Assembly: GCA_964016885.1 (NCBI GenBank) | Contig: OZ024740.1 | Location: forward strand, 75,268,001 to 75,332,000 | Direction: 5' to 3' | DNA from: Eledone cirrhosa | Lineage: Eukaryota | DNA: 64,000 nucleotides | In this document: in pieces, positions 1 through 64,000 of the stretch | How positions within the stretch are numbered: position 1 is the stretch's first letter | Layout of the letters: each line of letters opens with the position of its first letter | Notes under the pieces: model-generated | The model's database searches: none | Seen by the model: the letters and a program-made list of their open reading frames with translations, nothing else | Told to the model about the DNA's origin: nothing | Made by a program: the position numbers and the translations under genes

Positions 1-1819
1 CACATCCTCTTTTGCACCAGGATCTTTGGCACCTCACGCTGAGAAAAAAACAACAAAGTATATATAATTTTCAGACTAGCCTTTAGTATTAACCTCCATT
101 GAAACTCTTGAAAGATATTACCCTCCTGTCGAAAAACTAAATACGGATTCAGGCTCATTTAAAAGAAAAAGAAAATAAAACTGGAGGCATATGGTCCGTG
201 AAACGTGTTTGCAACATCAAAAACTGACTGTTGTGAATTACTGTGAGGACAATCTGGGGCTCGTTTAGAAAAGCACCGAAATGGCCTGCATATATTTACA
301 GGATATATGACTGCATTAAATCACTGGAACGATTTTGTGATATGATTGTTGATATATTGATATGTGCAGCTTGATAGATAAATTATCATAAATGTATAGC
401 TTATATTTTTATCTAAACATTAGAAAAAGCAGTCAAAAGCAGCCTCAATTATTGACTTAAACAAAGCAGGACACATTGAATAATGAAGTCCCAGATATAG
501 TTTATCTAACAGTATACGATGAATTGGCAGATTTGTTAGAGTGTAGGTTAGAATGTCTAGTGGTGATGTTCGTACGCTCTGAGTTCAAATTTTCCTTTCG
601 GCTTGAAAAATATTGTACTATTTCAAGATGGTGAATTAGCTTGCTATTTAGAGTATTGCACAAAATGTTTTATAGTATTTGTACTGGTTCTTTGTGTTCT
701 GTGTTCAAACTCCGTTGTGGGTGGTTCGGTTGATAGATTTAAGCCGCCATCTAGTTTAAAACTACCACTTTACACTCAGGTGTCTTTAGCGGAGTCCACC
801 CTGTGGAATTCGAGCCTAGTCTTCAGTTTGAGGATATCTTCTTGCCTTCATCTTCCAGTCTTGGAGGCCCTTAAAACGGTCATGAGCATTATCATTCGAT
901 GCGTGTCTCTTTGTTTCTCACTACTATTCACTGAAAATTGAATCCTATTTTTATCATGTCTGACTAACATCACAGAAAATATATTCTCGATTTTTTGACG
1001 GCCACAACACATTGAGCAGTTGTTGCGACGGAAATTCAATGGCAGATGAGAGATGGTGGAAATAATGCCAGCGTATAAAATTTCGCTCGATCTTGTGTAA
1101 AACTCGATATAAATTTAGAAAGCAAACTGCTTGAGTCTTAAGATCAAAAAGTAGTTACTTTAAGTTACATACCTTGCTTTGGCCGCTCAACGTCTGATGA
1201 AGAGCACCATCATTACATCTCTCTCCAGGCTAGAACAGTAGATTTCTGATACGGAAAAGGATGAATTGACCCCGAAAAGATGAAAGGAAAAGTAGACCTG
1301 GGAAAGATTTGAACAAAGAGCGCAGAAAGCTGGAGTGAATACGTCAAAGCATTCCACCCGACACTCAAGCGCCTTTGACAACACACTGCCTAAGATTTCA
1401 CACTGATAAATTCATAAAATTAAATATTTATCATCTGTTCAGTACATATGCACTCCTACAGGTTCTTATGCACGTGCTATTAACCCCTGATACCAAAAAG
1501 ATTCCCCACTCTTATTATACGCGATTGCTCAATCTGCCAGAAAGAGTAGCGAAATCTTCAAATACAACCCTTTTTCTTTGAAAAAAAAAGGACATATTAG
1601 ATAATGTAGTTCTAGATATACTAAGTCTGAATAAATGACAGGATGGTCACAATTGGAATTCCTTTGTTCTCCAGGATCCCAACAGACCTCGATCAAAGCA
1701 ACAAACCTGATGAAAGAGTGATCTCAGTAGAGGTCGTGAGTTCAGAGCTATTGTAGGCATTTCATTGTATATACTTTTTGATCAAAATGTTTTAATCTAC
1801 TTCTTTACGATATTCGTTC

Positions 1820-2062
1820 CGACTTTCTGAGTTCAAATCCTGCCGAGGTCAACTTTTCTTTCATCCTTTTCTGATCGATAAAAGAAGTACCAGTCCAGTA
1901 CTGGGGTTGTTTCTTACTCTGTATTTTTCTTCACTCTCCCTCACTCTTTTGCTGGAAGAAATCGGCTGTGTTCAGACCTGGAGAGGGATGAACGTTGTCA
2001 GGTTTAAAATACTCAAGTGTGTCACGCGGGTGCCGCTACGACTGTCAGGAGTTACGGGTCCA
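1820..2062 (+). mobile_element. Meta-like SINE with extended 3' region
   Basis: Core at 1828-1906. The downstream AAATCGGCTGTGTTCAGA..GAGGGAT..TTTAAAAT segment recurs behind the SINE core at 15270-15535. Confidence 0.6.
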
Positions 2063-2289
2063 TATATACATTTATTCTAAATTACCTCGGACCACCAAAA
2101 TGTCGGGGATATGTAATTAGATTACTTTATATATTTTTTCTGCAATAAATCAACATTCTATCTCATCTCTCATATGCTTAAATCTTTGCAACCGGAGTTA
2201 ATAACTGGTGGTAATGGTGGTGGAGGATTAGAAGCAACGTTGACCTCTGGGAGATTTGAATGCAGACCGCAAAAACAGTTATTGATAAT

Positions 2290-2840
2290 AGTTTCTCATT
2301 TAATAAACACAAGGTCAACAATTTTGGGGGTAGGGAAAGTCGATTAAATCGACCGCAGTGCGTTACTGGTATTTATTTTATCGACTCCGTAAAATTGAAA
2401 GGCAAAGTTAACCTCGGCGGGATTTGAACTTAGAACGTAAAGGGCCATAGCCCTATGCTACAAAACAACTATTAATGGTTTCTGATTTAGGCACAAGGCC
2501 AACAATTTTGAGAGAGGAAGAAGTAGATTAAATCAACCCCAATACTTGACTGGTACTTTATTTTATCGATCCCCGTAAGGATGAAAGGCAAAGTTCACTT
2601 CAGCAGGAATTGAACTCAAAACGTAAAGGGATGTGACTTTATGATGCCAAACAATAAGGGTTTCTGATATAGGCACAGGGACAACAATTTTGGTGGAGGA
2701 GGAAGTCGATCAAATTAACTCCAGTGCACCGCGTGTACTTTATTTTATCGACCCCGTAAGGATGAAAGGCAAAGCTAACCTCGGCGGGATTCGAAATCAG
2801 AACGCAAAGAGCCGTAACTCTATACTGCGAAGCATGTTGT
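2290..2840 (-). mobile_element. Three tandem Meta-like SINE copies
   Basis: GGTACTTTATTTTATCGA..GATGAAAGGCAAAG..GATTTGAACT-type motif occurs three times at ~185-bp spacing. Confidence 0.8.
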
Positions 2841-3108
2841 AAAACAATTATTAATAATACCAGATAACATTACTTAATAATATCACCCTGGGAATCCCTT
2901 TTTATGGTTAGGTTGGGCGGCTACTGCATATATCTTTGATCTTCTACTATCTCAGACCACACCTCCAACAGGAAGGGATGCAAAAAGCATTCATAAAACA
3001 AAATAACCCGAGTCAGGAATCGAAATTAATGGGAACGCCTTCATACATTACTTCATTAATCTCTAATACGCCGACGGAAACTATACGCCATCATGTACAT
3101 ACAAACAC

Positions 3109-3184
<76 letters not shown>

Positions 3185-3504
3185 ATTATATATATATAAA
3201 AAGATGAAATCGAAAATGCAACTGGAGTCTTATTTAAAAAAATAATATATATATTTATTTGGTTCTTTTACCGGTTTCACAGTTCTTCTGCTTTTCAAAA
3301 GTAGAGTTGAGATGGAGGGTTTGTGGTTTTTCTCACATCAGATGTGAGAAAAACCACAGACCCTCCATCTATTTTTAAAAAGATAAGACTCCAGTTGCAT
3401 TTTCGATTTCATCTTTTTTTCTTTATACCTTCACTCGTGTAGGACACCTCGGTTATTTTTCATTTTGTAAAACAAACCTCACTTTCTAATATATATATAT
3501 ATAT

Positions 3505-4195
3505 AGTATGTATGTATGTATACGTACATACATATATGTATACAGACGTACAGTAGTATGTATATATATATACATACATGCACACATATATATATGCACG
3601 TATCGGTTTACCGAACATTTATTATAATGCTCGGTTTGTTTGTTTGTAAACAAACAAACAGCCCGAATTACGCCGTACAGTGTTTAGGCAACCACGTCAC
3701 CTTTTTGTTCAACACTGACACAGGAACGATGTACTAGTTTCAAGCTTATTAGCTATCGTCAGCATCGTATACCTTCCTGCCAGATGGTTGAACGTCTGAA
3801 AGTATATACTTTCCTTATGCATATTAACGGCTGAGCAGCCTAAATTGCATATCGAGTGAGTTCAGTCGGCCGGGCATACCGAAACGATAAATGGAATAGA
3901 ATGAAACGAAATTTCATTTCTCACTCTTAGTACGGCACTTACTTAAATGTAAGTATGTATGTATGTATACGTACATACATATATGTATACAGACGTACAG
4001 TAGTATGTATATATATACATGCATGCACACATTTAGATATGCCCGTATCGGTTTACCGAACATTTATTATAATGCTCGGTTTGTTTGTTTGTAAACAAAC
4101 AAACAGCCCGAATTACGCCGTACAGTGTTTAGGCATTTAAGTAAGTGCTGTACTAAGAGTGAGAAATGAAATTTCGTTTCATTCTATTCCATTTA
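3505..4195. mobile_element. Non-coding HHR module: 1.4 x 447-nt unit (-) plus short inverted arm (+), (TA)n on both sides
   Basis: 3505 recurs at 3952; 4135-4195 is the reverse complement of ~3887-3950. Family members at 30738-31007, 44676-44790 and 45750-46215. Confidence 0.8.
3721..3779 (-). ncRNA. Type I minimal hammerhead ribozyme
   Basis: CAGGAA..ACGAUG CUGACGA U AGCU AAUA AGCU U GAAA CUAG UA^ CAUCGU UCCUG: 6-bp stem I plus distal helix, palindromic loop 3, GUA site. Confidence 0.88.
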
Positions 4196-4211
4196 TATAT
4201 ATATATATATA

Positions 4212-5236
4212 TGACCAGGCTGGTTCCCCTTTTCTCTCTCTCGTCTACGATTTCACAGAACTTATGTTCACCGAATTCACGGACTGGACTCCTTCTTCCT
4301 CCCGTTTGACCTGTGCGGAATTCCTTCCCTGCTCACATTTCGACTAGGTTTGATGGTCTTTATTCTTTCTCGTTCACGATTTCACCGAACTTATATTCAT
4401 GGAAATCTGGGACTTGACTCTTTCTTCCTCACTTTTCGTTGCTTTACCATCTTTGTTTGTTTACACTCTCGCTCGTTCCCCTGATTTACGTGTCCCAACG
4501 ACTTTCTTTAGCCGTTGCTCGCACCAACCGGAGGTATATGGTCTTTAAAGCGATGAAATACCAATGATGGTTGGAAGATCACTGATGAAGGACTAACTTT
4601 ATTCATATGTAACCCATTTGCAATCACGTAGCACGTTTGTTCTCATATTCACACATATATTTTTCCCCGCTATGACCCGTCTATTTCGTTCTTACTGCTT
4701 CCTCTTTCTCTGTATCTTTACCCTCTCTAACAGTCACTCTCTCTGTTAGCCTCTTCTTCACCCTTCACTCACTCACTCTCTGCTACTACCTCTCCTACTT
4801 CCTCCCGTTTGACCTGTGCATAATTCTTTTCTCTCGCACGCTTGACCAGGCTGGTTCCCCTTTTCTCTCTCTCGTCTACGATTTCACAGAACTTATGTTC
4901 ACCGAATTCACGGACTGGACTCCTTCTTCCTCCCGTTTGACCTGTGCGGAATTCCTTCCTTGCTCACATTTCGACTAGGTTTGATGGTCTTTATTCTCTC
5001 TCGTTCACGATTTCACCGAACTTATATTCATGGAAATCTGGGACTTGACTCTTTCTTCCTCACTTTTCGTTGCTTCACCATCTTTGTTTGTTTACACTCT
5101 CGTTCGTTCCCCTTCTTTACTTGTCCCAACGACTTTTTTTAGCCGTTGCTCGCACCAACCGGAGGTATATGGTCTTTAAAGCGATGAAATACCAATGATG
5201 GTTGGAAGATCACTGATGAAGGACTAACTTTACTCA
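4212..5236. repeat. Partial tandem repeat (1.6 x 631 nt), pyrimidine-rich, flanked by (TA)n; probable pLTR
   Basis: 4212-4605 recurs at 4843-5236 with few substitutions. Confidence 0.8.
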
Positions 5237-5250
5237 TATATATATATATA

Positions 5251-5391
5251 GGAACGAGTAGGACCCCGTCGAAACGGCTTGAGCTCAGCCGTCGGGGTCC
5301 TACTCGTTCCTATTACCCACTCTACTACCTTAAGTATTGAGTACTTTGGTGCGTTATGGTCCACCTGGTTCCTTACCACATTACCTTCGTT
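5251..5391. repeat. Short fold-back repeat family carrying the 3' half of a hammerhead
   Basis: GAAACGGCU UGAGCUC AGCCGUC^GGGGUCC; other copies at 29921-30135, 31981-32172, 40981-41162 and 44568-44627, all next to (TA)n. Confidence 0.75.
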
Positions 5392-5768
<377 letters not shown>

Positions 5769-5823
5769 AAGAAAACAAGAAACGAACAGATAACATAAAG
5801 TCTTATTATTTTCACGCTTAAAA

Positions 5824-6039
5824 AGGCAGCGGATTGGGAGTATCGGTAGGACGTCGAACGCCATGCTTTGCAGCATAGAGTTATGGCCCTTTATGATTTG
5901 AGTTCAAATCTCGCCGAAGTTAACTTTGTCTTTCATCCTTACAGGGTCGATAAAATAAAGTACCAGTCACGCACTGGGGTCGATTTAATTGACTTTCCCC
6001 TCCCCCAAAATTGTTGGCCTTGTGCCTATATAAGAAACC
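5824..6039 (+). mobile_element. Meta-domain-like tRNA SINE (octopus OK/OR type) with 19-bp TSD
   Basis: GAGTTCAAATC..TTTCATCCTTACAGGGTCGATAAAATAAAGTACCAG; TSD ATTATTTTCACGCTTAAAA at 5805-5823 and 6040-6058. Confidence 0.88.
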
Positions 6040-7959
6040 ATTATTTTCACGCTTAAAAGAAAGAGAGTGAGTTACATAGTCAACGTGTCGGGTATATGCC
6101 CTTCATCAGGAAAAACAAAGAAAAATAAATACTTTTTTTTAAATTTAAAAAAATAAAAAGGTGAGGGGACATATATATATAAAGAGTTGTGTTATCATAC
6201 ACGGATATGCTATAAAATACCTTATAACATAGGGTGAAGACCCTTTAAGATGGAAAAAGAAGTTGGCCTCGGCCGCTACGATGTATCGAACCCCATATCT
6301 CCCAGATAACGGGTGGTTATCCACATTTTAATAATATTTGTTCTCTTAATCTGTTGTTCCATTCTTAATACTATTCTAAGAAGACATGCCCTCTAAGAAT
6401 ATGTTATTCAGTTTTAGCAAGACTTAATCCCTCAATCTGCTCCAAATTATAATTCTTTCAATATCATAGAAAGTTAATTGTCTCCAACAATGACATAATT
6501 TTTAGTAGCATTTAAAGAAAAAATGAAACGCCTGATAAAAGGAATAACTATAGATAGTTATAACAAATATAAGCAAATATAGATATAAATGGCAAATGTG
6601 AGTCAAGGAAGACTGTTAATTGTTATATTTGTTTTACTAACAGATTTCGTTAGTAATGGCTTCCTACTATGTTGATGTTCTTTATGTTATTTTAGACTCA
6701 CAGGATGGGATAAGTGATTAGCTAGTGTGTGTTACCCCAAGCGTAAAAAACATCAGCTGAAAAAGCTGCCTGTCGAGAGTAAAAAAAACCTGCAAGCAGT
6801 TAAGTTATATTAGTACTAAAATAGATGTAAGAAGAAAAAGATTTCTGAAAGAAATCTTAGTCATTTCTCCTGCAATATTCATAATGTTTGATAAGTTTCA
6901 TAAAAATGTGTTTTCATGGCGAAAATAGCAAATATTTGACTCACAGGGCAACTGATCAGGAATAGCTATTTTGCTTTCGGTACGTTTCTGTCAGGAATTG
7001 GAAATAAAATTACCCTTTTATTTATATTATTAATAACTCACATCTCGAGGCAATAAATTTTCCAAAAGAGTGTAGTTCCATCCTGTTTAATAAGTGGAAA
7101 TTCTAAATACACTTGGACTAACCTAAAGAAAACCATCTGAAAGCATCTACAATTATTCTTGCATCTCAAAATATATTAAAAGAAACAGAAACGAAATATT
7201 ACGAATATTGGATTGAAGAGATGTTGTAATTATATTGGTTCGGTGATAGTGTGACGATGTAAAAAATAAAACATATATAATATAGTTGTATTATTCATAT
7301 TCACCACATTTAAAGAATTCAGCCATTTAGATTAATAAAAAATATTCACGAAATTTTGAAAGCAATAATACGTTGAAATGGGATAAATATGGCTGTAACT
7401 GAAATCAAATATGAAATATTAATCACACAAGCAGAAGCACACCCTCCGGGCGGTTTTCTGCTAGTAAATACGATGGTAGATCCTCCAACAGTTTCGACGA
7501 TCATCATTCAGTCGTTCGATCACCTTAATATGTAAGTGGTTGAGTATTCCACAGACTTGTGTAGCCTTTAATGTAGTTCTCAAGTACAATCAGCCTGACA
7601 GTATATGTGATAAGCCTAGAACCTTGAATTACAGATATTTTATCCAACGGGCTTTCATACAATTCCGTCTACCTAACCTCATTCATAAGGCATTAGTCAA
7701 CCAGAGACCATGGCAAAGACACCCGCACAAGAAGCTACGTTGTTGAATAGTAAATATATTGCGTGAACGTGTATGTGTGCGCCTGGTAATGTATGTATAT
7801 ATATAGTTTGAATGGGACCATCCATGTAAACTTTCATATCTGAAGAAGTGTCGATTAAGAGTTTGGATCCAATCGCATGATCAAACCCCAACTGATCGAT
7901 ATGGAAACAATTTGTAATATGTAATAAAGTTTACAAAAAGCTGCAATTCTTATTGTCAC

Positions 7960-8442
<483 letters not shown>

Positions 8443-8555
8443 CCAATCTATATAAATGTATGAAAAATATGTAGATTATTGATGTGTGAATGATACGAAC
8501 ACGTACTGACATATTTGATTTTGCAGTTTATCTAATTTAATAAAATACTTAAGGA

Positions 8556-8890
8556 AGGCGCGTAGCCTATTGGTTAGGGTACAGGACTGACGATTATAAT
8601 GTGGGTTCCATTCCTGGACCGAGTTGTGCGTTGAATGTCCGTGTTGTTGAACACTTAGGATATTGGACTTACGATCATAATGTCGAAGGTTCGATTCCTG
8701 GACCGGGTTACGCGTTGAGTGTCCGTGTCGTTGAGCACTTCATTTCACGGTGGTCAATTACGTCCAGCAGTTGCTGGGAGTTAACCCTACAATGGACTAT
8801 CGTAGTATACTTTCTGTCGCTTAACACCAATAAAAACCGGCATCAGCACTGGCCTGATGAGCCTGCGGCCTTCGGAAAGACTTACAGTTT
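8556..8890 (+). mobile_element. tRNA-derived SINE with duplicated head and V-domain-like body
   Basis: A box TAGCCTATTGG; B boxes GGTTCCATTCC and GGTTCGATTCC (head segment duplicated); AACCCTACAATGGACT resembles the V-SINE domain as I recall it. Confidence 0.6.
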
Positions 8891-11262
8891 ATACTCAGTA
8901 ACATTACTTGATAAAGCAAAGGCATGATACGAACCAGCTTCCGAAGTAATGTTTGACTAAATAAACTGAGAAAAAACGAAAGCAGTCAGGTGCAGCAACT
9001 CAAATGAGATTCAAACTGCTACTGACTTATGAAGTTGTTTTATCGACCCTCGTAGTCTTTATTCAAGAACAGCGAGGTTTAGCGAATCACCTATATCAAA
9101 AATGTAACGTCAGAATGATACGAACTCGCACCAATATATTTGATTTTGTGGTTTATTTAATGTAATACTTAAGTATGATAAATATATTTACTATCATTAC
9201 TGATGGAGTGGGTACGCAATATAATAAACACACACACATCAGTGGTGACTCCAACACATGGGATACTCGGGCCTAGCTCGAGTACCGCGATTTCAAACCA
9301 AGAAATCATTGTTGACATGTAATACTTACTTGGATTGAAAGGTGTAACTCATGCTAATAAATTTCCGATAAATATGGTTTTAATTCTTCAAATTAAATAG
9401 CTTTATTTCATCTTCTTAGCATAAAATGTGGACCTAAAGTTTAGGACTTCGTAATACTATTATCGAGGTTCATTCTGGTTCATTTGTATGAGTTCACTAA
9501 AATAAACAAATAAGGTTTCATTAATTTTTCGAATCATGTGAGTCTGGCTAACAAATTTCCCCTCAAACTATTACAAATAATCTATAAAATCTCAAACGCT
9601 TTTTAACAGAATATAATTTTATTACAACTTCAATGATAGCCTAAATGAATTTTGCTGCGCATAATAAATGTTATATCGACAGAATTTAATGAAGGAGGTT
9701 GGGATAATTTAATTTTTCTCGACTCTGTGTTAGGTGATATGTTATTTCTTTGCTTTGTGATTGCTAACATTAGTAGCAAATAGAGACGCATAAAAAACCT
9801 GTTGTCTCGCACGTGCATGTGCGTACGTACTCATATAACATTTGTATGAATATATGTATCCTTGTAGATATGTGTGTGGGTCTCATATGTGAAAAAATAA
9901 GTTTTAAAACGCGATTGGCATTGGCGAATCTTATTTCATGTCAGTGAAATGTATATAATAAATATATATATATGCATATTTCGCATCAGTTAATTTATAT
10001 TGCGTTTAATTTAATTTAATTTGTATTTCTATTTATTCTACATTAATTTCTTTCCTAATATCGTTACATCACATACATTTCTACTCCGTTAGTTTCATCA
10101 AATTTTTGGGGAATTAGGTATTTACCATGATTTTAATACTTAAAAAATGTTAATTAAAAAAAAAGAAAAAATGAAATCTTGTGTCTTTTCCATCAACCCC
10201 CACCACATTAAATAATTACAGCTATAACTAGCCGGATTTCTTTTTATTGTCAAATGTAAATAAACAATAGGTGACATATTTAGTTTAGTGTCCCCTAACT
10301 GATTTTATTTCCTTATAATTTCCTTAACCCTTTAGCATTTAAACCAGCCATATTTGGCCAGAATTCTCTCACATCTTTGTGTTCAAACCGGCTGTAACCA
10401 GCTACTCATACTAACGTTAAGGTATTTTACTCAAGATAAATAATATCAAAATCTCATAAATTCGATATTATGTGAGAAAATGATGTCAGATAAAGCCTTT
10501 ACCGTGAAAATACAATAGTAAATATAATAGTATGCATAGAGTAATGTAAATGTATAGAGTACAATAGTAAACATAATAGTATGTATAGAGTATGTATAGA
10601 GTAATGTAAATGTATAGAGTAATGTAAATGCTGGAGGGTTAATATTTGACAAATATATTTTCTCAGATGTAGATTATGATTATTTTCATAATTTCGTACT
10701 CACATCCTAGTTGCTGAAATGACATTACATTTCTGTAGAAAATCTATGATATTGATCTGATTGATATTATTCTTTAACAACAGGAAATTGGAAAGCATGA
10801 TGAAAAATTTCCGAGTTTACGTTTGGTCAATATTTTAAAAATTTCATCAGATTCTACACTTTCAAAATGTTATCTCTGCAATCTCTACAAATAGGTATTA
10901 TTGAAAAGGTTTTGGGAAAACAAATTCAGGTGGTGGTGAGAAATTGTAATTATATCTTATATCTGAATCAAACGTTGAAAATCAAATGCAGAAATTGTCT
11001 TCTGTTTCAGTTAAATGGGTCAGGTGGATTACTAACGCACAAACATTAATGTTTATCAAAAAGTACACAACAAAACATTCTTCTGATAAATAGAAATAAT
11101 TGAGTCGGTCTTCGTGCAGTGACCAGTTGTTGAGTAATGGTGGTGCGCGCGCACGCACACAGATTTCTTCAATCGTAATTAGATTAAATTGTTGTTAGAT
11201 GCTTAAATTCTTCTATTCAATATGATACTCTAAATTGTACGCTTAGACATTATGCGCTCACG

Positions 11263-11362
<100 letters not shown>

Positions 11363-12005
11363 CACACAGACAAACACACACGCACACACACACACACACA
11401 CATCCAATATAAGCAGACAGTATTTCATTAACCTAGGAAAAAAGAAAGACAAAGTCTGACTCAGTATGGCTTAGATTCAAATCGTATATGGGCTTAACTA
11501 AAAAATATCTTACAAGTTTCATATAAAAATGAGAAAACTCATCGCTAGAACAGTCGTTAAAACAGCTAAATGCTGTTAAAGACAACGATGGGTAAAAATG
11601 CCTCTGAGGACAGAGACCAGCGGTCAGTGTCGATAGAGAGAGAATCCACGAGATAGATGACAGGCAGAGGAAATATAAAAAAGATTGAAAGAGGAGGAAG
11701 CGGAGGACAAGGAGGAATGTGTTGGGGCACAGAAGTGACTGGAAGAAGGAAATCAATTTAGTTTCGTGATGTGACAATGAAACATCGTATGATATTAGTA
11801 AGATTCAGTGAAAAGGTGGTAGAATGAGTGAGATGAAAGCACAATATTAATTTTCGTAATTGTCATAGAAGCAAACTGCTCCAGGATATGAAGTATTGAC
11901 ATTGGCTATATTTAGAGTGTTGTAATGTCTTCAACCTATATCCCTTTTTATTCAACTTACAAATAATTGCTTTTCTGATATCGCTGCTGGCCGTATTCTT
12001 TGAAT

Positions 12006-12042
<37 letters not shown>

Positions 12043-12389
12043 CAAGGAGACAACAAACAGAGGTACAAAAAGTCTTATTAGTTTCACACTTTATATGAAA
12101 AAGAGGAAAGAAAGTTCGACGTGTCGGGCTTAAGCCCTTCTTCGGGGGTACAAATTAGAGATAGGATCATAAAGGAGAAACATAAATAAGGAGAAACATA
12201 AATAAAGAAAGCGCGTTTAAAATGCCATAGTATTTATAACATTCAAACATTAACTGAATGACTACACATTACTTGTGGGTATAACAATAATGATATATAT
12301 ATATATAGAGAGAGAGAGAGATGAGGGAGAGGTAGAGAGAAAGAGATTTAGTTCCACAATAAATTAGCACACTACACACACACACACAT

Positions 12390-12434
<45 letters not shown>

Positions 12435-12504
12435 GTTTACATGTGAGCTTTTTCTATATTGCTTCGGGATGGTGTGTTGTTTTATATTGTTTGGTGTAGT
12501 TTAG

Positions 12505-12655
12505 GCTTCCGCGTAGATTCAATCTAAATTTCACTCATTAATCAACCTCAGGTTATAGTGAAAAACGCTTGCCTAAGGTGCCACGCAGTGGGACTTAATC
12601 TGAAACCACGTGGTTGTTAAACAAACTCCTTAACTGCACACCCATGCCTGTGCCT
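12505..12655 (-). mobile_element. Octopus-type tRNA-derived SINE 5' part
   Basis: Reverse complement reads AGGCACAGGCATGGGTGTGCAGTTAAG..AACCACGTGGTTTCAG..GTCCCACTGCGTGGCACCTTAGGCAAG; a related fragment lies at 7650-7735. Confidence 0.6.
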
Positions 12656-13569
12656 ATGTAGCACTGGGACAGACAGATAGAAAGACACACACACACATAC
12701 AGACGTCCGCATGCGCACATTGGTAACACTGTGCCATAGTCAAATGATAGCTGGTGACATGATAGATAATATCTAAAAGAGATATCTGCTGCATGATGGA
12801 ACGATCTGCATTTAATTGTTTCCGTTTTTCCGCCATTGTCATTCTCACTTTAAAAGACGGTGAGCTCGCCTTTGTCTTTATTTCATTCACCCAGAACCAG
12901 ATGATGGCATCAATTTTATCCACTTCTCTTAATTCATTTACAAAACAAGTTTGAGCCTGGTAGAAAGAAATCATTAATGCAATCATGTTTAACGATGGTA
13001 ATATTAATTCAAAGAAGTTCAAAGGTGTCATTAGTGAGTCAATATAAAAATTCCGGTATTTTTTCTTACTCACCGAGGTCCACTTTGCCGTTCATCATTT
13101 CGGGGTCGATAAATAATGTACCCGAGCAAGGGTAGAGAATTCGCGGAAATTTTTAAGGGTCGGACAGGATGAGAATGCTTTGTGGTATCTGATCCGGGTC
13201 TGTGCGTTCTGAATTTAAGACATATCTCATTCTACCAACTGTTGCAACTGACAGATAGTCTCAGCAATGAAAAGACCAGTGAAAACATATTTTTATTTGT
13301 TCAGCGTGAAAATATATAATTAATTATGTTCAAATGCTTAGGGAAGCTTTTATTTTCTTCTCTTGGTTCCATATTCTAAATGCTTCTACGTTTGTAGCTA
13401 CCATATGACGAGCAGAAATAAAGTCAATTGTTGCATGACTTCCTACAGTTTGACTGATTCTTCTAGTTTGATAATATCCTGGTGATTAGAATATGTGACA
13501 TGATAGCAGCGGAAACATTTTTTTTTTTTGTAAAACTTCTCAAGCAATCTCCTATATGAAGCCAACTAT

Positions 13570-14030
13570 ATGATGATAATCGTGATTATAATGATAATGC
13601 TATGGCGATGTTGGTGGTGGTGGCGGTGGCGGCTACAGTCATGGCGGTCGTGATGGTCGTTGTGGTATCGGTGGTCATAATGGATGACAATGATGATAAT
13701 GGGGTTGGTGGTAAGGATTGTAATGGGAATGACGATGAGGATGATGATAATGGAGAGGTGATGATGTTAGTGGTGATGATGATGATGATGATGATGATGA
13801 TGAGTAGGAGGAGGAGGAGGAGGAGGAGGATAATGGTAATGATGATGATGATAAGGAAGAAGATAATAACGATGATGATGATGATGATGATGATGATAAC
13901 CAGGATAATGTTGCTGCTATTACTACTGATGAAGAAGATCGTAATGATGATGGTGATCGTGGCAAGTATGATGGTGGCGATACTGATGATCTTATTGGTG
14001 ATGGGAATGATGATTACAGTGTTATTGGGA
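13570..14030. repeat. Degenerate (GAT/GGT/GAG)n trinucleotide tract
   Basis: Low-complexity runs; the poly-M and poly-S ORFs are by-products. Confidence 0.9.
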
Positions 14031-14220
14031 GAATAAACGAGAGTTGTGTTAACGTGGAGGAACTAGTTGTTGGTCACTCAATAACGACATAAACTGTACA
14101 CAGGATTATAAAGGAGATCGATTGACCTACTATTTCGAAATAATGAAAAACTAGGTCAAACACAGAAGCTGTAATACAAACATCCCTACATTTGCTATCT
14201 CCCAATTTCCTCAAAACGAT

Positions 14221-14283
<63 letters not shown>

Positions 14284-14436
14284 CTCTCTCTCTCTTTATA
14301 TATATACATGCGATCTTCCCTTTGATTTATCTGAACCTTATTTGATATATTTCTATATTTATATTTATAAGCTTCTCTAAAATATATTCAAAGGGATATT
14401 ATTTATTTAGATATAAAGCATATTAATATATATATT

Positions 14437-14511
<75 letters not shown>

Positions 14512-15914
14512 GTTCTATAGTAAGGTGTATTATTGGTTGTGTCAACCCTATACACACGCAAGTAAGTTCAGTTCAATGTTCTGCTATACGTGTATAGATT
14601 GAATTGTAACATCCGTATCGTCCAAAAAAGTGTATGTTTAGGTATATACACATCCATGTGAAGAGCAAGTAGTCAGCTCATATCGAACTCAGTATGTGCC
14701 GTTGTCCCATTGAGAATCTGTGTCCCCAAATCTGTGCGTGCAAGCAACCACTATGTAGGCCACCAAGGGGATCTGTGTAGGGTTGGGTATTTGGGTTAAG
14801 GTGTCAGTGTGTGCGATTTTCCGTCATATGGGCCCTTGGGCTTTTAAGATATATGTTTGCGTGGTGGAGGTGTGTTATCCAACACAAAAAGTAAAATAAA
14901 ATAACAAAGAATAGCAAAACCCAGAGGATGTGTGTAGGCCCATTAATGATGTGTAAGTATTATTGTCCAATCTGTAACCGTGAGCACTCCATGGTTAGAT
15001 GATCACGGATCAAAACCTAGTGTAGTGTTCATTTATTGGCCATGAAAGCATTTCAGAACATTTTCTCCCCACTCTAGCCTTTTGTCTTACATTTGTGTTC
15101 TATGAATTCTAAATAACGCATTTCATAAAGCTTTTTGATACATGATAGCATCCACATGACAAACGGACTCAAAAGCTGTACAGTTATTATAATATATATG
15201 TTATATAAAGAAATAAACAGCGCATTGTTGGAGTCGTTAGAAAGTCGGATATAATGCTTTGCAATATTATCCCGCCGAGATCAACTTTGTCATTCAACTT
15301 TTTGGGTCCGATAAAAAAGTACCAGTTCAGTACTGGGGTTAATCATTCCTTTGTATCTCTTTCTCACACCCTTTTTATCACTCTCTCTCTCTACTTCTCT
15401 GGAACAAATCGGCTGTGTTTAGATCGGAAGAGGGGATAGTCTCTGCCATGTTTAAAATGCCCTAGACACGCTGCATGTCTCTACGGTGACACGAAGGCGT
15501 CCTAACGACTTCATCATAAATTACTGGTTCATATAAACATATACAGGGAAACATCCAGACATTAACCCCAAAAGCTTTCGATAAGTAGAGTGTATGGGTG
15601 GGGTTTTTTAAATAAGGAAAATGTTGGCAGTGACTTCGAAATTTCGCATGTGATCGATATGTTTCAGCGATGAGTATTCTAGTCTGTTTTTTTTTTTTCG
15701 ATTAACTGAACTATCACTCGCTGTATGATAGTGTAAGATGCTGAGTATTGCACAGAGTGTTGTACCATTAACGTAATTTTCAGACAGAATTACCATTACA
15801 CGATGTGTGAGAAAACTGGCCCCTTGAGTGGTTTAGAAGATGGCTTCGTAATCACGAGATTTTGTAGAAACGTAATTCTTGTGTGTTAGACCTTGGTCGA
15901 ACAACGAAACTACC

Positions 15915-16521
15915 TAGTTGCAAGTAGCTAAGCATTCCACAGAGATGTGTCCTTTAACTTAGTTCTAAGAGAGATTCCGTATGGCAGGTATGTGATAAGA
16001 CTGGTAGTTAGAATTATATGTACTCTCAGGTCCCTAATAATAGTGGGTGCTGGAATAAGCGGGAGGTGGAGGTGGGAAAATCGATAATTTTTCTAGGTTG
16101 TCTCCATTGATTTTTTAAAAAACCAGAAGTAGTCATTTAGTTTACATATTGAGACCCCCCCCCCCCAGCCCTTCCTATTTATTTTATAACGTATGGGAGT
16201 TCTTGTAATCTACTTTTTTGTCATGTATAATGTCTTTTAATGTCTAAAGAAAATTAATTATCGCATGAATGCTACCACTTAAAATAAAATAGATTAACAT
16301 AATATAATAAGCGGTGGGAGAATAAGAGTGCGGCTTTGGAAAAAGTCTGAACATTTAATAAGGTGGGGATTATTCGAAACCCGAGAGTACAACTCATTTT
16401 TGTCATCTAAGTGGATTAGAGCAACGTGAAATAAAATATCTTGCTCAAGGATACACTGTGTTGCCTGAAATCGATTTCCCGACGTTACGGGAGTGGGAGC
16501 CTAACACTTTAACCACTAAAC
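15915..16521 (-). mobile_element. CORE-like tRNA-derived SINE split by the MITE
   Basis: Reverse-complement similarity to 36430-36730 (CCTTGAGCAAGATATTTTATTTCACGTTGCTC). Confidence 0.65.
16023..16387. mobile_element. MITE with TA target duplication, inserted into a SINE
   Basis: Imperfect TIRs CTCTCAGGTCCCTAATAAT / ATTATTCGAAACCCGAGAG, TA on both sides, and subterminal AATAAG motifs. The flanks join into one SINE. Confidence 0.7.
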
Positions 16522-17232
16522 CTTTACGAAATAAAGAAACATAGGCTGATAAAAAGAAAACATTGAATGATTTCATTGACACAAAAGCAGACAACCACTC
16601 AAAGATAGAAATGGATTTTTTTGTGTCAGTATAGTAGGAGGCTTACCTAGATAAATATACGATTGAAAATGTTTCAACATTTGCTATGAGCATTTCAAGT
16701 CACTAAGGAGTGCGCGTGCTATAAAAACTTCTGGTTGTGTTTGTAAAGTTAGTGCATTTGCTTTTCATCATTGTGGCGAGGTTTAGATAAATCTTTCAAT
16801 GGCTGCTTCAGTTTTGTCCTCATGTAAACAGGTTATTGAACTGAGTGTCGACAAAGATTGACGCCAATGGTTGTTCTCCGAAACAAAAAAAAACAACGGA
16901 AGCACTGTTGTTTAACATTGTCAGTCTACAATTTATTCAATGAACCCTCTATGAAATGTCATTTTAACATATTCCCTCCTTTCATATCAACGTTTTCGAT
17001 AGGCCATATGAGATTAAAATACTAACTCGAGTGTTAAAAGGTAACGGTGCTACTTTCATTCATATGCATACTTTTTCCTTCTCTCACTCTTAATATTCAC
17101 ACACATACACTTATATAAATACACAGGCATATATGCATATATGTACATGAATGTGTTACGTATATATTTATATTCACCTCTCTCTCTCTCTTTCTCTCTC
17201 TCTCTATATATATATATATGTATATATATATG

Positions 17233-17291
<59 letters not shown>

Positions 17292-17344
17292 GTATATATA
17301 TATGTATATATATATATGTGTATATATATATATGTATATATATG

Positions 17345-17380
<36 letters not shown>

Positions 17381-17929
17381 TACACATGTATATTGTATGT
17401 ATGTATGTGTGTGTATGTGTGTGAATGTGTGTGTTGAGGCTATTGTTAAGCATACAATAGATAATGCAAACGAAGTTGTAACATATCTAACACATCCCAG
17501 CAGGTTTTTATTTATTTATTCAACTGAAGCAAGGTAATAAAGTCACTAAAATGCAAGGGGTTACTGCGAAGGGAAAATGACAAGACAGATGATATCATTC
17601 AAGGAGAGAAAATAACGATTGGAGTTGGTTTTGAATTCCTCTAAATTGTGGTGTTCAGGAAAGCAAGAAGCCGGAAGATGATTCTATAAGCGAGATGTGT
17701 GAAGGAAGAATCTGTCAGAATAGAATTAGCAATAACATTTAGGAGCTCCTTCTTTAAAGGGATGAAACTTAGCCACAAATCTATTACTCCGTTTAAACTA
17801 AAAACAAATCCAGTACTCCATTTAAACTTGAACAACACATAACTTTATTCACTGCAAAAGTGTATGAAACAATAATACAATACGTTGCAGGCGTCACATT
17901 TATTTACAAAACGACCAATGGAACAGCTT

Positions 17930-19900
17930 CTCAGTTATTATTGGTCATAAGTAACTCTCAGTTAATGCCGGTCAAAAGCATTTGTTACAAGGATTGTTGG
18001 CAGTATCGGTAGAGGGTCGGACGCCATGCTTTCCAGCATAGTTACGTCCCTTTACGGTCTGAGTTCAAATCCCGCCGAGGTTAACTTTGCCTTTCATCCT
18101 TACGGGGTCGATAAAATAAAGTACCAGTAATGCACTGGGTAATTGCTGGCCTTGTGCCAAAAGTAGAAACAATTATTAATCATAAATAACTTAGTTATTT
18201 CTGGTGTTAGATAGTTCCCACTTATTAGTGGCAATGTATAACTATAAGATATTACTGGTTATAACTCTCAATTAAGTTCAGTTATAATATAACACTATAG
18301 CAGAAGAAAAAGGGCTGATCATAAGTAACTTTCACTTATTACAAGGCATATGTGATTATCAGTTATTACTAGTTATAAGTAATCCATGGTTACTGGTTAT
18401 AAGTAACTGTCCATTATTACCAAGGATATGTAACTATGTAACTATCAGTTATTACTGGTCATAAGTTACTTCTGGTTATAGATAATTTGCCGTTCTTACT
18501 GGTCTCAGATAACTATCAGTTGTTACTGGTCATAGATAGCGCAGCTATTACTGGTCATAGATAACTATCAGTTATTACTAGTCATAGTTAACTATCTGTT
18601 ATTACTGGTCATAGATAACAATTAGCTATTACTGGCCTTAGATAGCACAGCTCTTACTGGCCATAGATAGAACAGCTATTACTAGTCTTAGATAGAACAG
18701 CTATTACAGGTCTTAGCACAGCTATTACTGGTCTTAGATAGCACTGCTATTACAGATCATAGACAGCACAGCTATTACTGGTTATTGATAGCACAGCTGT
18801 TAATGGTCATAGTTAACTATCAGTTGTTACTCGTCTTAGCACAGATATTACTGATCATAGATAACACAGTTATTACTGGTCATAGATAGCCCAGCTATTA
18901 CTGGTCATACATACTAGTTATTACAGGTCATAGATACCACAATTATTACTGGTCATAGATAGTACAGCTATTACAAGTCATAGTTACCTATCAGTTATTA
19001 CTAGTCATAGTTAACTATCAACTATTACTAGTCATAGTTAACAATCAGCTATTACTGGTATTAGATAGTGCAGCTATTACTATTCATAGATAGCACAGTT
19101 CTTACTGGTCATAGATAGCACAGCTATTACTGGTTAGAGATAGCACAGCTATTACTGGTTAGAGATAGCACAGCTATTACTGGTTAAAGATAGCACAGCT
19201 ATTACTGGTCATAGATAGCACAACTATTACTGGTCATAGATAGCACAGCTATTACTGGTTAGAGATAGCACAGCTATTACTGGTCATAGATAGCACAACT
19301 ATTACTGGTCATAAGTAGCACAGCTATTACTGGTCATAGATAGCACAGTTATTACTGGTTAGAGATAGCACAGCTATTACTGGTCATAGATAGCACAACT
19401 ATTACTGGTCATAAGTAGCACAGCTATTACTGGTCTTAGATAGCACAGCTATTACTGGTTTTAGATAGCACAGCTATTACTGGTCATAGATAGCACAACT
19501 ATTACTGGTCATAAGTAGCACAGCTATTACTGGTCTTAGATAGCACAGCTATTACTGGTTTTAGATAGCACAACTATTACTGGTCATAGATAACACAGCT
19601 ATTACTGGTCATAGATAGCACAGTTATTACTGGTCGTGGTTAACTATCCGTTGTTACTGGTCATAAACAGCACAGCTATTACTAGTCACGGACAGCACAG
19701 CTATTACTTGTCTTAGATTGCACAGCTGTTACTAGTCACAGTTAACTATCAGTTATTACTGGTCTTAGATAGCACAGCTGTTACTGGTCATAGTTAACTA
19801 TCAGCTATTACTTGTCTTAGACAGTACACCTGTTACTAATCATAGTTAACTATCAGTTTCCTCTGGCTATATACAACTGTCATTTGGTTTTTACTGGTCA
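17930..19900. repeat. Minisatellite, ~25-bp unit TAGCACAGCTATTACTGGTCATAGA with longer variants
   Basis: 25-bp period at 19141/19166/19191; degenerate toward both ends. Confidence 0.95.
17997..18177 (+). mobile_element. Meta-like SINE (young subfamily)
   Basis: Nearly identical to 34019-34206. Confidence 0.88.
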
Positions 19901-19910
19901 TAGTTACTTT

Positions 19911-20267
19911 TAGTTATAGATAGCTGTCTGTAGTTATAGATAGCTGTCTGTAGTTATAGATAGCTGTCTGTAGTTATAGATAGCTGTCTGTAGTTATAGA
20001 TAGCTGTCTGTAGTTATAGATAGCTGTCTGTAGTTATAGATAGCTGTCTGTAGTTATAGATAGCTGTCTGTAGTTATAGATAGCTGTCTGTAGTTATAGA
20101 TAGCTGTCTGTAGTTATAGATAGCTGTCTGTAGTTATAGATAGCTGTCTGTAGTTATAGATAGCTGTCTGTAGTTATAGATAGCTGTCTGTAGTTATAGA
20201 TAGCTGTCTGTAGTTATAGATAGCTGTCTGTAGTTATAGATAGCTGTCTGTAGTTATAGATAGCTGT
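19911..20267. repeat. Perfect 20-bp minisatellite TAGTTATAGATAGCTGTCTG, ~18 copies
   Basis: Directly visible, with no variant units. Confidence 0.98.
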
Positions 20268-20382
20268 ATTGGTCAGGTAGGCGGGTAGCTGCCTTCTAGT
20301 TGTTATTAGGACTCATTCTTGTTACATCTTTCTTTACATATTTGTTCGTCTGTATTCAAAATATCTTTCTTTGTCGCTTGGA

Positions 20383-20460
<78 letters not shown>

Positions 20461-20899
20461 GTTTCCTCTCGTTCTTTGAAAAATTGGTCAGTAAGATGAG
20501 GTGGGGAGAGGGGGTAGATATAGAAGTTGCTAGTCAAATATTGCATGTTGCAGACGAAAAAAAAATAATAAAGCAAGAGACAAAAAGAGCGACAGGCAAT
20601 AAGAAAGAGAGAGGGAGGGAGAGTGATAGAGAGAAAGTATTTATGTGAGAGACAGGGGGGGGGGGGGGGTAAACAGAGGGGGAGGAGGAGGAGGGACAGT
20701 GGTGTGTAGATATTGACTGTTGTGATGGCGTAGTTGAGTTGCCGGGCAACTATTTGGGTCAAGGGAGAAATCTATTCTAAATAATCTTCTTGTATAACAT
20801 ACAATTTAGTGCAGCCGTGGGTAAACAGGCCACACTATTGAATAGTCATCTTGTGGGGCAGCGTTTCATTTGCATAGCACTATAGCAAAAGAGTGACGG

Positions 20900-20931
<32 letters not shown>

Positions 20932-21271
20932 ATTTATATATATGCATGTATGCACACTTCTATGTATACATGCATTGTTGTATGTATGTATGTATACATG
21001 TATTGTTGTATGTATGTATGCATATATGTATGTATGCATGTATATATGGATACATGTATGTTTATTTGTATGTGCACGCATGATTTAGAGATCTTAACAA
21101 TGTGATAGGCTTTTCTATTGATAGTATACAAGACTATCAAGTTTAAATAGCGTCCTTAACAAACCAGTTCAATGAATAAATATGGCTGTGTTTGTCTATT
21201 CGTATGGCGATATATATATACGTATCTTTGTATTTATATGTATGTGCTTATATAAAATTCATACATAAATA

Positions 21272-22120
21272 TATGAGATTTGTCAAAACCGTATCCAACC
21301 TTAAGCTGGGAAAATTACATATTTGGTAGGATTCAATTGCAAATTGCCTTCGAAGTAGGCACTTTGTGCATCGACGCACTTATCACAGTGATTCTTCCAT
21401 TGTCTGCAGCATGTCTGGAATTTCTCTCAGCTCCACCGTCGCAGTCCACATGATGTTCTTGTGGAACTCTTGATTTTGGAGATCAACCAGAAGCCAGAAG
21501 GAGCCCTACATGGAGGGTAGGGAAACTGGCAAATGAGTGAAATACCTTTCTTTGCCCGGAAATTTTGAATTAGCTGTGAAGAGAGAGCCCTGGCGTTGTC
21601 ATGATGCAGCTGTCAGTGTTGTGGGGCCAATAGATCAGGTCTCTTGCACTAAATAGCATTATAAAGACATTGGAAGATTGCCTGATAATACCCCTTTGTT
21701 AATGTGTGTCCTTCTGGTGCATGTTTGTGATGAATAACACCTCGATAGTCAAAGAAAAGAGAAGCGTCCCCTTTATTTTACTTTGCCCCTGGCATGCTTT
21801 TGGGGGCCTTTGGTGACTGTTGATACTTCCACTGTGATGACTGAGTTTGATTCCCGGGTCATAAACGTACACTCATGTCTCATCTCCAGGAACTCAAGAT
21901 CCTTATGGGTAGTATCGGGTGAAATGAGAATGCGGCGAGTAGGTTGTGCAGCACCTCACATGATAGCTGCCTGACAACGATTGATGCATTCAGCGAACTC
22001 ACCAAAATACGACGAATACACATGAATGTATGCGGCTACATTCCGCATAGTTTTGTCACCCTAGCGTCATTACTTCCGACGCTATAAATTAGAGTCGGTT
22101 ATTTTTCGACAGACATCGTA
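21272..22120 (-). mobile_element. Decayed, internally deleted mariner-type DNA transposon
   Basis: Minus strand gives GDET.VYVYDP, LFFDYRGVIHH, KRPDL, QLHHDNARA and WKNHCDKCVDAQSAYFEG. Degenerate TIR-like ends: TATGAGATTTGTC and GACAGACATCGTA. Confidence 0.8.
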
Positions 22121-22379
22121 CATAGACATATACATACCTAAATACAAACACACATACATAAATTCCTACATATATGCATGCATACAGACACACACAGACA
22201 TGCTTATATACATACATTCTTATATAAACACAGAGAGATACACAGGCCTACACACATATATCTATATACACAGATATGTATGTATATATACATGTATCGG
22301 AACGTATGTGCGCATAAAAATATAAGGGTTTATATGATTATGCATGAATGTACGTATGTAGATATTTAAGCATATTGGG

Positions 22380-22645
22380 AAGATGTGTGGCTTAGTGGTG
22401 TTGGGCATACGATCACTAGGTCATAAGTTCAGTTCTCGGCGTAGTGTTTCGTTCTTAAGCAAGCCAATTTATTTCAAGTTGTTCCATTTCACTCCACCGG
22501 AAAATAAGAGTTGCGATGACACCTTTGCCTTTATTTTGGACAACATCAGTGGCGTGGAGAGGAGAGACAGGCGTGCATAGGAAACTGCACAAAACATCTT
22601 GCCCAGGCTTACACATTGAAAAGAATTTTCCGCGTGCAAACCTAT
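22380..22645 (+). mobile_element. tRNA-derived SINE (CORE-like head, second tail type)
   Basis: A box TGGCTTAGTGG; body and tail are homologous to 56285-56520 on the minus strand. Confidence 0.6.
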
Positions 22646-22763
22646 CGTTAGTAATGACCGCAGAGCGCTACAAGTATACATATATATATATATACAAACA
22701 TACACATACATACACATACAGGCACAAATATACACACTCACACGCGTGTACATTCATACATAC

Positions 22764-22820
<57 letters not shown>

Positions 22821-23822
22821 TAATTTCAGAGAGATTCGGATTTCGGCTGTGGTCGAAAACAAAGTGAAGCGTAATATCCGAGTTATGCTGGCAAGCGCTC
22901 CATGGACCAAATAAAGGCCAGAGCAATAAACATAGGTTATAAAGGCCAAACAAACTGAGATGGCGATCAAGAAGCCATCAACCACTTAAGCCAAAAAGAC
23001 GAGGCAAGCCAAACAGGTCAAACAAAATAATTGAAATATTGAAATATATATATATATGGGGATGGCCGTGTTGCCAGTACTGCCAATAAAAAGAAACACC
23101 ATAAAATTTTCACTTTAATCTTTATTGCTCGTTATTCATTCGTTTGTCAAAGTTCTTTGATCACACATTCTGTAACTTCAATGACTATCTGTTCTCTGTT
23201 GTGCCTCTTCTTCTTTCTGGTCAAAACAAAAGACAAGATGGATTAGAAGTTTAAGAATTTATAAAATTTTGTCTTGATGCAAACTTCAAAGAACCTTTTA
23301 ATAATACATGTTTATTAATACAACATTCAGTTTTATCAAAAGATTTGTTTTGGCCTACGTATGTATCTATGGATGGAATTATACATATATATATTTAAAT
23401 AATTTTGAAAACCAAACAAAGCATTAGAAAGAAAATTAAATCGTGATTTAATTTTCTTTGTAATGAATTGTTTGGTTTTCAAAATTATTTAAATTTGTGT
23501 TTCCTAGTCAACAATCCTTCAAGCAATCTACAAAAGTATATATATATAACAAAGATAGCCGAACTTGTCAAGGGGGTACTTCCTTATATGGGAAGATTGT
23601 AGTTATCAAGAGGATTGGTTAAAATTTGTTGTAAACACAAATAAGTCTATCATGGCATTTGGTGGGAGGTAGGGGTGGCTGAACTTGCCTGTAGAACAAT
23701 AGGGGTGTGAGTGAAGTCGGTCAAGCGTTGAAAGTGATAAGTATACAGCAGATTCTAAGGATAGTGTATGAAGGGAAAGGAGACTTAAAGATCTCCTTAA
23801 TGAAAGCTCCATAGACCTCATC

Positions 23823-24993
23823 ATGTACTCTCGTTATGTAGACGATATCAATATAGTTATAAGAACACCCCCACTAGAGAGCACTAACAAGTTTGATTTA
23901 GAACGTAGCACGATGGAAAGCATCCAACAGATAGCTAATTCCATACACCAGAGTATAACTGTAACTATAGACTTCCCTTCCAAACACCCTAACAATAGAC
24001 TACCTGTATTAGACACAGAACTCTGGATTAACACTATAGACGAGAGAGCCCAAATTCTCCACTCACACTATGCTAAACCCATGGCCTCCAAATACCTGAT
24101 ACTCAAAAACTCAGCAATGTCCAGTAGTGCTAAGTTTAATATTCTGATCGCAGATTTGGTACGAGTGATGAAGAATGTGTCCAGCATGTGCGACCCAACA
24201 GAAATGGAAGGACACATCCAACACTTCATCAACCGCATGCAGTTCTCTGGCTACAACCAAAGAGACAGAGTCAGAGTATACGAAGGAGCCATGGAAAAGT
24301 ATAAGACCCTCATAGAACTGGACATGAAAGGAATTTGCCCACTATACAGGAGCAAATCATGGAATAGCTTAGATAGGGCTAGACATAAGATAGGGAAGGC
24401 CACATCATGGTACGACAACCAGAGATATCAGAGTGTCATGTTTGTGGACGCCACCCCTGGAGGGAAATTAGCTAACCAGTGTAGAAAGGCCCTGAGAAAG
24501 ACCCACTTAAAAATAAAGGTGGTAGAAAAGCCAGGAACCACCATAAAATCCCTGATCAGCAAAACCTACCCTTTTAAGAAAACCCACTGTACCAATAGGA
24601 AATGTATCATTTGTAAGGTGAATCCCCCGGATAAACTGTAAAACTAGAAACGTAGTCTATAGCATAAGATGTACAGAGAGTACTTGCAGAAACATGACAA
24701 CAACATACATAGGTGAGACAGCTCGTAGCATAGGTGAAAGGATAGACCAACACTGGGGGGAACTAAAAGGACGAAAAAACGGGTCAGTACTATACGAACA
24801 TGCTAGACAACAACATGACGGTAACATAGACAACATAGAAATTAGAATAATATCTAAACATAGGAATGACCCAGCAGATAGGCAAATCAGAGAGGCCAGT
24901 GAAATAGAAATTAGAAGACCAAAGCTAAACAGAAAGAATGAGTGGAACAACAACAACACCCAAACAAACAACACTGACCTAAGAGAAGTATAA
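23823..24993 (+). pseudogene. 5'-truncated duplicate of the PLE RT C-terminus/thumb and GIY-YIG
   Basis: ORFs 23823-24641 and 24694-24993 match the corresponding parts of the downstream copy. Confidence 0.9.
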
Positions 24994-25258
24994 ATAAGTA
25001 AATAAAATTAAATAAAATAAGATAAATAAATACATACACAAGCGCATAAACACACACTAGTCACCCAGCAGACACAACACTATACACACTAGTCACACAT
25101 CACACATAACACTATACACACACGCAAACGCATGCGCAAAGAAGACAAAATCAAATAAGATAAACAAACAAGCAAATAAATAAATAAATATATAGACAGA
25201 CTGAACAAAAAAAAAAAAAAAATGGCGTAGACATACAACACAACAGGAGGAACAATGA

Positions 25259-25315
25259 ATATAACACCACTGACGATGTTGCAGATGTGCAACGAAAGAT
25301 TTATGTAAATTATGT
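25259..25315 (+). ncRNA. Hammerhead motif in PLE pLTR
   Basis: CA CUGACGA U GUUGCA GAUG UGCAAC GAAA GAUU UA^ UG; stem I is 2 bp plus distal AUAUAA/UUAUGU. Confidence 0.7.
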
Positions 25316-25501
25316 AAACTATATATATGTGTTTGTGTCTATATTGTATCTGTATTATTTTTGACCGCCGGTCAGTCAATGGCAACATTGAGGACCGAGT
25401 AAGTTAGATCGCAGATATATATATATAAAAGACAGCGAGAAGCGAAAACCAACCAAACAGTGAGTGTGTTCTGTTATTAATTCTGGCAATATTACGCAAA
25501 T

Positions 25502-28500
25502 ATGACCCTCCCCAAATATAACAATATCTGTTTCGACACACGATTTCATATAAAAACCTCGCAAAACTAATTCATCGCCGCTATGGCATTAGCTTGTGCC
25601 AAGCTGAAAGGTTATTGAAAGACACTGTTTTCTGTTATATAAAAACTACAATAACAACAGAACAAATCCGCTTCTTAAAACACTGTGTTTCCTCCAAAAC
25701 ATACACAACAAACATATCAAAACAAGTAAATAATTTATTATTGAACAAAACACAAGTTGAACAGCTAAAACACACAATAACAGTTAATATGAAAAGAACA
25801 ACATACACAAAAGTCAACGCACTCTACAGACAAAAACGCATCAACGGTAAGGAAATCCGAAATCTCATCACAGCAAACGAGAGAGATGACTTCATGAGCG
25901 TCATCCGACGCGAAACGAAATATGCTCAAAACGAATGCTGTAGGCATTTCAAGAAGAAATTAGAATGGATGAATAAGAAAAAACTACAAGAAAGGAAAAT
26001 CGAATATTCTCAAAAATACCCAGATAACATCGACAACATCCGTATGAGTGATGTAAAACTACCGGAAGAATTTACCAATGACCACACAGTAAATATCTAT
26101 GGGAACACTTTAATCAGTGAACAAGAACAACAAATCCTAAAGTTACCACCAAAATTTGCCATCTACAAAAAGATTAACCCTATGGAATGCAAAACGGAGC
26201 TGGAAAAGTGTTTCACAAAAATACGTTGGAATGCAAAGGTAAACAACAACAACAATAATAACGGTAGTAGTAATATAAACAATAACTCTGGGTATAGAAA
26301 TAACAGCCATAACCATAACAATGGCAGGAAAGTGAGAAATAGTGATAATGGCAATAATACTAGCGATAGACAGAACAACAACAACCACAATAATAATAAT
26401 AATAGAAACGTTAACCACAGACACAGCAACAGTGACCACAGTAGTAATAACGGTAACAATACGAACAACAACAACAACAATAACCACAGTGGTAATAATG
26501 GAAATAGTACATGTAGCAACATCAACAAAAACAAGAAACATAATAATAGTAACAACCACAATGGTAGAAATAGCAGTAACAACAACAACAATAACGGTGA
26601 AGTAAACAACAATACATCTAGCAATCATAACAATAATAATATTAATGCTAATGATAGAAACAACAACAACCACCATGATAACAATAATAGCAACACACAC
26701 AACTATGACGATAGAAATAACGACAACCCCTTAGAGAAACTATTTTTCAACCCAGCTGACAAAACATATAAGATGGGTAATATCTATCCTACGAGGTTAC
26801 CCTTTAATAAAAGAGTTTGCATACCACAGCAAATAGATGACGAGACGGAGGCACAGTTCACCATAGCTAGAAATAAGATTAGACAAGTAGTAGACAGGTA
26901 CACTATGAGACAGAGCAGACCAGAGGCCCAACAACTTGGGATAAAACCTGTAGAAGGCTTGGTTAGCCTCAAGCAGCGCACAAGGGATGGTGAGGTAGTG
27001 TGTCTACCCACAGATAAGTCTGGTAGGATGTCAATAGATAGCATGCCGAACTACATCGAGGCAATGCAACCCCACATCACCAACACGAGCGAAGTTGCAC
27101 AACTAACACACGATGGGAGAGAAAAAATCCTCAACGCTCACATGATGATGTGGACTGACATCCTAAAGCCAAGCAGACGCACTGCCAACAACTTCCAGGC
27201 GTCTAACAATGGCATACCACCCTTGTATGGGCTCCGCAAAGACCACAAGACAGTCGACGACCCGACAACAGGACCACCAACAAGACCCGTATGCGGAGCT
27301 AATATAGCTAGCAACTACAGGATCTCCTACTTCCTCTCAATGGTTATACGCCCCATAATCAAGATGTCCCCAGATGTATGTGAAAGTACAGAGGACCTCC
27401 TCAGCAGAATCAGTGAGTGCAACAAAAACAGGAGCCTATCCAACTGCATAATAGGCAGCATGGATGTGGTGTCACTGTACCCATCCATTAACATTGATTT
27501 TGCTGTGAAAAGATGTGTGGAGATGATCATTGAGAGTGAGGTGGAGTTCTGCGACGTCGACACAGACGAACTGGGCCTCCTACTTAGACTTACCTACGAC
27601 ACTGACTACCTAGACAGCCATGACCTTAGATGTTTCTGCCCTAGTAGACCTATAAGAGGTAGACCCCCCACCATAACCTCAATGGCTAAAAAGACTCCCA
27701 TAGGAAGGTGGATTGGGTGGACCAAAGCTATACGGACCCCCCAAAACACTGATCAGGTAAGAAAAATGGTCGCACATGCAATAGGGGCTAGTATCAAAAC
27801 TACCCTAAAGGGCCACATATTTAAGTTCAATGAGAAAATCTACACCCAAAATGAGGGAGCAGCCATCGGCGTCAGCATAGCTGGTGATGTTGCCAACCTT
27901 TTCATGGTATGGTGGGAAAGGAGACTTAAAGATCTCCTTAATGAAAGCTCCATAGACCTCATCATGTACTCTCGTTATGTAGACGATATCAATATAGTTA
28001 TAAGAACACCCCCACTAGAGAGCACTAACAAGTTTGATTTAGAACGTAGCACGATGGAAAGCATCCAGCAGATAGCTAATTCCATACACCAGAGTATAAC
28101 TGTAACTATAGACTTCCCTTCCAAACACCCTAACAATAGACTACCTGTATTAGACACAGAACTCTGGATTAACACTATAGACGAGAGAGCCCAAATTCTC
28201 CACTCACACTATGCTAAACCCATGGCCTCCAAATACCTGATACTCAAAAACTCAGCAATGTCCAGTAGTGCTAAGTTTAATATTCTGATCGCAGATTTGG
28301 TACGAGTGATGAAGAATGTGTCCAGCATGTGCGACCCAACAGAAATGGAAGGACACATCCAACACTTCATCAACCGCATGCAGTTCTCTGGCTACAACCA
28401 AAGAGACAGAGTCAGAGTATACGAAGGAGCCATGGAAAAGTATAAGACCCTCATAGAACTGGACATGAAAGGAATTTGCCCACTATACAGGAGCAAATCA

Positions 28501-29133
28501 TGGAATAGCTTAGATAGGGCTAGACATAAGATAGGGAAGGCCACATCATGGTACGACAACCAGAGATATCAGAGTGTCATGTTTGTGGACGCCACCCCTG
28601 GGGGGAAATTAGCTAACCAGTGTAGAAAGGCCCTGAGAAAGACCCACTTAAAAATAAGGTGGTAGAAAAGCCAGGAACCACCATAAAATCCCTGATCAGC
28701 AAAACCTACCCTTTTAAGAAAACCCACTGTACCAATAGGAAATGTATCATTTGTAAGGTGAATCCCCCGGATAAACTGTAAAACTAGAAACGTAGTCTAT
28801 AGCATAAGATGTACAGAGGGTACTTGCAGAAACATGACAACAACATACATAGGTGAGACAGCTCGTAGCATAGGTGAAAGGATAGACCAACACTGGGGGG
28901 AACTAAAAGGACGAAAAAACGGGTCAGTACTATACGAACATGCTAGACAACAACATGACGGTAACATAGACAACATAGAAATTAGAATAATATCTAAACA
29001 TAGGAATGACCCAGCAGATAGGCAAATCAGAGAGGCCAGTGAAATAGAAATTAGAAGACCAAAGCTAAACAGAAAGAATGAGTGGAACAACAACAACACC
29101 CAAACAAACAACACTGACCTAAGAGAAGTATAA
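25502..29133 (+). CDS. Penelope-like retroelement polyprotein (RT + Cys-rich linker + C-terminal GIY-YIG endonuclease), Naiad-like; interrupted by three 1-nt homopolymer indels
   Basis: ORF 25594-28665 has RT motifs GSMDVVSLYPSI, EGAAIGVSIAGDVANLF, YSRYVDD and LPVLDTELWI. Downstream frames give HCTNRKCIIC..NCKTRNVVYSIRC..C..YIGETARSIGER..H..S.LYEH...H. True start is probably ATG 25502 ([28 protein letters not shown], in frame in the 29644 copy). Indels at ~25552 (A5 vs A6), ~28656 (A2 vs A3 in the upstream copy) and ~28764 (C5). Confidence 0.93.
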
Positions 29134-29400
29134 ATAAGTAAATAAAATTAAATAAAATAAGATAAATAAATACATACACAAGCGCATAAACACACACTAG
29201 TCACCCAGCAGACACAACACTATACACACTAGTCACACATCACACATAACACTATACACACACGCAAACGCATGCGCAAAGAAGACAAAATAAAATAAGA
29301 TAAACAAACAAGCAAATAAATAAATAAATATATAGACAGACTGAACAAAAAAAAAAAAAAAAAATGGCGTAGACATACAACACAACAGGAGGAACAATGA

Positions 29401-29457
29401 ATATAACACCACTGACGATGTTGCAGATGTGCAACGAAAGATTTATGTAAATTATGT
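29401..29457 (+). ncRNA. Hammerhead motif in PLE pLTR (second copy)
   Basis: Identical to 25259-25315; homologues at 33695-33748 and 42490-42543. Confidence 0.7.
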
Positions 29458-29728
29458 AAACTATATATATGTGTTTGTGTCTATATTGTATCTGTATTAT
29501 TTTTGACCGCCGGTCAGTCAATGGCAACATTGAGGACCGAGTAAGTTAGATCGCAGATATATATATATAAAAGACAGCGAGAAGCGAAAACCAACCAAAC
29601 AGTGAGTGTGTTCTGTTATTAATTCTGGCAATATTACGCAAATATGACCCTCCCCAAATATAACAATATCTGTTTCGACACACGATTTCATATAAAAAAC
29701 CTCGCAAAACTAATTCATCGCCGCTATA

Positions 29729-29787
<59 letters not shown>

Positions 29788-29823
29788 TATGTATGTATGA
29801 AATTTCGTTTTCATTTTTTTCAA

Positions 29824-29904
<81 letters not shown>

Positions 29905-30305
29905 GTATAGGTGGGTACTATAGAGTGGGTAATAGGAACGAGTAGGACCACGACGGCTGCGCTCAAGCCGTTTCAACGGCTAATTCTGGACATTTCAGTC
30001 CAGAATTAGCCGTCGAAACGGCTTGAGCTCAGCCGTCGGGGTCCTACTCGTTCCTATTACCCACTCTACTACCCTAAGTATTGAGTACTTTGGTGCGTTA
30101 TGGTCCACCTGGTTCCTTACCACATTTCCTTCGTTATATATATATATATATATATTGTTATACTTTGGGAGGGTCATGTTGCCAATAAGAAACACACGCA
30201 CCAGTTTCTTTCACTTCAATGTATTATAATAAATTTATAAATTTAGGAATTTATAAATTTCTGGTTGGTTGGTTGGTTCCACAACCAGATAGTTGTTTAT
30301 ATATT

Positions 30306-30348
30306 GTCAAACTTCTTTCGTCACACATTCTGTGACCTCTTCAGTGAC
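30306..30348 (-). ncRNA. Type I minimal hammerhead ribozyme (inverted arm)
   Basis: As 30452 but with loop 3 GAAG; a decayed relative lies at 23146-23185 (-). Confidence 0.8.
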
Positions 30349-30451
30349 TGGGGATTCTTTTCTTTGTTTTTGTGTCTCTCCTTTGTTCTGTCCTACGCCA
30401 TTTTGTTTCTGTGTGTGTGTTGAGACACAAAAACAAAGAAAAGAATCCCCA

Positions 30452-30494
30452 GTCACTGAAGAGGTCACAGAATGTGTGACGAAAGAACTTTGAC
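30452..30494 (+). ncRNA. Type I minimal hammerhead ribozyme
   Basis: GUCA CUGAAGA G GUCACA GAAUG UGUGAC GAAA GAAC UU^ UGAC. Confidence 0.8.
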
Positions 30495-31150
30495 AATATA
30501 TAAACAACTATCTGGTTGTGGAACCAACCAACCAACCAGAAATTTATAAATTCCTAAATTTATAAATTTATTATAATAAATTGAAGTGAAAGCAACTGGT
30601 GCGTGTGTTTCTTATTGGCAACATGACCCTCCCAAAGTATAACAATATCGGTTTCAACACACTATTTCAGATAAAGAATCTTGCTAAACAAATTCAGAAA
30701 CGAAATATATATATATATATATACGCATGTATGTATATTTATTATAATGCTCGGTTTGTTTGTAAACAAACAGCCCGAATTACGCCGCACAGTGTCTAGG
30801 CAACCACGTCACCTTTTTGTTTACAAACAAACCGAAAACCGATACGTGCATGTATATATGTGTGCATGTATGTATATATATATATACATACTACTGTACG
30901 TCTGTATACATATATGTATGTACGTATACATACATGCGTACTTACATTTAAGTAACTGCCGTACTAAGAGTGAGAAAATGAAATTTCGTTTCATTCTATT
31001 CCATTTATATATATACAGAAAATAATTTATAATCATGATTAATGTCATGAAATGGTTATTGTTTTATTGTTATCGAAAATGCCTCGTTATATGTGTGTAT
31101 GGTGTGTGTGTGTATGGTGTGTGTGTGTGTATGGTGTGTGTGTGGTGTGT

Positions 31151-31256
<106 letters not shown>

Positions 31257-31631
31257 ACGAGGCATTTTCGATAACAATAAAACAATAACCATTTCATGAC
31301 ATTAATCATGTTTATAAATTATTTTCTGTATATATATATATATATTCTTATTTGACACTAAACTCCGTCAGTTACAGACTGCGCATCAACATGAGATATT
31401 TTTCTACACAAAGTTCGATCAGCAACAAGAGAGTTCAAAGAACAAAGATCAAGTCCAGTCCATAGGTTCACATTTGCAAGTCATCATTTTGGTTGCCGGC
31501 CTCTGCTTGTTTTACCAGCCAACCTTCCTTCCAGGCATAACCTACTTACACCACAAGTTGATCTTTTTGTATGACCGTATAGTTTGCGTTGACAATTGAT
31601 GTAATTAGTCTAAGTCTGGTAATGTTGAGCA

Positions 31632-31727
<96 letters not shown>

Positions 31728-31813
31728 TGAAGTTTCCGTTGAAAATTGAAAAAGTCAGAGGTTTCCCGAATAAGACGAATACAAGACACGTCCGCATTCG
31801 TTCATCGAAATTG

Positions 31814-31881
31814 CCTTGTCTGATGAACGAATGCGGACGTGTCTTGTATTCGTCTTATTCGGGAAACCTCTGGTAATGAAG
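31814..31881 (+). ncRNA. Type I hammerhead motif with extended stem II
   Basis: CUUGU CUGAUGA ACGAAU..AUUCGG GAAACC UCU GGUA^ AUGAAG; homologous to 51270-51336. Confidence 0.6.
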
Positions 31882-31909
31882 TAATTATACTGTATTGTTT
31901 ATTATACAT

Positions 31910-31982
<73 letters not shown>

Positions 31983-32199
31983 CGAAGGAAATGTGGTAAG
32001 CAGCCATATGGACCGTAACGCCCCAGAGTACTCAATACTTAGGGTAGTAGAGTGGGTAATAGGAAAATGTTTAACCCCGACAGCAGAGCTCAAACCGTTT
32101 CGACGGCTATTTCAGTCCAGAAATAGCCGTCGAAACGGCTTGAGCTCTGCCGTCGGGGTTAAACATTTTCCTATATATATATATATATATAATAATTAT

Positions 32200-33014
32200 A
32201 AAATGTGGAGAAGGAGCACACAAGTTGGAATATATATATATATGAAAATAGGGAGAAAAAGACGATTATTAGGAAGAAATTTTTTTTTTCTCTTTTTTCT
32301 GGGTTAGAAAATGTTTAAAACAAAATATTTTACTTTGTGTGAAGTGTTAAGGTATTAGTTAATTTATTTATTAATTAACAATGGCATTTATTTATTTATA
32401 TATTTAATAATTGTCTATTACCGGTTTCAGCATTTTATGCATTATCAAAGGGAGGAATTTTGTATTGGTATAAAATGTTGGAGAGAAAATAATGTGATGT
32501 TGAACATGTTAAGGAAATGGGAAAGAAAGAATAATATTAATTTACAAACAAGTTTTTGAAGTAAAAAGAAAAAAGAAAAAAAAGGGGGTGATGTGGAACA
32601 TGATAAGGTAATGGGAAAGAAAGAATAATATTATTTACAGGCATAGTTCTTGAGGATAAACAGTTCAAAATGTGTTATTTTGGCAAGAGCGCTTGGTTGG
32701 TCCATAATGGAGGCAAATGGTAGTCTGGGGTTTGATATGATTTCCCTTTTTAGAGAGTTAATATGCATGGGGGGGGGGTAATTCAGGGTGGTCAGTTGGG
32801 GAGAGAGAAATGAGAGGGGTAATTCATTTATATAAGGAAAAGGATTAGGTAGGGTGTTAGGGAGGTAACTCTTTAGAGAACATGGGAATTGGGCTTTGGT
32901 TCATTGTTCGTTCCAGTTTTAGTTTAGTCCGAAGTTTAGTCCATTAAATAGAGGGTGGAATTTGTTAATGAAGTACGTTTCCTTATTGGTACGATGGATG
33001 AAAGAAGTGTTGTC
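32200..33014 (-). mobile_element. 3' fragment of a different PLE family (GIY-YIG C-terminus + 3' non-coding region)
   Basis: Minus strand from 33014 reads DNTSFIHRTNKETYFINKFHPLFNGLNFGLN*, matching the PLE R..E..FI.KF.P..N terminus. An HHR-like motif lies at 32414-32453. Confidence 0.65.
32414..32453 (-). ncRNA. Minimal hammerhead-like motif, U3-A8 variant
   Basis: UUGAUAA U GCAU AAA AUGC U GAAA CCGG UA^; stem I weak. Relatives at 3264-3305 (-) and 48397-48426 (-). Confidence 0.55.
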
Positions 33015-33024
33015 TATGAATTTG

Positions 33025-34000
33025 TAAATCTCTGATCAGCAAAACAAACCCTTTTATGAAAATCCACTGTACTAATAAGAAATGTATTATATGTAAAGTA
33101 AACTCCCGGATAAACTGTAAAACTAGAAACGTAGTCTATAGCATAAGATGTACAGAGGGTACTTGCAGAAACTTGACAACAACATACATAGGCGAGACAG
33201 CTCGAAGTATAGGTGAAAGGATAGACCAACACTGTGAGGAACTAAAAGGACGAAAAAACGGTTCAGTACTATACGAACATGCCAGACAACATGACGGTAA
33301 CATAGACAACATAGAAATTAAAATATCTAAACATAGAAATGACCCAGCAGATAGGCAAATCAGAGAGGCCAGTGAAATAGAACTTAAAAGGCCAAAGCTA
33401 AACAGAAAAAATGAATGGAATAACAACAACGCCCAAACAAACAATACTGACCTAAGAGAAATATAAATAAATAAATAAATAAATATATACACAATAACAA
33501 CAAACACATATAAACACACACTAGTAAACTAAGATAGAATACAATAACCAAAACACAGTCACCCAAACACGAACACACACACCAATCACTATACACACAC
33601 GCAAACGCATGCGCAGAGAAGACAAAAATAAATAAATAAATAAACAGATAAAATAAAAATGGCGTAGACATACAATACAACAGGAGGAAACATAATAGCA
33701 CCACTGATGATGTTGCAGGTGTGCAACGAAAGAACTTTGTTAGACTATATATATGTGTTTATATCTATATTATATCTGTATTTTTTACCCTTGGTCAGTC
33801 AATGATAAACATTGAGGACCGAATGAATTAAGTGTGGAGATATAACAGATACAGAAGCGAAAATCAACCAAACAGTGAGTGTGTTCTGTTATTATTTCTG
33901 GTAATATTATTACAACAATATGACCCTCCCCAAGTATAACAATATTTGTTTCGACACACGATTTCACATCAAAAACCTCGCAAAACAAATTCATCGCCAT
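33025..34000 (+). mobile_element. 5'-truncated copy of a related Naiad-like PLE subfamily (GIY-YIG + pLTR)
   Basis: ORF 33056-33466 is closely similar to the GIY-YIG above and in frame across the linker. The pLTR is homologous and ends at AATTCATCGCCAT before TA repeats. Confidence 0.9.
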
Positions 34001-34018
34001 TATATATATATTTATATT

Positions 34019-34206
34019 GGTGGTGGATTGGCAGTATCGGTAGAGGGTCGGACGCCATGCTTTCCAGCATAGTTACGTCCCTTTATGATCTGAGTTCAAA
34101 TCCCGCCGAGGTTGACTTTGCCTTTCATCCTTACGGGGTCGATAAAATAAAGTACCAGTAATGCACTGGGTAATTTGCTGGCCTTGTGCCTAAAGTAGAA
34201 ACAATT
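34019..34206 (+). mobile_element. Meta-like SINE (young subfamily)
   Basis: Nearly identical to 17997-18177. Confidence 0.88.
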
Positions 34207-34267
34207 ATATATATATTTATATTTATATATATATATGAGTATGTATGTGTATATATTTCTATATATA

Positions 34268-34336
<69 letters not shown>

Positions 34337-34339
<3 letters not shown>

Positions 34340-35077
34340 GAAACACACAGATACATGCGGACGCACACATATATACATGAATGCATCTGCACCCAACTGT
34401 GAGTTAAGGGTGCCGACTTCACCGATGTTGCTCAATGAATGACTGGGACAGACCAATTCAGTTTGAACTAGACTGAACCAGTATCAGAGTTAAAAATACA
34501 TTATGAAGAGAGAAGAAACATTTAGATATAATTAGTAATAAAATGTATCATACCTAAACTGTTCCTAAATTCCTCTAAATTCCTTAACTCACAGTTGGGT
34601 GCGGATGCATTCATGTATATATGTGTGCGTCCGCATGTATCTGTGTGTTTCTAAATATATTAATAACTCCCTCTGGTCGAGCAATCTTTGAGGTGTGGGG
34701 ACAACTGGAAAGCTTCCATTACTCATACTTCTCGCCTTCTTCACTACCTCTTCTACGGCCTCGATATGAATACCCCCTCCGCCTCCGTGGTATTTTCTTC
34801 GTGGTTATAAGAGGCTTAGCTCTGTTTCTCGACCGTTATATCGCGTGACTATCTCCCCCTCCGCCTTTTGGGATTCTTTCTCACGTCGTGTAGACGCGTT
34901 CTTGAGACTAGTAAAATGAGGTATCCTCTTGATAAGTCGGCAGACCTCGCAAGGACTCTATATCTTTGATATATTGTTTTTGTTTATGCCACGAAACTAC
35001 GTGGTCGAGGAATTTAGGAACAGTTTAGGTATGATACATTTTATTACTAATTATATCTAAATGTTTCTTCTCTCTTC

Positions 35078-35081
<4 letters not shown>
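34337..35081. mobile_element. Head-to-head non-coding HHR module (~590-nt circularly permuted unit)
   Basis: 34337-34411 is inverted at 34582-34656; 34501-34575 is inverted at 35007-35081. Confidence 0.8.
34924..35011 (+). ncRNA. Type I hammerhead, U3-A8 core variant, large loop 2
   Basis: UCCUC UUGAUAA GU(C)GGCA..UGCCAC GAAAC UACGUG GUC^ GAGGA. Confidence 0.78.
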
Positions 35082-35151
<70 letters not shown>

Positions 35152-35406
35152 TATATATATATAGAAATATATACACATACATACTCACATACATGCATGT
35201 ATACACACAGAGGCAAACACACACAAACGCACACTATGTGTGTTTGTGTGTATGGATGTATTTATGTGCGGATGTAAGTATGCATGTTTGTATATGGATA
35301 TATATATATATACTTACAGACAAGCATGCATACACACAAACTCAGAGATACACACACATGTGTGTCTGCGTATTTATGTCTCTATGTATGTAAGTATGCC
35401 TGAATG

Positions 35407-35452
<46 letters not shown>

Positions 35453-35497
35453 GAGGTTATATTTAATTTGTTGGGATTCAACAAGCTTAAAAAAAAT

Positions 35498-35561
<64 letters not shown>

Positions 35562-35758
35562 TATATACATGTATATATATATATAAGGTAAATACTTGTA
35601 TTCTTATATGTAAATATATTTGAAATAAACAATGGCTATGTCTTTTGGGATACAATTTCTTTTCAGTATAAATGACAAGTGGGCGTTTTAAGCGTAGAAC
35701 TGTTTGTCAACATTTGAGCGCATGAATGTATATGCCTACATATGTGGTAGTGCTATAA

Positions 35759-35790
<32 letters not shown>

Positions 35791-36023
35791 TCGTATATGT
35801 GTGTCTCTGCGTGGTTCTTGCCTACGTATGTTTACGTGTGTGATACCATTTGATACCATTCATATCAGTAACGTATACGCAAAGATATTTTTATACGCAT
35901 TGCGCAAATCTACATATAAATACTTATACACACACACAGAAATACACATAAATACATACACACACAGATACACACACAGACACACACACACACACGCGTG
36001 CACATACAGATACAGGCATACAT

Positions 36024-36064
<41 letters not shown>

Positions 36065-36189
36065 CACATGTACTGATTTATAATATTTAGCCATTTTGTA
36101 AGCAAAGTTGTCTGATTGCATTACTAAACAGTTACATGTAAGTGTATGTACATAAAGTCATACACACATCACATGCACGTAAACACACA

Positions 36190-36308
<119 letters not shown>

Positions 36309-36431
36309 GCACGCATTTATATATGAATATGAGAGTGGGGGAGAGATAATGTTTGATTGAGTGAGAATGTGAAAGACAAAATGAAATGTGGTATTTAAGT
36401 TTCCATATATTTCGAATGTGACACCACGAAG

Positions 36432-36733
36432 CTTTGTGTTTAAAGTGTTTGGCTCACAATTGTAAGTTTTGAGTTCGATTCCCGAGAGTGCATTGTATCC
36501 TTGGGCAAGATACTTTATTTCAGTTTCCTCCAGTCAACTCAGTTGACAAAAATGAATTCTACGTCTAATTCAAAGAACCAACTTTTTCACTCGCTGTGTC
36601 ACGCTGAATCTCTCTAATAACTAGAGAGATATGTGTCTGTGGGATGCTCAGCCACTTGCTCGTAAAATCAAACGAACAAGCTGCTCCGTTGTTTAAAAAC
36701 TGATCGTCATCGGAACCGGTGGAAGTCCAACAC
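36432..36733 (+). mobile_element. CORE-like tRNA-derived SINE
   Basis: B box GAGTTCGATTCC followed by CCTTGGGCAAGATACTTTATTTC..CAGTCAACTCAG..AAATGA. Confidence 0.7.
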
Positions 36734-36809
36734 CTACACACACATATATAATATCCATCTCACTCTCTCACTCTCTCTCTCTGGCGGGTATAAAATCAGT
36801 CGACTGGAA

Positions 36810-37640
36810 TTTGCATAAGACATGGTGTTACTTAACTCGACAGAAGATGATCTCCGACTTGCACTCGATATGTTTCATGCCAAGTGCTGCATGGCTGGAA
36901 TGAAAATCAGTGTTGCGAAAACTAAGATACTCGTTCTCTCAAGGAAGCTAGCGCATTTCCTCTACATGTGAATGGAGTTCCACTGAGGCAGGTGGAGAAG
37001 ATTAAGTATCTCGAGGCCTGGCTCACGAACGATGGACGCCAGGAGGCTGAATTAAGTGCAAGAATTGCAGGAGCTGGTGCAGTAATGCGTCAGTTTCAGC
37101 ATTCGGTAATCAGAAGAAGGGAGGTAGGCGTATAAACTAAACTCGCTGTCTTCAATTCGGTATTCGTGCCAACCCTTACCTATGATCATGAGTCTTGGGT
37201 AATGACCGAAGGAATACGATCGTGTATACAAGCGGCCGAAATGGGGTTCCTCCGAAGGGTCTTTGGAGTAACGTAACTCGATAGAGTGCATAGCTCGGCG
37301 ATGAGACAGTCACTTTAGGTAGAGCCGCAACTTCTCCGAATTGAGAGATCACAACTGCGTAATTATGGGCATGTGGTTAGAATGTCTCAGGTAAAAATCG
37401 CTGGACAAATTTTACGGGCAAAACCAATCGCGAGGAAACACAGGGGTAGACCCCGAGCAAGATGGTTGAATAACATCCATGAGCTTGGCTGGTCTTACTT
37501 TGGGATCCACCCGAATCAGTTAGAAACAGTTGCTTCTGACAGGATCTACTGAAAGAAGTGTTTGAGGACCCTCCCCCCACGACCCTCTCAGGAATAAGTG
37601 GGCGAAGAAAAAGAAGAAGAAGAAGAAGAAGACGACGACT
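36810..37640 (+). mobile_element. Degenerate 3' fragment of an RTE-like LINE with (AGA)n tail
   Basis: Remnant codons such as QVEKIKYL, FVPTLTYDHESWVMT and QAAEMGFLRR; GAA-repeat tail. Confidence 0.75.
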
Positions 37641-37792
37641 CCGGGAGGATAAAGGTTATCTCGGCAGGTGTGAACTTAGAATACAAGGAGCTCGAATAAA
37701 TACCACAAGGTATTTTGTCCAATGTACTAACACTTCTACTACATTGACTATACTCTTCTTGTGTGAAAATAAGAAATCGATATATAATAATT

Positions 37793-38640
37793 ATTTCTAC
37801 TTTGGCACAAGGCCGACAATTATCACAGTGCATTACTGGTACTTTATTTTATCGACCTCGTAAGGATGAAAGGCAAAGTGAACTTCGGTGGGATTTGAAC
37901 TCAGACCATAAAGGGCCGTAACAAAGCATGGCGTCCGACCCATACTGCCAATCCACCGCCCTTCGATATATAATAATTGTTTCTACTTTTGGCACAAGGC
38001 CAGCAATTACCCAGTGTATTACTGGTACTTTATTTTATCGATCCGTCAGGATTAAAGGCAAAGTTAACCTCGACGGGATTTGAACTCAGAATGGAAAGGG
38101 CTGTAACTCTATACGTCAAAGTATGACGTCCGACCCTCTACCAATACTGCCATAATGATTTTAAAATATACATCTTTAAGACAAACGTAGTTGATATAAT
38201 GGCATCTATCTATACGATTAATAATGATTATATGGAAGTTGGAAAGATGAACAGAAAAGGAACTTAAAACGCAATGACCCGTACAAACATCCCAAAGGGA
38301 TTACCCCCTCAATCTGAGGATTGTTCCAATCAAGCACCCAATAATAATCGTTTCTACTTTTTGCACAAGACCAACAATTTGAAGGGAACGGGAAAATTGA
38401 TTAAATCAACTCCAGTACATTACTGGTACTTTATTTTATCGACACCGTAAGAATGAAAGGCAAAGCTAACCTTGGCGGGATTTGAACTCAAAATGAAAGA
38501 GTCGGACTGAAATACAGCAAAACATTCTGTCCAGCACGTTTGTGCCACTACCTTCGCTTCTTGTTTCTACTTTAGGCACAATAATAATTTCTAGTTTCTA
38601 CTTTAGGCACAAGGCCAGCAATTACCAGTGCATTACTGGT
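37793..38640 (-). mobile_element. Cluster of Meta-like SINEs (37793-37960, 37975-38151, 38345-38540, partial 38562-38640)
   Basis: Repeated core. The first copy has TSD TCGATATATAATAATT at 37777-37792 and 37963-37978. Confidence 0.85.
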
Positions 38641-38902
38641 AATGAAATTATTTGTTACTATTAGTGTACAACTAACGTTATTATTATTTTATCATTTATA
38701 TATTTTCTTAACCTACTCTGCTGCGAATGAACTGCATGATTCCATTGCATGACTGAGCTCACTGAGCTTTGTATATGTGCAATGTTTGTATTGTGGCGAT
38801 TGTGTTCTGCACAAACTATATGTAGGGCATAACAATGCTAATTTTGCTTATTGTTTATATATGTAAATCGTTAAAATATGCACACACACACACACACACA
38901 CA

Positions 38903-38938
<36 letters not shown>

Positions 38939-39111
38939 GCACGTATGTTTTTTTCTCATTTTTTCCGTTCCTTCATCTTCTCACTCTTTATCTTTCTATT
39001 TTATCTTTTATTTCTAATTCTATCTTCCGATAAAGGACTAGAGTCGGAAACCCTTGTCCTGTTATTTCAAGCGTTAAAGGCATCGTTGACGTCCTTGCAT
39101 CGATATTAAAT

Positions 39112-39215
39112 CAAGACTAGTTCTACAACACCAAGACTAGTTCTACAACACCAAGACTAGTTCTACAACTCCAAGACTAGTTCTTCAACACCAAGACTAG
39201 TTCTTCAACACCAAG
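39112..39215. repeat. 20-bp tandem repeat CAAGACTAGTTCTACAACAC, ~5 copies
   Basis: Directly visible. Confidence 0.9.
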
Positions 39216-39239
39216 CCCAAAGGATGCGTTGTTAGAGCT

Positions 39240-40510
39240 AAGGCGTGTGCTCTGAGACGCGAATAAACGAAATTACTTAAATGCACTTTGCTCAGTTGTT
39301 CGGGACGAATAGCACGTGCGATCGCAGGATGAACTGCAGTGCCTACCTCGACGGTTAGCCCCGAATATTAGTAATAAATGTGGAAGGTTGTGGAAAGCTC
39401 ATCACTGTTGCTTGCTGAAATGTGGGAAGCGATGGTTGGTTGCACGAGAAGCAAATTTATTGGTCTGCCCAACGAGCTTTACGCTTATATTCCAGTGTTT
39501 TGGGGTGGACCTCTTGACGGATATTTACCGTAACAGGCAGTAGAACAGAAGAATTCCTAGTTCTTTGAGCCGGAGAGAGGTGGTGCTGCTAAGGAAAGAC
39601 CCGGAAAACAGGGACCATGTTGCAGATTTCAAGATTTTGGCCAATATGTTAGCAAAGACCTTGGCACTTTTTATCGATGTTCTGATAAGGCAGGCACAAA
39701 CATGTGCCATCTAGAACAAACCCATCCATAACGACCTCCAACTTATTCATCATAGAGAAAGTGGGTAAGGAACCTAGCACGAGTGGGACCCTGATCAACT
39801 TCAATCAGTCTAAAGCTTTCTATAGCATTGATCATCAGTGGCTGTCCTCAAGGCAACTGATTTCGGTCTTGTCTTCATGGGATGAACGCTTCAATGTACA
39901 ATGGCATTTTCTCTGTGTGCTCGGTACACAGAGCATCGGAACCCTTCAGTATCATGCATTCGGTCCGTCAAGGCTGTCTCTTCTCGTTTCTTCTGAATGT
40001 TCTGATTCTAGAGCAAATACTGCAGAACCTAGAATCGTTGAGGGACATGCTGCGTGAACCAGGATGCAGGAAATACGTATCGCCGTATGCGGACAACTTC
40101 ACCCGTATTACAGTCAAACACCAAGCACATTGATGTAATAGACATTGCGCTCAAGGAATACGAGGCGGTGACAGGAGCGAAAATAAACCGGGAAGAATCA
40201 GAGGGCCTACAGTTCGTCACCTGGAGAGGCAGATCTATGTCACCTAACAACATCAAAAGGCGCTGGGTAGGCGGACCAGTTAAATTGTTCGGAGTTTGGT
40301 TTGTTCCAGATTTGCAGAAAGACTAGAGCAAGGATGGTGTGATGAGCAGAGTAGCGAGTTTCAGTAGAGTCGGGAGAAAGCTAACCCAGAAAGGTTGTGT
40401 TTCGGTGGCTAATGACTATATTGCCTCCGTCATGTATTACCGCTTGACGGTCGGGCTTTGCCTCAATTCACGTTTAATCAAACTGGAACATCGGCTCTTT
40501 CGCGTTTTGT
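39240..40510 (+). mobile_element. Highly degenerate Tx1/L1-like LINE RT remnant
   Basis: Frame-broken motifs NQSKAFYSIDHQWL, SVRQGCLFSFLL, PYADN, GAKINREES and VKLFGVWF. Confidence 0.75.
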
Positions 40511-40918
40511 GACCCAAACATGTTAACCACTAAACCATTCACCTTCACTAAATAATAATTAAATATAGCCAAACAATCTAGCTATCGATTTTACACACGC
40601 AAACTCTTCCATACTTTCTTCTGCAGCACAGGTAGGTATGGAAGAATATCCGTATATCTATTAGAGCGGCTTGATAGGAATTTATTCAGTGTAGTCTGAC
40701 AAGTAGATGATGATTAATTAGAATTTAATGCAACTATTATTCCCCTTTTAATAGAACTATGTGTTTATAACGTGCAGATGTAGCCCTGTCTAGCCTGTAA
40801 CATAGCAACTAGCAGAATAATTGAAGGAAAATGTTCTCTGAAAATTCTATGCACTTAGTATTTTCATGATATTCAAAGTGAAAAGTACGCTTATAACTAA
40901 TTAGATTTAATGAAGAAG

Positions 40919-40982
<64 letters not shown>

Positions 40983-41229
40983 CAAAGAAAATGTGGTAAG
41001 AAACCAGGTGGACTATAGCGCACCAGAGTACTCGATACTTAGGGTAGTAGAGTGGGTAATTGGAAAAGAGTCAGGACCCTGATGGCTGAGCTCCGGCCGT
41101 TTCGACACCTAGAGCTATCGAAATGGGCTCAACTCAGCCGTCGGGGTCCTAACTCTTTTCCTATATATATATATATAATATTTATCTGCATATATATGTA
41201 CATGTGTGTTTGTGTGTCTGTGTGATACG

Positions 41230-41826
41230 AGCTGCCCTCACCCGCACCCCAGAAACCGACCATACCACAGCCCTGTCACCCCACACCCGCCTTACTTTCC
41301 TCTGATCTACCACCCCAACACCCTACATCCCCAGCGACACATCCTCATTTGCTTCCGCACCCTCTCCTCTGACACCGTCACTTCTCGCTTCTTTCCAAAC
41401 CCTCCCATCCACACCTTTAAGCGCGTCCGTAATCTCCGTGACCTGGTACGCAGTTCCTTCTCTTCCTCAACTAGGGCTCCACCCGGCTCTCGTCCCTGTT
41501 CTTGTTCCCACTATAACACCTGTCCCTTCATTTCTAACCTCAACACTTTCATAGGCACTAACAGTTCTATCCGTATCCGCTACTCCTTCACCTACACATT
41601 CACCCATGTAGTCTATGCCCTCAGCTCTTCCCTTTGCGGGTCCATATACATCGGTCAAACAGGCAGCCGCTTGGTGGACCGTTTTGTTGAACACTTGATG
41701 GACATAAGACTCGGCATGGATACCCCCGTCGTTCACTATTTCCGTTCACGAGGCCACTCCCTCTATATGTCTCAGTCCTTGGTATTCTTTTACATCACGG
41801 ATCCTACTGTACCATACGTAAAATAA
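41230..41826 (+). pseudogene. Degenerate PLE linker + GIY-YIG fragment (Neptune-like)
   Basis: PLIYHP..FKRVRNLRDLVRS..PCSCSHYNTCPFI..HVVYAL...CGSIYIGQTGSRLVDRFVEHLMDI..PVVHYF. Confidence 0.8.
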
Positions 41827-41857
41827 ATATATTTGTTATTTCTGTTTGCCTTTTGTG

Positions 41858-41893
<36 letters not shown>

Positions 41894-42424
41894 CGTGCGT
41901 ATTATATATATATATATATAAACTATAATAAAGTAAGGAGCGCGGGACTGCGTACGGTTTATAATTTTTTATCCCATTAGTAAAATAAGTTGGATTACTT
42001 TGAATAAATAATGAATGAATATTACATAATTTATCTATTAAATTTCGTGGCTGTTGATTAAATGTATTTTGTTTATTTAAAGATTCACTTCTTTAAAATT
42101 TCTGAAATGTCAACACTTCCGGTTGGCCATCGCTTAAATAAACACTAATTTTCTGTCACTAATTTTCTCCGAACGCAGTTTATATATAATATCGTCTTTT
42201 TTAATATCGTATTTTTTAATGTATCATGGATTACTTTACTGATTAAATAAGACAGTGTAACGCAGTCTTCGTTCAATTTCTATGTATTATATATTGTCAA
42301 TTACGATTTTATTTGATGTATCATATCTACATGTATATATACCTGCGTATAATATCAATATACACACTATACATGGTAGCAGAAAACCACCCGAAGGGGG
42401 GGGGGGGGTTCTGCTAGTATATAT

Positions 42425-42720
42425 AAAGTGAAATTAAAATAAAATAAAAATGGCGTAAACATTACAATACAATAGGAGGGAACATAATAATAGTAACACT
42501 GATGATGTTGCAGATGTGCAACGAAAGAACTTAGATAGACTATATATATATATTTATATCTGTATTTTTAACCTTTGGTCAATCAATGATAAACGTTGAT
42601 TGCTAAATAGATTAACTATGGAGATATAAAAGATACAGAAGCGAAAACCAACCAAACAGTGAGTGTGTTCTGATATTATTTCTGGCAATATTGTTACAAC
42701 AATATGACCTTCCCCAAGTA
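42425..42720 (+). mobile_element. Solo pLTR fragment of the same PLE group
   Basis: AAAATGGCGTA..CTGATGATGTTGCAGATGTGCAACGAAAG..CCAACCAAACAGTGAGTGTGTTCTG..ATGACCTTCCCCAAGTA, flanked by TA repeats. Confidence 0.85.
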
Positions 42721-43022
42721 TATATATATATATAAAAACTACCTCAATTTGGAAATAATGTTTTGTTAATCATTTAAATATACACTCCACCTGTAACCAG
42801 TATCCATAATGAAAGCAAATTTATTTATTGATATAGCAGGTCTATAAACTAAATATATGGAAAAGTGCACAGCATTGTTAATGCGATGGATTAGAAATAA
42901 ACAGCTTTTTCTTTAGTTAAGCGAGAGATAACTTTACAATGTATAATTTATACAAACATTCCATTCCGTTGTTGAGATTTAAGTTACACACACACACGCG
43001 CACACACACACTCACACACACA

Positions 43023-43066
<44 letters not shown>

Positions 43067-43241
43067 ACACTACACTATCTGCGAATGTCACAAATTAAAT
43101 GAGATTCGCGTCTTTTTTTATGCAGGTTGAGTGACTATGTAGGTAGTTCTTGGCTGGCTGGTAATGTCTGAGGATTTGTTTTCACCTAACATCCACGCGG
43201 ATGGACGCACACACAGACACACTTGCACACACACAACACAC

Positions 43242-43302
<61 letters not shown>

Positions 43303-43880
43303 CCATATATATATACATTTATATTACGTTTTAATCATTTTCTAACCCAGAAAAACGAGAGAAATAAATAAATGGGTAAAAAAATTTGATTTATTAGGTT
43401 CACGCTCTTGAGAGTGGGGCGGGCGTGTATATATATATATATATATATATTAGGATTGGTGCTCTGAAATAGCGATGTATACATGAATGTATGCATAGTA
43501 TATTTGGCAATATACGGTATGTTTAATTAAAAACATTTTGAAGACCTTACGCTATCATTTTTAAAGTAGTGACTATGTCACTTACTTCTTGTCGGCGAAA
43601 GAAGGGAGAGAAGCTAACAGTCTGTTAGCTTGTATATATATATATACAATATAAAGAAATACACAGATACATGCGAATACATACACATGCATGCATATAC
43701 GCACATATATCCCTGAATTTGTGTGGTGCCAACCTTAACCGTTGTTGCTCTTTGATTATTAATAGGGACAAAATAATCTGAATGAATTAGATTGACTCTA
43801 TATCAGAGCTATATAATACATTATAAAGAAAGAAGAAACATTAGACATAAATAAAACATAAATACCCAATATTCCTCTTC

Positions 43881-43974
43881 ATTCTCGACTGCGCAGTTTC
43901 GTGGCTACTTTGCAAAAACATTACATCATAGAGATGCAGTATTTCTGTGAGGTTTGCCAACTTATCAAGAGAAT
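43881..43974 (-). ncRNA. Type I hammerhead, U3-A8 core variant
   Basis: AUUCUC UUGAUAA GU(U)GGC..GCCAC GAAAC UGCGCA GUC^ GAGAAU. Confidence 0.8.
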
Positions 43975-44447
43975 ACCTCATTTAGAGTTTCAAAATACGT
44001 CTGCAAGGCGCGAGAGTGAACCCGGAAAGGCGGAGGGGAACTTATCACGTGATACAGCGGTCAAGAAACAGAGTTAAGCTTCTTACAACCAAGAGAAAAA
44101 TACCACAATGGCGGGGGGGGGGGGGTATTAATATCTAGGCTAGAGACGAGGTGGCTAAAGAGGGCTAGGAGTGTAAATAGTGTCACTATACTTCTGTGGT
44201 TACTCTACCGTAGGGAGTTATAGACAATATAAAGAAATACACAGATACATGCGAATACATACATATACATGCATATATGAACATATATCCCTGAATTTGT
44301 GTGGTGCCAACCTTAACCGTTGCTGCTCTTTGGTTGTAAGAGGCTTAACTCTGTTTCTTGACCGCTGTATCACGTGATAAGTTCCCCTCTGCCTTTCGGG
44401 GTTCTCTCTCGCGTCTTGCAGGCGTATTTTGAAACTTTAAATGAGGT

Positions 44448-44541
44448 ATTCTCTTGATAAGTTGGCAAACCTCACAGAAATACTGCATCTCTATGATGTA
44501 ATGTTTTTGCAAAGTAGCCACGAAACTGCGCAGTCGTGAAT
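44448..44541 (+). ncRNA. Inverted copy of the U3-A8 hammerhead
   Basis: As 43881-43974, with one stem I mismatch (GUGAAU). Confidence 0.7.
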
Positions 44542-44624
44542 GTAGAGGAATATTGGGTATTTATAATGGACTGAAATAGCCGTCGAAACGGCTTGAGCAC
44601 TGCCGTTGGGGTCCTGAACATTTT

Positions 44625-44677
<53 letters not shown>

Positions 44678-44787
44678 GTAATAAAATGAAAACGAAATTT
44701 CATTTCTCACTCTTAGTACGGCACTTACTTAAATGTAAGTATGTATGTATACGTACATACATATATGTATACAGACGTACAGTAGCA

Positions 44788-44824
<37 letters not shown>

Positions 44825-44906
44825 GTTATTCCGGGTTGAATCGGAGGTAACCACAGTAAGTAAGGTACTCAATACATAGCAGAGTATAATAGTTTTAATA
44901 TAGATG

Positions 44907-44957
44907 AGATTCTACAGGACTAGAACTGTTTCATTCATTAGAAATCATCAGGAATCT
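44907..44957 (-). ncRNA. Type I hammerhead ribozyme (inverted arm)
   Basis: Reverse complement of 45643-45693. Confidence 0.82.
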
Positions 44958-45642
44958 GGGTATCAAAAAATAAATATGGTATTTATAGGTCTCTACAAGT
45001 GGTAGGAGAGGGTGGGGAGTGGGATGGGTGCAGGTCATTGGTTGATAGAGAAGGGAATTCATTAAAGGCTAATTCTACATAGCTATAGTTAATTTATATT
45101 TATTTATGTTTTTAGAGTAACAAAGGCAGACAGAAATCTATAAACAAGTTCCGGATGGCATACCATTCCTTGTCAATAAGTTTCTCTTAAGCTAGCAGAT
45201 GTCTATAAAATCAGTGGGGGGTCATTCATGCTCGATAGAATTAAAGAAAAGGGAGATTCTTTAAAAGCTAAAGTCATTAAGTTCTGCTAAGTGACAAAGG
45301 TCTAGGGAATTCTGCAGAATTAATGACTTTAGCTTTTAAAGAATCTCCCTTTTCTTTAATTCTATCGAGCATGAATGACCCCCCACTGATTTTATAGACA
45401 TCTGCTAGCTTAAGAGAAACTTATTGACAAGGAATGGTATGCCATCCGGAACTTGTTTATAGATTTCTGTCTGCCTTTGTTACTCTAAAAACATAAATAA
45501 ATATAAATTAACTATAGCTATGTAGAATTAGCCTTTAATGAATTCCCTTCTCTATCAACCAATGACCTGCACCCATCCCACTCCCCACCCTCTCCTACCA
45601 CTTGTAGAGACCTATAAATACCATATTTATTTTTTGATACCC

Positions 45643-45693
45643 AGATTCCTGATGATTTCTAATGAATGAAACAGTTCTAGTCCTGTAGAATCT
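45643..45693 (+). ncRNA. Type I hammerhead ribozyme
   Basis: AGAUUC CUGAUGA U UUC UAAU GAA U GAAACAG UUCUAGUC CUGUA^ GAAUCU: 6-bp stem I and 4-bp stem III. Confidence 0.82.
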
Positions 45694-45705
45694 CATCTAT
45701 ATTAA

Positions 45706-45752
<47 letters not shown>

Positions 45753-45903
45753 CAGGTACACATACATATATGTACGCATCAGTTTAGCGGACGCTTATTA
45801 TAGCGCCCGCTTTGTTCGTTTGTAAACAAACTGAACAGCCTGAATTTATGCCGCACGGTGTTAAGGCAACCACGTCACCTTTTTGTTCAACACTGACACA
45901 GGA

Positions 45904-45946
45904 ACGATGTACTAGTTTCAAGCTTGTTAGCTATCATCAGCACCGT
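45904..45946 (-). ncRNA. Type I minimal hammerhead ribozyme (same family as 3721)
   Basis: ACGGUG CUGAUGA U AGCU AACA AGCU U GAAA CUAG UA^ CAUCGU. Differences fall at N7, loop 2 and an A-U to G-U pair. Confidence 0.85.
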
Positions 45947-46213
45947 ATACCCATCTGCCAGATAGTTGAACGTTCGAAAGTATATACTTTCCTTATGAAA
46001 ATTAACGGCTGAGCCTAATTTGCATATCGAGTGAGTTAAATGCATGCTACTGTACGTCTGTATACATATATGTATGTACGTATACATACATACTTACATT
46101 TAAGTAAGTGCCGTACTAAGAGTGAGAAATGAAATTTCGTTTTCATTTTATTACAACTCGTCGTTTTCGGTGCGCCTGACCGATTTAACTCACTCGATAT
46201 GCAAATTAGGCTG

Positions 46214-46320
<107 letters not shown>

Positions 46321-46588
46321 AGATGGTAGCTAAGATGCTTCCATAGGCGGTATGCCGGTTGAGCACTCTATGCTCTCACAGAGCAGAGTATGTTAGGATA
46401 GAAAACGAAAAATCAGTGATGCATCTGAACTCAATTTATTGTGTGTTACAATTGTTTCGCCGGCGGACAGCTCGAGACGCGATCATTGTATGGATCTGTC
46501 TGATTCTGGACCCGCAGGTTCGACGGTGAAACAATTGTAACACACAATAAATTGAGTTCAGATGCATCACTGATTTTTCGTTTTCTAT

Positions 46589-46648
<60 letters not shown>

Positions 46649-46821
46649 CATATATATACGTATATAATAAATAAGAGAGACAGTTTTATTCGTACACCTT
46701 CATAATATTATGTAGTTTGTTATACGTATTTCGAAGATGAGGAAGACAAACCGTCAGTGCTTCACGTCTGTTTAAGAAAAAAGTCGGCAGATTTTGATCA
46801 ACCAACTTGCTTCAACTGAAA

Positions 46822-46861
<40 letters not shown>

Positions 46862-47029
46862 GAAGAAAACGGTTTGATCGAACCTATAATTGATGTCTGA
46901 TAGTATACAGTTATATAACTTCTATAGATGAGTCAATATGTCAGTATGATCAACCCTCCGAAACGATCGTAAAACAATGATATGAATAGATAAAATAACC
47001 TTGTTATTGTTTTCATTGCTAAATTAATA

Positions 47030-47099
<70 letters not shown>

Positions 47100-47126
47100 T
47101 ATTAATTTACCAATGAAAACAATAAC

Positions 47127-47169
<43 letters not shown>

Positions 47170-47203
47170 CATACACCATACACACACACATATATATATA
47201 TAC

Positions 47204-47302
<99 letters not shown>

Positions 47303-47977
47303 GATAGATAGGTATACACACATGCACACACCCACTTGTAGAATACCTGGCGGTGCCCAGCTATAGCCCCAAATTCTACCTATTGAAGGCATAATCTATT
47401 TAGGGTTACTCGTGAAAATAAATCTTTCTTGTAAGAAATGAAATGGTTTTATGCTACATATACAACACACGAGTGCTTCACTCATTGTGCAACAGATACA
47501 CGTCCATTACGAATAACATAGTCATGTAAGTGTCATATAACTAATTCATGAACATTTAACCATGACCACTGGATTAAGTCAAAGCGGAATATTTATTTAT
47601 AATGATATATTCTTGTAATTCTTTAATTCCTAAAATAGCTTTAAGCCCGCCAGGCTACACATGTTTTAACAGACATTGCAAACAAAACTGCTTATGTACA
47701 CATTAATATGCAGAGGTATAGTTTGATGCATTGAACCGCCTTGTTAAACCACAAATAAATTTGCAAACCTTCACGTACCTACCTACTATACATACATGCA
47801 TACATACAAACATACATACATTAAATACATGCATACATGCATACATGCATACATACATACATGTACACATGTATACATACATGCACACATGTATACATAC
47901 ATGCATACATGGATGCATACATAAGTATTTACCTAGTTGATGTTAGCTCAATGAGTCTTGTTTCTATGTCAGAAACC

Positions 47978-48027
<50 letters not shown>

Positions 48028-48128
48028 TGGTGAAAATCTAATCAATAACAAAACCAGAAGAATACACACACACACACACACAAACACACAGACACACACA
48101 CACAAACATATATATATACACACACATA

Positions 48129-48248
<120 letters not shown>

Positions 48249-48911
48249 TGTGTCTGTGTGTGCGTGTGTGTATATAAAAACAAATAGTAGAAAGGAAAAA
48301 GATTTTTTAAGTAGAAAATGCTGAAGAGATTTATTTCAGTGTAATATCAAAATATCTATTTATTTACAAAGAGGATATTTCCGCATTTAATAATGGTACC
48401 GGTTTCAGCATTATATGCATTGTCAACTGCTACTTCTGTTAGCCAACTAACAGAGAAAGAAGGACAAACATGGACAGTGATACGAACTCTCCCCTTTTAT
48501 TATTGATCTCTGACTCTCTGGTATATCATCTTTGAAAAAGTGCAAAAACTTGTTTTAACTGGTACAGCACACATTTTGGGAAGAGCATTATCACTGTGAG
48601 AATGATAAACATCTATGTAATGTTTTTAAACTTAACTTTATTTCATTATATTCTATTATTATGTAAGTTGTAAATAATAGAGCACTCTTATATGATTGAT
48701 AATTATCATTCTGTTGTAAATATAATTCTAAACATGTAAACATGTATAAAGCAAATGATATACTTGTAACTGTGCATGTGCATGACGTGAATAATCTGGT
48801 GTGTTTATTTTGTGACATATCAATGTATGCTTAGGTGTCGTGAAGGCACTGGACTGAAACAGAACTGAAGGAAGAGGAAAACACAAACAATAATAATATA
48901 ATATGAATTAA

Positions 48912-49062
48912 AATGGTTGGATAATATCAATGAGCTCGGCTGGTCTCGCCTGGGAATCCAGTCAGATCAACTGGAGACGGTTGCTTCTGACAGAAGCCTC
49001 TGGAGGAGTACTTGAGGACTCTGCCCCACGAAATTCCCAAGAAGAAGAAGAAGAAGAAGAAG
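48912..49062 (+). mobile_element. Short 3' end of the same RTE-like family
   Basis: Similar to 37460-37630 (GAGCTCGGCTGGTCT..GTTGCTTCTGACAG..GAAGAAGAA). Confidence 0.7.
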
Positions 49063-49309
49063 GGAATATCCCATTAGAGAGCTTTCCCGATTACGGCTTG
49101 CTCGCTTCAAACGCTTCAGATTTTACTAATTTCTGTACCAATTCAGTACTAAAAACATGCATGAAGTATTATCCTGACGTGTGGTCTTCAGGATGCCCAT
49201 ACAATTCACACACACACACATATACATACATACATACATACATACATGCATACATACATACATACATACATACATACATACATACATACATACATACATA
49301 CATACATAC

Positions 49310-51086
49310 ATGGTGGCTGCCAACTCGTTTTCGAGTACAGCCACTACTTTACATCCATGTAGGAGAACCCCTACCGATGCGCTGAACGAGTGTGACTTTT
49401 TAGTCCAGCCAGCGACTTGAAAACTCTGGTACAAACACTACACTTGTGACAATTATTGACACATAGTGCTGAGCCTATGGTACCATGTGACGACAAGTGC
49501 AGAGAGATCTCCAGATATAAAGCAATGCCTGTGTTGTGAAGCTTTTATAGTGAGCAAAGGCACTGCACAAAGCCAGTCCCACTCTCTTAACCAAGATGAT
49601 ATTTACCAAAAAGAAAAACAAGTCAACATCATTGGATACCATCAGGGTTGCAGGTGTTATATCAGAGTTTTCCTTCTCCTAGAATTCTGCCTTGACAAAG
49701 GCTAAGGGGTCATACATACATACATACATACATGGTGGCTGCCAACTCGTTTTCGAGTACGGCCACTACTTTACATCCATGTAGGATAACCCCTACCGAA
49801 GCGCTGAACGAGTGTGACTTTTTAGTCCAGCCAGCGACTTGAAACCTCTGGTACAAACACTACACCTGTGACAATTATTGACACATAGTGCTAGGCCCAT
49901 GGTAGGACAATTATTGACACATAGTGCTGGGCCCATGTGAGGACAAGTGCAGAGAGATCTCCAGATATAAAGCAATGCCTGTGCCGTGAAGCTTTTATAG
50001 TGAGCAAAGGCACTGCACAAAGCCAGTCCCACTCTCTTAACCAAGATGCTATTTACCAAAAAGAAGAACAAGTCAACATCATTGGATACCATCAGGGTTG
50101 CAGGTGTTATATCAGAGTTTTCCTTCTCCTAGAATTCTGCCTTGACTAAGGCTAAAGGGGTCATCTCTCCCGGTGATTTGGATGGCCATTGACTCTTAAG
50201 AGCTCCTTTGCCCTTTGACAGGTTTTGTTATACATACATACATACATACATACATACATACATACATACATGATGGCTGCCCCCTCGTTATCGAGTATGG
50301 CCATTGCACGATATACCACTATTAATAATTATTAATTAATTCTATCGTGCCGGTGGATTGGCAGCATCGGCAGAGGGCCGGATGCCATGCTTTGACGCAT
50401 AGAGTTACGACCCTTGCCATTCTGAGTTCAAATACCGCCGATGCAAACTTTGCCCTTCATCCCTACGGGGTCGATAAAATAAAGCACCAGTAATATACTG
50501 GGCAATTGTGGCCCTGTGCCAAAAGTAGAAACAATTAATTAATTCTATCGTGCAATGCCTGTGCGTGAAGATATTTTTAAAGTGAGGAAAGACTGTGCAC
50601 TGAGCCAATCCCACTCTCTGAGCGACAGTAGCTATAACCCGAAAAGAAGAAAAGATCAACATCATCGGTAACTACTGAGCCGCAGGTTTTATATCGGAGT
50701 TATCCCAGTTTCCTGAGTTGCCTTCTCCTAGAAGAATGCCCTGAGAAAGGCTAGGGGTCCTTCACTCCCAGTGGTTTAACCGCGTGATCGGGTGTCCAGC
50801 CCGACTATTTCTATGTCCCTGTGCATATACATACACATGCACCCATGTATATACACACATACATATACATACATATGCTCATGTGTATATACATATTTAC
50901 ACACTTTTGGATGGCCGTTGACCCTTATGAGTTCTTCCGCCCTTTGTCAGGTTTTGTTTTTTGTCCTGCCGGGTGTCCAAAATCACCCTCCTCACCAAGT
51001 AAACTTGGTGGGGTTGCCGGTTTAGTCACCGACGACCCGACCATGCGACAAGGTTGTACTGGGTTACATGTTACCAGTAGCACTCA
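49310..51086 (-). mobile_element. Tandem non-coding RTE-5'UTR-like elements with (TATG)n tails
   Basis: Units at 49310-49710 and 49733-50228, plus a diverged unit 50271-51086 split by a SINE. The minus strand has CTAGGAGAAGGAAAACTCTGA, which resembles RTE leaders. Confidence 0.55.
50351..50533 (+). mobile_element. Meta-like SINE with 20-bp TSD
   Basis: TSD ATTAATTAATTCTATCGTGC at 50331-50350 and 50534-50553. Confidence 0.88.
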
Positions 51087-51252
51087 ATATACATACATAT
51101 ATACATGCATACAGGAAGGTGGCCGGTCAAAAAAATATACTCGAAATTAAGAGAAAGAGGTAACATACATATATATATAAATATGAAGTATTTCCGCATA
51201 AAGGGAGAGTGCTTTATGTATATTACAGAGCTATTTGATTATGTGATAAACG

Positions 51253-51675
51253 ACACAATACAATTATTCCATTTACCAAAGGTTTCACGAAGACAGGCGA
51301 GCTCAATAGAGACGTCTGAAATCGTTCATCAGAATGTACGCCTGCCGCCTGTATTTTCCGATTCTTAGCCCACTGAGATTAGTGGTTGGCATCCCTTCGC
51401 CACGATGAGGCGTCTGGCGAGACCAGGGGAATCATCAGAGGTATCATATATATATATATATGTAATAAAAAACACAATACAATTATTCCGTTTACCTCGC
51501 CTGTCTTCGTGAAACCTTTGGTAAATGGAATAATTGTATTGTGTTTTTTATTACATATATATATATATATAATACCCCTGATGATTCCCCTGGTCTCGTC
51601 GGACGCCTCATCGTGGCGAAGGGGTGCCAACCACTAATCTCAGTGGGCAAAGAATCGGCAAATACAGGCGGCAGA
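51253..51675. mobile_element. Head-to-head HHR module, ~219-nt period
   Basis: ACACAATACAATTATTCC at 51253 and 51472; arms ~51342-51496 and 51520-51675 are inverted. Confidence 0.75.
51270..51336 (-). ncRNA. Type I hammerhead ribozyme with extended stem II
   Basis: CAUU CUGAUGA ACG..33 nt..CGU GAAACC UUU GGUA^ AAUG. Confidence 0.78.
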
Positions 51676-54600
51676 CGTCGGGTTAGCAACCCCGCACTGC
51701 TATAAAAATTCTAACCGCTAAAGAAACAGCAAGAACCCCCCCCCCCCCCCCCAAATGAACGGCGTAAAGATGAAGGCGTGGGAAATACTCCACTCTTGAC
51801 GGACCTCGACCAAAGCTGAAAGGACGTTGGGGTTCCGATGAGCCGGATTCTGAGCACCAAAACAAAGATGATTGGAACTTGGAACGTGCGTACACTATAC
51901 CAGGCAGGAAAGCTGGCTCAGCTACTTCGCGAGTTCGACCATTACCAGCTAGACATTCTGGGCGTGAGTCAAATGCGCTGGACCCGCAGCGGAAAGATGA
52001 GTGGCAGCGGAGACACAACTCTGCTCTACTCTGGACACCATGACAAGCACGTTCATGGCGTTGGACTTGTGCTTAGCGCCCGAGCAACTTGAGCATTGAT
52101 CGGATGGGAGCCAGTCAGCGAGCGCATCATAACCTCCCGTTTTCAAATTGGGCATGCGAAAATCACTGTTGTTCAGGGCTACGCACCGATTGATGACGCA
52201 TCCGACATCGACAAGGACGCCTTCTACGAACAGTTGCAGGACACACTTGCCCAGCCATGACATCAAACTACTGATCGGTGATTTCAACGCTCAGATTGGC
52301 TGCAACAGACAGGGACTGGAACAGGTCACTGGGTCATTCGGTTGTGCTGCGGTCACCACGGACAACGGCCAGAGACTACAGCTGTTTTGTGCCATCAACA
52401 GCTTGTGTATTAGCAACACCTATTTCAAACACAAGGCGATTCACAAGGCTACTTGGCAGTCTCCGGACCAGAAAAGCTGAAACGAGATCGACATCAGCAT
52501 CAACCAGCGCTGGCGGTCCTCAGAGTGTACCGAGGTGCGGACGTGGGCTCAGACCACCACCTACTGTGTGCGGAACTGCAGCTGCGCCTGAATAAACGGA
52601 CACGACAGGAAAGACCAAAGCCATATGCAGTGGAGAAGCTGAAGTATCCCGGTCAAGCGCGACTGTACCAACTGGCGCTACATAACCGATTCCAACAGTT
52701 GAGTGAGGCTGCAGATCTGGAAGAACAATGGACGATGTTCACGGGAGCGGTGACTGAGGCAGCACAAGAAACTATTGGCCGAAGACGAAGAACGAGGAAG
52801 GAAAAATGGATCCAAGAACCAACGTGGGACTTGATTGACAGACGAAAAAAGGCAAAAGTCGAGCGAGATTCTGCCAGATCGGAGGAAGACCAAAAGAAAA
52901 GAGATGCCGTATACCGCCAAATAGACAGACTGGTAAAGCGAAGCTGCCGGCGGGACAAACGTGACTGGCTGGAGAAAAGGGTGCTGAGGCAGAGGAAGCT
53001 GCTGGTCGAAACGACACAAAAGCACTGTTCCGCATCGTGAGGGAGTTGACAGGAATTTCGAGCGGTGCCAACATGCCAGTGAAGGACAAAAATGCCAAGG
53101 CGTTGACCACTGGAGCGGAACAGGGGCAGAGATGGATGGAGCACTTCCGGGAGACGCTGAACCAACCAAATCCGGTCGCCCTGATAGACTTGACCGCAGA
53201 GACTCCAGCAACCACTGAGGTACTCAAAGTCTGCGAGGACCATTTCACCAAGCAAGAGACGAGAGATGCGATTAGCAACTTGAGGAACGGCAAAGCAGGA
53301 GGACTGGATGAAATCTCTGCTGAGCTGCTCAAATTCGGTAAGGAGAGCACGATAACGGCGTTGACAGACTTGATGAACCACTGCTGGAGGGTTGGTCGGG
53401 TTCCCCTTGAGTGGCAGCGCAGTGTCATCGTCAAACTGCCGAAGAAGGGAAACCTGGCAGACTGCAATAACTGGCGTGGTATCACATTGCTGTCAGTCCC
53501 AGGCAAGGCGTTCTGCACTGTGCTGCTGCGTCGACTCCGGCAGGCTGTCGACTCTGTGATCCGGGAGGAACAAGCCGGCTTCCGAAAAAATCAATCTTGC
53601 ACGGAACAGATCTTTACACTACGCAACATTCTTGAACATTGCGTTGAGCTACAACAGCCTTTGGCGGTCAATTTTATTGATTTCCAGAAGGCATTCGACA
53701 GTATACACCGGGAGTCGCTGTGGAATGTTGTGCAACTGTACAGCATTCCAAGATTCATCGCCATTTTCAAGGCCCTGTATGAAAACTCCAGCTGCTGCGT
53801 GCGGACTGAGTCCGGTGTGACGGAGTTCTTTGACATTGTCTCCGGAGTCAGACAAGGTTGCATTCTCTCTCCACTGTTTTTCCTGCTGGCAGCCAATTTC
53901 GTACTAAGGCGAATAGATGAAGGACCCGGTCGAGGAATCCCATGGATAGGGCAGTCGTGGCTGAGGGATCTGGCATTCGCCGACGACATCGCTTTGATCG
54001 CTGAAAACAGTGCAGATCTGCAGGCGCTAACAACATCCCTACAAGAGAGTGCGAAAAGATCGGCCTGAGAATCAAAACCAAAAAGACCAAGGTCATGAGA
54101 GCGGCCAGCAACACAGGTCCAGTGATCAGAGTCAATCAACAGGACCTCGAGGAAGTCGATCACTTCACCTATCTGGGCAGCATCCTGACAAGCAGCGACG
54201 ACGCGGAGCTCGACATCAACTGTCGTATCGGCAAAGGAGCCGCAGTTTTCCAGCGGCTGTGCCCAGTCTGGTCGTCTTCATGCATTAGCACCAAGACCAA
54301 GCTCCGCCTGTACAAGAGCATCGTGCTGCCGACAGTGCTTTATGTGAGCGAGACCTGGAAGAGTATGGCAAAAATAGAGAGACGGCTGAATGCTTTCCAC
54401 CAGCGGTGCCTGCGAAAGATCCTTCGTGTGTCCTAGCGCGACCGAGTGCCAAACGAGGAGATCCTGCGGAGAGCCGAGTCGTGGACGCTACAGAGGGTGG
54501 TCACGGAGCGTCGGTGCCGTATGGCTGGCCATATTCTGCGTCTGCCAAATGAACGGCATTCGAAAACAGCGATGAACTGGACTACGCCTGGCGGTAAACG

Positions 54601-54771
54601 GAGGCGGGGTTGCCCAAGGATCACCTGACGACGAACGTTCCGGAAGGACCTGATGGCAGCCAACATCACCTGGCACGGTCTCGAAAAAGTTGCCGCTGAT
54701 CGTGACCGTTGGTGAGTACTTACTGCTCGATGCGCCGAACGGCGCGGAAGAATCTAAGACTAAGACTAAGA
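51676..54771 (+). mobile_element. RTE-clade LINE, nearly full length, inactivated by stops and frameshifts
   Basis: APE motifs GTWNVRTL, GDFNAQIG and GSDHHL; RT motifs KKGNLADCNNWRGITLLS, EEQAGFR, FIDFQKAFDSIHR, GVRQGCILSP, FADDIAL and FTYLGS; 3' (TAAGAC)n tail at 54755-54771. Confidence 0.95.
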
Positions 54772-54789
54772 TATATATAATGTCGTGCA

Positions 54790-55020
54790 TGCGGTTGAGC
54801 AGTCTCCACACATATAAACCTTTAACGCAATTAATTGGGTGATTCGACGCGACAATGTGTGACCAAACTCGCCCTTTGAAATTCCACACATAACTGATTT
54901 TTTTCCCAGCTGAGTGTATTAGAGAAACGTGAAGTAAAGTGTCGTGCCACTTGGTTTGCGAATCGAACTCATGACTTTACGATCTAGAGTTTAACACCTT
55001 AACCACTAAACTATTCGTGT
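54790..55020 (-). mobile_element. CORE-like tRNA-derived SINE
   Basis: AATCGAACTC (B box, reverse complement) and TTAACCACTAAAC (A box, reverse complement); body like 36432-36733. Confidence 0.65.
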
Positions 55021-56284
55021 TCATTTATGTTGTCTATGTGTGAAGGCGTGTGCATGTGTGTGTGTGTAAATATATATATGCATAGATACAATATACATCT
55101 TTGCGGGTATGTCTTTAAATGTGTATGAATATGTATGTGTGTGTGAAGTTGTATGTACGGAGGAGTGAATAGCCATCGAAAATACCACAGTTGAAATATT
55201 ATCTATTTGAATGAATTAAAATCCATTCAGGAAGAATAATGCAAATATAAAACATACAGTATTTATAATTTGTGATTGCAAATATCAAGCTTTACATAAA
55301 TTCCTAACTTTTGACCCACACACCCGAAACATTTTTTTATGATTTTCGTTATTTTCCCCTCTCTTCCCTTATACACGTGACATACATTCTCCACTAGACA
55401 TTGTAATAATTGCCACCCTTAATTTCACTGATGCTCTCTCTATTTAATAAATTTCTATATCTTTAACTCTCTCTATCTTTCTATTTCCTCTAATTCGCCC
55501 ACCTTATTACTAATACATTGTTTTATTCTAGGAATCTCTCTTTTCGCATTATTGTTGGGATTTTTTCCCTACTATAAAACCATTAGCAAGTATTAGATTT
55601 TTCAGTCCACACCACAACAGATCTATTTGCCACCAAAATCTCATCCAATTCTACCCCTTCTTCTTTTCTAGCATATGACTCATACACACAACGATTATTA
55701 CAACTTCAGTCGCACCAGATTAGTGAAGTTCAGTATTTTTCAAACAAACAAAAGCAACGACTTGGTTCCAAATATTTCATTAGGTGTGACTTCTTCTGAA
55801 GCTTGCATAGGAAGAAATTTAACTCAAGCATCGCTTCTAAACAAATGAGATAGACTGTGAACACTACGTTTATCGAGCGCTAAATCTTTTGTAAAAGATA
55901 GTAAAATATAAACAAGTAGTTTTGGTTGGAAAATTTGACTGTAGTTGGTTTATGTAGTTTGGATTTTTTCTCCATTTCAGCTAGCAATGTGTAACTGAAG
56001 CTTTAAACTGTGTTTAATGTATGAAGCATTTGGTATCTGGCTATAAATTACCAACTGCCTCTAACAATTAGATAACCACGGATGGCGATGTATTACACCA
56101 GTTCAGATACTGAGGATTTTAACTTTCTTTGTTTTTTGTTTTGTGTACTTCTTTCATTTTAAGCGACAAAATGTACTGTGGTGTAGCGATCAGATAAATA
56201 AGTTATATCTGTATTATACACGTTAGAGTACCAAGTTAGGCAATAGCAAAATATATACAAATACGCCCTTCGTTCACACATAAC

Positions 56285-56520
56285 CATGGGATTTACACCT
56301 AGAAAGTTCCCTTCTGGGACACAAGCCCGGGAAAGTTGTTTTTGTGGAAGATCAGCAGTCGCCTTTGCCTACCAGATTTCTATCTCGACGTCACCGATGT
56401 TGTTCATTGGAAAAGTAAAAGCCGATGCAGCCTGGCACCTGTGACGTCGCAACTCATGTCTGCAGCTGATTGAACTGGAGCAACGTGAAATAAAGTGTCT
56501 TGATCAAGGACACAACGCTC
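56285..56520 (-). mobile_element. tRNA-derived SINE (CORE-like)
   Basis: GGAGCAACGTGAAATAAAGTGTCTTGATCAAGGACACAACGC is shared with 16420-16460 and 54925-54945. Confidence 0.65.
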
Positions 56521-57837
56521 CGTCTAATCCAGGAATTAAATTCGACATAATTACGTTTTTTTTTTCTTCGGCAGTTTAGAATGAGAATCAGACTGAATGT
56601 TTTCGCCGTCCTTACGCCTCATGAAGAATCGCTTGTTTCCCCCTTCTAACCTGCCAAACGTCAATGAGGGAAAGCTACTTAGTAACATGTAAATGCTATT
56701 GTGCCACCAGGAACAACTCATTTATATAATGGTATAAGGTTGACGAACCTACATAAACCCTATTGTCTAACTATGGAGTCTAAGTTCACAGTATGACTAA
56801 GTATATATATATATGGATATAACTTCAATATACATATTCATCTGTACAAGATATTAGCATACCTAATATATTTTGGTAATTGCAAATAAGAAATGCTTTA
56901 TTTATGTATACATACGTGGCTATACAATCATTGGTTTTTCCTGTTGTGATTCAGTCTATATGTCCATTTATTGCTTCTTTTGTTCAGTTACTTCACCCAT
57001 TCTCCCAAGTGTTAACCATCCCAAAGCTGGTACCTTTTCAAAAGCATCTCCATCAACTTTATATCAAACTCCGCTGTTATTTTTCCATTAACCCAGATTG
57101 ATAAGACAGAAACACCTCTACTTCCCAACTCAATCCTATTGATATGTGTTCCACTATATCTATTGATGTGAATTAAATGACACTAAAACATAGTTGTTTG
57201 TTTCAAGGAGCAGTAACTTCACACTATTCTCAAGCCTGGACTCATTAACTTCGGGAAGGCGCCATATTCCCAACATCGATTAAATTGGATCAAAGATACA
57301 TAATGCTTTTTAGAATGAAGAAAATCATACCTTCACATTAGTTATTGTACAATACACAAATAATTCACACTAAGTATATTTATTATCTGATATGCTATAT
57401 CAAACCATATATCTAGATTCAATTATGTCATACGGCCTTCCATATATAACATTATAACAGGAACAAGTCAATCTATATTGTCATTAAACTCTCCTTTATT
57501 GAAAACCTCTACTCACTCCCCCTTCTCTACAACATCTGCTACCACCACTATCTCCCTTTAGAACACAGAATTCTGCGTCAGCAAAAGCAATGTTTCACCC
57601 ATTTATCTGCCCTTGCTAAATAAATCAATATATACCATCATACATTGGCTCATAGTTTACTAATATTTTCCTATAACCCAATCAATTTTGAAGTGTGTGT
57701 ATCTATGTGCCAATGTAGTCATCACGCCACGACGCGTGTGCGGTTTAATGTTTGGCCATCGGAAACGATCACTGCAGGCCCCTAAAAACGAAGTCCCAAT
57801 ATAGCCACAGACAACATATTGAAACTAGTAAAATAAT

Positions 57838-58022
57838 TATTTCTACTTTTTGGCACGAGGCCAGTAATTAGTCAGTGCATTACTGGTACTTTATTTTAAC
57901 GACCCCGTAAGGATGAAAGGCAAAGTTAACCTCGGCATGATTTTAACTTAGACCGCAAAAGAACGTAACTCTATGCTGCAAAGCATGGCATCCGACCCTC
58001 TACCGATGCTGCCAATCCACCT
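57838..58022 (-). mobile_element. Meta-like SINE with 13-bp TSD
   Basis: TSD CTAGTAAAATAAT at 57825-57837 and 58023-58035. Confidence 0.85.
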
Positions 58023-58569
58023 CTAGTAAAATAATAAAATAGCAAAATATCTAACATTTATTTATAATCCTTGTTTCTATTTTACTCTAATCCAAGTCAA
58101 ACCCGCCCCGTTTTCATTTCAACAATAATTCCATATTCCACCCAGTATAAAGAGTTTATTTAATTTATGACTAAATGTGAGTACAAAACTAGTGAAATGT
58201 GGTAGAATGAGGAAAATAATTGTTTTAAAAATATATTGGGATACAAATGACATTAGAATCAGACGTACTGACTTGACACAAATCACATATCTATCGCTCT
58301 CTTCACGAATGCGTTACATTACAACAAAACACCTTCGTTAACCATCTATAAATTTATAGGAAAGCATAATCTAAAATATAAAAATATACAAAGCGTTATA
58401 ATTCAAAATTAGAAATTCATCTTTCATTCAGCTCTTAACAGAAGTCAATCCGACTTCAGGTCTAACCCCAACCGATATCTTTCAGAAAGACAGAAAGACG
58501 AGAGAGAAGGAAAGAGAGAGAGTGTGTGTGTGTGTGTGTTGGGGGGAGGGGGGCGAAACTACCTCCGTA

Positions 58570-58990
58570 GTACCGAATCGGTACTTTATTTATTGACCCC
58601 GAAAAGATGAAAGTAAAATTGTTATCTGCGAGATTTGAAATCACGGCCCAAAGAAACGGAGCGAATACCGCAAGACATAACATCTGCCAATTTTACGCCT
58701 TATAATTCAAAATAAGCTTATATATGTTCTATCATTTTACTTTTATCTTGTCAAATAGATGCATTAGAGATATATATTATCATATTAAGTTACAATAAAG
58801 GTATAAATGCTGTAAAATGGATGGAGTTGACTATATCAACCCCAATATTTGACTAGTATTTATTATATCGCCCTGGAAGGGCGGAAGACGAAGTCGATCT
58901 CGGCAGGATTTAAACTCAGATAGTATAGACGTAAGTAGATACTGCCACCACTTTGTCCACTGCTCAATCAATTTTACTAACCCACTGCCT
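58570..58990 (-). mobile_element. Two degenerate Meta-like SINE copies
   Basis: GGTACTTTATTTATTGACCCCGAAAAGATGAAAG at 58580 and CTCGGCAGGATTTAAACTCAGA at 58899. Confidence 0.55.
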
Positions 58991-59791
58991 TTAATGTATT
59001 ATATTTTTCTAACATTGGAGCAAGGCCTTGGATTCTTTGTGGGGGAGGGTTTAATTTATTAAATAGACCTCATTATTTGATGACCTTGGCGGTATGAGAA
59101 TTAAGAAAGTAACTAAATACTGTAAGTATTTTCTCCATCATTTTACCGCCCCTGTCAATGTACCGCCCAGAATATATAATAATGTTAAATCATGGAATGA
59201 GGTGATTAAATGAAAAATAAGAAAAAAAAGGAAGGAAAATATAGAATAAAGGAAAATTTGAGGAGAAGAATGAAAGAAGTAGGGTAAAGTAAAAGAAGTC
59301 GAGGAAGACACGTATTAAATAGACAAGTCTGTGCATGTACAAATATTGTCGAGACTATGCAAAAATAGCAGCGAGACAGGGGTAGGCAAGTACATAAGAT
59401 GTTTAAATATGGGCGATGCATTTTTCTTTTGCAAAATAGTGAGATGAGAAAACAAACAGAGTAAAGCTGAACGGAAGTTGTCACACTGAATGACCAGACG
59501 ATAGTCGACTGTTTTCTGTGGATACCAATTTTAGTGTCGCCAAGGAAAATAACTACGATTCAGGAAACTAATGTGCAATTGTAAACTTAATGTATGTACA
59601 CATATGCATATATACACTTGTCATAATTGCAAGTTTTTCCAGATCGTGACGCATATAAGTCGCTACATTATACACTTCTATCTAAAGAATTCTCATTCGC
59701 ATTGCTAAAGAATATATATATATGTGTGTGTGTGTGTACATACATTTATATGTGTGTGTACATATATATATATTGTGTGTATATATACACA

Positions 59792-59857
<66 letters not shown>

Positions 59858-59982
59858 GTTTAATATAGAAATGGCTTCTACAGGACTAGAACTGTTTCGT
59901 TCATTTCTATATTAAACATTATATACTCTACTATGTATTGAGTACCTTGACTACTGTGGTTACTCCCGATTGAACCCGGGGT

Positions 59983-60031
<49 letters not shown>

Positions 60032-63000
60032 AGTGTATGTGTGTGTGTGTGTGTGAGTGTATCTCAGTGTGATTAAGCATTTCGGATTACAATTACTTGC
60101 TTAAGTTTTTCATTGCGTATATATATGTATGTGTGTGTGTGCGTGTGCGTGTGCGTGTGCGTGTGTGTGTGTGTGTGCGTGTGCGTGCGCGAGTACGTGT
60201 GTGTATATATGCTAAGCTTGGCGTTAAGCAGCCTAAGTATACGATAAAGTTATATATGTTTATATACAGTATAGCAGTAACCAAAAATGATTGAATGTTA
60301 ATATAATGTACACATTTTAAGTATATGGACACGCAAACATGTTAATTATACGTATTTCCCTGTACATTGAAAAGATGTATGATAAAAACGTCTAATTGAT
60401 TTTCGAAAATCGATAATATATATATTAGTCTTTTGAGGCCATGAACTGATCAATTGTTTCAACTACGGCTTCTTGGCTTGTGACTCTTTTATTACAATGT
60501 AATAGTTCCAAGTGTTTGACGAGGTGGGAGATGGGGGAGATGTCAGGTGATTAGGAGGGCGTGGCAAAAGTATAGCCTTTGTTTTATTCTTTTATTGGTT
60601 TCAACCATTAGACTTCAGCTATGCTCGGGCACCGCCACTAAAGGATTTAATCGATCATATCAACCGCAGCACTTATTTCTTCGAGTGTGGTATTCATTTC
60701 ATCTAACTAGTGGTCAAACCACTAATTTACAGGAAATACAAACCGTAAACGTACACACACACGTACACACACACGCACATACGCACATACGCAAACACAC
60801 ACATACGCACTCACACACACACACGCACACACACACATATGTATGTATTATATGTGTCTGTAAATTTACTGTTAATATTCCTGAAAATTCCCGTGAACTT
60901 CTCATCGAAGCTCAACTTTAACTATGTATAGACTGAAACCATGGTATTTGTTAACAGCCTCACGTTGCAATGTTCTTTTAATTTGAACCCTATCAATTGA
61001 GTGTCCACTTTTTCTGGCTTCAAGTTGTTTAACATATCCTTTGGTTGATCATTTTTGGTGATTCGGACAATTGGGAATTTCAAGCATTCCCAGAAGGTTT
61101 GTCTTTCGTACATTTTACTTATCTTTGTTCCGGACTCACTATTATTCTTTTTAGATACGTTTTTCCTTTTGTCCAATATGCTTTGTCCCCTTCAATGGTT
61201 TCTGAGATCTGACGGATTTTGTGAACTTTAGCCCTGGCTATCCTCAAAGCTGTAACCTGTAGTCCTTTGGAAACAGCTGTTTCTCGGAGCTGCTGTTATT
61301 CTTTATACTACTTGCTGCCTCTACCGTTATCCATCACCTTCGTTCCTCTTTTGCTTTTCAAACTCTAAATAACCATGAAGATCAGAAAATTATACGAAGA
61401 CTGTATTCCATTAGGGAAGAAGAAAGGAAATCAATCATACTGACGGTGCAGAGCAGAAAGCCCTGAAATAAATCTTTCTCACACAGGTGGAGCAACTGAA
61501 CTTTCTGCTCCGTACCATCAGTCTGATTGCTTTCCTTCCTGTTTCGGGTATCGTTAGGACCTTCATGTCCATGCAGGCCACTGCTGACCACATGTCGTTT
61601 CTAATCCGTTACATTCCAAACCTGGCATAAACTTCTATACGCCTTGTTCCGGGAGATGAACTACACACCGCGGCCAGAACTGCTTCCAACAGCTCCTTTA
61701 AAGGTATATGAAAGCTACTTTTTTATTTTTATTTTTTCTTGCAATTACCTCGATAAATTCGTCAGGCACCGTCTTTTGTGAAATATTTCTCACATATTTA
61801 TTTTTGGGGGAGCTGACCCAAATGAAGTACTTCTCTCTCGTTTGCAACGTTAGGAAATCTGGTTTGTTACTTTTGTCATTACAGAAGTCGCTACTTTTTC
61901 ATCTGTATTTGTTAAAGAGTAAATGTCTGTGTTCACAACTACGTCTGCTTGTTCAATTGTCACATTTTCTGTTGTTTTCTTTATTTACCTCTGTGATTTT
62001 GTTTTCAAAATTTTCTTCGAATCATATCAGTTGCTTTTATATATGAGGCGAGTATCTCTCCTTGCTCTTCCAGAGGAAGCCATATTAAATTACGAGTAAA
62101 CAATATCTGCTAAATATATTGAACGTTTAAGACAAACGTTATTTTTCGACATCAGATTAAGATTGCCTTTGTTGAAAACATTAGCCAAAAATAACTTTTT
62201 TTCCTCAAATATCTAAATATTCTCCGGAGCTGGCAAACAACAGCAGTACTGAATGGTAGGTTCTTTGTCCTGATACACAAAGGGAGATCATTCTGATTTT
62301 ATATGGAAGTCGCTCCCGAGATTCAACAATAGATGGACTTGTAGAAAGTTTCTGCCACGATCTCCGATCGGTGGTTATTGCTCTGGTGAAGATCAGCCTC
62401 GTGATCAACAAGTCGGAGGTCATGAACGTAAATTACGAGCAGACTGAACCTGATCAACGTTCATCCGGCCCTCTTCCTGTGGCAGAATTGCTTCGCCATG
62501 CCAAAGCTTCTCTACGCCTTCTGCAGTGTCCCTTGCTATAGAAATGCATCTCTTCTCATGGACCTCGACGCCGGTATCCGGTGAGCTTCTGAGGACATAT
62601 GAAACATCCGGTTTGATGACACCGGGTGGCAACGGGCCACATCCGTCAGATACAATGGCCTTGGTCTTCAGTATCCAGTTTCACTGGCCTTGCAGGCATT
62701 TCTTTTGTCGGTAATATCTTGCTGTGTCCTCATCAATAAGGTTCTTCACAACACAATGGAACCTACTGTGATCGGGGAACGCGAGGCGACTTACTTGACT
62801 TGGAACCAGCTCTGCCTCCGCCCTGTGAATGTACGTAGACGCCCATTCCCCCCTAAAACAAGTGGGACGCCATCCAGTGTAACGTGGCCTCAGACAGGCT
62901 GGCGCGCCGGCTTGATCTGCACCATCTGGTATGTTTTCGCTCGTGGTACGCTCGCTCGCCACTGGTACTCAACTAGACAGTGACATCGAAAATCCAGAAT

Positions 63001-64000
63001 AGAGATCAGAGACAATAACCAAATCAATTATTGATCTCTGTATATTAACTCCCTTATTTTAACGTTGTTACTTCAATGCTTCCAAAGTAATATGTTATAC
63101 CTTAATAGTTTTCTATATTAAAAAATTTAATCTGCAATCCTCCTTGAGTCGTAATTATTAGTAAATTGCATTCATAGGTATTATGTATTCTAATGGATCG
63201 TCTATCTGTGAGCTCATCCTGCATGTGGAGTCGAAGCGGAAACATATATGGTGTACCTTGAGCATTTTAAACTTCCCGAAGCCGATCTCTGACCAGGTTT
63301 GCCTAGAAGTGGAAGAAAAGAAAATGAAAGATAAGAAGAATCGACCACAGTACTAAACCAATATTTAATACCACAAAAGTACAACCGGAAAATTTAACCT
63401 CCGTGCGATTTCAAACTCAGAACGCAGAAAGACTGAAGAAATACTACTGAGCACTATATTACCGTTCTAACAGCAGTGCTAGTTCACTGCCTGCCAATAG
63501 GTTGTGTGCCAATGGGATTATTTCTTGGTAGATCATATTGCAGGAATTCCGAAATAGCGCCCTCCTCTTCTATAATGTGTATCGCTGTCAATGTATTCCC
63601 ATCTGAACATATTTTAAATCAGAAGAAAATACGCAAAATTTCAAATATGAATCATGTGGACCTTCAAGATGATTAACAATCAGCTGCACAATATATCTAC
63701 GCACTCGAAATATATTTTATGACGACGTTCGACCTGCTCGAATTAGCAACTAAACCTACCTAAAATTACACCCCAAGGAAAGAACGTATTAGTTAATGTT
63801 GTCCTACGTATCCCTAATAGATAGGGTGGACCTGGTTGTAATCACTGGTCTACTAGATCCCAGGGTTAACATGGGGCTAAATCACAGCACATAAAGGTGT
63901 AAGTTTACTACATAAAATTATTACTATATTAGGATAGTGTTATTTTACCCTCTATTGTGGTTACGGTACTATAATTTGGGTACTCTTGTTGTTCATGTTT

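Follow-up and report, generated by a model that had tools for sequence, protein, structure and literature searches.

The locus described in this study raises the question of whether the point at which a reverse-transcribed copy ends may preserve the trace of an RNA that was cut by its own ribozyme in the living cell. It is located in a stretch of 64,000 nucleotides from the genome of Eledone cirrhosa (contig OZ024740.1, positions 75,268,001 to 75,332,000), hereafter termed the window, and consists of two arms in inverted orientation, the right of which contains a predicted hammerhead ribozyme (Table 1). In a first-pass annotation, the left arm, read on the minus strand, was proposed to begin at 34575, with its homology ending at the GUC cleavage site. 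This geometry holds on inspection: the reverse complement of 34502-34575 is identical to 35007-35080 at 74 of 74 positions, the following base (34576) is a T, and upstream of the junction only 1 of 20 positions matches.

Table 1. Location of the insertion, its parts and related elements in the window. Unit positions are counted from the predicted cleavage site, with +1 as the first base after GUC.
Feature	Position	Strand	Remarks
Left (TA)n target flank	34240..34336		Outer edge approximate
Left (inverted) arm	34337..34575	-	Unit +1 to +239/245; 3' terminus at RT start site B, joins (TA)n; 98.4% identity to family consensus
6-nt linker	34576..34581		With 34575 repeats left-arm +5..+11
Right arm	34582..35080	+	Unit +167 to +74/80, reading across the uncut cleavage site; 3' terminus at RT start site A, joins (TA)n; 99.2% identity to consensus
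Predicted type I hammerhead	34924..35011	+	U3-A8 core; stem III palindromic, stem II with a long insert; cut predicted at 35006/35007
Right (TA)n target flank	35081..35147		Outer edge approximate; adjoins right arm
Diverged relative (71-77%)	43649..44545		Head-to-head arrangement; compensatory changes in its two U3-A8 hammerheads
Second family, inverted insertion	5248..5392		Minus arm from 5267 to site A (+20); plus arm terminates at site B (~+99)
Third family	43448..43632	-	Junction 43626 keeps 5-11 nt upstream of predicted site (+1 = 43615)
Fourth family, inverted insertion	51338..51678		Minus arm at 51494 keeps 3-4 nt upstream of predicted site (+1 = 51492)

All parts of the hammerhead, which the same annotation had placed at 34924-35011 with cleavage predicted after the GUC triplet, could be located: stem I is formed by 34924-28 and 35007-11, the core UUGAUAA by 34929-35, the GAAA by 34993-96 and the GTC by 35004-35006. 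With a core of the form C3(U3)-UGA-N-G8(A8)-A, the GAAA, an NUH site and three stems, the motif displays the features of a type I hammerhead with U3-A8, a known core variant, and is predicted from its sequence to be self-cutting. U3 is present in 220 of 220 and A8 in 223 of 223 sampled units, with G5 being changed in two. When compared to a relative of ~72% identity (43886-43975), 57 of 60 cells are paired in a set of four sequences representing two lineages only, and two pairs have changed on both sides, one each in stems I and III. At position 35003, 239 of 242 sampled units have an A; the G present in the window turns a U-A pair of stem III into U-G. A search of Rfam at the gathering score returned no matches. 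Natural U3-A8 cores were stated to be active in vitro (PMC3088659), and U3-A8 covariation was described in the Cercyon elements of Schistosoma, in a text that reports weak in vitro cleavage of metazoan Penelope-type hammerheads (PMC4209133). These ribozymes share the core covariation, a stem II rich in unpaired nucleotides and a palindromic stem III with the motif of the window, whereas the latter has a stem III of 4 bp and belongs to a young homogeneous family instead of constituting a heterogeneous single motif. The hammerhead of the right arm (34924-35011) was left uncut during copying, this arm reading through its cleavage site with no stop. The ribozyme that would have been cut would sit upstream of the left arm, outside the window, and its U3-A8 core can be presumed from the sampled units.

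At the flagged join, the linker and G 34575 form a 7-nt duplication (Table 1), so that the 5' end of the left arm can be placed at either +1 or +2. The linker is likely a templated insertion primed by a 3-nt microhomology, and the same microhomology join, in this case without duplication, is found at a second locus (L247). Taken alone, the flagged junction is weak evidence and proves little.

Both arms are permuted pieces of a single 591-nt unit, which was built from the window and whose spacing was confirmed by tandem copies elsewhere. Counting by sequence-pattern matching, we find 7,168 exact matches (426 + 6,742) to a 23-nt anchor at +16..+38 in the 3.0 Gb genome, and arms exceeding 300 nt show a mean identity of 98.1% to the consensus. 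The unit has a GC content of 41.6%, which is below 50%, and is non-coding, with a longest stop-free stretch of 86 aa in the six frames of a dimer. Arms reach up to five head-to-tail units (2,907 nt) with one predicted hammerhead per unit. In the RNA sense, their 3' ends are found at two fixed places, site A at ~+80 (+74/80) and site B at ~+245 (+239/245), and are followed by (TA)n in 261 of 276 cases. No LTR, PBS or PPT is apparent among the mapped element ends. By these sequence features, the element is a young non-coding tandem repeat of the non-LTR retrozyme type, as defined by Cervera and de la Pena, 2020 (PMC7229834). It resembles metazoan non-LTR retrozymes in its non-coding head-to-tail units with one type I hammerhead each, its GC content below 50%, its dispersion in short arrays and the proposed dependence on Penelope, but differs from them by its U3-A8 core and long stem II insert. 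At 591 nt, the unit is longer than the 150-450 bp first described (PMC7229834) and within the 51-972 bp of a recent preprint by Li et al. (bioRxiv 10.64898/2026.07.22.740005), which linked retrozymes to Penelope pLTRs and found one of nine tested dimers to be cleaved. The mapping of insertion ends and inverted arms described here is not part of the accessible text of either work.

The hallmarks of Penelope-type insertion, an inverted 5'-truncated arm, a one-sided tail and a microsatellite target, are all found in this family, and its mobilisation by Penelope-like machinery is likely. Among 285 fetched loci, none yielded an autonomous partner, and 7 contain pieces of Penelope-like ORFs, none of which is contiguous with the family. 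The window encloses a 1,047-aa stop-free frame with a long Asn-rich insert (25522-28665, plus strand; partial copies in tandem at 23766-24945 and 33026-33458), which by its motifs looks like a Penelope-like RT; related pieces occur in 6 of the 285 loci. A 215-aa frame at 41179-41826 (plus strand), which has no Pfam match, contains a GIY-YIG-like motif and is presumably the remnant of a Penelope endonuclease. The 591-nt element shows no similarity to the Penelope-like ORF locus of the window, and Pfam assigned no family to three of four window proteins, including the Penelope-like ORFs. The Asn-rich insert of the longer frame resembles the N-rich inserts of Adineta Penelope (PMC3846280). Sequence common to the flanks of this ORF is also found in a 227-nt inverted repeat (30152-30648), whose plus arm contains, near 30450, a minimal C3-G8 hammerhead identified by eye. 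Further repeats of the window include a perfect 392-nt inverted repeat with a 39-nt spacer (44889-45711), a broken non-LTR retrotransposon with an RVT_1 domain (52414-54068, plus strand; Pfam E=4e-27), a dispersed repeat of ~185 nt that appears SINE-like by eye (17997-18176, 34019-34208, 37780-38152, 50352-50537 and 57829-58021) and minisatellite arrays of 25 nt and 20 nt (18460-19800 and 19880-20280).

If occasional cleavage had shaped the copies, their 5' ends should accumulate at the GUC site across the genome. We find an exact start at +1 in 28 of 7,168 units, four of which share one junction, leaving ~25 independent events (0.4%), and 99.6% of units do not stop there. In 47 insertions taken in genome order, the 5' ends are scattered along the unit and only the one of the window is found at +1. 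Exact matches to +1..+23 number 2,935, and the C at -1 is missing from 15 of them, which comprise 11 true junctions and four point changes. The background, counted with an identical filter, amounts to 6.3 junctions per nt at -38..-14 (CI 3.9-8.6; 314 matches, 15 of 30 checked being junctions), to 7.5 at -13..-1 (CI 5.0-10.6) and to 8.9 at +18..+46 (CI 6.2-11.3; 408 matches, 19 of 30 checked being junctions), and rises to 13.3 (CI 10.5-16.3) in the interval +1..+15. The rates for -13..+15 are based on the first 100 of 426 rows, 92 of which were processed by script and yielded 86 labelled junctions, 11 of these being reclassified as point changes or internal indels to leave 75, and the remaining eight rows were judged by eye as read-throughs. 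The count at +1 is about three times the flanking rate, and the Poisson probability of 25 events is 7e-6 relative to a rate of 8.9 and 0.003 relative to 13.3. Three sequence subfamilies and many different flanks are represented among the +1 events, and we thus rejected a single truncated master copy as their source.

The shape of this excess was analysed in a junction profile for which 76 and 63 further rows (139) were tallied by eye and from which point changes, indels, rows at +16 or beyond, the junction of the window itself and one duplicate were removed. Among 169 junctions at -12..+15, 25 are located at +1/+2 compared to 14.0 expected from a null model that uses the real flanks (p=0.003). 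Positions +9/+10 are more enriched, with 32 observed against 11.4 expected from the same model. Within +1..+15 alone, the 25 of 126 junctions at +1/+2 compare to 18.7 expected and are not significant (p=0.08). The profile is a step at the site with a modest excess and contains no single sharp or dominant peak. Plotting 5' ends against the cleavage site, as envisaged in the first-pass annotation, hence reveals the approximately threefold excess at +1 but not a dominant or unique maximum.

The behaviour of the +1 arms provides a second line of evidence. Where one arm of an inverted event starts exactly at +1, its partner ends within 21 nt in 6 of 12 cases compared to 6 of 81 other events (Fisher p=0.0008). 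From this post hoc test, 19 of 100 pairs were excluded, either for a +1/+2 arm or because they had been retrieved for their shared ends. Independent stalls at ~1% per pass would not give arms with the same end, whereas this is expected if both arms share one template end or if a run-off cDNA folds back. Seven of the ~25 +1 arms had crossed an earlier site. At locus L238, the arms end at +2 and +5 and both lack one base in the same unit, which is consistent with a linear dimer that had been cut at its front only. In L238 as well as in L253, differences between units occupy matching registers on the two arms; together with the arms that had crossed an earlier site, they fit linear, partly cut multimers. 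Across the family, the numbers lend modest indirect support to rare cleavage in vivo, and the excess at +1 likely records occasional cutting by the ribozyme in living cells as a minor route.

A more pronounced regularity concerns the opposite ends of the arms. In 100 distinct inverted insertions, we find 90 that combine sites A and B, one A+A, no B+B and nine with a non-standard end, so that A+B accounts for 90 of 91 standard cases (p=4e-26). Insertions with a single arm use both sites at comparable frequency (38 A, 34 B and one other). In 21 inverted insertions of the second family, where the sites are found at +20 and ~+99, 19 are A+B, one is B+B and one other. The complementary use of two RT start sites is thus strongly supported. 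Two independent insertions at the same (TA)n site would have made same-type pairs as common as A+B and were rejected (p=4e-26). Classical L1-style twin priming, with one RNA and a blocking primer, was rejected since in many inverted insertions, including the one of the window, both arms exceed the spacing between the priming sites in length. Of 38 insertions with at least 150 shared sites, 8 show more than 1% divergence between the two arms, and most of these, besides L194, look simply older. In L194 (C1:112860616-112863667), the arms belong to different subfamilies and differ at 14 of 26 diagnostic sites while still pairing A with B, which suggests that two RNAs were used in one event. An asymmetric enzyme dimer that assigns one start site to each target strand would account for this pairing.

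The first-pass annotation had further placed the junctions at 5267, 43626 and 51494 at or within a few nucleotides of their cleavage sites. Of these, 5267 fits, as it corresponds to -1..+3 and is located inside a microhomology; the arms at 43626 and 51494 also end within a few nucleotides of their sites but retain upstream bases, which a cleaved RNA would lack. The second family, to which the junction at 5267 belongs, is short and very abundant, with 2,000 matches to a filtered pattern alone. Its copies include the loci L262, L279, L281 and L285 and, in the window, 5248-5392, 29921-30134, 31982-32174, 40982-41160 and 44567-44629, and those sampled mostly end within ~45 nt upstream of the site. 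In the first 100 of the 2,000 matches, 59 junctions were called by eye, 30 of them over -16..-1, 10 at +1, nine at +2 and 10 at +3..+5. The 19 of 56-59 junctions at +1/+2 correspond to p=1e-6, computed without a microhomology null. We initially regarded this pile-up as a replicate of cleavage and downgraded it once the core proved to be mismatched: in four of four long copies, it reads CUGAGAA or CUGAAAA, so that C3 and A8 are mismatched, with a GC-rich stem III downstream. The pile-up may reflect RT stalling, and not every such accumulation can be read as cleavage.

Together, these observations lead us to favour, with moderate confidence, a reading in which a Penelope-like RT, working on mostly uncut RNA, generated the locus as an inverted copy of the 591-nt hammerhead element, with a left arm that has a roughly even chance of deriving from a self-cleaved molecule. 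The latter estimate takes into account that about one third of the +1 junctions (~8 of 25) is expected from background and that other causes have to be allowed for. In the enzymology that we infer, a Penelope-like RT-endonuclease would act in trans on the non-coding RNA of the element, with mostly uncut multimers as template. The dimeric enzyme would nick both target strands, with +80 serving as the start of one cDNA and +245 as that of the second. Both cDNAs would stop at scattered places, and short microhomologies would connect them to each other in head-to-head orientation or to the target. Roughly 1% of passes would end by run-off at an RNA 5' end that the hammerhead had opened, the cDNA often being trimmed back by a few bases, which would generate the hump at +1..+15.

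The strongest competitor, which we consider fairly unlikely although it accommodates several of the data, ascribes the excess at +1..+15 to RT stalling at the folded hammerhead combined with favourable microhomology, and thus to ordinary truncation without any cut in the RNA. It accounts for the accumulation at +1/+2 in the second family despite its mismatched core and GC-rich stem III, for the top bin at +9/+10, for the recurrence of the 3-nt microhomology of the flagged join at +2 (L247) and at +10 and for the large fraction of units without a stop at +1. Conversely, stalling before stem III predicts ends at -1, where three junctions are observed compared to 4.7 expected and no excess is found, independent stalls would not stop both arms together in half of the cases, and +1 is a G following a C, which gains nothing from microhomology to (TA)n. 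The proposal that the end at 34575 was left by a self-cleaved U3-A8 RNA in vivo is accordingly only in part sustained: the genome-wide excess and the behaviour as template end speak in its favour, and the 99.6% of units that read through, the equally high +9/+10 bin, the pile-up on a mismatched core and the two of three other junctions upstream of their sites speak against it.

In the published model for retrozymes, efficient cutting would be followed by circularisation of the monomer and rolling reverse transcription across the re-ligated site, with +1 ends originating from re-opened circles. Since this scenario also implies cleavage in vivo, it does not conflict with the initial interpretation of the junction. 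It is consistent with arms of up to five units, with an almost invariant core, with the uniformity of common variants within insertions (175 of 219 variant-bearing site comparisons) and with 13 private variants that are fixed in all of at least three units compared to four that are partly shared. However, private variants and small subfamilies are indistinguishable in 150 insertions sampled out of thousands, and L238, L253, L181 and L250 show differences from unit to unit, three of them in the same register on both arms, a pattern that a single circle cannot give. We thus regard rolling-circle copying as improbable in this family. Single cyclic contigs of 620/621 nt were set aside as evidence for circles, as a tandem repeat fits equally well. 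Finally, a transcription start or an already truncated source copy in place of a ribozyme cut, although it would explain same-end arms equally well and although Penelope pLTRs carry promoter-like motifs (PMC3846280), appears highly improbable in light of +1 events in three subfamilies with many flanks and of the required coincidence with the exact NUH site.

Several properties of the family have counterparts in known systems. Insertions of EN+ Penelope-like elements equally show 5' truncation, partial tandems and an adjacent inverted 5'-truncated copy (PMC8557442, PMC3846280), as well as 5' junctions with microhomology, a bias for (TA)n and a tail that is often found at one end (Craig et al., 2021; Arkhipova et al., 2013). 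Their tails measure 30-40 bp compared to 165 nt in the present element and 78-80 nt in the second family (PMC8557442, PMC3846280), and the element differs further by the absence of an ORF and by a one-end rule that is near-absolute (90 of 91). The closest functional parallel is provided by Poseidon PAc of Anolis (Frangieh et al., 2024; PMC11167929), which shares two internal RT starts downstream of the hammerhead, an AT-rich target with both strands being nicked and extended, a predicted dimer and a mostly uncut RNA template. In the accessible part of that study, cleavage is dispensable and no RNA-seq reads end at the site, whereas we detect a small genomic excess of ends there; also, the two strands of PAc did not differ in start site in vitro, whereas the arms described here use opposite sites. 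Our literature search, which for most hits covered the listed entry, returned none in which genomic 5' ends are mapped to a hammerhead site or start-site pairing is counted, and the accessible text of PMC13282606 does not mention ribozymes.

What hammerheads do in Penelope-like elements, and how the inverted arms and one-sided tails of these elements arise, were both named as open questions (PMC8557442). The present family quantifies both: cleavage-like ends are real but rare, with 0.4% of passes at +1 and ~1% if the trimmed hump is included, and RT start sites are strictly opposed. The sole in vitro system had found cleavage to be dispensable (PMC11167929). Tentatively, and with a probability that we place slightly short of even, the copies might be viewed as a fossil record of an obligately asymmetric RT dimer that sometimes engages two RNAs and of templates of which ~1% would carry a 5' end cut by a U3-A8 hammerhead. 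If true, this record would constitute genomic evidence for the cleavage of Penelope-type hammerheads in vivo.

Follow-up and report, generated by a model that had tools for sequence, protein, structure and literature searches.

A putative U3-A8 hammerhead ribozyme in a retrozyme-like unit inserted at (TA)n in Eledone cirrhosa

Introduction

Metazoan non-LTR retrozymes are described as non-autonomous derivatives of Penelope-like elements (PLEs), with units of 51-972 bp (bioRxiv 10.64898/2026.07.22.740005, Li et al.). The U3-A8 hammerhead is a natural variant that is active in vitro (PMC3088659 section 8; PMC4209133), and about 1,300 U3-A8 matches are present among the PLE-related motifs of Schistosoma mansoni (PMC4209133). 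A palindromic helix III together with cleavage as a dimer is described behaviour of PLE hammerheads (PMC4209133; PMC6765202). In about 40% of hammerheads, stems I and II are predicted to be linked by a pseudoknot, and fast cleavage depends on this contact (PMC3088659, Perreault et al. 2011).

PLE insertions form partial tandems with an inverted 5'-truncated copy and show a bias for (TA)n (PMC8557442, Craig et al. 2021). With a purified PLE protein, both strands of AT-rich DNA were nicked, and internal stem-loop sites served as starting points for reverse transcription (PMC11167929). The role of the hammerhead in PLE biology was called unclear by Craig et al. (PMC8557442). Frangieh et al. 2024 (PMC11167929) reported that cleavage is dispensable for insertion in vitro and saw no RNA ends at the cut site. 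Penelope is an abundant family in octopus genomes, as reported in passages that do not mention ribozymes (PMC8967140).

Here we describe a hammerhead motif in a 64,000-nt stretch of the Eledone cirrhosa genome, called the window below. Published work already covers U3-A8 cores, a palindromic helix III, pseudoknots and animal retrozymes; what is new is how these known parts are assembled, the host in which they occur and a junction located at the cut site. Our search of literature listings and of the papers cited here found neither a cephalopod case nor a U3-A8 core that goes with both a long structured insert in helix II and a palindromic helix III of 10 nt; the PLE hammerhead variants of Lunse et al. 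2017 may narrow this statement. The likely explanation is a selected type I hammerhead in a retrozyme-like retroelement of 580-590 nt, copied into (TA)n by PLE proteins.

Results and Discussion

Hammerhead copies and core motif

The motif occurs in three copies at two loci, A and B (Table 1). The sequence-only reading had placed a hammerhead with a U3-A8 core at 34924..35011, and all of its letters and coordinates check. In this copy A, stem I pairs UCCUC (34924-34928) with GAGGA (35007-35011), helix II consists of 2 bp, a bulge and 4 bp, and helix III is ACUACGUGGU (34996-35005). U3 is at 34929, A8 at 34934, the G10.1-C11.1 pair at 34936/34992 and C17 at 35006, with GAAA starting at 34993; the predicted cut falls between 35006 and 35007. 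In copy B1, stem I pairs UUCUC (43973-43969) with GAGAA (43886-43882) and can be extended to 7 bp, helix III is ACUGCGCAGU (43897-43888), and the predicted cut falls between 43887 and 43886. Copy B2 probably decayed after insertion.

U3 U4 G5 A6 U7 A8 A9, G10.1-C11.1, GAAA, A15.1-U16.1 and C17 are present in all three copies, and the Watson-Crick pair 3-8 is U3-A8 in each. The conserved type I core (U4 G5 A6, A9, G12 A13 A14, A15.1-U16.1, H17) is likewise found around a three-way junction in 3 of 3 copies. Helices I (open), II and III can be formed in A and B1, and in B2 with a mismatch in stem I.

Table 1. Positions in the window of the ribozyme copies, insertion arms and related features
Feature	Position	Strand	Description
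Hammerhead copy A	34924-35011	+	Type I, U3-A8 core, 5-bp stem I, 10-nt self-complementary helix III
Hammerhead copy B1	43882-43973	-	U3-A8 core, perfect 10-nt palindromic helix III, 50-nt insert
Hammerhead copy B2	44449-44540	+	Intact core; stem I (GUGAA) broken by one mismatch
Helix II insert of A	34943-34986	+	44 nt: ACCUCG (34944-34949) and a 14-bp hairpin
UGAGGU tail 5' of stem I	34917-34922	+	Candidate pseudoknot partner of ACCUCG
Locus A right arm	34582-35082	+	Unit +167 through ribozyme to +76 of next unit; 3' end on (TA)n
Locus A left arm, inverted	34331-34575	-	From +1 of cleavage site (or +2 to +4) to 3' terminus +245, on (TA)n
Junction of A arms	34565-34584	.	Exact 10-nt direct duplication and 3-nt microhomology
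(TA)n target left of locus A	34206-34336	.	
(TA)n target right of locus A	35081-35173	.	
Locus B left arm	43641-44335	-	About 1.2 units of 578-nt period; on short (TA)n
Locus B right arm, inverted	44330-44564	+	226/235 identical to 43858-44092; ends +29
Second hammerhead family, inverted arms in (TA)n	51240-51680, 31726-31912		Canonical CUGAUGA core, long helix II, 3-bp helix III
Coding PLE, broken	23766-29727	+	RT, CX4CXXC linker, GIY-YIG-like motif; partial tandem ending on (TA)n; context, outside the element

A strict descriptor, which allowed any Watson-Crick pair at 3-8 and required at least 5 bp in stem I and a self-complementary helix III, gave 2 matches in the window and none in 200 dinucleotide-shuffled windows or in 5000 shuffled units. 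With a loose descriptor there were 3 matches: A, B1 and a canonical motif at 51332 that is unrelated to them. Of 200 shuffles, 2 contained one match. The core pattern had 3 matches compared with a shuffle mean of 0.05. When a covariance model was built from the three copies, it found those three only in the window, with the next best match at E=0.097.

As had been claimed from the letters, standard CUGANGA searches would miss this motif. The published min-HHR descriptor requires CUGANGA and a loop 2 of at most 10 nt (PMC4209133 supplement), and would miss it because core and loop length both differ. Rfam gave no hammerhead match at gathering score and none among 150 listed of 196 matches with E<=1. 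The motif exposes a blind spot, in which descriptors based on CUGANGA and a short loop 2, as well as Rfam, miss such ribozymes. No match to the 578-nt unit was found by blastn in phages or plasmids, and none to the 26-nt core pattern in bacterial and archaeal genomes.

Like the U3-A8 min-HHRs of Cercyon in S. mansoni (PMC4209133), the copies have a UUGANAA core, are of type I and lie in a PLE context. Opposite-strand motif pairs 100-700 bp apart are also described there (PMC4209133), and B1 and B2 are about 490 bp apart. In the S. mansoni 3 and 4 rows, loop 2 has 4-9 nt, helix III is nearly absent and an additional base comes ahead of helix II (PMC4209133), whereas in the copies described here helix III is a 10-nt palindrome, helix II is bulged and carries a long insert, and the additional base is missing. 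The defining traits of Schistosoma min-HHRs (loop 2 <=10 nt, minimal helix III, extra base 9/10.1) are thus absent. The short self-complementary helix III, which favours a double hammerhead, is shared with the palindromic PLE hammerheads of Drosophila virilis Penelope and Aedes aegypti and with the dimeric hammerheads of newt/axolotl; D. virilis Penelope also has the helix II bulge and the Aedes rows have the 10-nt palindrome. In contrast to the present copies, those hammerheads have a C3-G8 core and a short loop 2.

Pairing conservation between two lineages

B1 and B2, with differences at 9 of 235 sites, come from one insertion; therefore, only two lineages were compared. Outside the ribozyme, the identity between these lineages is about 77% across 390 aligned columns. 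The core UUGAUAA and GAAAC..GUC had been called fixed, and all 12 fixed core letters are indeed kept between A and B (p=0.045 under flank substitution rates). In the core helices 14 of 14 pairs survive, two of them through double changes, which has p about 0.001 under the same rates. All 12 substitutions at the 54 paired sites outside the pseudoknot are pairing-compatible (p 1-3e-5; about 1e-4 without stem I), p-values that are optimistic, like the others given for pairing, because the pairs were partly picked with both sequences in view. Between A and B1, every substitution at the 34 modelled pairs keeps pairing. When all three rows are aligned, pairing holds in 101 of 102 cells and 3 double changes are present; shuffling of columns gave the observed score in 21 of 500 trials, and no slid control exceeded 50% pairing.

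Two changes had been singled out by the sequence-only reading. That of stem-loop III (ACUACGUGGU versus ACUGCGCAGU) is real and keeps self-complementarity, with p=0.07 alone. That of stem I, UCCUC/GAGGA to UUCUC/GAGAA, is real too, and its description as compensatory is less secure, at p=0.055 alone: the 3' change is a substitution in MAFFT and a 1-nt gap in pairwise alignment, and may be a 1-nt deletion. Taken with helix II, the two give p=0.0017. The broader claim that covariation supports a hammerhead stands in part, since the core and the three helices are present and two lineages are insufficient for family-level covariation. At the level of sequence, the reading of the motif as a U3-A8 type I hammerhead is supported.

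A chance hammerhead resemblance inside an ordinary repeat is very improbable. It would account for the lack of an Rfam hammerhead match, at gathering score or among the weaker matches listed, and for p>0.05 for each named covariation alone. It does not sit well with the empty shuffles under the strict descriptor (0/200 and 0/5000), with a joint pairing p of about 1e-4 or lower, or with an insertion context in which such motifs are expected.

A distal stem I extension of copy A was rejected, as it is not kept in B1. Outside the ribozyme, two-sequence RNAalifold gave 7 and 3 double changes with 46 pairs each; these carry no evidential weight, coming from two sequences and a covariation bonus. 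RNAalifold also placed a hairpin ahead of the shared 3' terminus in both subfamilies.

Helix II insert and candidate pseudoknot

The distance from A9 to G12 is 57 nt in A and 61 nt in B. A bulged helix II of 6 bp (A) or 5 bp (B) leaves 44 nt and 50 nt, respectively. This had been taken for a loop 2 of about 40 nt; instead, it is a structured extension, mostly base-paired. The insert alone folds to a 14-bp hairpin at -11.0 (A) and -12.9 kcal/mol (B), and shuffles did as well in 5 of 1000 cases for A and 0 of 1000 for B (2 of 1000 on a repeat run). In this hairpin 13 pairs share the register between A and B, and all seven substitutions are pairing-compatible, with one pair changed on both sides (p 0.003-0.004). 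The natural 44-50-nt structured insert is a possible ready site for ribozyme engineering.

An unpaired strand of the insert, ACCUC(G/A), is complementary to the UGAGGU tail (-6.9 and -7.0 kcal/mol). The candidate 6-bp pseudoknot can form in both lineages, which differ there by one one-sided change (conservation not significant, p 0.31-0.37). Among possible partners, the UGAGGU tail is the best 8-mer of 570 in the B unit and ranks 7 of 493 in A. In copy A, ACCUCG can also pair with the 3' strand of stem I (-6.5 vs -5.6). We give the UGAGGU:ACCUC pseudoknot an even chance of being real. In the modelled structure it is a plausible substitute for the usual loop-loop contact: it would dock stems I and II, and the long insert hairpin would hang off helix II, outside the core. 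The pseudoknots of Perreault et al. 2011 likewise have 4-6 bp between stems I and II; compared with these, the partner in A and B is an internal-loop strand ahead of a 14-bp hairpin.

Cleavage as monomer or dimer

The hairpin form of helix III, 3 bp closed by a 4-nt loop, is unstable at +1.5 kcal/mol, and the self-duplex has 10 bp at -12.3 (A) and -16.9 (B1). The double change from A-U to G-C falls within the 4 loop nucleotides of the monomer helix III, and because of this position it is explained by inter-copy pairing. Computed without the pseudoknot, the double-hammerhead dimer has -58.3 (A) and -62.1 kcal/mol (B1), compared with -43.0 and -42.2 for two monomer hammerheads; the best cofold has -62.5 (A) and -65.7 (B1), which leaves the dimer 3.6-4.2 kcal/mol above the cofold minimum. 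The monomer hammerhead lies above the minimum-energy fold (-21.5 vs -27.7 in A, -21.1 vs -25.9 in B1). Compared with shuffles, folding of the ribozyme region reaches a z of -1.3 to -1.7 at best.

With a weak 3-bp helix III and a palindromic loop, efficient cutting would occur mainly when two copies pair as a double hammerhead, and tandem or read-through transcripts would be cut after GUC (35006 / 43887). The ribozyme probably cuts as a dimer. We think it rather likely that copies A or B1 measurably cleave. Among nine predicted Xenopus retrozyme dimers, 8 were uncleaved in vitro and 1 was cleaved (bioRxiv 10.64898/2026.07.22.740005).

The motif could also descend from a real hammerhead that no longer cleaves, and serve as a folded signal for the PLE protein or persist as a relic, which we consider unlikely. 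Template-switch correction of short palindromes is a known process, and the palindrome and hairpin changes would then come from DNA-level palindrome correction. Loss of cleavage agrees with a monomer hammerhead that is not the predicted minimum-energy fold, with the stem I already lost in B2 and with cDNA that passed through an uncut ribozyme at both loci. It also agrees with PAc, whose ribozyme mutants inserted normally and for which no RNA-seq read ends were found at the cut site (PMC11167929). However, 12 of 12 fixed core letters are kept, including the U3-A8 swap, which matters only for the catalytic fold; the partners of stem I are about 80 nt apart; and one arm begins at the cut site. 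A hammerhead that still cuts remains the preferred reading.

Unit and insertion layout

The two arms at 34337-35081 had been proposed to close a unit of about 590 nt. We found that the arms, spanning 34331-35082, overlap with 76/76 and 78/79 identical positions and close 591 nt. The 578-nt period claimed for the other locus was also found, with 110/117 identical. At 2 of 2 loci, head-to-head 5'-truncated arms lie in (TA)n as a partial tandem plus an inverted 5'-truncated copy. The arms of locus B are joined via short microhomology, and its right arm is followed by a 60-nt hairpin element and then (TA)n. Three of the four arm 3' ends adjoin (TA)n directly and the fourth does so via the 60-nt element. 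Two of the four share one terminus: the left arms of A and B end at one unit position, behind a hairpin and 4 nt short of AACTCCCT. Counted from the cut site, this position is +245 in A and +241 in B. The right-arm 3' ends are elsewhere, at +76 (A) and +29 (B).

The unit has a GC content of 0.37-0.42, and its longest stop-free frame is 86 codons (four segments). When 120 of 302 PLE-related proteins were compared with the unit by tblastn, none matched at E<=0.01. The unit lacks the open reading frame for a telomerase-like RT and GIY-YIG endonuclease that marks an autonomous PLE. No protein or DNA link was found between the unit and the coding PLE at 23766-29727, the top score of 52 (shuffle maximum 48) being a low-complexity, opposite-strand match, and derivation of the unit from the window's coding PLE was rejected for this reason. 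A DNA-transposon (MITE) reading was rejected as well, since the inverted matches are internal overlaps, not termini.

Upstream of the ribozyme, CCCCTCCGCC and TC(A/G)CGTGA are kept in both subfamilies (34780-34875 (+), 44040-44125). We take them to resemble GC-box and E-box promoter motifs, and the region is a possible internal promoter.

Like metazoan non-LTR retrozymes (PMC7229834, Cervera & de la Pena 2020; Li et al.), the element is a non-coding low-GC unit (GC <45%) with one type I hammerhead. As in those, genomic copies are longer than one unit, and PLEs, the proposed driver in both papers, co-occur. Its length of 578/591 nt is outside the 170-400 nt of Cervera & de la Pena 2020 and inside the 51-972 bp of Li et al. 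Unlike those retrozymes, the unit has a U3-A8 core and a 44-50-nt structured insert, and it is found in short head-to-head insertions, not in arrays of at least 2 full units. Li et al. define retrozymes by two consecutive hammerhead-bearing units; the longest same-strand run in the window has about 1.2 units and one ribozyme, and we call the element retrozyme-like, not a member, because two consecutive units do not occur in this window.

The element is like PLEs (Neptune/Nematis-type linker; PMC8557442; PMC11167929) in its partial tandem with an inverted 5'-truncated copy, its (TA)n targets, its fixed internal 3' terminus and the hammerhead in the repeat; compared with PLEs, it has no RT or endonuclease. 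The insertion layout suggests a non-autonomous element that Penelope-like retrotransposons move. A selected hammerhead in a PLE-mobilised non-coding unit is likely. In the proposed mechanism, a PLE endonuclease would cut (TA)n and both ends would prime reverse transcription on the unit RNA. One priming would occur at the fixed internal site (+241/+245) behind the hairpin and the other elsewhere, and the cDNAs would join head to head. Templates longer than one unit would be uncut multimers or ligated circles.

The size of the unit and the position of its ribozyme (578-591 nt; 250-268 nt in) are like those of the 3' region of the window's coding PLE (594 nt; 279 nt in). It could accordingly be the 3' pseudo-LTR of a coding PLE family from outside the window, with both loci as 5'-truncated tandem/inverted copies. 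PLE copies are mostly 5'-truncated, it was the coding Cercyon element that led to U3-A8 motifs (PMC4209133), and a GIY-YIG-like frame at 41179-41826 suggests that other PLE families are present. However, beyond the 3' terminus, non-coding sequence leads back to the ribozyme in about 250-270 nt in both subfamilies, and neither an ORF nor PLE protein similarity follows that terminus. We regard the pseudo-LTR origin as quite unlikely and retain the non-coding, PLE-mobilised unit as the preferred reading.

Circular or linear template

The end overlaps and the 1.2-unit run call for a template that is circular or longer than one unit, and a circle is not distinguished from an uncut tandem precursor because both give the same overlaps. 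The permuted unit of the earlier reading stands, and its circle of about 590 nt becomes one of two readings. Analogy makes a circle likely because animal retrozymes accumulate mainly as circles (PMC7229834). As a circle, the 578-nt unit folds at z -2.6 (40 doublet shuffles), which is weak. In all, whether circular RNA is made is evenly balanced in our estimate.

To the alternative that no circular RNA is made, and that the permutation arose by reverse transcription of linear, incompletely cut multimers, we give a little under an even chance; it departs from the best explanation in the template only. At locus A, one RNA running from the cut site through the next uncut ribozyme would have been primed from both target ends, and the locus does map to one linear RNA, +1 to +667 (left arm +1 to +245, right arm +167 to +667). 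Locus B requires just 1.2 units. On the other hand, no genomic dimer was seen in the window as a source of such RNA, and the circles of related animal retrozymes and the modest advantage over shuffles in circular folding speak for a circle. The layout of locus A, with priming from both target ends, recalls L1 twin priming. Among the matches listed, our literature search found no paper linking the two.

Junction at the cut site

At locus A, 34500-34575 is an exact inverted block of 35007-35082, which puts the beginning of the left arm at 35007, directly after C17. A start at +2 to +4 is also allowed because of the 10-nt duplication and 3-nt microhomology at the junction. The chance that one of four inner ends lies within 4 nt of the cut site is about 3%, or 0.7% if exact; the other three inner ends are at +167, +130 and -210.

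The window contains a second hammerhead family in inverted arms (Table 1). Its motif at 51332 (minus strand) has a helix II domain of 39 nt. The inner ends of this family are 4 nt upstream of the cut site (51496) or at the 5' core edge (about 31808-31819). Because they lie near the core and off the cut site, they weaken the argument that a junction equals cleavage; stalling at the ribozyme structure can put junctions near the core. As a cleavage signal, the locus A junction is no more than suggestive.

Locus A may be a record of in-cell cleavage, a reading that we hold to be doubtful. Reverse transcriptase would have run off an RNA 5' end cut at GUC/G, and the second cDNA would have read through the next uncut ribozyme; the family would then be a cephalopod retrozyme lineage with a U3-A8 core, a dimer-dependent helix III and a pseudoknotted, hairpin-extended helix II. 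There is a new mechanism only if the junction signal holds up. If insertions preserve template 5' ends, the family offers a sequence-only test of hammerhead cleavage in PLE templates.

The presence of a second family with a long helix II in the same 64 kb suggests that such ribozymes are undercounted in this host. The second family also contains a stretch, at 51356-51430 (-), that scores 30.8 bits against an HDV-like ribozyme model of Rfam (gathering 44, E=0.086), a weak match that is probably due to chance.

Host setting and other repeats in the window

The window is AT-rich animal DNA, rich in microsatellites. The coding PLE is the same kind of machinery as the presumed driver of the U3-A8 element and belongs to a different family. 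Its broken reverse-transcriptase frame (25522-28665) has 302 relatives, the best named being Octopus vulgaris proteins with 69-70% identity. The frame changes near 25555, 28662 and 28760, an Asn-rich low-complexity insert is present, and the Pfam support is weak (RVT_1, E=9e-5, below cut-off). Its partial tandem is a 1822-bp repeat with 99.5% identity. Truncated and inverted older relatives lie nearby as fragments at 33020-34017, 42439-42722 and 30152-30705.

Repeats of the coding PLE carry six minimal hammerheads with a canonical core, at 25270, 29412, 30456, 33704, 42499 (+) and 30344 (-). These have CUGANGA, an extra base and a 6-bp helix II, and stem I is apparently very short in most of them.

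A decayed frame at 41179-41826 (+) has CXXC and YIGQTG motifs (GIY-YIG-like) and no Pfam match. It is unrelated to the main PLE by self-BLAST, and its motifs suggest the endonuclease end of another PLE family. A frameshifted LINE-type reverse transcriptase is found at 52414-54436 (+) (Pfam RVT_1, E=4e-27).

A minisatellite at 18496-20267 consists of 53 units of 25 bp followed by a perfect 20-bp array of 18 copies. A dispersed SINE-like repeat of about 180 bp is present in many copies (34009-34208, 17997-18180, 37780-38152, 50352-50543, 57829-58033, 5831-5978 and 2272-2836). ARAGORN found no tRNA in this repeat and 0 genes in the window as a whole, and a tRNA-derived head was rejected.

Further long self-inverted segments at 44885-45716 (834 bp, 97.6%), 46394-46592, 46980-47150 and 23393-23494 are possibly more head-to-head insertions. 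A short hairpin-rich repeat at 44565-44630 ends on (TA)n and makes head-to-head pairs, and its relatives are found at 5266-5471, 29921-30155, 31982-32175, 40920-41106 and 8246-8432. The locus B right arm carries one copy of this repeat fused at its 3' end, acquired either by a template switch or by a later insertion.
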